Shown: positions 1 to 64,000, numbered from the stretch's first letter. The stretch is DNA of 64,000 nt from Macrostomum lignano (GCA_002269645.1 NIVC01003823.1:1-64000), one strand, 5' to 3'. The notes: generated by a model from the sequence alone, not told the origin. Made by a program: numbers and translations.

Positions 1-99
1 TGAGGTTGAGAAGCTCTTGCTGGAGACTTAGGAATGTATAGGAAAACTCCGTGTGTTACACAGACAACTAACTGTTTCACAAAAGGTAAGAGCAAGTTA

Positions 100-563
100 T
101 TACACAATCGATCAAGTGACTGTTAGACGCGAGGTCGGGCATGGTGTTACACCAAACGATCGAATAACTGTTAGACACGAGGTGGAGCAAGGTGTTACAC
201 AATCGATCGAATGACTGTTAGATACGAGGTGGAGCAAGGTGTTACACAATCGATCGAATGACTGTTAGACACGAGGTGGAGCAAGGTGTTACACAATCGA
301 TCGAATGACTGTTAGACACGAGGTGGAGCAAGGTGTTACACAATCGATCGAATGACTGTTAGACACGAGGTGGAGCAAGGTGTTACACAATCGATCGAAT
401 GACTGTTAGATACGAGGTGGAGCAAGTTGTTACACAATCGATCGAATGACTGTTAGACACGAGGTGGAGCAAGGTGTTACACAATCGATCGAATGACTGT
501 TAGACAGGAGGTGGAGCAAGGTGTTACACAATCGATCGAATAACTGTTAGACACGAGGTGGAG
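100..563. repeat. 47-bp tandem minisatellite, ~10 copies
   Basis: Unit gttacacaatcgatcgaatgactgttagacacgaggtggagcaaggt recurs with 47-bp period (e.g. starts at 241 and 288). A degenerate copy extends back to ~50. Confidence 0.95.
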
Positions 564-655
564 TATAGTTAGATAGTATAAGATGCCATTGGTGTTACCA
601 GGAAAAAATTCCATTTACAAGGACGACCAATAACTCAACTCTCCCGGAACTGCAG

Positions 656-936
656 GCCCCTACCTGATCATGCGCGGGATCCACAGCGCCAGAAAACGCG
701 GCCTGGACAAGACCAAATTCGATGGCCTGCCGTACCTGACCATCTACCCGCCTCACCTGTTCAACCCCTACAGTTGGATTCGTCACAACGCGCCGAGCTG
801 TCGTCTGTTCGGCGACTTCAGCGAAGAGTCGCTGGCTCGCTGCCGCAATTCGTTCAAGACCAGCTACGTCATCCAATATCATACCCAGGTGTGGGACAAA
901 GGAAAGCACAACGTACTGAATCGTATTAAGTTCTGA
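656..936 (+). CDS. Terminal exon of a GT32-family alpha-1,4-glycosyltransferase (A4GALT/A4GNT-like C-terminal domain)
   Basis: After acceptor tgcAG (654-655) the exon reads (G)PYLIMRG...TIYPPHLFNPYSW...SYVIQYHTQVWDK* (TGA 934-936). This resembles the GPxLLT...LPPEAFYPIPW...YAVHVWNK pattern of Gb3-synthase C-terminal domains. Upstream exons are mostly outside the window. Confidence 0.6.
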
Positions 937-2084
937 CAGTTTATCGGTAGAAGCGATGTTTGACAAGATTTTTATCATCGAATGATTGTTTTAAGATGAA
1001 GTTACAGGCTTAAGTCTAAGCATAAAATTTAAGTCTACGCAGCAATGTAATTAACAAAATACTTAACTGTTAAATTGTGATCGCCTTGCGATCACCGTCT
1101 GCGACTTTGTGCAGGATGTTTTAAGACACCGAAATTGATACGAACTGTTTCAGTCCATGGATGAATCTATGGTTAAACTTTAATTGTAAAAGTGTACTTA
1201 TATTGAAGCACCATAATTTTGTTGTCAGATCGAACTTTTGCCAAAATTATTACTGATATGTTCACCAAAATCGATTCACTACGATTGATATTTGGTCTAG
1301 TCAAGAGGCTGCTCAAGTGTTCTGAGCAAAAATGCAGATCTTGCTACATTGTCGTGAGTGTAACCTGTCTCTATCACTGCGCATTTTTTCTGTGCCTTTT
1401 AAAAATTCGTGCCTTTCTATCTTTTTATCGATGTGTACTATAACAAATACTTCAATATTTCGTCGCGTGTGTTTTTACAAGAGTAGTTTTAGAGCCAGCA
1501 CCTAGACAGTTGATTTCAGACAGTCGTTTGCAATGAATCTATGGAACTCAATGAATTATAAAAATTATCCAAGAAAATTTTTAGGACTTTGTGATAGCCT
1601 TATTTTCCTCTTTTCATGTGTGCTGTGTTAAGAATTACTCGTATGAGTATACTCAAAAGATTCAAATGACGAAAAAATTAATTGGAAGCTTAATTAAAAA
1701 AAACGTTGGGTCTCAATAAGGCCTCTATGATTCTTCAAGTTTTAACGAACGAGTGATAAGCACCTTCTGTGACACTTTAATTTTTCTGTGTGCAAAAGCG
1801 TTTTTTAAATACGAGCTAAATTTCAGTTAGCTCGTACTTGCGAATCTTCTCTCTACTTTTCCCTCTTCTGCCAAAAAAGACATAATAAATACAATGGTAC
1901 TACTAGCCGATATTACTTGTAGCTCGTAAGTACGTAGAAAATTCAGAACGATACGAATTAAAACTTTTAGTTCTGGAGTCCTTTAGTTACCAGTTTTTTT
2001 TCAAACTTCATGGTTCATTTTTTAAAGATGCACTTGCTTGATAAAAGCGATTAAAACTTACTTTTTATTTGATGGCGCACTTTA

Positions 2085-2880
2085 GGCGACATTGTCACAC
2101 AACTGGCGCGAGGCATTACTGCCCATTCCGCCGACTCCCCTGAGCAGGCACACAAGCGCGTGGAGGGAAAAGGACAGGGGACAGCCGCGCGGGATTGCAG
2201 GCAGTCGGGGCCCACCTCTTCCTGTGCTTAGATGCCTCCCACTGGTTGATCCGAGTGGTGACAAGGGCGATGGGGGTGAGGCCACAGACAGGGGACCAAT
2301 AAAGGACCCGGTCGAGCCAGCCTTGGCAGGCGATCGGCCAACTCGTTGCCGGGGTGGCCCGAGCGTCCGGGGATCAATCTTAGAGACACCTTGTTGAAGG
2401 CGCCTCGATGATTGTACGCGAGCAGGTGGTGGTGCGCTCAAGGGCGTGGATCACCGTTTGACTGTCCGAGTGGAGGGTAATCTTCCCCCCAGCACGCTGA
2501 TTGTACAGATCCATGGCGCAGCAGCTGATGGCGAGAACTTCGTTTGGAAAACGGTGAAGCAGGGAGAAGTTTACCTCGGTTCCCCTTCCAGACACGATGC
2601 AGTAGCCGTAGCCAGAAGTGGAGTTGATTTGGGAATCGTCAGTGAAGCAGTGGATTTCACGGGGTTTTCTAGTTGTCCCTTCCTTCGTGACATGGTGGAA
2701 TGCTGGTTTTGAATTTGAGCGGAGGGCAGAGCGTGGACGGGATTCCATCCGAGAGGGTCAGTAGGCCTCCCGCTGCTTCCAGGTCTCGCAGGCTGGAGGT
2801 TCTGCTTTCTGAAAACAAACTGCTTCTGGGTGGGGACACCCGCGTCAAGCAGACGGCGGGTGGTCTTCATTGCCTCCCCT
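2085..2880 (-). mobile_element. Degenerate non-LTR retrotransposon fragment with RNase H (family A)
   Basis: Minus-strand translation across frameshifts gives IHCFTDDS..GYG..EVLAI..ITLHSDSQTVIHAL, then SLRLIPGRSGHPGNELADRL, i.e. the RNase HI motifs of LINE ORF2. Confidence 0.75.
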
Positions 2881-2904
2881 CTGACAAAAAGATTTGACGA
2901 CAGG

Positions 2905-4435
2905 TCGGGATTGATTACTAACGCAGTACGTCGGCGTTGGTGATGGAGCCCGAGGGACCCTGTCGGTGTGGCCGGCGTCGCTCGTCCTCTCTCAGTCGAA
3001 GGCTTTCAGCTGCATCTCGAGGAGCCGCTTTCTTTGCTTCACTCCGACCTCCGGTCGCCCGCAGGCGGCCGGGGCGGGGCCGGGTGGCCGCCAGGATCGT
3101 CAGTGGGCGGCTCGGTCCGACCCACCCTCTTGAGATAGTCACAGATGAGGGCGCCGCCACCCTCGAGAACGTCGTTCCAGGAAATGACCACCCCGCCCCA
3201 GGTGCGGATGCGGGCCTGGTGGTGGCAGGGGCAGTAGAGCATAAGATGATCGACCGAGTCCGGTTCCCCGCAGTCGGCGCATTGGTCGTTCTGTGCGAGG
3301 CCGAACCGAAACAGGGTGTCGCGAGTCAGGGGGGATTTCTTAGTGCGGATTTGGCTGACCGTCACCTGGCCCCACCTGGGAAGGTCATCGTGGCCTGGCG
3401 TCGGAGTCAGGTACGGGTGCGTGCGGTCCCGCGCAGTTCTCCAGTTAGACAGTACGTGGCGGACGGCATTTTTGGCGGAGGCCTGGGAAAGTTGCGCGTT
3501 GTTTGTTTCCAATTCTGCAGCTTCGCGGGCGAGGGCGTCCGCAGCCTCGTTACCAGCAATGTCCGCGTGGCCGGGAACCCATTGGAAGTGGAGCCTGGTC
3601 TGAGCTGGGAGGTCGTTGATGAGTCGCCAGATCGTGAGGGCGAGCGGGTTAGTAGAACGGTACGGGCCTTGGTTGATGGCCTGAAGGCCTGATCGTGAGT
3701 CGGTACAGATGTGGACCGAGAGCCGCGGGTTGCCGATGGTGTCGAGGGTTTGACGTAGGGCTCTTATCGCTGCCTCGATGGCGACCAATTCAGCGTGGGT
3801 GCTACTGCACCACTTTCCGGCTGGCTGGCGGATGGACATGCGGAGTGCCTCGATGGATTCGGCAGTGAGGAGAGCACCTCCGCCGGCAGCCGTGCCGTCC
3901 GGGCTTGCGGAGCCGTCCGTCCAGATGGTGCAGTCGGCGCTCGGTAGCAGGGCCGCTGGGTCGAGGAGCCGCTGCCAAGCTTGCTCTTTGATGCTCATCT
4001 TCACGACTTGGAGCACGGTGCCGCTTGACGAGGTGGGAACCCAACCTTGGTCGGTCGGACTGTTTGGCCGAAAGGGGCATCTTCTGGCCTTGAATAATCC
4101 GGGCCGGTTGCCTCTGGCCATAGCCGCATAGGTGCGCTTCGACTTTGTGGATTGGCCAGTACGCCCTGCTTTGGATTCCTCTACAGTCGTGGGAGTTTGT
4201 TCACGAGCAGAGGTCCCACAGTCCCGCCACGGGAGGAGCTAGCCGCACCAGAAGCTTTGTTGGCACCCAACGATTCTACTTAGAGATGTTGGGCCCGCCC
4301 TGTTTTTTCAGGCGCTTGGTGTTATTCCTGAGTGGCGGCAGGGTTGTCGAAGTGAAGGGCACCGAAGTTCCAGTGCAACAATCGTCCGATGAGCCGCGGT
4401 ACCAACCTTGGTTGGCATTCCAGCAGCATTAAGGG
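2905..4435 (-). mobile_element. 5'-truncated non-LTR retrotransposon, ORF2 3' end with RNase H and CCHC finger (family B)
   Basis: ORF 3039..4121 contains WTDGS, SSTHAELVAI, ICTDSRS and FQWVPGHADIAGNEAADALA (RNase HI), followed by CADCGEPDSVDHLMLYCPCH (C-terminal zinc finger). Upstream sequence is broken. Confidence 0.9.
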
Positions 4436-5420
4436 ACGCGTTGGAGGCAATAGAATACTCCATGAGTCGCTGAAAGGCAAATGGGGACTAAGGTGAGAGG
4501 CTGTTAGGCCGCAACTCCAAACCTAACAGCCAGCCAACAGAATAGCGACCTGGGGTTGGCTTAAGCCCTTACTGGCCCGTTCGCTAGCAACTGAGAAGCT
4601 CCCCGGCTAAGATCCAGGGAGCCAGATTCCGGAGCCTGATACTGGCCGCATAAGCTGTTAAAGTCAGAGGATACGCTCATAGAACTGAAAATATGATGTT
4701 TTACGTTGAGATTGGAGACTTTAGCAATTTCTTAATAAGCTAGACTCGAATCCTCTAGCTACGGTTTTGCACCTAGGTTGGGCCTAATTTCACGTGTAGT
4801 TAATTGCCACTGGAGTTAGTAATTTGGCTCTCGCCTAAAGAAAGGTAGTAGCTTTAGCCGCATGCCTTCTAAATTTGTTCTTGACGCGAAGGCTGCTGTT
4901 CACAGCATTCTTCTTGAAGACTGGCCCTGTTTAACGAGCATGAATGTACATTGGAAAACGAAGCTTAAGTACATTTATTGACGGATGTATGTCGTATGTA
5001 CATCCATTCGCGCAATACATAGAAACTACGCATTTGGTACCTTATTGGGGGCTCTCATGCAGGGTTAAAAAGCTTTATATTTACCTTTCAATTTCTTTTA
5101 CAAGCTTGAAAAAGCCATAAAAACGGGCATCAACTTTATTCAAAAGGCATAAAAAAAACGCTCGAAACAGAGCATGTAAGTTTTGCATTGGCGACTAATT
5201 ATAAATTTTGCTTACGATCCATTTACAATCCACTTAAAATTCACTGACAATCTATTTACAATTCACTTAAAATTCACTTACAATCCGCAAAAAATTCACT
5301 TTCAATTTATCAACATTTACACTACATACTATTTACTGCACGGCTTGGGATTTACTGCACAGTCGCGTTATCTATCTATGTCTATGGCTAAAACCAGAAG
5401 AATGCTTTGCTCATAAATCA

Positions 5421-5543
5421 ATGAATCTATCACTAGGTTCCTTCGTGCGTAAATAGTCTTGCCACGAGTGCGCGTTAGAATGCGTTAGCGCACTCGTGCC
5501 ATAGACTATTTACGCACTCGAAACCTAGAGATAAATCTACCAT
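5421..5543. repeat. Imperfect palindrome / small MITE-like foldback
   Basis: The left arm ..ctaggtt..gtgcgtaaatagtct..cacgagtgcgc is mirrored by the right arm gcgcactcgtg..agactatttacgcac..aacctag. Confidence 0.6.
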
Positions 5544-6152
5544 TAAGTGAAATGCACTTTGAAACTGCTTTTTTCGACCCAAGATTTGTCCAAGCCAAGT
5601 ATAAAATGCTACCTTCTCGGCTAGAAAGGCTTTGCACAGGGGGGCGCATTAAGATTCTAGCTAGCTATAGTCTATGGCCAGCCCTGCTGATCATGTCGGC
5701 AGGAACGGAGCTTTTGTATTTCTAGCTCCGGCGCGAAAAGGTTAAAATGCTTTATCATCGAGCTGCAGGGATGTGGCGCGATGCAGGCGCACTTATATCT
5801 AAACTATAAAACACAACGGAAAATTCCAGCTCTCAGCAGAAGAATGGAATTTGTTAGCACTGCTCATTTCTTGCCTTTAGCTTGAAGCTTAAACTCTCGC
5901 CATTTTAATTGTGTACGAACTGTGCTCAGCGCAGTTCTGAGCTTAAATTGCAGCTATTATGCGCACTGGAGCAAGAAAATTTAGCTGTGAGGTAATTTAG
6001 ACAATTTTTTAATTTTTTATAACTCCGGGTTGCTAGCGATTCTCTTAGTTGAACTCGAACTTAGACTTTGCATGTGATATTTGCATGTAACTGTGTCCCT
6101 TGAGGCGGCTCGTGTCCGCAACATATGAAGGTGATTATTTAAAAGTTCAAAT

Positions 6153-6426
6153 GGGGTTGAAGCCTAGTGGTTAGGGCGTCGGACTTACCACTGAAAGGTC
6201 GGGGGTTCGATTCTCAACCTACTCGAAACAATGTGTCCTTGAGCAAGACACTTAACTCTGCTTTGCTTCAGTTCACCCAGCTGTAAAATGGGTGCCAGCA
6301 TTAGCTGGGGGGTAAATGAGGGCGTGTGTGGCGATGGACTGAACAGCCGTACGCAGCCTTCATATGCGCCGCGCAATAGCTTCGGCTGAGCTGTCGTTTC
6401 TATTAGGGCAGGTGTAAGCAACTTAG
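6153..6426 (+). mobile_element. tRNA-derived CORE-like SINE, copy 1
   Basis: A-box-like agcctagtggttagg and B-box-like ggttcgattc, then gtccttgagcaagacacttaac...cagctgtaaaatggg, which resembles the MIR CORE domain. Two further copies are in the window. Confidence 0.85.
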
Positions 6427-6559
6427 CTAGGATTTTTTATTTTTATTACAAAGAAGCGCTGCTTTACTACTTGCAGTAAAAGTTACTTCAAATATTTATC
6501 TAGTGCACCAAGCCAACCGCTGCCATCACCGACCTCTCGAACTTGATTGCAGACAGGAA

Positions 6560-9500
6560 ATGAGCTTCAACAGCGGAGGCGGATGCGAGCACCCGTTCAA
6601 GAAGCTGCGCAAAAAGTGCCTGAGTGCCGGCTGCCAGGAGTTAATCGCGCTAGGTGATCCGAGATGCACTGCATGTTCAACTGAAGACCCATTTGACTAC
6701 TCGTGCGGCATCTGCGGTGATGCTGCAATGTGCGATCATTCCAACGAAAAGTGTCAAAAGACATGCAAAAATTGCAAGACACCAGCAAAAAGCCTTGGTA
6801 GCAAGTTTTGCTCAGAATGTGGAAAGCAAAGAACTTTCGAAGTTGCTTGCAGCTGCCAAATCGGGGGCGAGTCAAGTTCAGTAACCTCCGCGGCGGCCCC
6901 AACTGGAACTCAGTCAAGAGATGCTACACCCACAAATATTAGTGCGCCTCAATCGACCGTGACTACAGAAGTTGGACAGACTGAATCAAAACCGGAAGCG
7001 CAACAGGAAGCCCCAGCGACGGCAAAGACCGGTGCAGACTTGCCGATAGATGTGTCAAATTTGTCATTCTCACTGGTCAACCCGAGCCTAACAAAAAAGC
7101 CGCCGCCAGACAGAATCGATAATTCCACCCAGGAGAAATCGCTACCCTATGCTCCTGAACCCGGCCAGCCGACCAAGTTTGAAATCGAAATGCAACCCAG
7201 AATGTCCCAGGACTTGACGACTAATCAGCCAGCTAATCAACGTAAGTCAAGCCGGAAGAAGAAGCGGGCACCACAGCCGAAACCAGCTGAGCAAACCAAG
7301 GAGGCGACGAGTATGCCTACTGCTGATAGTAGTAAAAAAGCATCAAATATTTATGATCCAGGTAGCGAAGAAGCCAATAATCACTCCAGTCTGCTGCCGA
7401 GTGTCAAGGATTCGGGACCGGTCAACCGGGGCACCAAAGCGATAGACACTGACGAAGTAAAGCCAGATGAAGTTCCAGAGAAAAACCCCAGGCCGACTGA
7501 TTATTTGAAGCTCGTTAAGAAAGATTATCCCAATGAGCCGCTACTAGAGGTTATTCTCAACTGCTATCTGGATAATGGATCCTTTGAATTCGATCCCGGA
7601 ACTGACAGAGTATTGATAGTATTCAAAAAGCACGAACTTGGAAATGACAACCCGGCAAAGAGTCCGTTCGTTTTCAAGCAAGAGTGCCTCATCGACCAGA
7701 ACCATCAAAATACTGGGCTAAGCTACTGGCGCTCGTCATTTTTGCTACCCAAGAAACTGCTGAAGGACGGTTTGGAGTACAGGTACGCGGTTGAAAAAAG
7801 CTCGACGTCAACTTGTCAAGAGGAGGCCGGCATCCGGCTGATGAAACATGATGGAACACAGCAGCACCTGCTGCAGCTTGATGCTCTGGTGACCTCGCCA
7901 ACCCCGTCGAAGACCCCATCCAGAAGTATGGACGATGAATACAAACTGCAGCTTCGCCTTCTCGTGGACAGTGCGCTCGATGAGCTAAAGAGACTGCCAC
8001 CGAAAACTGTTCTAAAGGCTGCTCAAGCGCGGCTTAACGACCCAAAACTTCGTCGCAAAGATTTTCAACAAGAACGAATGAAGCAAGAGGTGAGTTTAAC
8101 GAAAACATCATACGCTAACTTTTAAATCTCTTTTGGGTTGAATACATGACTTAATGATTTTTAATTTAGGAAATGGAGAGGCTGCTATCGGGACTGTGCG
8201 AATCACCGGACGATTTCGGATTCTCAACGGACGAAAACCGGAGCTGGGAAAAATGGTTGCGAAACATCGACTTGTTTATTTTTCTAGTCTTTAACGGAGC
8301 TATAACTGGATCTGCAAATCTGGCGTCAGGAATTCAACAAAACAATTTGAAGATTCTGCTGAAACTGATCTTGCCTCCGATTGACTGGAAACGTCAAACA
8401 GAAATCGCAAGGTAGAAATGCCAGTTTGACTAGTGCTCTATTTCCTATGCACTAAACATCCTTATCGTTGTCGAAAATAGTCACAACTTTCACATAATGC
8501 TAGTGTCTACAATGGTATGAGCTTGTAAGACGCAGGGGCTGTGTGCACCCTTAACGCACTTAAGTGATATTGTCACAATCAGTGAAAGGCGTTACTGCCC
8601 ATTCCGCCGACTCCCCTGAGCAGGCACACAAGCGCGTGGATACGTACGCAGTCATACGCAACAGGCACACACTCACACAGGAGTGTACAGCGGTCATAAC
8701 TTTATTTATCGTTAGGCATGTACACTGCGCCTTGGGAGTTTGCTCTCAAGGCCATTATTGCACGAGCAGAGCCAAGCCAAGATTCAAATGTAGCCTCAAA
8801 TTAATGTGACTGCACTTGATCGCCTGGGCCGCTGGAACATCATACGCCGCACTAGACCACTAGGCTACGCCCTCCTCATGCATGCCCCTTACCCATAGAC
8901 GATGAGCATTTGTAAACTTAAACCGTCTCTTGGACGGTTAAACTTTGGAAGGTCACCGTTTCCACCTCTTGGCCCGATGGAGCAACCGCTACATGTACTC
9001 GTAGTACAGAAGTGCTGAAGAGTCAACACTTTTTGTAGAATCGGCTTTACTACCCCATGGTAGGTTACGACTTCTGAAGCAACTTAACACACTTGATTGT
9101 GAGACAACGACTATGTAACCGTTTTTTTGGTAACTTGGCCTGTGTGCGCACCGGGGGCGGGGCGGAGGCTAGGTTAAGTTGTTTTGGTGTCTCTCAATCT
9201 CGCTCAATGTACTTTGCTAGCGAGGGGTGGGGATTACGGTGAGCCAGACCGTGAGCCAGTCGGCAAGGTTTTTCGTGTTTTTGAGCCACAATAAAGTTCT
9301 GATTTGATTTTATTTCAGTTTTATTTTCATAATTTTGACCGTCATTATACATAGTGAAAGCAGTTGAGCTTTTTAAGTGTCGCAGATATATGGAAATCAC
9401 ATTTCAGAGAAACGATTGCTGATTTCGAAGAAGCGCTGAAAATTGTTGGAGAAGGCGATGTCAATCTGCTTGAGTACTTGTATGTGGCTCCGGCCTATCA

Positions 9501-12500
9501 TATTCTACTGTTGAATGTAAAACCCTGGGGTTCTGATGGCATCGACGAAGTGTATAGTCAAATACCCAGCATTACTGACCGAAATTGGTGGGGCCTGCAT
9601 CGGTTGACCGATAACTTTTGCCACCAAATTAAAAGACTCAGGTAAGCTTTGTTTATTTTTCTGCATATGAGTACAATTATGAGTATGTGCGGTATTGAGT
9701 ACTGCGTTGCCTTTGTGGAATTGCTCACTTTGAGACCTCCGGATAGCAGGTTATGAAATTGAAGGTGTAAAAACACTCAAGACACGAGGCCGTTGTATGG
9801 TCAAATGCAAATCTATGGTCATGATGGAGACATTTTTAGCAGTCATAAGCTCTATAAAAAGTCTTCCATGAATTTTTTATGACTGGAAGGAAGCCATAGA
9901 CTTTTAACCATAGACTAGGAATAATTAAACGGCCTTTATGGTGTATAAAGTATAGCATTTCCCAGTCAATTTGGTCCTAGAAGCACTCAATTTAATCCGC
10001 AATAGAGAATTCCAATTCATTCCGCTGTCACTAGAGATATGTCTATGGCCAAGTATGCTGTTTCGTTCCACTCAATTTAATCCTGTGGGCACTTATTTCG
10101 CGTATTCATTTTAAAAGCTCTTACTTTTAAAGAAAAGAGATTGACGCATTGATTTGTAAGCATTAAGTTTTTCAGAATGAAGCTGGAATAAATTTACCAT
10201 AATTTAGTCGACAAAACAAAACAAGGAAAACAGTAACAGTAGCAAAAAAGGAAACCTGAACAGGCATCAGAAACAACATCATCAAAGTTATAAAATGGGG
10301 TCACCCGCAATGCATCTAGGAATGAAGCGCATCATTTGGCGGTCCCATCCGCCGCATTTCGCAGCCGTAACCACGCCAGTCGATTCTTCGGCGATCCGGA
10401 TTAGCACAGTGATTCCCCATTCCCCACAGAGTCATTTGTGGAGGTGGACCATCTAGCTCGACTTTGACTGCCGGAAGCAAGCCCTTACCAAGCACTTCAT
10501 CGTAAACAATTGCTTGTCGAGCTTCCGAGCGATCGTACTTTTTCTAACTTCTGCTAACTTTCCGAGTCACTCATTCTTGCTTATTAACGGCTTTTAAAAT
10601 GAATACGCGAAATAAGTGCCCACAGGATTAAATTGAGTGGAACGAAACAGCATACTTGGCCATAGACATATCTCTAGTGACAGCGGAATGAATTGGAATT
10701 CTCTATTGCGGATTAAATTGAGTGCTTCTAGGACCAAATTGACTGGGAAATGCTATACTATTTTATATTATATTCGAACAAGTTCCTACAGGGACCTCTG
10801 CGATGATTACCATAAATGGTAATAGCATTACTATCTGATCCCACCTGATGGATATGAATATTTATTCCATTCTACCCATTAATATTCGCTAGGTACAACT
10901 TGGTTTGGCTGGACTCATTTCTGTCCAAGTACGGTCGGGTCGATCCTCTGCTGGGCCGACTTTGCGCCGCACTCACGAGAGACGATGCTCTGCCGGAACT
11001 GCTGAAGCTGCGGCATCTCTCCCTGGAGGTGAAGCTGGCCGTTGCTGCCTGTATTTTGCAGAGCAAAATTCCGATGCACCAAACCGGCCATTTTGAACAA
11101 ATTATTGTGAGTTTGAGAAGAGAGCGAATGAATATAAACCCGGACTGAAACACAAATAATCAAGCTTAGCTACTTAAAATTTGTAGGCCATCCTTGATGA
11201 ACTTTCGGGTAATACTCTACTGGTGACGTCACCTAGAGCATTCCTTTTCATCGGCTTTGAGCTCGCTAATGCCGTTTTAAGGATGCCGCTTCGCTCAGTA
11301 AGAATGGAGGCGCTGGCCGTTGGTTTGAGTTTCAAATCTGTTCGCTTTGTTTTAATGCGCTACTTGACAGCCAGCCAGCGTGATGGACAGAAACGTCGCG
11401 AGGTACTGTCTGAAAATGAAAAGCGGCGCGCTAAAGATGAACTTGAAAAGCTTCTGCAGGCTCTGGTGGATTATCATTGTGAATTTTTGAAGCGCAACGC
11501 AGTTACAGTTACCGTGCTGTTAGAGGTGAAACAAATTTCTATGCTATAAGAGCCTAAAATTGAACCTAAACCTAAAATGCAAGCGTTAATTTTTCCTTTA
11601 CAGCAATTCAACGCTCTTCTCATTTTACCGTTGGACTACCAAGACGGAAAGCTTCATAAAGGCATTCTGTCTATTTTAAGTTCAGGCCTACAATTGCTGT
11701 TGGATCAAATATCGACGGTATTTTATACAAACCTATTACTTTTCTTTATGCTTCGGGGTCTTTATTCTCACACGAAAAGTTTTCAGTTGATAAAACGAAT
11801 TTTCAGGAGGCTCTTCTTGAGCTTTTTAGTGAGAGGAGCGTCGAAATTTTCTCAACTCTGAGTGCCAATATAACCAAATCAGCGATCGAACTTCTGTTCA
11901 GCAGGCTGGAGTCCATGGAACAGGGAAGATACTTTTTTGAACAAATGGTAAGTTTACTTTTTGTTTGTTTTTGTCTTTAAGTACGACTCAAGATATTTGT
12001 ATCTAATTCGATCAATTCATAAACTTCAGTCGACAACTTGGAAGGGGTTGCGAAGAATATTCAGAGAAGATCATCCGCACTTTTCGATCGCTTGTCAAGC
12101 ATTGTCCAATGCTGTCATCAGCCTGAGGTCAAACAGAATCGGCAGGTTTCAAGGGACGCACAAGGCCGATCCCAACCTCACTTTGGTGCTGGAATGGCCC
12201 CTTGCAGCCATGGTTATCGCTGATATGAGTAAGAACCGCTGAACTTATAATGCTTCTGAAACAACATGGTAAAATTTGTAGCGTATTACTGGTTTTTTAA
12301 ACAGTACTAGCTAGAGTGACCCTTTTTAAAGGCTGTCTGCTGCGTACGCTGGGCACAAATCTACTTTCGAGTTGGGTGAGAGAAGATAGAACTGTACGTG
12401 TATCAGAGTTGTCCTCGACGCTCTGTCATCTCTCCAGCTATCGCAGGAACTATAATCTGACCTAAAAATTTCAGAACGCGGTAGCAAGCAGTTTCAGAAG

Positions 12501-15500
12501 CTCTCAGAGGAGGCGCTGGCAATTATGAAGACCTGTTCCTCTACTGGCTCCAATTTAGTGGAGCGAATCGCTGCCGGTCCCGGGTTCGTACGCTACGGAG
12601 AAGTTGAACTCCTGTCCCGGCAACAAACCGGCCTAGAGTTCCTCGGCAACGTGTTTGATAAAAAAATTAATATTAAGAAACTTCTTCCTCAAGTGGAGGA
12701 GAGAAAGAGGCGCTTTGATTCAACTGTCACCGTCATGGAAAATCTTCTGAACTTGATTGTCGAGAAAGTTGATATGAGATTGGGTGAGTTCACTCTCGAC
12801 ATGGCCAACTCAATCAGAAGGGTGCTACACTCGTGAATCGTGCAGATTGTAGAAACCATTTTTAGTATACTGAATTCCCAATATCTCACTTTTACTACCG
12901 AATCCCCAATGAAGAGCTCGCAAGTTTGTCAAGGAAAAGTTAGAAAAAAGTCTTTGGAGGGTTCATCTGCTAAAAATGCAGTTATGCTCTCTAAATGGAT
13001 ATTTAAAACATTTAATTTTGTGCAAAATACTTGATAATCTTGCAAGTGAAGTTCAAGATGCATTTCGTTAGCGAGATTTTCACGATTTGCGAGTAGCCTA
13101 TGGCTCTTGAATTTTTAATAGGTCGTACGCTCGTACCATAATAAACTGATTGTAACGAAAATTCCCTCACCATTTTAGTCAACTTAGACAACTTCAGACA
13201 CCTGTTGGATAAGGAAAATTTAAACGGAACTAAATTTGACGAGCTAGTGGACATGGATCTTCCACAATATTACCTTCAGTTGAAACACTTCCAGCTTTTG
13301 GTTGGCCTTGAACCGACAATCCTCGCACTAATGAACCGGTTCGATAACTTAATGCACAGTAGGACATTTGATGCTTCAGTTCAGGAGAAGATCAAGTTGA
13401 AGGCAAAAGAAGATGGGACTGACATGGGAGAAAAGCTAGACGTCCGTAGTCTGGTCCTCTGTCTGGCAGCTGCTGTTGACCACTGGGACGAAAAGGTGCT
13501 CAGCCTTCTCTCAGACGAAGCCACTTTGGAAACGGCGGAAAACTTTTTTGGCACTATCGCTCAGAACGATGACGAAAGTGAAATCAGAGCTGAGATCGAG
13601 TGCTTTAATCCTCAGCCGGCTGAACAAGAGTGGCTTGACTTCTTGCAGAGGTTTCTGTTCGCCAGGAAAATGTCCCGCAACTCGCAGGTGGCTGCTGCTA
13701 TCATCCGGGTGATGGAAAAGTTTCAATTGAATCACAATATAGAGTCTTTAAAGAGAGCTGTAAGAGTTGGAGAGGCCAGTGTAGCTGTACCGCTCAGAAC
13801 CGTGAAACTAACGGAAATGAGCCAATTCGATTACCTCGACAAAGCTTCGAAAGAGAGCCGGTTCTTGCCACTAATGGACGCAATTGAATGCAGCCATGAA
13901 CTCTGCATGTGGCTCAGAAGCAACGTCCCCTCTGTAAAAGAGGCAAAAACCTTTTTTGACTTAGCCATGGTTTACCTGGGAGATTCCGGTGATCTGGAGC
14001 AGAAAAAGATTGAAACATTCTACACCGTTGTGACTGAATTAGGAAACATTGTGTACGGCCTCGACGGGTCTGCTGGGCACGAGAAGAGTATCAATGAGTT
14101 TCTGCAGGACTGCCAGGAGATTTTTCAAAAATTAAACCTTAAGCCTAGCTTGATCAAAGACCTGAAAGAGACCAGCCAGAGACTCGACTGGATAAAAATA
14201 ATCAAAGAAAACCAGGGCTCTGTAGAGAAGTCGACTCTAAAGTCAATTGAAAAGATTCTCCAATGTGGCTCCATCGAGATCGGCTGCTATGTTACTAACG
14301 AAGAAAATTTTCAACTGAGAATTCATTCTACTGATGCAGGAGTACAACAGGTACAACTTTTTCCGACTGTATTTAAACTCGAAGACGTGAAGGACTTACA
14401 GTCCAAGCTAATGCTTATTGCTGGCCAGACGTATGAGAACCAAGCTCTGCTCGATCGCTTTGTTCGACTAACCACAAGCATGTTTCGCTTAGTGGATGTG
14501 TACGGCGAGTTTAAGCAACAGTGCTGCATACTGTGCGAGCACATGTTTATGAGGTTTAACCTATTTACTAGGGCCGATGCCAATGCAATTATTGAGCTGC
14601 GGCTCAGCAACCAGGAGAGAACCCTGAGCTATAGGTATTTTGACGTAACTAGAGGATTAAAAGACTTTTCTCACGCGTTTTCCGACTGTCTCGAGGAATG
14701 GAAGGAGGAGGTGGCGCAGGCTCGGCGATTGCACTACAATCTAAACTTTTTCAGTCTGAAGCAGATTCTACTTTTGCAGAGAGAACTGGCCCACCTGTTC
14801 AGGGTGACAGGCACAGTGAGCCAATCAGTGCTGAATTTGCTCGGCTACGTGTGTCCTGATTGTTCCGAGGACGATGTAAGAAGAGCAATACAGGAAACGA
14901 AACAGTCCGACAAAAAAGAGAAAAAGCAGCCCGCTCCAAAAAGTAATCCACCTGCGCGGCAAAAAGACACGAATGAAAGCAACGGGCCTGTGGACACTGC
15001 TTTTAAGCAAATCTGGAATGAGTACCTTAATACAACATCCAGCGATTTATCAAATTTTGAGAAAGTTGCGCAATTCCTAAATAGTATCAGGAATTATCGA
15101 AGAGTTGGAAAAACCATATCCGGCGAGTTCAAGAGTAAGTTTAATGAAAATAAAATTTTCGCAGTCAGCCTTGAGCCGAGTGAACAGCTCTTAGTACTGC
15201 TTGAGCTGTTTTATCTTGCCTACCAATGTCTGCCACAGTATGAACAAGTGTTGATATGCAGTAAGGATACAAGTGAAGAAGAAATTAATGTGTTTTTGCA
15301 TCGTGCCATACTTAGTCAGAGCCCGGATCACCTCTTTGTGATAATGAGCGCTGACCAGCTAACCTATGACCTGTCAGTGATTGCTGAGCAGAACTCAGTC
15401 TCCTACTAAACAGCGTAGATGGCCGGATTCAATCGTATTTCTTCGCACTGTTTCCGCTTCAAAGCCAAAAGCAATATCCATTTTGCAACGCCCTCAGTCC

Positions 15501-18500
15501 ATTTCAGAAAGATTTAACTACCAAGCCCAGCCAGAAAAAAATTATTAATTGGGTTGCACAGTTCATGAGAAGGGAAGCAGGTCCAGCTCACAGCAGTTTT
15601 CTTTGGATCACTTCCGATCGTTCAGGAATGGGGAAGTCGCACCAGTGCAATGAGATTGCCAAGGTTCGACCAAGACACGAGGCTCACGTATTCAGCTGCA
15701 GTGATTCGCACCTGGATGTCGACAAGTTGTATGATTTCTTTGCCAAAGCAGACAATAAAGACAGGCGGCCCCGGACATTTCACCTGGATATTGCTCGTGA
15801 AGTACAGACAGGCTTTGAAAATGCTTTCACTCAGCTTGCAATTTTTGGAGCCATCACAGACTCAAGTGGACGAATTTGGCGCAGAAGAAGAGAAGACCTG
15901 TACTTGCTGGAACATTCGAGAAATTATCTATTCAAAACAGAGTTCTTCGTACTTCGATACCTGCCGTCAATCACTTGTGTTTCGCCAAGCGACGCTTTGA
16001 GGCAGCTCGAAGCAGGTGAAATGGCATCAGACTGGCAACCGCTGCTCAGCGATTCGCATCTCCAAACCGCTGTGTGCAAGCGACCTGCAGTGTACCTGGC
16101 ATCCCTAGGCAATAGAAATGCTGCTCACTGTGACTTAGAAGCGCAAATTCCTTCAATTGAAATCGTGCGTCTGCTTTTAGAAAATTGCGGCATTGACAAT
16201 CCATCGTGGCTTGAGCTGAACAACTTCGCCAGGTTTTTCAACGGACAGCTTGTTGACTTTGAGCGATCCCCTTTCTGTGAGCCACTAGCCGAGCAAGACC
16301 TACCTGGCTTCAGAAGATTTGTGCTTTCCTGTCTTTTGCTCATGTCGAAAGATTTTTCAAGTCGCTCATTGAACATCGCGGATGAGAGCAAAGCTGCACA
16401 ACCAAATGCAGAGAATGATCGTCCACTGATTGAGAACTTTGAAGTCCGCCGTCGTTGGGAGCACACCTCTCACCCCTATCTGCTGTTCAATCAAGACGGC
16501 ACGACCTTTACATTCGTCGGCTTCACAGTGAGTCAACAAGGTCATCTCTTGGACAGCGCGAGCAACGATGTTGTACAGGAAGACATCATGAGTCCGCAGC
16601 TTTACCAGAGCCTCATCGCACAACGTGTTCGACTTCAAGAGCGGTTCGAGGATCTGAGTCGGCAGAATAAAATTGAGAGAATGAGAATGGTGTTCGGTCA
16701 CTCTGACACTAATTTCCCGGACCCCGATCCGTCCTATGAGCTGACTATGGACAACGTCAAAAAGATGCTGGCTATCTACATGCGGTTCAGGAGCGAGATT
16801 CCTGTCGTTCTGATGGGCGAAACGGGCTGTGGAAAGACTAAGCTTGTCGAGTTTCTGGCTCGAATCATGCTGCCAGCTCAGTCCGATATTTGCAACATGC
16901 GAATTCTGAAGGTCCACGGTGCTGTAACAACTGCCGATGTGGTGAAGGCAGTCCATGACGCTGTTGAGTTGTCACGTCAGAACCACGCAGTGACTCCTTA
17001 CACAATTCTATTCTTTGATGAAGTAAACACGACCAGTGCTGTCGGTCTGATTAAGGAAATCATGATTGACGGCAGAATCAATGGTGAGAGGATAAGCTTT
17101 GCCTATGGACTGAGATGCATTGCCGCTTGCAATCCTTACCGCAAGCATCCCGAATCGACAATCAAGAGACTGGAGAACAGTGGACTTGGATACAGAGTGA
17201 GAAAAGAGGATACTCAGGATAAATTCGGAAATGTTCCGATGCGACATTTGGTTTATCGTGTGAAGCCTCTGCCCCTCTCCTTGATCAGCGTTTTGTGGGA
17301 CTTTGGCAGTCTCTCTGATGATTCTGAAAGGAAGTACATCACCAGAATGGTTGAGTCCAGACTTCGGACCTCTCCAGCACAGAAGACACGCCTTGTAGAG
17401 CTGGTTGCAGCATCACAACACTTCATGCGCACTACGGATGATGAGACAAAGTATGTTTCACTGAGAGAAGTCGAGAAGGTCATAGTCGTGTTCCAGTGGC
17501 TTTCAAATGGATTGCTAGCACAGTTGGACGCTCGAGATGACGGAGATTCTGATTGCAATGAGGAAACTCTAATCGAAATTATGGCTTTAGCTTCGTGCTA
17601 TCTGAGTCGCCTGCCGAAGGAGAACAAAAATGGCTATCTCGAATTGCTGTCTCAGGTTCTCAATGCAGGTCTGAGTCCTCATGATATTATGCAAATCATT
17701 ACCCGATGTCATCAAAGGCTTTTGAATGACATTTCGGAGCATCTGCCCAAGTCAATTGCCAAGAACGAAGCTCTTAGAGAAAATGTCTTTATGATGGTGC
17801 TTTGCATCACACTTCGAATCCCATTGTTTGTCGTCGGAAAGCCTGGAAGTTCCAAGTCGCTCGGAAAGTCGATTGTGAAGAGCAACATGTTAGGAACGAA
17901 CTCACAAGGTGAAATATTTCGCCAGCTTCCAAATACGCAGATGCTGTCGTTCCAGTGTTCCCCATGGTCAACTTCTGAGGGAATCATCAAGACGTTCGAA
18001 CAGTGCTCTCAACTGCAGAAAGAAAAGGACCTCGATAAGTTCGTCTCCGTGGTTATTCTTGACGAAGTCGGTTTGGCAGAAGACAGTCCCAAGATGCCTC
18101 TAAAGGCACTTCACCCGCTTCTTGAGGAAGGCTACTTTACTGACTCCTTGCAAACAGCTCAAAACAGAAAGCATAGCAAAGTTGGCTTCATCGGTATCTC
18201 GAACTGGGCTTTGGACCCGGCCAAAATGAACCGCGGACTGTACTTGTTGCGAGACGTGCCCACGCACGAGGATCTACTGGACACGGCAAAGGGAATCTGC
18301 CAAAGTCAGGTTCGAAGAGATCGCGTTCGATCACACCTGGAGCATGTCACAACGTTTTACGAAGAAATATACGACCACACGCAGAAGGAGAGAGAGTTTT
18401 TTGGCCTTCGTGACTACTTCAGTTTGGTAAAGCATTTGGCCTCAAAGTCTACCCTGAATCTTAGGACTGTGGCTCAGTGCATAAAGAGAAACTTCAGCGG

Positions 18501-21500
18501 ATTCGGCGACTTGGATCCAGTGGACTTCTTTGCTAAAAATATTCTTGGGAGAGAAATCGACTTGGGCAATTATTCAGCCATCAGAGATGCTCTGCGATCC
18601 ACTGGTGAGGAGCAGCGATACCTGCTGCTTATCACGGAAAACTATTCAGGCTTAAAGATTTTGCCTCGACTGCTCGAAGACGAGGACCATGATCAGCAAG
18701 TGAGCATCATCTTTGGCAGCAGCTTTCCAAAGGACCAGGACTACTCGAAAATCTGTCTGGACATCAATCGTATTAAGATCTGCATGGAGCGAGGCAGCAC
18801 TGTTGTCCTGCTGAACATGGACGCTCTGTATGAAAGTCTTTACGATGTTTTAAACCAGTACTATGAGCAGTGCGGTGACGATCGCTTTGTCGATCTTGGA
18901 CTTGGCACCCACCGGCTCAAATGCAAGGTGAACCTGAACTTCCGCATGATTGTCGTTGCTGAGCAGACGACAGTGAGAGAGCGATTTCCGATTCCATTGA
19001 TCAATCGGCTTGAGAAGCATAAGCTCACAGCCTTGGCTATGCTATCGAATGAGCAGAGACTCTGTGCTACGCGACTTTCCAAATGGACTTCAAAATTTAT
19101 TTCTAAAACAAGTTTATCACCAGAAAAGAATCCTAGCGGTGCCTTTGTGGGCTTTCATACCGATGTAATATCAACCCTGATCATTGACTTTGGAGTTGAC
19201 GAGCTAAATATCAAGAACTGCCTGCTAGCTGTTGCTACAATGGATAGTCTAGTTCGTCTTGATCAAACAGAACTGAAGCAGTATAAAGAAGAGTATTTAG
19301 AAATCTACTACAACGTTTTCAATCTGAGTAGTCTATTGTCTTTTTTAGAGAGCAGTGTTCTAATTAGGAATCCGGCAAAGTCATTCTTTCAGGTGACAAC
19401 TCATGATAGACTTATGACAATCTCCGAATGCGAGACCCTGCAGAGGCATATTAATAAAGAAGTGAAGTTCGAAAACTTAAGTACATTTCAGAGTGAGAAC
19501 GAGTTCAGTGAGTATGCTAAGCGCTTTTTTACTGAGAGCGACTGTTCGATTCTGATACTGCAATTTGAAGGTCTCAGGCAGAACTATCAGAATCTGTTGG
19601 CATGCACGAAGTACCTGATTGAGGATCATTTCAAACAGGCTTTAGCAGCTAGTCCAGACCATTGTAGAAACAAGCGGGTGGTATTGTTGATCAAACTTGT
19701 TCGTTCGCACGTTAGCCCATTCACTGGCTTTGACTCAGGCCGGTGGCAGTCGGTGCACATTGAAGAGTTCATACCCTCAGGCAGAGTAAACATTCGATTA
19801 TTAGATGGTAAATCAGTGGCTACTGCTGTTAACGCCTCCCTTGAAGCGCAAGAAAAGTTATGTCATTACAGTAGTCAAGAATACGCCCATTTGCTAGGCG
19901 AAAGAATAAACACGCCAATAGATCTAAAAATGTTAATCGATGAGTCAATCCATCAGGCCATGAGCCTTCTCAAAGATGGTCAAGTTGGGAATATCGACGA
20001 ACAAGACTGTCGCTTGTTGGATAGGCAGCTGATTCTAAACGACGCTTTAAAGGGTACGCCAAACAATTCAATCGAATATTCTAACAATTTTATATAAGCT
20101 TTGTCTTCACTATTCGTATTCTTGCTACATTTTCAGATCGTACATTTACTAAATGTATGTACAAGTTCATTGTCAATGTGCTTACCTGGAAGGACGAAAG
20201 CTCGGTTGCTACGTATAGTCCCAGCGAATGGCTCAGTCGCGAGGCCGCACACGATCAGAGGGTCACGGATGCTGGCACTTTTATGTGAGAAAATTCGGGT
20301 CACTTTGACGGACTTTATTATTCTTACCTTGACAAATATACATAAATTTCTATTTTCAGCGAGAGCACGTGGCGCGTCCTGAAACAGAAAGTGGCTCCTG
20401 CCATCGCCTGCTTCCTGGCATTCTCCGACCGAGACCAGAACCTCAACTGCTACCGACGCGATGGCCTGCGAGGCCTGTGGATGCGCATGGTGGAGCCGGC
20501 ATCCGATCTCGACCAGATCACGGAGAACCTGGTGAAGGGAACCACGGGCGAGTTCCAGAGGATTGAAGTCGCTTCGTCCTCATGCGACGGTCACCGGTTC
20601 GCGTGCCGATTTCCGTTCTCCTGGGCGGTGGTAGAGCGACTGGAGCGAATCTGCAACAAAGAGCAGCAGAGAGAGGCGGAGCGCTTAATGGAGCTGTTCT
20701 TGAACAGCACCCCGATTGGCCAAGTTCTCCAAGATGAAGAGGCCATCCCGGATCTGGTTGGCGGCTTCTGTCATGACCTTGTGCGAATTCGCATCGCAAG
20801 AGTAACCGAGGAAATGCTGCAGGTGCTGGTTCCCGTGATGCTGCGAGGACTCAGCGACAGAGCTGGGACTTGTTTGGGCGCCGCGGTGTTCGAGAGCTTC
20901 TGGCTGTTCAAAGAGTTCAGCCAGCAGATGACGCTGGTGACTAGGTTGATGCAGAAGGTTCCGGGCCTGGCGCTACCTGTGGACAGGATTGACAGGCTTG
21001 GTGAACTACCTGAGGTAAGTTGGTTAAAGAAAGCAATTTGAAGGACTGGTGCATGGGCATGAAAATATCATATAATTTTGCACCTTGAAATTAAAAGAAA
21101 TCCAAAGCAAAAAAATGAAAACCCACTCTCTCTTTGCAGGCCCTGTTCGAGACTTTTCACGAACATTTGATTCAGAGATGTCCCCGCTTGAATGTGGCCG
21201 AGAACCGCTCCCAGTGGATCAATGATGTTGAGAATTCACTGCCTATCGTCGCAAGTTTGATAAATAACTACGGCAATAATGCTATGCATAGCCAGTGGCA
21301 GAAAATTCTTTGTTGGTTTCTATTTTTGAAAAATGTTGCTGCACCATTCGATGCCGACGATACAGTTGAAGACGGCTCTTTTGATCCAACTAGACTCTGG
21401 ACGGTAAGAGCCAATGCCAATAAAAGTATTTTATTAATCGATCAAAATATTTGAGACCCGTATCTTTAAGTCATGTGGTTGCAAGTAGGAAGAATCACAG

Positions 21501-24500
21501 AAAGCTACTCATGACGCAATTTCAGTTGCTGAACCAAAATCCCAACGTCGACTTTAAAGAGTTGGATGGTCTTCGTCTTATAGAAGGAATCTTAGAAGGC
21601 ATGCATAACGAATTGCGGCACCGACTGACACTGTAAGTTTAGTTACCTTGCCACGACTGCTTTTGAGTCTTAGCAGCAAGTTAGCCTCACCACATTTCGC
21701 TACGAAATTTCAGAACGACTAGATGCTATAGGTGTAATGGACGCTTACAGTCGCTCCTACGCCTGCCGTGTCAGGAACACCTTTGTCGAGATTGCCTCGT
21801 CAGGCGGATCTTGTCCGCAGCCGCGAAGCGCGACTGCTGCATTGATTTCAAGAATCGATGCAGCTGTCTCTTTCCTAACTTTCGTCGAATGAATCGCTAC
21901 CTTCTTCGAGAAGAAAACGCAAACACTTGTGCAGTTGTTCCTGGAGACGGACTGCATGACGTAGTAGCAGTTGAGTTTGAAGACATGGAAACCAATGAAG
22001 AGATGCAGAATGAACTGATAATGCAGGACAGTCGGGTTCTGGTTGGCTTAGCGAATTTATCTTTTGTTTGTCCCTCTTGTCGAAACGAGCATTTAGCCAC
22101 TGAGGTGTTTGGATCTCGCTTATTTGTAATACGGCAGTTCAAATCCAGGTGCAAGACTTTTCTACTGGAAGCCATCATGAAACTGTGCTTTGGGCAAGAC
22201 AGCAGGTCATTCAATAGCTACAATCGACCACCGAGTAGCGACCTCTGCGATAGGTTGCTTTTGTACGTTACAAGGGAAGGCGGAGACATTGAGCTCATTT
22301 CATGGACAACAGAAAGAGACGACGAAAATCCAGTGGTGTTCCGCTCGTTTCTTCTACAGCAGCTGCTTGCATTCAACAAAGAAAAAGTTTGCGACCAGCT
22401 AGACGAGCACTTAAGAGCCGCAGATAATATTGTCCGATCAACAGACAATTTAGTACTCATCGTCGTCCACTGTTTAGAGGTAAAACACTCGTTAAGAAAA
22501 TATTTAATTTAAAGCCAAATTCAGCAAACATAGCTCGTAAAAACAAGGCTTTCAAGCGAACTCACGTAATTTTCCGAAATTCAGGATTTGTGGATCTCCC
22601 GCCTCGCAACGCATCCCGTCGATCAACGACTAATGCGCGCCGTCATCGAGGTAGTCGACGCACCGGCTCCGAGAATTTTTCCTGAAGACTCTGACCCATT
22701 AGAACTGCAGCGGCTCCGTCAGGTGGCCGACTGGCGCGTCGCCCTGTCGCTGCTGGCCACCAGCATCGCCGCCCTGCCCGAAGGAGGGCAAATCGTCAAT
22801 CATCTGCCTCTTCTACAGGATGACCGACGTCGAGAGCAACTGGCCCGCTCGCTGCTGCAGCACCAGTGGTCACGGGTGTACTTCCTGCGCTGCCTCAGCC
22901 GCTTCGGCGGCACCTGCGCAGCGCTTGAGCGACTCCGAGCAGATGAATATTTGGCCAGGGTGTTCCGCGAGGAGATGCAGCTGATCGAAGGCCGGGTGGA
23001 ATTGCCAGACATCCTGCTGTGCCATTCGGACGTGTATAGAAATGTGCGCAGATGTCTGTATCAGGCCTACCTCACTGGAGAGCTCAATCAGCAGGTATGA
23101 TCAGCTGCCAGTGTTGGTCATTAATTGGATGTTAAGGTCGAGAAAGAGAAGAGCAGCCACCCCACAGCACACAGTGTACACAGCACACAGTGTACACAGC
23201 ACACAGTGTACACAGCATGCAATGTACACGCGACACTGAGTGAGGAGCAGCCACCCCACAACACGCAGAGTACACAGGACACTGATTGAGGAGCAGCCAC
23301 CCCACAACACGCAGTGTACACAGGGCACTGAGTGAAGATCAGCCACCCCACAGCACGCAGTGTACACAGGGCACTGAGTGAGGAGCAGCCACCCCACAGC
23401 ATACAGTTTACAAAGGACACTGATCAGCCACCCCACAGCACACAGTATACACCGGACACTGAAGATCAGCCACCCCACAGCACACAGTATACACCGGACA
23501 CTGAAGATCAGCCACCCCACAGCACACATTTTACAGCATAAGACTTTCCTGTTTCAGAGACCGGATTTCCCACCAGCCGAGAGTCCTATGGTGGCTCTGG
23601 TTGCCCTCGTCGCTGCCTACCGCCTTCGCCACATGCAAGGCAGGTGCGATGAGCAGCAGCTGACCGCCTGCATCAACTTGATGCTCAGCTGGATGACGCC
23701 CGCAGCCCAGGAGCTGTACAGGCGACTGGAGCCTCTGGCCGGGGCCACGGACGGCAATCATCAGCTTTGTCTGCTGCAGATTCACCTGGCCTTCGTGTTG
23801 GCAACCTGCCAGTCTGACATTGTCAACTTTCTCACTCAACTGCCGAACAACTTCAACAACTGGCTGCTGCCTGGCATGCGGCATGACGAGCTGTTCGAAG
23901 CTTTCACGGCTCAGGGAATCGGGGGCACCCGCGCCTATGGTGAGCTCGCTTGGGACTCTTCAATTAGTCTGCAAGACTATGGATTTTAACTGCTTCACTG
24001 GCTGTTGACTCATTTCAGCTTGCCCCAACGGCCACCCGTACTACATTGCTAATGTAAGTCTTTTGTATGTTGTTGACAGATAAGTTTGAGGTGGAGGCGC
24101 AAAGTGGGGATCGGAGATAAGAGGGTGGAGGCGCAAAGTTGGGGTCTTACTCAAGATTACGAAAGAGATTGAGAAATATATGATTGGCATCTGATAGCCA
24201 GGCAAGAAATTCGAGCTGATTTCAACCACAGCTAAAAATGCAAAAGCGATAAAATAATAATCGGTCATCTGGAAAGTTCTTGGCTGTCGTCATAACTTTA
24301 TGATGATCACGAAATTCGTGGACAAAAGACAAGCTCTTTCGACTTGGCCTGTCTGCTCTTTGCCATTTCTCTATCCATCAAAGTCTCTTGAACCCTCATC
24401 ATTCAATTGCCCATTTGACCCCGACTCTCCCATCCTACCAGTGCGGCCAGGCGATGCAGCTCGCCCGCTGCCCGGACTGCGGCAGCGCCATCGGCGGCCA

Positions 24501-26744
24501 AAAACACCGGCTGCTGGAGAACAACGCGGGATACCAAGCCGTGGATCGAACCCAGCGCGGGTTCGTGCCGGTCGCCGACCAGAACCGACCAGAACCGGTC
24601 CGTCAGCTGTCTGCCGGTGCAGCGGCGCTCCTGCGGTCGCTGCAGGCGCTGGCGCTGCTGCTGGGCGGCGCCGCTGGAGGCGACAGGCGCCGATTCGCTG
24701 AGGAGTTCCGCACCGGCCTGGCGTTGTTCAGCCGCGCCACGGGTCGCAGTCAGGAGGACGCAGCGCAGGCGCTCCACCTGCTGCTGCTGCGCGGCCTGTC
24801 AGCACCCGCGCCCGCCACCGCCTTCAACCTGCTCAACAACGATGGACGTCGCGAGTTCGAGAACCGCTTGGAGACGCGCCTGCTCCGGCCGCTGCTGGAC
24901 AACCTGAGCGACTGGCTGCAGGAGTCCAACCGAATCGTCGGGCAGGACGACCTCGGCAGGACATCGGAGATCGTCCGCCTGGTGCAGGAGACCTCGGAGC
25001 TCGACAGGCGGCAGGCGCACGAGGGCCAGCTGTGGCGCTACAGGCAGGTCATCTCCGTGGAGCACGCGGTGCAGACCTTCCGGGAGCTGGGCGTCGAGGA
25101 ACAGAGGCGGCACGCCCTCATCGAGGCCGTCACTCGCTGGGAGTTCGCGCTGAGGCACCTGCGGTCTCTGCCGGCTCTGCTGCAGCTGGTGAAGGACCTG
25201 GTGGCCGCTTGGAAGTTCAACTTGTCGATGGAAGCGGCTGAAAAAAGGAAGATAGATGCGTTTGACATGAATCGCCAGTGAGTATTTATGTCTCATCTTT
25301 TATCCGTCTGCAAGTTTCAACTTGACAAGCAGGTTTTCCAAACTGCACTCTCCCTTTCGAAAACTCACTCAGGTGGGAGCAGGGCGCGATCGAGTTCAAA
25401 CTGGCTTGGAACTCTCTGCATGGCCACCTGGAAAACCGGGGCGCCAGATTTCCAAACGGAGTCATCGTTCCCATCAGTGAGAAAGCTTGCCACTGGGCCA
25501 CAGCAGATTTTATGCCCCTAGCGGCTCTGCTGCCCCATAGCGGCTGGGGAAGCTGCATTGTAGGCCTAGTCCAGCTGCTGATGGAGGCTCAAAATTCCGT
25601 ATTGGAAGCTAGCGGAATTCAGTGCGATGAAATCGACATCTGTCAGGTAAGTCTATGTCGGAGTCGGCGTTTTGCGAATAATGGATTTTTAAAGTTCGGC
25701 ACTCAGGTAGCGAGAAGAACCCTTTACAGTTTTACCGGTAAACTCTCGCCTAGGAGCCTGTACCTGTACTTGTACATGTACTTTACGAGCAACTATTTTA
25801 GGCTAACGAAGCCTCTGTAATCTCGTACGATCCGGACGCCGATCTGCTGCCCGTCCTGCTAGCGAATTGCGAGTACTCTCTGCGCCCTGGCGAGGGCTGC
25901 AAGGTCGCCTACAACTTCTCCAGCTTGCAGCAACAGCTTGTTGAGCTGCTGGCTCGGGGAAAATCACGGCTCATTGGTCACCTGCCGGAGATGAAGTTCA
26001 AGGAGGACTTTAACCTCTACGAGCAGTTTCAGTTGCTGAATAAGGCGAGTAGATCACGGGTTCCTGTTGATCATAAACTCCCATTGAGTGTGACCTTGCT
26101 TCTATATATTATTTTCATCCTGCTGTTCCTGCCGTCCTCAGGCGGTGCCGCAGTGCCGCTCTCCCAGCAGCTCCTCGGTGAGCCACGCGCTGAGCTCCGA
26201 GCTGCCCAGCAGCCCGCCCGTCATCACGTCGCTGCTGGAGGAGCTACTGCCACCAGCCGTGAGCTTCCTGACCTCGCTGGCCCCGAAGGAGCCGTCGCAG
26301 CTGCTGCATGACTTCATGACGAAGTCGCTGCGAATGCCGCAGGGGCTGCCGGAGCCGCTCAACCGCTGCGTCACAATCGACCACGTCCGCCTGCTGTGGC
26401 TGTCGCTGGACCGCCTGCGCTGCCAGCAGCTCGCCGACGACGGCTTCGAGCCGTTCCGCGACTGCCGCGGCCTCGAGGCCGCACCGCTAGAGGAACCGCT
26501 CCGCGAGCTGCTGCCCCCGCGTGACCTCCGCAACCGGCGCAGCCTCCTGCTGGAGAAGCTGCACAGCCTGATGAGGCTGGAGCTGGCGAGCCGGCCGGAT
26601 CTGCTGGACCTGCCACTGTCGGAGGTTGGGATCGTGTACACCGACTATGATGGCGTCTTCGACGGCTGGGACGAGCGACTGTTGTGCAAGCACTCGGCCG
26701 CCATCTGGATGGCCGTCTTCGCGCTGGAGGGCTCGCGGGCCTGA
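6560..26744 (+). CDS. RNF213: RNF213/mysterin-like giant AAA+ ATPase / E3 ubiquitin ligase, 22 exons, ~5,000 aa, two apparent 1-nt frameshifts
   Basis: Diagnostic motifs: SDRSGMGKS, MGETGCGKT/FFDEVNTT, GKPGSSKS/VILDEVGLAEDSPKMPLKALHPLLE, WNLSNWALDPAKMNR-like ISNWALDPAKMNRG, a RING (21724 on), the RZ finger CPNGHPYYIAN|CGQAMQLARCPDCGSAIGGQKH, and C-terminal NCEYSL..G. Phase-consistent exons: 6560-8089, 8170-8411, 9378-9641, 10893-11106, ~11379-11525, 11604-11717, 11807-11947, 12030-12228, 12332-12783, 13179-20053, 20137-20284, 20360-21014, 21140-21403, 21526-21632, 21714-22479, 22585-23094, 23558-23939, 24019-24053, 24442-25277, 25373-25646, 25802-26044, 26142-26744. These sum to 15,001 nt, or 5,001 codons after adding the 2 missing bases. 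Confidence 0.93.
8560..8872 (-). mobile_element. tRNA-headed SINE (second family) in RNF213 intron 2
   Basis: The minus strand begins gggcgtagcctagtggtctagtgcggcg (tRNA/A-box-like). Its 3' ~90 bp are nearly identical to 2085-2165. Confidence 0.6.
9949..10759. mobile_element. Non-autonomous DNA transposon/MITE with ~170-bp near-perfect TIRs in RNF213 intron 3
   Basis: 9949-~10117 (agtatagcatttcccagtcaatttggtcc...attcattttaaaagc) is the reverse complement of ~10591-10759. Confidence 0.9.
23140..23530. repeat. ~46-bp degenerate tandem repeat in RNF213 intron 16
   Basis: Recurrent cagccaccccacagcacacagtgtacacaggacactga units. Confidence 0.85.
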
Positions 26745-28779
26745 ACTAGCCGCGATTTTTACTACTGACTTGGGACTTGCAGTAGTAGTGTGATGCGAAT
26801 GTTTTTGATGCTTTGCTATCTACTTATCCCGGGCTTAAGTAGTAGTCGGATGTTGACTGTTTTAGTTCTTTGATTACCCCTTATCCAGGGTTTGCTAGTA
26901 GTCTGATGTGGATATTCTCGATGCTTTGATTACTACTTATCCAAGGCTTAACTAGTAGTCTGATGCAAACATTTCTCACGCGTCTCTATTTCGAGACAGC
27001 TCGTTTAAAACCTTTTAGAGACATATTCTTGAGGATAGCATGGTTGAACTTTAGGAAACCTGATGAAAATGCCTGAAAATACTGAAAGTCACAAATCATG
27101 AAAAATCTTGGCTATGATAACTTTTGATAAAAATGAGTATACACGAGCTAAACCCAAATGCATGCTATTAGATAGAAACTGAGATATTCATTTTATAAAC
27201 TTTCTTACATATCTTAAATTTTTGCCGAATTCACAGAGAAATGCTTTGAAATGTTTTATCGAATCCGAATTCTGCCGTTTTTTAAATTAACTGATGATAA
27301 TTATGGACTGAATCTGAAAAAAAATTCGTAAAATTATTTAATTACTGTTGCTAATCTCGTATTTATTTGTCACATCAAGACTGGTATATTAGCTTAATCG
27401 AAAGTTTTTGAGATAAATATTGCTTTGCGGCTATGCTACCTCTCTGCCCGGTCAGCAATAGTGCGATAGTTTTGTTGGTTTTTTATTTAATCAAATGAAA
27501 TAAACGTATCGATTTATTTAATACTTTTAAAATCGTGTTTTTTAATCAGTGTTTTCGCTTTTTATCTTGTCTTCTATGCTTTCTACAATAACCTTCACTT
27601 AGGTAGCTAACACCGGTACAATACTTTAGTTACTTGTTACAATACAATGCTCTAGATAAAGGTACAGAGATAAAATACCAATATTTTTTCGTCTGTCTAT
27701 ATGTCGAATGTTCTGTCATTTTAAGTGTGCCATTGCGAGTGTTGATTAATTAACTCGAACAAATCCCGTACACAAATCCGTATGCCTGCACAAACAGTAA
27801 TCCTAATGCACTTTTAGTATGAATGTAAACAAATAAGTAGAGCGAGGCGGTGGTTCCTTGTTTGCCTGCAGATGGGAAATGTACAAATCGTCGGTGGCCT
27901 TCGAATGCTGCGCTCAATTGAGGCGGTTAGTTTCAGCACGCATTTCCCCCGGCACCACGACATAGAACTCCGGAATGCGCTTGAAGACGGTGCAATGGTC
28001 CTTGATATGGCGCCTACAGCGGCTTCCAGGTGCGATGAACGCGGACGACGATTGTCTCGATGTCGCTCAGTACGTATGTCGGCTGATCTGGTGAAGGCCT
28101 CTCGTTTTGTCTAGCAGGCTGTCCAAGCAAAGGCAAATGTCCTCCGGTATCGGGTCCTTGGATGCCAGGATGCCAGGGCATCTTCAGGTGTTCTCCAACG
28201 ACAACGCCAACGGCGGGCATTCCAACCAGCATTCGCCATGGGTCTTCAGAATGGCTTTCAACTTTGCCAATTTTCTGCGGGTGGTTTAATTGAACTGTCG
28301 TTCGCAGTCGGTGGAACGCGATGACCTCTTGGAGACCCGTTTCTTGAATTTTACGCTACAGTACGCTACATAGTACACAGTACATGTATAAACAAAAATC
28401 GACATGCATTAATCCATTTAACTTCATCACTCCTTAATACCTGCCAAGATTTAGTGCAAACATTACCTTTTATTATTTAGTACCGATACTTATTAACTCC
28501 TAAGAGATTAAATTTAGATTCTAGTTTTTTAGTTCCGTCGATCACCGCCAAGAATCGCAGTAATTTAATTTTTTTGAACACTAAATCGTTGTTTTAAACT
28601 GATGTTGACAATCCCAATTTGACCTGGATTTCGGTATGCCAAATTGAAAATATTCTATCAGAATTTACAATCGGGCAATCGTTTTTCTTCAGGATGGTGT
28701 CTTTCCAGGACAAAGATTGATGATGATAAAATATCTTACAAGGCGACTTTTGCACGATTCTGGGTGTACCAAATTCTGT

Positions 28780-29400
28780 CCGCTCGAATTCATTTAAATG
28801 TGAAGCTCATGGTTACTTTCCATTGCGAGAAAATCGGTCAATTTGTCAAGAATTTGAAATGCCGCGTTCCCAGCTCCTTACGGGCAGGTGTCGTTTACCA
28901 ATTTCAATGCTCTGGTGACCAGTGCATCGCCTACATAGGTGAAACTACCAGACACCTGTATGTGAGAAGTAGAGAACATAGGCAAAAGATGTCAGCCGTG
29001 CATGACCACCTGATGATATGCAAAGAATGCTGTGACAGCCAAATTTCTAAAAATATTTCCACCATTCATACGTGCTCAAATGAGTACATACTAAAAGTGC
29101 TTGAGGACCTGTATATAAAATCGCGCAAACCAATCCAAAATAAGCAACTTGCCAATCATGGTGCCAGTGCCCTCCTTAGAGTATTCTAGGTGTACACTTG
29201 AGCTCATCTCTCTCTCCCTCCTCATTGCAACTCTGTTCACTGTGCAATCTACTGTTAATTTACATACATTTTCTTACTTTTATCGACCCATTTGTTCTCT
29301 AAATTGTTATATATAAATAAATAAACAAATAAATCGTTACTAATTTTTAAGAGCCAGACTATGCCTGATGCGAGGCGAAACATGTCGCAAAAGTATTGTT
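28780..29400 (+). mobile_element. Penelope-like element 3' fragment (GIY-YIG endonuclease) with downstream pLTR-like tail
   Basis: ORF 28644..29189 contains GVVYQFQCSGDQCIAYIGETTRHLYVRSREH...SAVHDH...LEDLYIKSRKPIQNKQ, the GIY-YIG signature of PLEs. No RT is visible upstream. Confidence 0.85.
29358..29394 (+). ncRNA. Degenerate minimal hammerhead-ribozyme-like motif of the PLE
   Basis: The motif reads tgc-CTGATG-cgaggc-GAAA-catg-TC-gca: a tgc/gca stem I, a palindromic catg stem III and a GTC triplet. The conserved A of CUGAUGA is replaced by C. Confidence 0.5.
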
Positions 29401-29688
29401 CCATTTTGTATATGGTTCAAAGGAAGAGTTTACTGGAAGCAATGTTATTAGCTTAAAGCCAAAAGCAACAATCAATGAAATTGCTTCCAGGAAACATTTT
29501 TGCCCTGAACCGTCAACGAAAGGGAGCAATACCCAAATGATATACAACACACAAAATCAGTTTAGTACATTTTGGTGAATTCATTCAAAACTTATGCTTG
29601 AAAAAACCATCCCAATGCTAGTCTTGCAGTTAAAGCGTGGGGTGCTTTAATATATTCGACAAGCTTAACCCTAACCCTAACAAAATTT

Positions 29689-30713
29689 CGGAGATATGAA
29701 GTGTCGGAGATATGAAGTGTCGGAGATATGAAGTGTCGGAGATATGAAGTGTCGGAGATATGAAGTGTCGGAGATATGAAGTGTCGGAGATATGAAGTGT
29801 CGGAGATATGAAGTGTCGGAGATATGAAGTGTCGGAGATATGAAGTGTCGGAGATATGAAGTGTCGGAGATATGAAGTGTCGGAGATATGAAGTGTCGGA
29901 GATATGAAGTGTCAGAGATATGAAGTGTCAGAGATATGAAGTGTCGGAGATATGAAGTGTCGGAGATATGAAGTGTCGGAGATATGAAGTGTCGGAGATA
30001 TGAAGTGTCGGAGATATGAAGTGTCGGAGATATGAAGTGTCGGAGATATGAAGTGTCGGAGATATGAAGTGTCGGAGATATGAAGTGTCGGAGATATGAA
30101 GTGTCGGATATATGAAGCGTCGGAGACATGAAGTGTCGGAGATATGAAGTGTCGGAGATATGAAGTGTCGGAGATATGAAGTGTCGGAGATATGAAGTGT
30201 CGGAGATATGAAGTGTCGGAGATATGAAGTGTCGGAGATATGAAGTGTCGGAGATATGAAGTGTCGGAGATATGAAGTGTCGGAGATATGAAGTGTCGGA
30301 TATATGAAGCGTCGGAGACATGAAGTGTCGGAGATATGAAGTGTCGGAGATATGAAGTGTCGGAGATATGAAGTGTCGGAGAGATGAAGTGTCGGAGATA
30401 TGAAGTGTCGGAGATATGAAGTGTCGGAGATATGAAGTGTCGGAGATATGAAGTGTCGGAGATATGAAGTGTCGGAGATATGAAGTGTCGGAGATATGAA
30501 GTGTCGGAGATATGAAGTGTCGGAGATATGAAGTGTCGGAGATATGAAGTGTCGGAGATATGAAGTGTCGGAGATATGAAGTGTCGGAGATATGAAGTGT
30601 CGGAGATATGAAGTGTCGGAGATATGAAGTGTCGGAGATATGAAGTGTCGGAGATATGAAGTGTCGGAGATATGAAGTGTCGGAGATATGAAGTGTCGGA
30701 GATATGAAGTGTC
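29689..30713. repeat. 16-bp minisatellite (cggagatatgaagtgt) x ~64, preceded by telomere-like taaccctaaccctaac
   Basis: The array is very homogeneous. Telomere-like hexamers lie at 29666-29681. Confidence 0.97.
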
Positions 30714-30830
30714 TCTCTTCAGCTGCAGAACCAGAAAGAAATCGGCTGGTGCAACATCCGGCAAGTGCGGAGGCTTCGGAAGAAACTCAGATTTGACCCT
30801 TTGAATTGGCACGATGTGACGGTTTTAAAA
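30714..30830 (-). mobile_element. mariner transposase remnant
   Basis: Minus-strand translation IQRVKSEFLPKPPHLPDVAPADFFLVLQLKR resembles the mariner HPPYSPDLAPxDFFLFxxLK motif. It is cut off by the 16-bp array. Confidence 0.65.
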
Positions 30831-32016
30831 ATATCGCGTTTTATATCCGTTGCCACTTCCACCTATACGACTATCGATGACATTAAGATGGTTTTTCAGG
30901 CATAAATTTAGAATCCAATAACCAAAAAAGTGAAATTAAATTTGTTAAAAAGTACAACTGTGCCGCGTTAAAATTACTTTTTAAAAAGTTGGTGGTGCTT
31001 GCAAGCTTCTTTCGGTTTTGAAATGACATTAAATTTGTCAGAACCTTCCGGACACCACTCGTATCTAGGATCTGCATTGAGAGAAAAAAATTAAATTCAA
31101 GCGTTACCTCAACACAATAATATCTATACAAACATAACTAGTATGTATTGAAGTTGTTAACTTGCTCATAATTTAACACACAGCATGCAGAGGAAATTTC
31201 ACTCGTAAAAAGTTGCCGCGTCACTGCTAGATATGCTAATTACATTTCATTTAATACTCCATTAATAATATGACAAAAGTTATTAATTAACGAAAATCAA
31301 CATTTCATGATTACCATCCATCTGAATAATCCAAGTAACAACAACAATAATATAATATTTGCAGTTTTAATACAGTAACCAGCCGTAACTTTCTTAGTAT
31401 TATTGCTGAGCATAAATACCTGGTAAACAAGAATCCGAAACCGCATTAACCGCATGTGCCAGGTAAGTTATCGCCCGTAGAATGTACCCACAGGCCTGGT
31501 CAATAATAAAACGGAAAAATTGAAAGCCAGACAAGCATCACAAGGTTAAAAGCGCATATTAAACTGCCAGTTCTTCCGCAGTGGGAGTGCGTGTTTAGTC
31601 TACAGGTCAACAATGCCATTTCGAAGGTAAATTTGCTAACGACTATGTTACAAATATAAGTTCAAGGGGTCGTACCGTAAAGCTGTCGTAGCGTAAGTCC
31701 GATCGTACGTCGGAGCTTTTACACTGCGGAGATAGGAGCTAAGAACGATCATTATCTTACTATGGCTTTATAGAACGGGCCCCAAATTATTATTTCATAG
31801 AGACTGAACTTGCAGACGTGAACTTAAATCAGTTTTTGTGTGACCATCCATCCTATAACAGTTGCACCAGAATGTTTTTAAAGTATATTAGCAAAGTTTT
31901 AAATACGGTTAAGATACATATTTTATGACTTAAAAGCAGTCAAAATGACTTGTTTTTTTTAACTACTCGTGGCCACATTACGCATGAGCAGCAATAATGA
32001 TTACACATAAGTAGCG

Positions 32017-32206
32017 TCACTGTCCTGCACCGTTGGTTTTTGCTGTTTTTCTACCGTCTTTGTTGTCGACGTCGCTGTCGCTGTCGCTGGCGTCTTCCAG
32101 CTCATCAACAGACACTGGAGTCACGCCGTAGGCTGCCAGGAGCTCCTGGTCGGCGGCCGGATCAGCAGCCGATGCTCCCGCAGCTGACGCCTGCGACTGC
32201 AAACCG

Positions 32207-32240
<34 letters not shown>

Positions 32241-35200
32241 GCTGTTGCTGCGACGGCTGCTTTTTGCCTGCCTTCTTTCGAGCGGCCTTCGGTATGTGGC
32301 TGGCGATTCTTCCGGTTTGCTGGTCGGCTATGTTCGGGTGCGGCCGAGCCACGGCCAGTTCGCCCTGTTGCGCCAGATTTATGAAGTACGGATCGACGTA
32401 CTTTTCTACGTAATCGGCGCAACCGCGAGGATCGTGCAGGCCGGGACGCATCGGCGCCTCCCAGAACCGCTCCTGGGTCTCCGGCAGCGGTTCCAGCTTA
32501 TTCAGCCGGATCTCCTCCAGCAGCCAAGCTGCCAAGTGTTCACCGAAACTTTCTCTAAATTTGCGCTGCATCTTGTCTTTGCCGCGAACGAACTTCATCT
32601 TCTTGACCGTTTTCGGATCGATGAACATTTTAATGGCGTTCCAGACGCCGTGAAATAGGCTGCTATGATTCACGCACACTATTCGGTCCATCTGTTCGGG
32701 GTAGAAGTTGCTGAACACGCTGACTACACCGTTAGCGAGGCCCGGGTTGCACTGCGGGAGGCTGAGGCCTGAAATTGGAGTTGCACTCGTCATTTTAATC
32801 GTTAAGCACCTAACAAAATGAATGCAAATCTAGTTTAAGCGCTTCGGATAACTAAATCAAGGTACTTAGACACCTCAACTACTTTTTTAGTTTTTCAGTT
32901 CAGTTTAGGCTACAAATGACTAATGCGTGATGAGCTACAAATTACTAATACGTGATTATCTACAAAGGACTAATACAAGATTATCTACAAAGTACTAATA
33001 CGTGATGATCTACAAAGGACTAATACGTGATGATCTACAAAGGACTAATACGTGATGATCTACAAAGGACTAATACGTGATGATCTACAAAGGACTATTA
33101 CGTGATGATCTACAAAGGACTAATACGTGATGATCTACAAAGGACTAATACGTGATGATCTACAAAGGACTAATACGTGATGATCTACAAAGGACTATTA
33201 CGTGATGAGCTACAAATTACTAATACGTGATTATCTACAAAGGACTAATACAAGATTATCTACAAAGTACTAATACGTGATGATCTACAAAGGACTATTA
33301 CGTGATGATCTACAAAGGACTAATACGTGATGATCTACAAAGGACTAATACGTGATCATCTACAAAGGACTAATACGTGATGAGCTACAAAGGACTAATA
33401 CGTGATGATCTACAAAGGACTAATACGTGATGATCTACAAAGGACTAATACGTGATGATCTACAAAGGACTATTACGTGATGATCTACAAAGGACTAATA
33501 CGTGATGATCTACAAAGGACTAATACGTGATCATCTACAAAGGACTAATACGTGATGAGCTACAAAGCACTGACAGGATTAAGCTCTAATGATAATCCAT
33601 GCATAAGGGCCAAGTGATGTTTAAATTAGTAAAAAGCAAAACAATATTCAAACCAATGCACCTGTGCAATCAATAACGAAGATCCAACTATTAACACCAG
33701 GTGCCATTGTCCTTTTAGCATTCTCCATCAAGTAGGTGCAGTGCGCCACAGAATCCTCAACGTTGTACCGAACAGCGTCGCCCTGAGAGAAGCTCGAGTA
33801 GATAACGGGTCGGCCTACTATATCAAAACCGACTTGCCGCTGCGGAAGAGACCAACGGTTTTTGGCTTTATTGACTGCTATTTAAAAAATGTTGAGTCAC
33901 GTCAAAACAAATTATGATTTGGGCAGTGATTGAAACTATTTCACATCTTTCTCTCTCTTGTTCTTTACCCCTTCCTCTACTCTGCCTCAACTGCAACATC
34001 TACCTTTTTGTATTACTTTATATCTACTTTTATATCTACCGCTATACATAACTACCGCTACCTCTCTGCCAAGTATGTCTCCTTTTTTTCTCTATTTCTT
34101 TTTTCAGTCATCTTGATATCTTTTGCTTCAGCTCTATTTTTTTCCGATTTAGCAGCAGAATTTGGATAGCCCAGCTCAAGCAGGGTGGACTAAGACTGAG
34201 CAGAAATCCAGTTCCCCGAGGCTTAGCTCACGCTTGAGGAAGCTGCAATTTTCTGTTGCATTTTGGGCTGAAACCGGCGCACAAGACTATGAGAAGCAAT
34301 CGAAACCGCCACCGCTTCTCCTTGTTAGGAAATTTCTAAATCCCGATTCTAATTCCCCAATGATTGCCCCCTGTCCCCTTAAGCCTCTTGTCAGCCAAAA
34401 CAGACACGAATCTTTTAAATTTCTAATGGGTAAAATTATCGAGCATTATTAATATAGCTTTTTGCGGCCCATCCGGGCCCACGCGCATTGAATTTAATCC
34501 AAGATATGTTTGTCAAAGTAATGGAGCTTTTGTCTATGGTAGCAAGGCTGGCACAGCGGCACCCAATCCGGTCCAACAAGCATCAATTTGATCCATTTAG
34601 TTCATTTGCAGCTCAGCCCCAGAATTGTGGACCATATGCTAGGCTGTTGAACGAATGTCATTGGCTTGTGATCGAAGCACTCGACGGAGGTGAACACCCA
34701 AAGGACATTGCAAGGTTGCTGAATGTAAAAGAAAAGGTGGTTTACAACATCTAGCAGCGCGTTGAAACTCTGCCGGCAGAGATTGCCTGCGAAAGGGTGG
34801 CAATCGCCAAGGAAAGTTGCTCGAGAGCCTCAGGTCCAACTGCTACTCGATGCAGTGGAGACGAACCCTTTGTTGAAGTTTCAGAAAATGCAGCAGAAGT
34901 TGAGGGAACAGCTCCAGTTGGTTATCAGATTTCGACTATCAGCAGAGCTCTGGAAAAGCAACTGAAAATTTTAGGTAGAGACGCTGACATTCCAGCGGTG
35001 CGCAACAACCTGCAGACGGTTGAGAGAAGGCAAGAGTTTGTCCTATGGCTCACGAGTGTTTGGACCAAATGGATGCTTGCTGGACCAAATGAAACGCCGC
35101 TGCGCCAGCCCCGCCACCATAGACAAAAGCTCCGTCACATTGGCAAACGTATCTTGGATTAAATTAAATGCGCGTAAGCCCAAATGGGCTGCAAAATGCT

Positions 35201-36173
35201 ATAGTGTCTGACATTGTTTTTTTTCAAGATGAAAACGGCAACTCGGTCGAGAACAGAGTCGTTGTAATTGACTCTAGACTACTCTACAGATAAAAGGACG
35301 TGATGTCAAAACAACTTCATTTAGTCTACTTGAGTTAGTAGAAAGTTAAGCGCTAACACACAACGCTAACACTCAGTGAATGACTGCTTTGATGTTGATA
35401 TTGCAACATTAAACAATACTAACAAATGAGTGCTAAAATGATCTTGATTGCGTCGACTCGAGACCACTCTTCAAGCCGACCTTGAATAATAAACACCCAT
35501 CGATGTTTCTGCAGTTCAAAACATGGCCGTAATCAAATAATCAACAGAATAACACTGACCTCAGTTCTTGTTTTTTTATAAGAAAACGGTCGAAGCCTCA
35601 CAACCATGTCTGTCGTTGGTTTACTCTAGACCTAAGTCTGTCTCTAGACCTCTATTAGAATGACTGAAGACCGCTGTCGTATCGCAAAATAGAATCGTCC
35701 ACTCAAAATCCTTGCATCACTGACGTCCAATGGACCATCTATCACTCCAACTAATGCATGCATACAGCAGAGGCCAGACGGATCCTCTGTTTTTTTCTCA
35801 ACTTTCTCTCTACCCATGAGCTCTCCCATGCAAACTCGCACTTTCGTCTGATCAGAAGCCTATGGAAATGTAGAAAAATGGAGAGAAAGAGAGAGAGAGA
35901 GAGTGAGAGAGAGAGAGAGAGAGCAGCTATGAGCCAGCTGTAAATAGTTTGCGTCTACAAAAATCTGCAGCTAAACTCCCCTCTCCCTAGAATGCGCGAG
36001 TACTTTCCCATCGTTCAGGTTGCTATTTTCGTTCCAGTTTGGTCAATTGGTCAACCGCGCTCTGAATGCAGTTGTTGGGGCCGACGGCAGAGAGAAACAG
36101 ACGGAGAGAGGCACGGCTGAAGTCAGACAAGCAGAAATCATTGTGAAATTAAAATCGTACGATCGAAAGAGAG

Positions 36174-36252
<79 letters not shown>

Positions 36253-39044
36253 AAGACAGACAGAGAAACTGTTGAAAGGCTTGGATCGATGGAGTGGCTT
36301 TGCTAGTAAATGTGAAAAAATTTTTAGATAGGGATAGGAATAGGGACAGGGATAGTAATAGGGACAGGGATAGGAATAGGGATAGGAATAGGGATAAGGA
36401 TAGGAATAGGGATAGGATAGGGATAGGGATAAGGATAGGAATACGGATAGGAATAGGGATAGGAATAGGGATAGGAATAGGAGTAGGGATAGAATAGGGA
36501 TAGGAATAGGGATAAGGATAGGAATAGGGATAGGATAGGGATAGGAATAGGGATAAGGATAGGAATAGGGATAGGGATAGAAATAGGGATAGGAATAGGG
36601 ATAGGGATAGGAATAGGAATAGGAATAGGGATAGGGATAGGAATAGGGATAGGATAGGGATAGGAATAGGGACAGGGATAGGAATAGGGATAGGAATAGG
36701 GATAAGGATAGGAATAGGGATAGGATAGGGATAGGGATAAGGATAGGAATAAGGATAGGAATAGGGATAGGAATAGGGATAGGAATAGGAATAGGGATAG
36801 AATAGGGATATGAATAGGGATAAGGATAGGAATAGGGATAGGATAGGGATAGGAATAGGGATAAGGATAGGAATAGGGATAGGGATAGAAATAGGGATAG
36901 GAATAGGGATAGGGATAGGAATAGGAATAGGAATAGGGATAGGGATAGGAATAGGGATAGGATAGGGATAGGAATAGGGATAGGAATAGGAATAGGGATA
37001 GAATAGGGATAGGAATATGGATAAGGATAGGAATAGGGATAGGATAGGGATAGGAATAGGAATAGGGATAGGATAGGGATAGGAATAGGAATAGGGATAG
37101 AATAGGGATAGGGATAGGGATAGGAATAGGAATAGGGATAGAATAGGGATAGGAATAGGGATAAGGATAGGAATAGGGATAGGATAGGGATAGGAATAGG
37201 GATAAGGATAGGAATAGGGATAGGGATAGAAATAGGGATAGGAATAGGGATAGGGATAGGAATAGGAATAGGAATAGGGATAGGGATAGGAATAGCGATA
37301 GGATAGGGATAGGAATAGGGATGGGAATAGGAATAGGGATAGAATAGGGATAGGAATATGGATAAGGATAGGAATAGGGATAGGATAGGGATAGGAATAG
37401 GAATAGGGATAGGAGAGGGATAGGAATAGGGATAGAATAGGGATAGGAATAGGAATAGGGATAGGATAGGGATAGGAATAGGGATAGGAATAGGAATAGG
37501 GATAGAATAGGGATAGGAATATGGATAAGGATAGGAATAGGGATAGGATAGGGATAGGAATAGGAATAGGGATAGGGATAGGAATAGGAATAGGATAGGA
37601 ATAGGGATAGGAATAGGGATAAGGATAGGAATAGGGATAGGAATAGGGATAAGGATAGGAATAGGGATAGGAATAAGGATAGAAATAGGGATAAGGACTG
37701 GGATGGGGATAAGGATATGGACAGGGATAAAGACGGGGCGGAGACAGAGACAGACACGGAAAGACAGGGACAGGCACCAAGAAAGAGGGACAAACACGGA
37801 GAGACAGGAATTCAGGCAATGAATGCGAGAATAAAATTGCTTGAAATAATTCAGTAGAGATGGGGACACAGCTACAAAGGACCAATGCAGCATCAATGAG
37901 ACTCTCACCATGCTGTGATACCCAGGCTGCTCGTGGCACCATCGACAGTCGACAGTCAGCGGTTGATAGGATCGTCTCCAAGCGATGGCATCGCGCAGCT
38001 GCTTCTCAGCGGCGTCCAAGTTCCACTCGCGGGCTTTGAGAAATCGGACCAGCCTTTGAAATGGCGAATCGCGTATAAAAATCAATGAAATTGACTTCCT
38101 TTCTCAACTATTGTAATCTTTTGCCATCATTGTCCTCATTGACTGACCCCCCCCACTCCACATTGTGATCCGTAACGGAAATTAACGGATCTAAAAAGAG
38201 TGTCTGCAGCGCCACAATAAGTGCCTAAGGCGCCAAATAGAGTGTCTGTGGCACTAGAATGAGTGCCTGCGGCGCCAAAATAGAGTGCCTGCGGCGCCAC
38301 AATGAGTGCCTTCGGCGCCAAAATGGATTGCTTGCGGCGCCAAAATAGAGCGTCTGCGGCGCCAAAATGGATTGCCTCCGGCGCAAAACTGGAGTGCCTG
38401 CGGCGCCAAAATGGGTGCCTTCGGCGCCAAAATGGATTGCCTGCGGCTCAAAACTGGAGTGCCTGCGGCGCCAAAATGGGTGCCTTCGGCGCCAAAATGG
38501 ATTGCCTGCGGCGCAAAACTGGAGTGCCTGCGGCGCCAAAATGGGTGCCTGCAACGCTAAAATGAGTGCCTGCAACGCTAAAATGAGTGCCTGCCTGCAG
38601 CGCCACAATGAGTGCCTGCGGCGCAAAAATGAGTGCCTGCGGCGCAAAACTGGAGTGCCTGCGGCGCCAAAATGGGTGCCTTCGGCGCCAAAATGGATTG
38701 CCTGCGGCGCAAAACTGGAGTGCCTGCGGCGCCAAAATGAGTGCCTGCAACGCTAAAATGAGTGCCTGCCTGCAGCGCCACAATGAGTGCCTGCGGCGCA
38801 AAAATGAGTGCTATCAACACCTATTCCCAAAATAATGTAGGAATTTATTCATGCAGAATTCTTGGCTTTGTCCCCTCATAATAAAATCCATGGCGACGCC
38901 CCTGCTGTACAGATCAAGCAAAACTCACGTCTCTTCTTCCTGGAAATAGTTCTCTCCAGCTAGTCGCTCCACATCAGACACTCGAGATAGCAGCTCTGAG
39001 AGCAGCTGCTGATGACGGGCGGCTTCGGAAGCTGAGCTGCTCAT
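32017..39044 (-). CDS. CRAL-TRIO/SEC14-domain lipid-binding protein, 4 exons, ~396 aa, with a polyQ/acidic tail
   Basis: Exons 39044-38929 (MSSSASEAARHQQLL..), 38053-37909 (LVRFLKAREWNLDAAEKQLRDAIAWRR), 33839-33662 (QVGFDIVGRPVIY..WIFVIDCT) and 32768-32017 (NFYPEQMDRIVCVN..FHGVWNAIKMFIDPKTVKKMKF). All junctions are GT-AG and phase-consistent (2,0,1). Confidence 0.9.
32910..33570. repeat. 25-bp minisatellite x ~26 in CRAL-TRIO intron 3
   Basis: Unit ctacaaaggactaatacgtgatgat. A variant block recurs at ~32933 and ~33207. Confidence 0.95.
34640..35170 (+). mobile_element. Tc1/IS630-like transposase remnant (HTH region), frameshifted
   Basis: Fragments LVIEALDGGEHPKDIARLLNVKEKVVYNI, QVQLLLDAVETNP..KMQQKLRE and ISTISRALEK..IPAVRNNLQTVERRQEFV match the N-terminal HTH/linker pattern of Tc1-like transposases. 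Stops and frameshifts are present. Confidence 0.6.
36168..36252. repeat. (GA)n microsatellite
   Basis: Direct dinucleotide run. Confidence 0.97.
36328..37730. repeat. Purine-rich GGATA/GGAATA/GGGATA simple satellite (~1.4 kb) in CRAL-TRIO intron 2
   Basis: Mixed 5-6 bp units. This repeat explains the spurious IPIPIP/YPYSY ORFs on the minus strand. Confidence 0.97.
38200..38810. repeat. ~20-21-bp GC-rich minisatellite with higher-order blocks in CRAL-TRIO intron 1
   Basis: Units gagtgcctgcggcgccaaaat / ggattgcctgcggcgcaaaact alternate. Confidence 0.9.
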
Positions 39045-40147
39045 CTTTGCTTTAGCGGGCGAATATGGACGATATGGACGATATAGCTGTAATAAACTAC
39101 CCTAATATCTTTGAGTCGAGCGTATTCTGCGGTAGATTTACACGGGCCGCTTATCAACAAGCTGTTTCTCTATGCTCAAATTCAAAGTCTGTCCGCTTCG
39201 CTCTTCTGTCTCTTTACGCCGTTGAGCATGCCGCTGCGACCCAATGAAAATTGAGCAGGGCAGCACGCTGTGGCGAGTAGGAATACAGCTGCAGGGGAGC
39301 TGTGTTTCTGGGTCAGGGGGGGGGGGGGAATCGATACGCAGTGAGTGCGAAGTGTGCAGCGTTTCGGCCCCAAGTTTGGGTTGCACATTCCAAAATATTT
39401 CAGGCACAATAGGCTTGGGGTGGTTGTGAAACTCTGTGTGTGTGTGAGTGCGTGTATGTCTCACGCGGCACAAAGCTGTTTGGACAAAAGAGACCAGAGA
39501 AAAGGACTCGCAAACTGCATTGGAAAGCCCTGTCGTACCTTCACGGCCCATGTAGGTTTTCACCCAGCCCGAAGGTAAATAGCTATTTTTAGAGCAGCCT
39601 CCACTTCGCTGGGAATACTCTTACCCTTTGCTGTTCGCTCCAAAGCTGAGAATTTACGTTTATCTTTCAAATTTGACTCGCTAGAACGAGTCTTTGTGAT
39701 AGACCGACTGTCTTCTCTTAATACGAGCGTAGCTGCTTTGGTAGAGACCGCACAGACGTAGGTGTTTGAAGACGGCTTTGAATAACAAACACTGGGGCTT
39801 TCGAAATTTTTTAAGAACAGGTGACAAAATTCTTGCCAGAACGTAAGAACCGACGTAAAGTGAGCTCTGGTTTCGTTTTGAATGCAAACGAACTAGCTAT
39901 TCTCGGCGATAGGCTGGACCATAAAGCTTATATTCCCTCGATAGGCCACTCTCAATGCATTCAATGGGAGAAGACCGACCAAGAAAAGAAATTGCAAGAA
40001 AAATCTAATTAAGCCGACAGCGTTTAAGCCAAGTCTGAGGTCAGTAGCTTAAGGGACATAGGCATATTTTTGCCGTGGTTGCAAAAATATCCACAAAAGA
40101 CACAAAGTTCACCGGTCCTCGCGTCCTTGTGCTTTGCTGTCAAACAA

Positions 40148-40399
40148 ATGGGCAAAAGAGTGTTGAATTCGAGGAGCTGCTGTGTTCGGGGCTGCAGCAC
40201 ACATAAATTGTCACCACCAACAAATGATGGAGTCAGCATCTCGCTGAAAAACTTCCCTATGAGTGACTCTGCTGCCCAGAAGTGGATTAACGCGTTAAGC
40301 GACCCCAAAGTCGATCTCCAGAATGTCAGGAAACACAATGCGATGATATGCAGTCTCTTTGCCATTATCATTTGCAAGCATTACACTGAAAATAGCTAA
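40148..40399 (+). pseudogene. Isolated THAP zinc-finger-like ORF (83 aa), possibly a P-element/THAP transposon remnant
   Basis: MGKRVLNSRSCCVRGC...SLKNFP..QKWINAL...ICSLF..ICKHY fits the THAP C-x-C..FP..W..CxxH pattern. No catalytic domain follows. Confidence 0.55.
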
Positions 40400-41486
40400 A
40401 TATGCCTTGAAAACCCTTGAAACGCGCATAAGCTACTGACCTGATACCGTGGTCGCAAAAATTTTAAAGAAAGCCCTGATGTACTGCTCTTTCCTGCTCT
40501 TAAATACAGAAACATACTTTTTCTCGCGTTATTTCAGAGGCATGGACCACTGACAAAAGTAGACGGCAGAGAGTCTATTGTCGGCTAACATAGACATAAC
40601 TAGAAGGCATACTACTGACTTTTACTAGATTATGGGACAACATAAAATCAAGCAGAACAATAGTTCTCTGAGCTGCAGTTTTGCAACTTTGTTAGATACT
40701 ATACAAGGGATTTTTCTATATCCATACAGCACCATTGACGCTCCAGATGCTTTATTTACTAGACGTTGCAGCAGTTTAACAGGATCTAGGCTCTGGTTTA
40801 ACTGAACCAAAACTATTAAAATTTATTTTAGGGCGCAAAAGAATTGCTGACTCTATTATTCCATAGATTATTCTATATTGAAAAGTCGTGTTTCACCTTC
40901 AGGTGTAACATTGCAGTGCTTCCGGCTTACTGGCTTTGCTTACAATAGAAACGGAAGGCCACTGAGATCAATTTAGAAATAGTGAGGTATACGATGCACT
41001 AGCGCACACTTCCCGATACTTATAGTAAATCTAAAATGTTTACTATCGCATTCCCCAGTCAATATTGCTCAAGCCATAGACTGCCATGGACTCATTTGAT
41101 TTTTAGCCCTTGTTATGATGAGTGATTCGGAGAGCAGCGCAAGTTGCGCAACTTCTGAAGAGGAACGATGACAAGTACTCCTTGTTCATACTGGCCCTGT
41201 AAGGCGGAGAATCGGCAATTCCTCAGTGGCTGAATGTGTAGATCCGGACTGTCTATTCAATCGGAAGACGGTACGAGACAACTGGACGCCGTACACCAAA
41301 AGGCGGCTGATGTCACAAGAAGCTACAGGGCCGACTGCCATGTGATTTACTGGTTTCAATATATTGACACGTTCTGTAGAGGATACGTGGGTAGAGAGGC
41401 GTTCAAGTCAACATCTTCTAGACCATCTCCCCGATTTTAGGACTTTTAATAATAGTTAATGATAATAATTGATTACACTCGCCACA

Positions 41487-41764
41487 ATTAAGCCAAATGT
41501 GCAACCGACAGCTCAGCCGCAGCTATAGCGCGGCGCATCTGAAGGCTGCGTACGGCTGTTCAGTCTAAGGACTGGGGGGGGGGGTCGCCACACACAGCCT
41601 CAATTACCCCAGCTAATGCTGGCACCCATTTCACAGCTGGGTGAACTGAAGCAATGCAGAGTTAAGCACCTTGCTCAAGGACACAAATTGTTCCGAGTGA
41701 ATCAAGAATCGAACCCCCGACCTTCAAGTCGTGAGTCCGATGCTCTAACCACTAGGCTACACCC
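41487..41764 (-). mobile_element. CORE-like SINE, copy 2
   Basis: Reverse-complement match to 6153-6426. Confidence 0.85.
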
Positions 41765-42890
41765 TCTTTTGCATCATGAGATGACTACCAAGACAATGAC
41801 ATCACTGACATCTGCGGAATTTACTGCTCGCAGGCTCGAATTGAGTAAGAAATCCTCATATTTAGCAGAAACGAATTGAAAACACTGATTTGTAATTTCG
41901 ACAGTTTTGCAAGCTTGTGTACCATGCAACTTAATAGAAGCTTAACACGTTAGTTTGATTTTGTACATCTACTACTAGATGCGATTAGATTCAGTGAACT
42001 TTTCATGCTCCATAAATTATAAATCCAAATAGGAAAGGTCATGCTAAGTTGCAGTGGCATTCAGGCTACGCTTTTGGCATACCGGCAGCACAAAGAATGC
42101 CTCCATGACTAAGTTCCATATGTTTTGTGCTGGGGGCAATTTGGGTTCGCAAACGCTTTTCTGGAGGAAAGGCAATTAGTGGCTGGGTATCATGCAGGAT
42201 GCATCGAGGACGGGGTTCAATGCACCGGAGGTTGGGAAATTTTGCACCAGTTGTACAGGTAACCATCTGCACTCCCATCCTTGGACAGAGACAGAGGATC
42301 ACGTTTTGCGCAGCCCTTGCCTTACCTGGGCTATTCCTCACCAGCGCAGTACTTATCGATCGGAGGGTTCGAACCTGGTGCCGAAATCGCCATTCAAAAG
42401 TGCTTTGATCGTCGCTCCGGCGCATTAAACATGATTAAAATACCGAACTAGCACACACGTGCTTTCGGGAAAACGCAGTAAAGTATCATTTGGGAGGATC
42501 GAAGACTGCTGCAGAAACCTCCCAGCAAGATTTTTGCTTCATAAATTCAGTGCACGCTCTACAGGGTACCGGTGTGTACGCAGACGCAAGCACAGCTGAC
42601 GCAGCAGAAAGAGTCCTGGATTCTAAACCTGGCATTCATTTCTGGAACCAACTGCCGGCCGAGCGACCAAGTCATTCTTCATATTTTTCCACACCGCTTC
42701 TGCATCTCAGCCCACCTTAGTCTACACGAGCGGACTGACCCGAGCCTGTCACCGACAGTAAAAATTCTGAAAAAATGGAGCCTGTAGAATACATGTAGAC
42801 TGAAGATAAATTCCTTCCGTATTCATTCTTACCCTTTCTCTTATGTGCTTTTATTTGTGTCTAGCGTTGGAAACTTTGGTATATATATAG

Positions 42891-45800
42891 ATGCCGGGGC
42901 AGCCGGCCAGTGACAAAGGACGCAGCGACAACACGGGTATTGCCGCCAGGCATTCAAGCGTTCGTCATCGACCTCTGCTGCCTAAGCAATATTCATTGGC
43001 TCAACAGCAGCACGAGCAGCAGCAGCTGCAGCAACATCAGCAATTCAGTGAAGAACAGCAGCTCCGACAGGAGCAACTACCGAAGACACCGGCAGCGATG
43101 GATAGCAAAAAGCCTCCTGGTACCAGAATTTCCATACGGATTAACGATTCCGACGACGTCGTCAGCGGTTCGACGCGCCGGCATGTACAATATCGACGAC
43201 AAGAGCTGAAACAGCTGCGCAGGCAGAGATTCGAATCGGCTTCGTCCAACACCGGCGACTCTATCGACACCGGTCGCGACTATTCTGCTCTTCAAAGGCG
43301 CCGAAATTCGAGACCTGTCCGGGAGGTCCGAACTAATCGGCCGCCTGGATTCTTTCGCAACTTGATCATTGCGCCGAGCATATCGCCATCGATAAAGAAG
43401 AAAGATGATGTGATAATGACGCCACTCATGCAAGCATACTACAATGGTGAGCTCAATAAGCTCGAGTCCATGTTGACAGGCTCGAACCTCTACGAATGCC
43501 ATAAATGTCACCAAACCCTGGCTGACATAGCAGCTGCTGATGGTCACTTGCACGTGCTGGACATTCTGCACAACAGAGGCGTAGATTTCAACAAGAAAAA
43601 TCCGGGAAATTACGTGCCTCTGCACTACGCCGTGGAGAGCCAGCAGACTCGAGTCATGAGAAAACTGGTTGCCTTGGGCGCCAACCCGAACATTCCTCTG
43701 CCAAGCGGGGAGTACCCTCTGCACAGAGCGTGTGGGTTTCAAACCAACGACGTTCTCTCTTGTCTTTTAAGTAAGCAAACTATATTTCATATTGGTTAAG
43801 AACTATTCAATACTACCTTTATGAGAGTGCATAGAGTATTTTCTTTACTTTCAGGAATTTGTAAGGCTGACGTTGACGTGAGTGACCGTCAGGGCAACAG
43901 CCCTCTGCACCGAGCTTGCCTTGAAGATTCAACTATTCATGTGAAGACGCTTCTTGAGTACTGCAGCCAGGATGTCATCAACCTAAAGGGATACGAAGGC
44001 AAAACGGCCCTGCACATTGCCGTGATCAACCAGAACCGCAATATCACGGCCATGCTTCTCAACAATGGCGCATTTGTTGATATCCAGTCGGACAGCAAGA
44101 AGACGGTGATTGATCAGGTCTTGGGTCTCGGCAGCGTTGTTCTCATGAGCGATCTCGCCTACTTCTTCACTCAGGAGATGACAAAAAGCGAGGCGCGGTC
44201 ATTTAGCGAACTTTTCCAAGACCCACAGTTTCAGCAGTACCTCAACTTTCTAGATGCTGTCGACAATGAGTTCCAATTGTGCCAGATAAAATACGATGAG
44301 CTATCCAGGGATGAGGAGGCCGAGCTGCTCTCAAAGCTAGAAAAAGACGACAAGATAGACCTCATCGAGTTCAAAGACGTCGTGCTGAAGCTTCTTCAAA
44401 CAGAAGCAATTCATGTTCTTCTAGATCCAGGAAATAAGGATGTCTTACTGAAGACTTGCTCAAATATCGTTCGCTATGTTCTCTTTAGAGAGGACAGTGT
44501 GATGCTCGAGCGAATTATGAACTGCGGTCTTATTTGGTTTGAAATTCGAGCTCACATAGAGGAGCACATCGATGAGCTGTATGTTCATACGCCAAACCGA
44601 GGCAACAATGGAATCGTATCCCACTTGACGAATAACTTCATATCCGATCACCGGCTGGACAGGGAAGCGTTTACTCGGTTTTACGGACAAAAATGTTCAA
44701 ATTTCAAACTTCGCGCCTACCGCGAGGTAGAGTTTCAAGCACAGTCAGACTATATGCGTCACCCCATGGACACTCTGGTCATGTGGTCGATTTTTACTGG
44801 CCGCTTCAAGCTAACGGAAATCCTTCTGCGTCAGGAAAAGTTTGACGTTGTGCCACTTGGTCTCTACTGCGCTAGTGTGCTTCGGGCATTCGCAACAATC
44901 CCAAGTATGTCGGTGGACGCCGCAGAAATGGAGCAACTAGCAAGCACCTGTGAGTTGTTTGCTGCGCAGATTGTAAAGAACGTGTATCAGTTGGACACTT
45001 CGTTCAACAAGCAGACAACTGTTGACTATCTTCTTCTTAGATTGCCCTCATATGGCGACATCACTTGCATTCAGCTTGCTGCTAGAAACAGTTCCTCGAA
45101 GTTCCTGCAGACTGAAGCAGGCCAGGAGGCCTTGAACAAGAGCTGGTTCGGTTTCCTACTTCACATCAACACCTACGTCCGTGAAGTGCTAATCTGGCTT
45201 GGTCTCATACCGCTGAACTTATTCATCCCAGTTATACTACTCTATCTGGAAAAGAAGTACACGGAAAAGGCAAACAAGTTGGACAAAAACGCAGAACTCT
45301 TTCAGAAAGATAGCGCAAAGACATCCGGCAATCCATCATGCGATTTCCTCCTGCCGGAATCGATGAGAAGTGCTCAAGAAAATAATCCCACACCTGTGAT
45401 GGCCAGACGCACTCGTTCCTCCGAGCTGAGGCCACTAGTACGATCTCGAGAACAATTGAGCCAATCAATGACGTCACTTAATTCAATGCCTGAATTTGTA
45501 ACCAAAGAAACAGAAAACGAAGAGACAGCAAGCAGTTATTCGCCAGATGGTCCGTCCATCTTTAGCTGGGAGTACATCCGTCTGCTGCTCAGCCTGCTGT
45601 ACGGCTTCTACCGCATACCAGCCGTAAAATTTCGATACCACGCAATTTCGCACATAATTTTGCTACTTTTGTTGTCTTACATTGTTCTGCTGGAGTTCGA
45701 TTACGAACTCAGCGCGCCTGAGGTAATCGCCTACACGATCATATTTGGATTTCTGATGGAGGAGCTTGCGGAGTTTGTACAGTATCTACTGCTGCACGAG

Positions 45801-47908
45801 ACAATATCTGATTTCTTTTCGAGCAAATGGAACATTATCGACCTATTGGCCCTTTTATCTGCGGTGATAGGTTTTGCACTGCGAATCTCTCGATACGACA
45901 GATCGATTCCCACCCATGAAAGGTCTTTAGAGATGGCCTTTGATGATACACTTTGGTACAACGCTAGACTCTTCCTCGGTAAGCTTTTTGATACTTTACT
46001 TAGATTTTATACCAGCAGAACTAATGCTCCTAAGTTTATAAAGCCATCTCTCAAGTTGCCATATCCCCTGCAGAACTACTCCACATAATTAAGATTTATG
46101 TCCCATAGAAAGTTATGTACATGTAAATTACCCTCATTATTTCACTCTAAGTCGAACCTAAGTTGATTCCAAGCGAAGAGTCACGTTTATATTCATTAAA
46201 ACGTCGCTCCTAAGTTCACGTCACCCCCAAAGTAGCTATCCAGAAGTATAATATGACATAATTCTTTAAAGGGCCTGTCAACTAAAGGTCATATAGTGAA
46301 GCTCGAGTAACCTATGTAGACAAATGATGTCATTCTGCTCACAATGACACTAGGAAGCTGGGTTTGGCAAAAAAGCTACGAAAATTGGATTTGGGATAGG
46401 GCAGAACAAGCAAGGCGATAATTAGGGACTCTACTTTATAAGCTTATGTTGGCATAATAGTCCTTAATAGTCCTTAAGTCGACAGGCCCTTTTAATTTTC
46501 GGATTTTCAATCCTCACACTAGGCACGTCCTGCATGCTCTACTGGGTTCGTCTGTTGTACATTTCAACCGTTCTCGAGGAGCTTGGACCCAAGCTGAAAA
46601 TGATAGCTACAATGATTATCAAGGACATGATGCCTTTCCTGTTCATTCTGTTCATCTTCATACTTGGCTTCGGCGTGCTGATTCACGGCCTGTTGTTTCC
46701 GAACGGGTACTACGCTTGGAACTCGGACAAGATGACCACCAGCGAGGTTTTGGTTGCCATGTTTCGGATCTGCTTCTACAGCATGGTCGGCGAGTACAGT
46801 CTGGATCTCATTGAAGGCGACTCGGAATGCGACGACATCTACAATAATAAGACTAAGAATGGGAAGTCGTGCCCGCATCAATTTGGCCGGTAGGTCACTT
46901 CAGGAATCCAATCATTAGAAGTATTGAACCCTAAAATAATCAAAATGCTTCAAGTGCATCCACGAGTACCTAGTATTGACCCGTTCATGTATGCTAGTAA
47001 GATTATTTATTTAATTTAAGAAAAACTGCTCTAAGTTAACGTGAAGCTTTACAGTGACTATCCAAGTGGGATTTCTGTGGCACTATAATAGTTCTACCAT
47101 TTTCGGCTAGGTAATCCCCACGACAACTTATAAGTAATTTTCCCAATCAATTATTCGCAAAACAACCACCTACCTCCCAAGATATCTGGTGCCGAATCTC
47201 GTCATGCCGTTGTACGTGATCATCACGGAGATCCTTCTGCTAAACCTGATAATTGCGCTATTCAGCAGAACAATCGAAGAGATTGACTCGAGGAGCAAAG
47301 CGCTTTGGCAGTTCGAGCGTCACGAACTCATCGAAGAGTTCCAGACGCGTTCCTGCCTGCCACCGCCATTCAACATATTTGACATTTTCAGGCGAGTTCT
47401 GGGTCGGAACTGGAGAAGTTATCGTCGCGAGTCGCGGGGTGCACCTCAACAAAGCTCCGACGAAAAGAAAGAGCTGGACAAGGAACTGGTGCTGCAGTTT
47501 CTGCTCTACCAGGCATTCAGTCTGCGCAACAATCGCGAGAAATTCATGGCTAGCAGTTCGCCAAAGGAGGAGGATGAAAAAGACGAACTCCTGGCGAGGC
47601 TGCGCGAGATGATCAAAGAGGAGCTGGCCAAGAACAACAAAGCTGCGGCTGCGGCTGCGGCGGAAGCCGCGGCAACCGGAAGCTGGGCAGTTGGTGAAGC
47701 TCGAATCGATGATACTCGTGGCACTCTAATGGAGACGACACCTTCGCGGGTGAAACTGCAGTCACCGAAACAGCAGTCGGCTCAGAGACCAAAGCCAGCT
47801 GATGAGCAGCCGGCAACACTGCAGCCGCAGGTGTCTCAAGAAGACGCAGGTGCTTTGATGGCACTGATGGAATCAGATGCGGACCTGGATGATTACGATG
47901 CCATTTAA
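42891..47908 (+). CDS. TRP cation channel with ~6 N-terminal ankyrin repeats and a TRPM-type body, 4 exons, 1365 aa
   Basis: Exons 42891-43770, 43855-45978, 46523-46889 and 47182-47908 total 4098 nt with GT-AG junctions and phases 1,1,2. Ankyrin motifs: VPLHYAV, YPLHRAC, SPLHRAC, TALHIAV. TRPM motifs: LVMWSIFTGRFKL, YGDITCIQLA, FYRIPAVKF, KWNIIDL, LGPKLKMI..M..D, NLIIALF, LWQFERHELIEEF, LPPPFNIF. Confidence 0.9.
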
Positions 47909-50405
47909 AAAAATGGCATTACGTTTTTAGTACAATCTATTAATTTTTTTCAAGTGAAAATATTTTTAGTTGTAAATTAGCCACATATTTTTTCAAACGC
48001 TCTCTAAACTCATAGGCTTTTCAGATCAGCGCAATAACAGTAGAAATACCAAGGGTAAGACTAGTTAAAGATGCCTAGCAGGCAGTTGAGCTTTGCCCAC
48101 TATAGAAGCTTAGTCGCTAAATGGTGTCCATAGTCGCCTGGTGCTTGCCGTCGTAGGATATTTTTTTGATATTTATCCAGAAGCTCCTAAAAGGCGAGAC
48201 GACCGGTGGCCGCTGATGTCGGAGATGATAGAGACTAATGTGGTCGAGGCCGCACTGAGGTTCTGTGCCAATTGGCTCACAGGGGTGTGCTGAATGCACC
48301 GAAGTTCGGGGAGAATCTCTGAATATCTCGACGGTCTGGAGGTTCTAAAAAAACGATTGGTTTACTCATAAAACGGTTGAAAAATGACTTGGTATTCGTA
48401 CTGTTTAGCTTAATTTAGAAATCATTTAACCGTAACAAGGCCATATATTTCTGTGCCATTTGAACCCAAGAACATACATATATGCTTAAAATTTGTCATC
48501 TCGCAGCTTGATCTATCCCTCTTCCAGTTTAACTAGCTTGATCAAATTTTATCTGCTTGATTAGTGAATATGCTGCTGCCAGTTGACATTGATTTAGCAG
48601 AGTTCCTGTGTTCATGCAATCTGCGCAGCTTGGTGTTTATCTTTTTTATCTAAATTTTTTATTCTACTTAACCTTCCCCCTTTTGAGTTGAGGCGCCGAT
48701 TTTTAACCATTTTTAATCACAAATCGTATAAAATATATCCCCCCATTCAGACTTCTAATCCTATTCAGCAGTCCGACGTTATTTCGACGTCTGTCGATGC
48801 TGTTGGTAAACGCCTATTATGACGTCATTATCCGTCTTCGAAAAATACCCAAACTCCAGCAACGTCCATCAACATCGAGTACGTCGGGTCAGTGGCGGCG
48901 CCACTGGAGGGGGACTGTAGTCCCGCGGGACCACCGGTACCACCCCAAGGGAGATGAACACCCAATGAATACTCTGTGGATCCTTACATCGATTCGATTC
49001 GAGTACATATATGTCAGCGACGTCGATAGACACCGGAAATGTAGGTCGATGTCGCCGATGTCGGATTGCTGAACGGGCTGGTTGGTTCCAACAATGTATA
49101 AGCTTTTGCAATAAAAATATTAACCGCGCAAATCTTTTTTTCTTGTTTATTTATTGAATTGGGGGTGCTGCGCTAACACTGCGTCGGGTCAGATACGTCG
49201 GCGTCGTATATGACGTCGGAATGTTGCACGGGAATTGGGGCTACTGGATCGGTTTACTGCATGCCCGAACGAGCCTCAATCTTATCATTGAAAGCAACTT
49301 TTCAGTTAATTTATGTGTAGTTCCGTGCTTTAAAGCCTAAAAGACCCATCTAGGGCGACTGTCGGATTTCGTAAATAAAAAACTGGGTAAAAATTTACAT
49401 GTGGCCAGGTTTGTACGTTTACTTGATTGTTTTATATGTAAGTTCAATTATCACCAGCTCTTATGTTCTATTGACCAAGAAACGAATGAACTCTGATAAA
49501 TACATGAACTGTAGCTACTGCATTTTGAAAGAGAGCCTCAGGACGAGGCAAAAAGCGTGCTGAAATATCCCCACTGGATGTTATACATATGATATGCATT
49601 TGCAAGAACAAAAAGTACATTTACGCTGGTAATCAATACATACACATGTACCGGCTAAAATTAATGTATATAACTTAAGTACCCGTCAAACAAAACAATG
49701 TCGGAGACGCCCAGGCGTTTGCCCTTTGCGCTTACATGATGAGGACGCACTTTTTCGATCTTAGAATCGCGCCTGAATTCAAATCTTCTTCTCTCTTACT
49801 CGTAGTAGGCTAGGTTATGGTTCTTCTTTTTTTCAGCGCATCATATACTAATTTTAGGGATCGATTTTTTAGATCAACCTGTCTGGACCAACTTTTATTT
49901 ATAATCTGTCACATGTTACCTATCACTTTTAGCATTAAAGGGCTTGGAGAAGTGATCATTAGTCAACTCTTTTCTCTCAATTATTTGGTATTTATGATTG
50001 GTTATAATTCTCCAATCTGTCATTTTATAAACGCCTAGCGTGTCCCTTTCGACGTCAAGGTGTCTTGAGAGAGTTTCTCACCATTATTTATTACTTATGC
50101 CTGTTGAGTTCCCGGGCGTGCATGAGGGGCAGTCCGATGCAGAAGGTTTTTGAGTCTTGAGCTCAGCCAATCAGAGTCAAGCTTATCAGACGTACAGGAC
50201 CCATTCAATCAGAAAACGGGAAAGGGCGGCAGAAAACGGGGGGGACAGCAAACAGGCGGACAAAAAGGGGGCGGGAGGCTGCCCAGCGGCAGACAGCAAC
50301 CCGGAGCGAGGGCGAGGGCGAGGGAACTGCTGATGGTGGGTCGACGCCAAACACTAAACTTGCGGCTCACTAGTAACTAGTATTAGTAATGTAATAATAA
50401 TAATT

Positions 50406-50656
50406 GATTACACCTGCCTATATTAGCTATTGCGCGGCGCATCTGAAGGCTGCGTACGGCTGTTCAGTCTAAGGACTGGGGGGTCGCCACACACCCTGAA
50501 TTACCCCAGCTAATGCTGGCACCCATTTTACAGCTGGGTGAGCTGAAGCAATGCAGAGTTGAGTGTCTTGCTCAAGGTAACAAATTGTTCCAGTGGGATC
50601 GGGAATCGAACCCCGACCTTTAAGTCGTGAGTCCGACGCTCACCACTAGGCTACAA
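50406..50656 (-). mobile_element. CORE-like SINE, copy 3
   Basis: Reverse-complement match to 6153-6426 and direct match to 41487-41764. Confidence 0.85.
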
Positions 50657-51249
50657 TCATTTTTGTCAATGTGGCCTTCGTCGATCACCGGCAGCGATTG
50701 GCCTCTTTCTCAGTGGCCTGCTAGCTTGGATTTGCAATTTTTCGTATTTCGTTTTCATGTGCTGAACTTGGACAGGAGTTTAATTCAATTGCGAATGAGT
50801 TTGGTTTTCATTTTCTCTGACTCAGTTTGAAGAATTTCATGTAAATATAACTGAAGAAATCATGTAAATATAAGTGAAGGATATGAAGTATTGCTTAAAT
50901 AAGAGGAAAATATTTGTTTTACTGGTAAGCGAAAGTATAATTGGAATTTCTTGGATAAGAAAATTTTCCAAGCAAAACTTCGCATGGTACTTTTAGCAGT
51001 AAAGCATATCTGATACGAGCAAGTGGTCTTGTGCGATGCCTGTTCAGAGAAAAGGTTCTTTGAATAAAGAGATTTAAATTTTTACGTATCTGAGGTGCGT
51101 GAAGCGACAGAGACAGCGCACAGGAAGCCGACTAAGAAGAAGAGAGAATAACCAGGGACTCCTAAAGAAAGGTGCTAGCTCAAGAAGTCCTGGAATAACA
51201 TAGGGATCGACACACGCTCGCGAAACAGGCGGAAGGGGCAAGGTCTGGG

Positions 51250-51430
51250 GGCTGAGACCCAGCGCCTGCAAGTCAGCCAAAAAACAGTCTGTCAGCGTCT
51301 CAGTTCGCCCTTGGCCATGGCGCTTCCGCTCTGTCGGCTGGTGCTGGAGGACCAGCGCTAACAGGACTTGGTCGCCGAGGCCGTGACTCGGTAGGCAGTG
51401 GCCCAGCAGCGTGTGGCAAAGGGAGATCCA
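51250..51430 (-). mobile_element. RTE-like LINE ORF2 3' remnant
   Basis: The minus strand reads LLGHCLPSHGLGDQVLLALVLQHQPTERKRHGQGRTETLTDCFLADL, which resembles the GH..R....LW.P..GKR.RGRP..TW.D..DL C-terminus of RTE elements. Confidence 0.45.
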
Positions 51431-51678
51431 AACAATAAGCAAGGCTAGGAGTAAAGACAGGGGGTGTGGGTAAAAAAATTAACAAGTAGAGAAAATCGAT
51501 AAACACGTAGAACAGATAAAAGAGAAAAGTTATTCAGCATAAAAAAGAATCTGAATTCCAAAAGATACTCTGAACATTTCATCGCTCAGTAGTAAGTAAG
51601 ACTTAACAGTAGTAAGATATTTTAGATATTGAATATCTAAAAAAGCAGCAAAACAGAAGTCGTGTGATTTGAAGCCAG

Positions 51679-52983
51679 CTATTCAAGGAAGGGCCAAACC
51701 AGGAACGCGAACAAAATGGTGAAAATCGCCACACAACCCATAACGGCCATAAGCCGCTCCACGGCGGTTGAAGCTGTTTTCCAGTCCGAGCGCCTCTCGC
51801 CGTCATCGCTCGCCTTGCTCACCGCGGAGTCATCGCTGTCTCTTTCTGGCGCCGTCCTGACGCCCCCTCGTCGCTCACCGCACAGCAGCGCTCGGCCCAG
51901 GCAACACACGAACACGAACCGGAGACACGACGGCATCGGCTGAGACTCCGCAGCGAAGTGGAACCGAATCGCCACCGCCGTGAGCAGCAGAGACGTCGTC
52001 GACAGCACCATGGCCGCCGTGATGAATGACGCCACGGCCGGCATCGACTGCGACTTGGGCAGCAGGCCGTCCAGCAGCAGCAGGAACACCGTGTAGCTCA
52101 GCATGATGGTGATGCCGAAGCTCAGCTTCTCTCCAGACTCGACTGGCACGAAGAAGACGAGCACCTGGAGCAGCGTGAGCAGCAGCAGGGGAGTAACCAC
52201 GTTGAGCATGTAGTAAGTGGACACCCGCTCGATCTCCAGTTGTACCACGTAGGTCGGCAGCGGCATTTTCGGTTGTCCTTTGAAAACTTCATACTTTTTG
52301 TTGCGCACGAACGTGCTCAAGTTCAGCAGATTCCATTCGCTGTTCCTAACATAGGCCCCCACTTCATTGAATTCCACTGATGGGCCATACTGAAGGCTGC
52401 CCTTTTTTACAGCAGGATGTCCTTTTCCCCGCCCCTGATCGTTAGCGAACAACTCCAAGTCGCAGGTGTGCCGATCGAACGGAAACCGACGCATGTCGAA
52501 TTCGCAGGAGAACTCCCACTCACGCCTCCAGATGGCTGATACCACTGACTTTTCTGGTGCCACGGATGTGATGTAGGGTGGGAACTGTGGACTCAGAAGC
52601 TGGTTTTCTCCAATGCCAGTGCACAAAAATATCACGGGGAAGTAGATTCTGCCGATCTCCCAATCTATCACAGTGATGTTGCCAAACTCTTTAGGATCCC
52701 AGACCAGTCTTTCCTCATACCAAGTTGCAAACATCAGGGCAGTAATTTTAATGCTCTGCTTGGCGCTGTCCACACTCACAATCTGACCTATCGAGGTGGA
52801 CAAGTAGACGCTCATTGACTGACTGTCCAAGGCTGGTAGCAGAGTCGGGCTGTAGTCTGTGATGTTGTTTTTCAGATACTTCAGCAAAGCCGCCTCGAAA
52901 TCTTGCTTAGGCATCTTGGAGTAGCAGCTGGTCAGCTGGGTTGCGATGGCAACAAAAAGCAATAATTTTCTGAGCTGCAACAT
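51679..52983 (-). CDS. Intronless Cys-loop ligand-gated ion channel subunit (nAChR/5-HT3-like, cation-type), 434 aa
   Basis: Signal peptide MLQLRKLLLFVAIATQLTSCYS, then WYEERLVWDP, the Cys-loop CEFDMRRFPFDRHTC, the M1-M2 linker VPVESGEKLSFGITIMLSYTVF and four hydrophobic helices. Single open frame. Confidence 0.92.
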   Translation of the reverse strand: MLQLRKLLLFVAIATQLTSCYSKMPKQDFEAALLKYLKNNITDYSPTLLPALDSQSMSVYLSTSIGQIVSVDSAKQSIKITALMFATWYEERLVWDPKEFGNITVIDWEIGRIYFPVIFLCTGIGENQLLSPQFPPYITSVAPEKSVVSAIWRREWEFSCEFDMRRFPFDRHTCDLELFANDQGRGKGHPAVKKGSLQYGPSVEFNEVGAYVRNSEWNLLNLSTFVRNKKYEVFKGQPKMPLPTYVVQLEIERVSTYYMLNVVTPLLLLTLLQVLVFFVPVESGEKLSFGITIMLSYTVFLLLLDGLLPKSQSMPAVASFITAAMVLSTTSLLLTAVAIRFHFAAESQPMPSCLRFVFVCCLGRALLCGERRGGVRTAPERDSDDSAVSKASDDGERRSDWKTASTAVERLMAVMGCVAIFTILFAFLVWPFLE

Positions 52984-53975
52984 TTTAGTGAAACAATTGC
53001 GGGTAGAGTCAGTCGATGCAGCTCGCGTGACAAGTATCAATTCTAAGGTAGTGAATGCCTTTAATATTGCATTTCGACACTCAAATATACTTCTCCACAG
53101 CCAATGAAGATCGATTCAAGGTGAGTTTCTTAAGCTTAAAGGAATTCAGCGTCGCTAAAGTCTGAGCTAGAAGCACCATCACGAGCAGACTTTATTTAAT
53201 GAAAGCTTTTCCCGCCGAACAGGTTCGGTAAACAAGAAGGTTCAGTGCGGAGAGGGTTAGCTTCATCGAATTTCTGGATCGCAATTCGCAAAGCTATAGT
53301 ATGGACTATTTGAGGGTAAGTTGACTCTGCTAGACAATGGGAGCAGTGCGCTTTACCTTCTGCAAATTTGAACTAGAATTCAATTCCTTTTAAGCAGTAC
53401 ACACATCTTTGCTGGGAGCTTTCAGTCAGCTTGAGAACCAGAAATTTTACTCTCCAAAAGCCCATTGCTGAGCCTAGTTTTACATACCTCTACCACAATG
53501 AATCTCTCTCACTTTCTCTCTTCAGTCCCAATTCTTCACTACTTCTGTTTGCCACTTCAATAGCAGGAAAATCCGTTGTCATGGACGCTAGCTCACGCTA
53601 TTCATGGAAAGCAAGTGATATCTATTATTCATGAGGCTGAGCCCACTTAATTCTCTACAGTGAATTAGACGGAGAACAATTTCAAATTTCTTTCTGAGGC
53701 AGCGCGATGCAACCCCAAGGTACAGAGAGTGTACATGCCTGACCATTTGAAAGTCAAAGGGCCGCTGAACATCCTGTGTGAGCGCGTGTATGAGTGCATG
53801 CCTGCGCACAGCATTGGCGCCCTTGTATGTGATCAGGAGTCAGTGGAATGGACTGAATTGCCTGAGCGCTGATTGTGGGACGATGTCACTGAAATACAAA
53901 GAAATAGTCCAGTCCCACTAGTTGCGGTTGAAAGCTTCTATTGAGAAGTCACATGACAATCGAAGGACAGAAAGA

Positions 53976-54440
53976 GTAGTATTGGTTTTGTCAGCCTAAC
54001 TGAGAATAAAGCCATCCAAAGTGAGAATCCTGCCTACGCTGACTGCGAAGGGCCTGGCTGCGTGCAGCCTTAGTCTATGGGCCATAGACTATAAAGGATA
54101 AGCAAAGTGATAAAAAGCCATCCAATGTGAGAATCTTGCCTACGCTGAATACGAAGGGCCTAGCTGCGTCCAGCCTAGTCTATGAGCCATAGACTATAAA
54201 GGATAAGCTAGGATTGGCTAGTCATATGGCTCAGAAGCTCAGAAGGTATAAAAATAAAAGAATACGACGCATAGACCAATCGATTCTCACATTTGATGGC
54301 TTTTTATCACTTTGCTTGTCCTTTATTGTCTATGGCCCATAGACTAAGGCTGCACGCAGCCAGGCCCTTCGCAGTCAGCGTAGGCAGGATTCTCATTTTG
54401 GGTGGCTTTATTCTCAGTTAGGCTGACAAAAGCAATAGTA
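53976..54440. mobile_element. Foldback MITE with ~145-bp inverted arms and an internal direct duplication
   Basis: 53991-54137 is the reverse complement of ~54284-54428. The left arm is partly repeated directly at ~54115-54210. Confidence 0.8.
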
Positions 54441-55062
54441 AATTTGGAGGCTAACGTGACGAATCATAAACTTTATAGAAAAACGCTTTATATGAATTTT
54501 AACCGTAGACAAAACAAATATTTACATGCAAAACAAATTTATTTAAAAGCGGCTTATCATATCTCAGCTTCTATCCATGCCAAATTTCATTACAGGTGAT
54601 GTAGGCACGTCCTGGACCCCAACAAATTTTTGTGCACCCTCCCTTCCTCCTCTGTGATTTTTGCGCCCCCGTGATACTCATTGAGATGAGTCATCACGAT
54701 GACTTATGCTTATCTCCCACTCCAATCCCCCGCGCACCAACCCCATCTCCTTTCTTTTGTTAGAAACCACTCATGCGTGCGACAGTTTTAGGTCCCCTTA
54801 CCTCCGCAAGCTTTTTCTTGCCTGTTACGGAATCCCCCATCTTAAATCATTTTTCTCCGCTGCGCCCAACCCCAATTTCTCGTCCAATCACAGCGCGGCT
54901 GGCGGGTGACGTCATCAGGGTTTGCTTGGTAACGGAGCTCTAGGACAAGACACGGCCTTTAATATCACGCGGGCGGGGCGGGCGCGGGCTCTCGCGGGAA
55001 TACCTCGGCGGGAAAACTTCCTGTGGGAAATCTCGTGCTCCCTTCCCCCTCTTTTGTGTTTG

Positions 55063-55340
55063 TGTTAGGGTTGGTATTAGAGTTTAGGTTTAGGGTTAGG
55101 TTCAGGGTTATAGCGTTAAGATTCGGGTTAGGGCTAGGGTTAGTTTAGCTTATAACTTAGCTCATGTAGCTTATTAAAAATGTTTATCATGGAAGCGTCA
55201 TGCAAAAATAATGGAAGCGTCATGTGAAAAATCGTGGAAGCGTCATGCAAAAAATCATAGAAGCATCATGCAAAAACTCATGGACAAAATATTTAATTTA
55301 AGGTTATGTTTAGAGTTAGGGTTAGGGCTAGGGCTATTAG
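55063..55340. repeat. Degenerate TTAGGG-like tracts flanking a short ~22-bp tandem repeat
   Basis: tttagggttagggttcagggtt... and ttagggttagggctagggcta flank four tcatggaagcgtcatgcaaaaa-type units. Confidence 0.7.
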
Positions 55341-55439
55341 AAGTTTGACAGGAGATTTTTTAAGATTTCAAGGCTACATGTAGCTTATTAAAAAAATGTG
55401 CATTGCATTTCTTTGTCTCCTCAACGGGGGGCGTAGATT

Positions 55440-58400
55440 GCTAGTAACTAACTAAGAATACACTAAGAATAATCACAATATACTAAATCTCTAAGGTTTG
55501 ACCGGTATTCCAGTCTACAGCCTGAATGCCTGAACCGATTTTTTTCAAACTTGCTTCATTCAATTGCATAACACCACAGTGTCACACTTCCCCCTGAGTC
55601 AGTTCCCCCCTTCACAGCTGTAGTCTCTGAGGTGGGCCTCGAACCCTCAGTGGTTACCGCCGAGAAGTGCCAGGCTCGAGTCGCACACCGCTCGTAGGCT
55701 CGTAGGCTCGACGTCAGTGCCGGACGCCCCCTCGCTGGCCGTGACGGCGGGGGTTTCGGCGTCAGCGCTTCGCACGCCACTGTCACTCGGGGCGGCGCCG
55801 TCATCCGTAGCAGGCGGCGGATGGACGGTGTCAGCGGAGTCAGCGCGGGCTGCCACCAGCTGATCAGTGTGCCGGAAGTGCTGGCCACGCTCCGAGTCAA
55901 CCGTGTAGTTGCGGCTGCCGGCGCCCGTGACGACGCCCTCAGCCCAGCGTGGCATGTCGCCGGCTCTCGCGCCGGCGCTGTAGTCGCGGAGGAGGACGTG
56001 ATCACCCAGCTGAAACTCGCGCGCCGGTCTGCGTCCCTGCAGCTGTCGCTCCTGCCGCCGTTGAACGTCATCGGTCAGCGACGGTGCCAAGAGGTCCAGG
56101 CGGCAGCGAAGCCGACGGCCGATGAGCAGCTGACTCGGGGCAACGCCGCTGATGCTGTGTGGAGTGTTGCAAAAGCTGAGCAGCAGTCGCTGAAGCTCGA
56201 CGTCGGAGTGGCCGCTCTTGAGCAGATGTCGCTTCAGGACTTGCACAAACCTCTCGGGGTCTACGACGTTTGCCTGCGGGACGTTTGCCAGCCGACGTTT
56301 GCCTGCGGGACGTTTGCCAGCCGACATTTGCCAGCCGACGTTTGCCAGCCGACGTTTGCCAGCGGGACGTTTGCCAGCCGAAGTTTGTCTGCCGGACGTT
56401 TGCCTGCGGGACGTTTGCCAGCCGACGTTTGCCAGCCGACGTTTGCCAGCCGACATTTGCCAGCCGACATTTGCCAGCCGACATTTGCCAGCCGACGTTT
56501 GCCAGCGGGACGTTTGCCAGTCGGACGTTTGCCAGCCGACATTTGCCAGCCGACGTTTGCCTGCCGGACGTTTGCCTGCCGGACGTTTGCCAGCCGACGT
56601 TTGCCAGCCGGAAGTTTGCCAGCCAAAATTTGCTAGCCAATATAGAGCCAGTTAGTGAAAAATTTGATACTGAAACATTCGCAGTTTAGCGGTTTGACAA
56701 AAACCGTTTTTACTCCAACTTTTTGACGGTTATTTGCATATATACAAGTTTGAAAGCAAAATCTATAAATTATGAAATTTATGCAAAATCTATATAAATT
56801 ATGCAATTTATATAGATTTACATCTAATATCCAGTTTAACAACGATTTTCTTTGAATGTGAAAATATTGTTTACTTTTGACAATTGTGTATCGTTTTTCC
56901 CAGTTTGAGATGTTTGATTTTTGATGTGCGAAAGAAGACGCGCAGATTACAACGGGAATCTCCAGCGATTAAGTTAATGAGGCAAACAAAAAGAGCTGCT
57001 GAGCGGTAATTCTGGCTCATATATTTCTCAGTTCATTGGGAGATCTAAAAGTAAGCAAATTGATTCCAATGCTGTTGTATTACTACTCAAGTAAGCAAGG
57101 AAACCGCGATCTCAACGTACATGTGTAGACGAGTCGAATGCGGTACGTTTTTATAGTAAGCTATATAGCTGAATAGCCAGACAAGCCGCCAGTAGCAAGC
57201 TAGTAGAATAGCAAGCGCTAGACACTACGTATGCAAAGCTTAGTCATGCCAAGGACTACTAAAGTAGAAGTACGCAGCACTCGAAATCTATGAAAAATGT
57301 TTTGAAGGCCATAGGGAGATAGGAAGTTTTCATCTTTTCAGCACAACAATTGTTATTGCTTTCATACGAGGCAAACCCAATGTTCATCTTTTGATATGTT
57401 GTGCCAAAATCGTTGTTAAACTAGATATTAGACGTTAGACTGATGAACTGCATAATTTATATATTTTGCTTTCAAACTTGTATACATGCGAATAACCGTC
57501 AAAAAGTTGGAGTAAAAACGGTTTTTGTCAAACCGCTAAACTGCGAATGTTTCAGTATCAAATTTTTCACTGACTGGCTTTATATTGGCTAGCAAATTTT
57601 GGCTGGCAAACTTCCGGCAGGCAAACGTCGGCTGGCAAACGTCGGCTGGCAAACGTCCGGCAGGCAAACGTCCGGCAGGCAAACTTCGGCTGGCAAACGT
57701 CCGGCAGGCAAACTTCGGCTGGCAAACGTCCCACTGGCAAACGTCGGCTGGCAAACTTCGGCTGGCAAATGTCGGCTGGCAAACGTCCCGCAGGCAAACG
57801 TCGGCTGGCAAACGTCCCGCAGGCAAACGTCGCTATCCCAACCTCTCGGCCTGGCCGTTGGTGGCGGCATGAAACGGCGTCGAGAACACGTGACGAATGC
57901 CGTTAGCCCAGGTGAGCTCGGCGAACTCAGCGGAGGCGAACTGCGACCCGTTGTCGGACACCACGGTGCGTGGAATGCCTTGGCGCGCGAACATCTCCCG
58001 CAGCGCCGCGATGGTGGCCGCCGACGTTGTAACGCGCATCCGCTGGACCTCCGGCCACTTGCTATGAGCATCGACCACCACAGGTACGTGTGACCGTCGA
58101 CCGGACTGGCAAAGTCGCTCCCATGGCTCGGACGGCAGAGGACACGGTTGCACCGGCGCCTTGGGCGGGTCGGGCTGGTTGAGCTGACAGGTGCGGCAGG
58201 ACTTGGCCACGGCTACCGGCCAAGTCCTGCCAAGGCCGAAGCCAAGGCTGGGCCACCACACGTAGCTGCGAGCCAGGGAGCGCATTCTGATGATGCCGGA
58301 ATGCGCCTGATGTAACTCTTGGATCACGTGTTGACGCAGCGCGGTCGGCACGACGACCTTTGCGCCCCACAGGACACAATCTTGGTCGACCGGTTGGCCG

Positions 58401-59545
58401 CCGGGCGAAGTCGCTCAGGTTAGCGCCGATGGGCGCGCTGGTTTGTAAGCAGCGAAGCACCCGACCGAGTGAGGCGTCCGTCCTAGTGTGCCGCGCCACC
58501 GCCAGCGCCGTGATGGCCGACCCAGAGCCCTCGTCGAGCAGCAGTGAGTTGACGGCCGCCTCCTCCTCGAACAGGTGCGACAGCGGCAGCCGCGAGAGCG
58601 AGTCGCAGTTTGCATGCGTTTCGGTCGGCCTGAACTCCAGCGTATAGTCGTAGCTCGACAGCCGAATGGCTCAGCACTGCATCCGGGCGGCCGGCCGCGT
58701 GTGCCGGGATGCCCTTGCGCTCGCCAAGCAGACCCAGCAGCGGCAGATTTGGATTGTAGTGCACGACAACCGAGGACTCGAGCAGCAGCCGCTTGGCCTC
58801 TGCGAATGCCTGTTGCTGCGGTGGCCCCATGACCAGCGAGTGTTCTTGGCCAAGAGCTGGTGGAGCGGCGCCAGACAAGTTGGGCAGGAACTTGCAGTAC
58901 TGCGCTAGCATGCCCAGAAACGAGTGCAGCTGGCTGACGTCCTTGGGTGCTGGCGCGTCCTGGACGGCGGTGACCCGATCCGGCAGCGGCTTGAGTCCGC
59001 TGGCATCGATCCGATGGCTGAGGTACTCAACAGAGTCCTCGAAGAATTTGCATTTCTCCTTGTTGAGTCGTAGGCCGGGGTCCTTAAAGCGCCGCAGGAC
59101 CAGCGCCAGGTTCCTCTTGTGCTGTTCCATTGTGCTGCCGGTGACCAGAATGTCTTCGACGAAGATTTGGACGGCGTCCAGGTCTCCCAGAAGGGTGTCC
59201 AGGGTGCGTTGAAAGATCGCGCTGGCGCTCGTGATACCGAATGGGAGGCGATTGACCTGGAAGAGGCCTTTAGACGTGTTGATGGTGAGAAACGCCTTTC
59301 TGTCGTCGGCCAGCGCGGGTGCTGCAAGGTGTTGGACAGTTCGAGCTTGGTCCACTTGAAGCCGCCGCCGAGCTTGGCGAAGAGGTCCTCGATGCGAGGC
59401 AGCGGGTAGTGCTCCGGCTTGCTCGCCGTGTTGTAGGTCGTCAGCTTGTGTAGTCCCCGCAAATCCGAACGCTGCCGTCCTTCTTGACGACCGGCACGAT
59501 CCGCGCAGCCCAGTCGCTGTGCTTCACGGCGGTGATGATGCCACT
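55440..59545 (-). mobile_element. Decayed Ty3/Gypsy LTR retrotransposon (RT, RNase H remnant, integrase, PPT, start of 3' LTR)
   Basis: RT: YPLPRIEDLF..GLFQVNRLPFGITSASAIFQR..IFVEDILV. Integrase: HQAHSGIIRMRSLARSYVWWP..C..C, VVVDAHSKWPEV, SDNGSQF and NGQAER|FVQVLK. The PPT agggggaag (55595-55587) is followed by TGTGAC. Many frameshifts; gag and the 5' LTR are absent. Confidence 0.92.
56257..57839. mobile_element. Foldback/MULE-like non-autonomous element with minisatellite-containing TIRs and a 9-bp TSD, inserted in the Gypsy integrase
   Basis: TSD aacctctcg at 56248-56256 and 57840-57848; termini GGG...CCC. The outer arms are arrays of ~10-14 bp ccgacgtttgccag units; the inner ~230 bp unique arms are reverse complements. 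Confidence 0.9.
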
Positions 59546-59622
59546 GGACTGAAAACTGAATTGTTTGTTTGATGTGCAGCTACATCACCAGGTCATGCAT
59601 AAAAGTGCTGCTAGAGATCAGA

Positions 59623-59862
59623 GACTACTCAATACTCGGGACGGGAAACGACAATATTTTGGAGGCCGATCTATTAATAACTTACATGTAGTCCTCGAAA
59701 AGCATCGCTTGGATAGGTTTATACCAGACACAAACTCACTGACTACAAGGTAGGGCCTAATCGAAGAATGCTTTTCGAGGACTACGTAAGTTAATGTATT
59801 ATACAAGTGTTGTAGATCGGCCTCAAAATATTTTCGTTTCCTGTCCCGAGTATTGAGTAGTC
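59623..59862. mobile_element. Small MITE with ~50-bp TIRs
   Basis: gactactcaatactcgggacgggaaacga..ggccgatcta versus tagatcggcc..cgtttcctgtcccgagtattgagtagtc, with a second internal inverted pair. Confidence 0.75.
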
Positions 59863-61153
59863 CCTGTTAGAGATTCCTCTTTGTACGCACCACTCCAAAT
59901 TTGAGCAAAAATTTTGAAGGCCGATTTTCTAATTTCGACCCTGACTCATCAGAAACCGATGCAGGCATCATTTTCTGTCCATTATGATGCATGAGAATGT
60001 GCTAATGTACTGTAATTCTCATGTAATATAAATGTACATGTAATGCAATTCCAAGGGTCCTTGGTAAACCCCCCGGAATTACTCCTTTTGTAACTTATTA
60101 CCTCTTTGTAACTAATTGGCCACCATATAATAGGCCAAATACATGAAGAGCCAACTTGTCAAATGATATACAAATAAATACATTTTCCGCTATCAAATGA
60201 CACCAAGCTGGTTGAATTTCAGGTAATCAGGGAATTTCAGGTATCAAAAATCTTTAGGCAAAAGTAACACTACTTTAGACACTAATCAGATTTCTAAAGA
60301 AACACCTGCAAGTAAAAATGCATGCATGCTGACAACCTAAGAGTAACAGGCTTAATTCGAGTTGCTTGGACGCATAGCACCCTTTTGGACACCATGTGAA
60401 GATCGCCGCCCCCGCCCACACTAATGAACTGCTGATTCAGCATATACTACTGTTACTATTTAGTTCTGGCAAGTAGTAGAGTAAAGTTGCTCTTTGGCAA
60501 AATGAAGTCTCAAGACGAAAAGATGTGGAAATGAAAAGATTCCAATTTTATTTAAATCATAGAGTTGTTAAGTGGATATCTGGTGTTATAGAGGCAGACA
60601 GCAGTTAAACTTAAGCTGATTGGCCGTTGTTGATGGCAACAATATAAGATAGTCACAACTGACGATGGAATCAGACGTTGCCTTCTCAAATTCTGTTAGA
60701 AAAAAACGCACAACCAAGTCCTCTACTGGGAACCATCACCCGGACACAAGGACAGCCATTTAAACCTCAGTGAGCAAAGCAGCCAGACAAATATAATAAG
60801 AGGCAGGAAACAGAGCTCAGCAACATGAAGCCCACACGGTGGGTTCAGAGGTTGACTGCGCCACTGTCACGCGTCTTTGCTCACTGAACAGCACGCACCA
60901 CACGACTACGAGCTTGGCTCCCGCCACTTCAATTTATGCAACACGCGACTGCAGAACCACCGAAATAAATCGATAGACCAGCAGCACGGATGTAACACTG
61001 TCAGTAATTTAAATGGTTGATTAAACGTGGTTAAGGACAATAAGCTGGGGGATTTAGAGGAGCGAGTAATAAAAAAGGAGTCCGACGAGCAACTAAAAAG
61101 ATGATTAATCAGTTTTTGTAGTTAGCTTCATCTTCGCAGCTTTTATTCACTGT

Positions 61154-62607
<1,454 letters not shown>

Positions 62608-62722
62608 GGTTGATTAGCCTAGAAAGAGGCGTGGAGACTGTAGAAGACAAAACGCTTTGACGAGCTTGAAGTTAGCTGTAGAGCTGGCGATGAGGAGTCT
62701 CGGAGCGGGCTCAGAATTCTCT

Positions 62723-62805
62723 ATTTTATAGAGTTGGCCCGGCGTAACCAACGGCAACATGGTATCTGGCCATTATGCTGTAAAGCCCGCGTTGCCAATA
62801 GCGAT
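62723..62805 (-). promoter_or_regulatory. Alpha-tubulin promoter: TATA box plus RFX X-box-like sites
   Basis: TATAAAAT on the minus strand at 62723-62730. GTAACC-AAC-GGCAAC at 62744-62758 fits GTNRCC(N0-3)RGYAAC. A second partial site GTTGCC-AAT-AGCGAT is at 62791-62805. Confidence 0.6.
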
Positions 62806-64000
62806 GTGTGGGGACGGAAAATGGGTCGGAAGGCGTTGGGCGGGGTTTTTTCAGTCATGTACACTATATCAGTGTACGCTAGTTGTAGATTTTAGATCAA
62901 ATACAAACCCCTGTCCCGTACCTCAATTGTTGCGCTGGCTTTCACTCCTAGTAGGGGTAGGAAAAATCGATAATTTTGGGCAGTGAAGGGCTGAGGGGGC
63001 TGAAGCCACGCGATGTGACTCACCCTCAGGCTTCAACCCCCCCCCCTAAATTTCATTTCCAACCCAACCCTGCCTGGCCCCCCAGTGTGAAGGGAAGGAA
63101 GGATTTTCTCTACCCCAGTCTATGCTTGCTGTCTGTTAGGCCCTGCTGTATTGGTATTGAGGGCGTAGCCAGCCCTTGCTAGATTTCTCTAGCACCCCAC
63201 CCTCCCCAAACCCCCCTAAGAGACCCACCCATGCGACGCCGGCGCGCCTTGCACTGGATTCAGTGGATTGCCCTCAGACTCAGCCCACTCGCTCGCTTAC
63301 TCACTCGTCTCGTCACTCCCTCCACGCTCACACTGCATGCATGCATGGGACTTCGGCTGTGCAGTAGGCGGGCAGTATGCTACAGCAATTACCCCCATGG
63401 CCATAGCATAGCCCAATAATTCTGCCCGCTTGCCAGACTCTAGCAGCCCCCTTAGCTGGAGAGGGAGTGAGCCTTGTGGCTATAACTCAAGTGGGGCCGT
63501 TGCCATGGTTCCCGTCCCGTCTCTCCCTCTCCCTCTCTCTTGCTTGCCAATGCCTAACTTGTAGCACAATAGAAGCTAGAACGCTCCTGGGCTTGGAGTT
63601 GTAAACTAAAAAGAATGCATTGCATTGCATCTGCATGCGTTGCCAGCCACAGGCCACAGGCCAAGTAAAGAAATTTCTTTTTATTTCTTTTCCATTTTTC
63701 CATTTCCATTTTACTATTTCCAATGCAATTTTAATGCTAGCTCTGTTTTCTCTCCGTCTCCAATGACGCTCGAAACTGAAAAAAAATTAGAGCAAGAAAT
63801 GAAAGATATGGTTTGTCTTTCATTTTAATTCTCTCTACACTCTCAGTTGGAAGTTTTTCCGTTCTAATTCTAGACTAGCTGTTGCAGCAAATTGCAACAA
63901 AAGCCCGAGTCCAACTTCTACCACTTTAGCGTGCTCTAGAAAAAATATAGAAACTTGAGCAGACACTGGCGACTGCTGAGTGCTGAGTCATGGTCTATGT

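Follow-up and report, generated by a model that had tools for sequence, protein, structure and literature searches.

The locus at positions 42891-47908 of the analysed window, a stretch of 64,000 nucleotides of Macrostomum lignano DNA, is, as judged from its sequence, an intact gene for a TRPM-type cation channel with ankyrin repeats. Its 1365-aa product, referred to here as the window protein, is very probably a free-living relative of TRPM_MCLZ, the meclonazepam-target channel of parasitic flatworms, and the M. lignano paralogues together are, with the same high probability for this best explanation as a whole, co-orthologous to the single parasite gene. For TRPM_MCLZ (Smp_333650), the lack of MHR1/2-SLOG and the occurrence of ankyrin repeats at the N-terminus have been described in parasitic flatworms between 2023 and 2026, and the group containing this channel was named "TRPM-like" in the same papers (PMC11731825, PMC10788528, PMC12861061). 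Because the architecture was already described and the clade is shared, the window protein is not a new kind of channel. The novelty of the ankyrin-TRPM design implied by the first-pass annotation therefore fails, an earlier description being the very finding that the annotation itself had named as refuting it.

The coding sequence of 4098 nt (1365 codons plus stop) is carried by four exons on the plus strand, spliced at canonical GT-AG junctions, and the four-exon model originally proposed agreed in all exon coordinates. Exon 1 (42891-43770), defined by the ORF, the GTAAGC donor at 43771 and an identical exon in the GenBank copy NIVC01003499.1, encodes aa 1-293 and the first base of codon 294, covering the Q-rich N-terminus and ankyrin repeats 1-4a. 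Exon 2 (43855-45978) is a single uninterrupted ORF, identified from this ORF and the splice junctions, for aa 294-1001 and the first base of codon 1002, and includes ankyrin repeats 4b-7, MHR3/4, a disordered insert, pre-S1, S1-S3 and the first half of S4; the Pfam Ank and PF25508 matches are both found inside this exon. Exon 3 (46523-46889; aa 1002-1123) was set by the splice junctions and by alignment of the filter to the TRPM3 YGEV motif, and encodes the end of S4, the S4-S5 linker, S5, the pore helix, the filter and the turret cysteines C1104 and C1118. Exon 4 (47182-47908; aa 1124-1365 plus stop), based on the splice junctions, the ORF and the AlphaFold2 model, encodes S6, the TRP helix, two cytosolic helices, the coiled-coil helix and the acidic tail.

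The order of domains in the window protein is a disordered N-terminus, six to seven ankyrin repeats, MHR3/4, S1-S6, the TRP helix and a coiled coil. The Q-rich segment of aa 1-177 is probably disordered. The ankyrin array (43422-44183, plus strand, interrupted by intron 1 at 43771-43854; aa 178-403) consists of seven helix pairs with a 33-aa period, and five Pfam families (Ank, Ank_2, Ank_3, Ank_4 and Ank_5) exceeded the cut-off at about aa 175-372, with E values from 1e-12 to 1e-25. In the AlphaFold2 model (mean pLDDT 78, pTM 0.71), six canonical repeats and a cap, with helices at a pLDDT of about 90, are predicted to be followed by an all-helical cytosolic domain devoid of alpha/beta fold. 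The estimate of about six ankyrin repeats thus stood as to the presence of canonical repeats, and the count was refined by Pfam and AlphaFold2 to six to seven. Neither LSDAT/SLOG nor NUDT9H/NUDIX was matched in the window protein by Pfam, and local hhalign against a profile of 45 SLOG sequences gave a SLOG probability below 1%. In near-global hhalign, the last ankyrin repeat and the next helix were placed on the end of SLOG with a moderate posterior, but this candidate SLOG remnant was rejected because of the low probability in the local alignments. The Pfam scan, hhalign and the all-helical N-terminus of the AlphaFold2 model altogether agree with the proposal that ankyrin repeats stand in place of SLOG/MHR1-2 and that NUDT9H is absent.

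Downstream of the repeats, an all-helical region (44184-45299, plus strand; aa 404-775) comprises a helical linker, MHR3/MHR4 and the hydrophobic pre-S1 elbow. The TRPM2-like (MHR3/4) domain PF25508 was detected at aa 549-711, TRPM8 544-724 was aligned to aa 579-768, and hhalign against canonical TRPM N-termini gave a probability of 99.1%, with confident alignment from MHR3 onward. Between MHR4 and pre-S1 lies a low-complexity insert (45300-45554, plus strand; aa 776-860), which is predicted to be disordered (pLDDT below 50; model residues 612-696) and varies between paralogues. The channel domain (45567-47347, plus strand, with introns 2 and 3 inside; aa 865-1179) was identified by Pfam Ion_trans (aa 894-1162), by phmmer matches of 98-115 bits to TRPM3, NvTRPM2, TRPM5 and TRPM8, and by the AlphaFold2 helices. 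The transmembrane segments were assigned to aa 882-907 (S1), 914-941 (S2), 951-971 (S3), about 992-1017 (S4), 1037-1059 (S5) and 1123-1150 (S6), the pore helix to 1074-1090 and the TRP helix to 1155-1179. The selectivity filter is V1090-G1091-E1092 (46786-46794), of which G-E aligns to TRPM3 Y-G-E-V. The TRP box WQFER at 1166-1170 is followed by LPPPF, and a long C-terminal coiled-coil helix (aa 1255-1289) precedes the acidic tail at the end. All the motifs quoted in the first-pass annotation (MLERIMNCGL, LVMWSIFTGRFKL, YGDITCIQLA, LGPKLKMI, MVGEY, WQFER and LPPPF) were recovered, together with its turret cysteine pair (C1104/C1118) and its short coiled coil. The TRPM Ca2+-site residues E930, E933, N953, D956 and E1176 are also retained.

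Comparison with canonical TRPMs, among which TRPM3, Nematostella TRPM2, TRPM5 and TRPM8 are the closest solved, indicates that MHR3/4, the pre-S1 elbow, S1-S6, the turret disulfide pair, the TRP box with the PPP motif and the C-terminal coiled coil are shared, with the filter G-E aligned and the VSLD Ca2+-site positions conserved. The window protein differs from these canonical TRPMs in lacking SLOG/MHR1-2 and both NUDT9H and kinase, in its canonical N-terminal ankyrin repeats, and in an insert of some 85 aa ahead of pre-S1. An ankyrin array in front of a six-TM TRP channel with a TRP helix is otherwise the arrangement of NOMPC/TRPN, TRPA, TRPC and TRPV, and NOMPC was indeed the top whole-protein match by sequence in PDB and the top Foldseek match by E-value, a rank that is due to the ankyrin array. 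That the window protein is a TRPN/TRPA/TRPC-type channel, with ancestral ankyrin repeats and convergence on TRPM-like motifs, has nevertheless a practically negligible probability. The transmembrane region gave 98-115 bits to TRPM3, NvTRPM2, TRPM5, TRPM1 and TRPM8 but only 32 bits to the channel part of NOMPC; the best 60 PDB matches to this region were all TRPMs; and the Foldseek TM-score was 0.32-0.40 for TRPM2/3/4/5/8 and 0.28 for NOMPC. In addition, the repeats are separated from the channel by MHR3/4, a TRPM/TRPS-specific region, the succession of TRP box and LPPPF is of TRPM type, the repeats number six to seven as against 29 in NOMPC, and NOMPC formed the outgroup with 100% support in the neighbor-joining (NJ) tree of transmembrane columns. 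The bit scores, PDB matches and NJ tree, in which TRPS references were not included, thus uphold the initial assignment of the body to the TRPM lineage and not to TRPN, TRPC or TRPA. The hallmarks of TRPS (soromelastatin) are SLOG and Nudix domains and a divergent TRP box 2; both of these domains are absent from the window protein by Pfam.

The same architecture was found elsewhere in flatworms, as the first-pass annotation had suggested searching for. When 1.84 billion representatives were searched exhaustively by HMM, the top ranks held only proteins with ankyrin repeats, MHR3/4 and the transmembrane region but without SLOG, from M. lignano, Opisthorchis, Dicrocoelium, Fasciolopsis, Schistocephalus and Protopolystoma, and the architecture recurs in over 25 proteins of no fewer than eight flatworm genera; word-indexed searches with the channel body alone or with a 9-sequence profile recovered only three M. 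lignano proteins. At least 11 divergent ANK-TRPM paralogue groups are present in M. lignano. Phylogeny was analysed by NJ as the sole tree method and without the sequences of Smp_333650 and TRPS references. With 472 columns of MHR4, the transmembrane region and TRP, the window protein was grouped with trematode and cestode ANK-TRPMs at 99.5% bootstrap and the M. lignano expansion was supported at 100%. With the transmembrane columns alone, the ANK-TRPM clade received 56% and its sister-group relation 30%, so that the addition of MHR4 resolved the clade but not its position within TRPM. The identity of the window protein in the transmembrane region was 35-36% to canonical TRPMs versus 33-35% to parasite ANK-TRPMs. 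On phylogeny, the initial proposal stood with respect to the TRPM body, NOMPC being placed outside, but not with respect to a separate new lineage, the window protein falling with the parasite proteins.

The parasite clade was equated with TRPM_MCLZ orthologues through residue identities and spacings taken from publications and through naming and exon structure, and not by comparison with the Smp_333650 sequence itself. Sm.TRPM_MCLZ, the characterised member, is a schistosome channel activated by meclonazepam, and 63 orthologues of it have been catalogued among trematodes, monogeneans and cestodes. In the trematode and cestode members, the residues published for its VSLD pocket (H827, H831, Y864, E868, I892, D893, R943, H946, Y1117, R1120 and T1121) recur at the identical spacing of 37/25/50, the cestode members including the published variants F, K, S and D893E, and the published duplicated channel exon appears in Opisthorchis gene models as two Ion_trans domains. 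In the window protein, 7 of these 11 pocket residues are identical (H889, H893, E930, I955, D956, R1011 and R1180) and the other four are conservative changes (F926, Y1014, F1177 and S1181), three of which occur naturally in parasites; the spacing is 37/26/55. Also shared with TRPM_MCLZ are the N-terminal ankyrin repeats, the absence of SLOG/MHR1-2, MHR3/4, the TRPM-type S1-S6 with TRP helix, the short C-terminus without enzyme domain and the HxxxH motif in S1. Differences lie in the TRP box, which reads WQFER in the window protein and W(L/M)A(G/D/E)R in the parasites; in the gene, where four exons with a split channel stand against three of which the last holds the channel; in the filter, since the M. 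lignano paralogues keep V-G-E whereas F-E/D, lacking Gly, is found in the parasite proteins; and in copy number, TRPM_MCLZ being a single parasite gene whereas the window protein, from a free-living macrostomorphan, belongs to one of at least 11 paralogue groups. The changes corresponding to Y864F, H946Y, Y1117F and T1121S predict a weak or absent response of the window protein to meclonazepam, poor sensitivity being expected from Y1014, a Tyr that takes the key place in S4 held by H946 in Sm.TRPM_MCLZ.

The remaining alternatives concern the integrity and the rank of this gene. Chimeric gene models do sometimes occur in M. lignano, as for P0004, in which a fatty-acid-hydroxylase-like N-terminus is fused to an ANK-TRPM, and the locus might accordingly represent an annotation or assembly artefact, either a chimeric join or the false union of an ankyrin-repeat gene with a TRPM gene truncated at its N-terminal end. 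This explanation is extremely improbable, because exon 2 alone, a continuous ORF of 2124 nt, connects ankyrin repeats 4-7 to MHR3/4 and S1 to mid-S4, as was pointed out at the outset to exclude a splicing artefact, and because an independent genomic copy has the same exon structure and ORF and the architecture recurs across at least eight flatworm genera. Since many near-identical and divergent copies exist in a genome with hidden polyploidy, the gene could instead be a recently duplicated, decaying or unexpressed paralogue of the M. lignano expansion, a pseudogene in the making, but this is also very unlikely. The 1365-codon frame and canonical splice sites are intact in both copies, the second copy differs by seven synonymous and four non-synonymous codons without disruption, three of the latter four fall in predicted disordered segments, and the pore, TRP and VSLD motifs are all intact.

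The proposal of a domain-swapped TRPM lineage new to science, or of a new TRP subfamily, draws on general TRP phylogenies according to which TRPM and TRPS have no ankyrin repeats (PMC7306681), on the absence of Platyhelminthes terms from this paper and from a 2026 paper on TRPM evolution, and on the GenBank annotation of the window protein as just "hypothetical" (BOX15_Mlig030565g1, 99.7% identical with four substitutions). It is highly improbable, given that the exact architecture has been published for TRPM_MCLZ (PMC11731825, PMC10788528, PMC12861061) and that the window protein groups with the parasite proteins and shares with them the S1 HxxxH and 7 of the 11 VSLD pocket residues.

With the window protein taken as a relative of TRPM_MCLZ, a domain swap is one possible history of the design. 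Another is that an ANK-SLOG-TRPM ancestor lost its SLOG domain, and ANK-SLOG-TRPM proteins do exist in flatworms (Mlig003066, Mlig025325g2, Clonorchis KAG5447154, O. viverrini T265_14336 and S. mekongi KAK4474030). Like the window protein, these flatworm TRPMs have ankyrin repeats, placed at the extreme N-terminus and significant in Pfam, but SLOG is intact between the repeats and MHR3/4. They form the neighbouring flatworm TRPM group in the transmembrane tree, with 30% support for the sister relation, and were not separated from generic ankyrin proteins in a phmmer ranking that probed for a common origin of the two ankyrin regions. Proteins of what would be this intermediate type survive in Macrostomum and trematodes alike. 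A tentative and rather doubtful scenario is that SLOG was deleted from such an ancestor at or before the rhabditophoran base, that the free-living lineage then radiated a dozen G-E-filter, divalent-permeable, sensory-receptor-like channels, and that parasites retained one derived copy, the drug target.

As deduced from these comparisons, the window protein would most likely function as a tetramer that conducts cations non-selectively, Ca2+ included, and that is gated by way of the S1-S4 pocket and not by ADP-ribose. Tetramers would be assembled through the C-terminal coiled coil. The pore is likely to let through Ca2+ and other divalents, because the V-G-E filter is of TRPM1/3/6/7 type and Sm.TRPM_MCLZ, which shows a linear I-V relation with reversal near 0 mV and partial Mg2+ block, admits Ca2+ (PMC10788528). 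Gating would probably proceed through the S1-S4 (VSLD) cavity, the meclonazepam site in TRPM_MCLZ, in which the Ca2+-site residues are kept, and through the TRP helix; gating by ADP-ribose in the manner of TRPM2 should not be possible because SLOG and NUDT9H are lacking. The ankyrin array most likely provides a platform for docking or regulation in the cytosol.

The general picture published earlier for the parasites remains unchanged. Modestly new, at the level of sequence, are the extension of the ANK-TRPM family to the early-branching, free-living Macrostomum, its expansion there into the divergent paralogue groups, and the retention in these paralogues of the TRPM3/7-like V-G-E filter that is lost in the parasite channels. 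The blanket statement that TRPMs lack ankyrin repeats, taken from TRP phylogenies that omit flatworms, needs to be qualified. The results indicate that the ANK-TRPM family is older than parasitism, in which case M. lignano, a flatworm kept in the laboratory and open to RNAi and transgenesis, would allow its study. Two TRP channels of schistosomes are validated drug targets, TRPM_MCLZ among them. The paralogues supply natural variation in the VSLD pocket and the pore, including the Y at the S4 gatekeeper and the intact G-E filter. If the reading of SLOG loss and radiation is true, M. lignano would offer a tractable, transgenic and free-living species in which to study the physiology of the TRPM_MCLZ family and its natural ligands.

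The coding sequence of the Macrostomum lignano ankyrin-TRPM channel gene in the window (4098 nt, 1365 codons) was assembled from the ORF listing and splice junctions as four plus-strand exons at 42891-43770, 43855-45978, 46523-46889, and 47182-47908, joined across three introns with donors GTAAG or GTAGG and acceptors AG. Exon 2 by itself codes for ankyrin repeats 4-7, MHR3/4, and S1 to mid-S4, so that the fusion of ankyrin repeats to the channel is not an artefact of splice prediction, as the first-pass annotation had argued. The window protein is 99.7% identical to the GenBank 'hypothetical protein BOX15_Mlig030565g1', and the channel locus is collinear at 97-99.6% identity with contig NIVC01003499.1 (assembly GCA_002269645.1), the match to the GenBank locus there extending over window positions 33883-55793 at the same identity with indels such as that of about 95 bp in intron 2. 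By this sequence comparison, the window represents either another copy of the GenBank locus or an allele of it. The copy on NIVC01003499.1 has the identical four-exon layout without gaps, and the 11 codons that differ between the two coding sequences comprise seven synonymous and four non-synonymous changes (S834T, L872F, A1335V, and G1347S), three of these four being in predicted disordered segments; this pattern argues for a constrained, functional gene. The sequence tatatatag is located immediately before the ATG start (42879-42893). M. lignano uses trans-splicing, and this AG may be an acceptor for trans-splicing of a spliced leader or a 5'UTR acceptor.

Very long plus-strand ORFs follow one another at 13205-25281, upstream of the channel gene; they include one of 734 aa and one of 1510 aa with an AAA/P-loop region (aa 394-526). 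Together with an RZ-type zinc finger at 24388-25281 within this stretch, they probably represent one giant NTPase/RZ-finger gene. On the opposite strand 3.8 kb downstream, a single-exon Cys-loop ligand-gated ion channel gene of 453 aa (Neur_chan_LBD and Neur_chan_memb) is located at 51679-53040 (-). ORFs with a CRAL/TRIO domain (32017-32793, -) and a tubulin GTPase domain (61749-62402, -) are probably exons of neighbouring genes, and retroelement remnants were identified at 3039-4121 (-; RNase H and zf-RVT) and 58483-59355 (-; RVT_1 reverse-transcriptase fragment). Satellite arrays are located at 36327-37729 (about 238 copies of GATAGG, GC skew 0.75), 29688-30713 (16-mer x64), 32910-33571 (25-mer x26), 38198-38811 (21/65/196-mer array), and 90-563 (47-mer x10). 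Two further tandem arrays of a 14/29-nt unit at 56264-56638 and 57587-57832, CGACGTTTGCCAGC and GGCTGGCAAACGTC, are mutual reverse complements separated by about 950 bp, forming a foldback-like or inverted-repeat structure.

The HMM scan proposed in the first-pass annotation was performed with Pfam, and identified in the window protein five ankyrin families (aa 175-372), the TRPM2-like MHR3/4 domain PF25508 (aa 549-711), and Ion_trans (aa 894-1162), with no match to LSDAT/SLOG or NUDIX. In an AlphaFold2 model covering aa 165-1290, made with a 16-sequence family alignment (mean pLDDT 78, pTM 0.71), the ankyrin array (aa 178-403) consists of seven helix pairs that recur strictly every 33 residues. 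Behind it come the MHR3/4 domain, which is helical throughout, and a disordered segment inserted at aa 776-860. Next are pre-S1, S1-S6 with the pore helix, and the TRP helix (aa 1155-1179); beyond a further two helices on the cytosolic side, the model has a C-terminal helix of 35 residues (aa 1255-1289) that is consistent with the TRPM coiled coil. No alpha/beta fold was found anywhere in the N-terminus of the model. A SLOG remnant hinted at by near-global alignment was rejected, because a SLOG profile of 45 sequences matched the ankyrin and linker regions with a probability of <1% in local profile-profile alignment. Pfam, the model, and the profile comparison altogether bear out, in all essentials, the proposal of ankyrin repeats on a TRPM-type body lacking SLOG and NUDT9H.

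The ankyrin array could point instead to a NOMPC-type channel, and NOMPC indeed ranked first by E-value in Foldseek because of this array; the TM-scores of the model, however, were 0.32-0.40 for TRPM2/3/4/5/8 and 0.28 for NOMPC. The best 60 PDB sequence matches of the transmembrane region (aa 860-1206) are all TRPM chains, with scores of 115 bits for TRPM3, 107 for Nematostella TRPM2, 102 for TRPM5, 101 for TRPM1, 98 for TRPM8, 93 for TRPM2, 87 for TRPM4, and 78 for TRPM7, as against 32 bits for the NOMPC channel part. MHR4 aligns to TRPM8 residues 544-724, the cytosolic-domain profile matches canonical TRPM N-termini from MHR3 onward (99.1% probability), and NOMPC is the outgroup to all TRPM-like sequences in the NJ tree (100%). 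Based on these comparisons, the channel body is assigned to the TRPM type, and its predicted TRPM lineage is confirmed.

A profile of the protein body behind the ankyrin repeats had 2417 matches in an exhaustive HMM search against 1.84 billion representative proteins. Every match above about 250 bits carries ankyrin repeats, MHR3/4, and the transmembrane domain without SLOG, and canonical SLOG-bearing TRPMs rank only below. In M. lignano, these ANK-TRPMs form at least 11 groups with channel-region identity of 33-66%: nine locus sets (Mlig019746, 023207, 012389, 033956/026745, 022043/007691, 004154, 011337, 008432/029514, and 000356), the window locus, and the related protein P0003. Another M. 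lignano protein, P0004 (UniRef only), with a fatty-acid-hydroxylase-like membrane domain (PF04116) fused to ANK-TRPM and stopping after S1, has probably been annotated in chimeric or truncated form. Parasite members were found in trematodes (Opisthorchis viverrini, O. felineus, Dicrocoelium dendriticum, and Fasciolopsis buski), a cestode (Schistocephalus solidus), and a monogenean (Protopolystoma xenopodis). NJ bootstrap support for the ANK-only clade was 56% with transmembrane columns only and 99.5% with MHR4, transmembrane, and TRP regions (472 columns, 70 sequences), the M. lignano members forming a subgroup at 100% in the latter tree. When phmmer was queried with MHR4 or transmembrane regions of the parasite proteins, the M. 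lignano proteins that matched best were always of the ANK type, above the SLOG-type TRPMs of M. lignano.

The architecture is already known, and the claim that it is new to science does not stand: the parasitology literature describes it for TRPM_MCLZ (Smp_333650), the meclonazepam target of parasitic flatworms (PMC10788528, PMC11731825, PMC12861061). According to a 2024 review, TRPM_MCLZ 'lacks the NH2-terminal MHR1/2 or SLOG domain', with ankyrin-repeat modules in its place (PMC11731825), and Rohr et al. (2026; PMC12861061) noted the N-terminal ankyrin repeats, listed 63 orthologues in parasitic flatworms, and proposed the group name 'TRPM-like'. General TRP phylogenies give ankyrin repeats as absent from TRPM and TRPS (PMC7306681); no Platyhelminthes terms were found in that phylogeny or in a 2026 TRPM evolution paper. 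Planarian homologues of Smp_333650 with 32-35% identity over 900-1100 residues are included in a supplementary BLAST table (PMC12058154). No mention of Macrostomum was found in the three TRPM_MCLZ papers, in which free-living flatworm homologues are not discussed.

In the trematode and cestode clade members, the published pocket residues (H827, H831, Y864, E868, I892, D893, R943, Y1117, R1120, and T1121) are present, and their spacing of 37, 25, and 50 is exactly as published. The S4 gatekeeper is Tyr in the Plagiorchiida members, and the cestode member has Phe, Lys, Ser, and D893E, both as reported (PMC12861061). In the O. viverrini gene models P0126 and P0275 (1906-2059 aa), two channel domains follow one another in tandem, fitting the duplicate exons 3a/3b published for Opisthorchiida TRPM_MCLZ (PMC12861061), which the annotation has apparently concatenated. 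Judged by this agreement with the published description of Smp_333650, these members are TRPM_MCLZ orthologues, and the window protein is a co-orthologue. The window protein keeps the schistosome pocket residue at H889, H893, E930, I955, D956, R1011, and R1180, and has F926, Y1014, F1177, and S1181 at the remaining four positions.

The notion of a domain-swapped TRPM holds for the architecture, ankyrin repeats without SLOG, but a one-step swap is not the only possible route. In some flatworm TRPMs, namely Mlig003066, Mlig025325g2, Clonorchis KAG5447154, O. viverrini T265_14336, and S. mekongi KAK4474030 (P0148, P0297, P0151, P0287, and P0310), ankyrin repeats that are significant in Pfam precede a SLOG domain that is intact, an arrangement of which discussion was not found in the TRP and TRPM_MCLZ literature examined. 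Their existence allows, as weak evidence, that ankyrins were gained first and SLOG was lost later. In the transmembrane tree they belong to the neighbouring flatworm TRPM group, whose sister relationship to the ANK-only clade has 30% support (TM-only NJ), and specific kinship between the two sets of ankyrin regions could not be shown.

Beyond what is demonstrated for the window protein, namely its architecture, its membership of the family, and a pore and VSLD of the TRPM type, a working proposal can be made from family knowledge. The protein would form a tetramer via the C-terminal coiled coil and conduct cations non-selectively, as in the schistosome TRPM_MCLZ. Its filter, V1090-G1091-E1092, aligns to Y-G-E-V of TRPM3 and keeps G1091, whereas the filter Gly is lost in the parasite orthologues. 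The equivalent Glu of TRPM7 is required for divalent permeation, and divalents would probably permeate given the V-G-E filter. Ca2+-dependent gating is plausible, because E930, E933, N953, D956, and E1176, at the positions of the VSLD Ca2+ site of TRPM2/4/5/8, are acidic or amide by alignment. Gating by ADP-ribose of the TRPM2 type would be excluded, since SLOG and NUDT9H are missing, and Tyr (Y1014) at the H946 position predicts low sensitivity to meclonazepam. For comparison, the TRPM_MCLZ current that meclonazepam evoked in the work of Park et al. (PMC10788528) had a linear I-V and reversed near 0 mV; Ca2+ entered, and Mg2+ blocked the current in part.

Modestly new are the occurrence of this family in a free-living flatworm of an early-branching lineage, its enlargement in M. 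lignano to 11 or more paralogue groups, and the retention in these paralogues of the canonical G-E filter and the WQFER TRP box.
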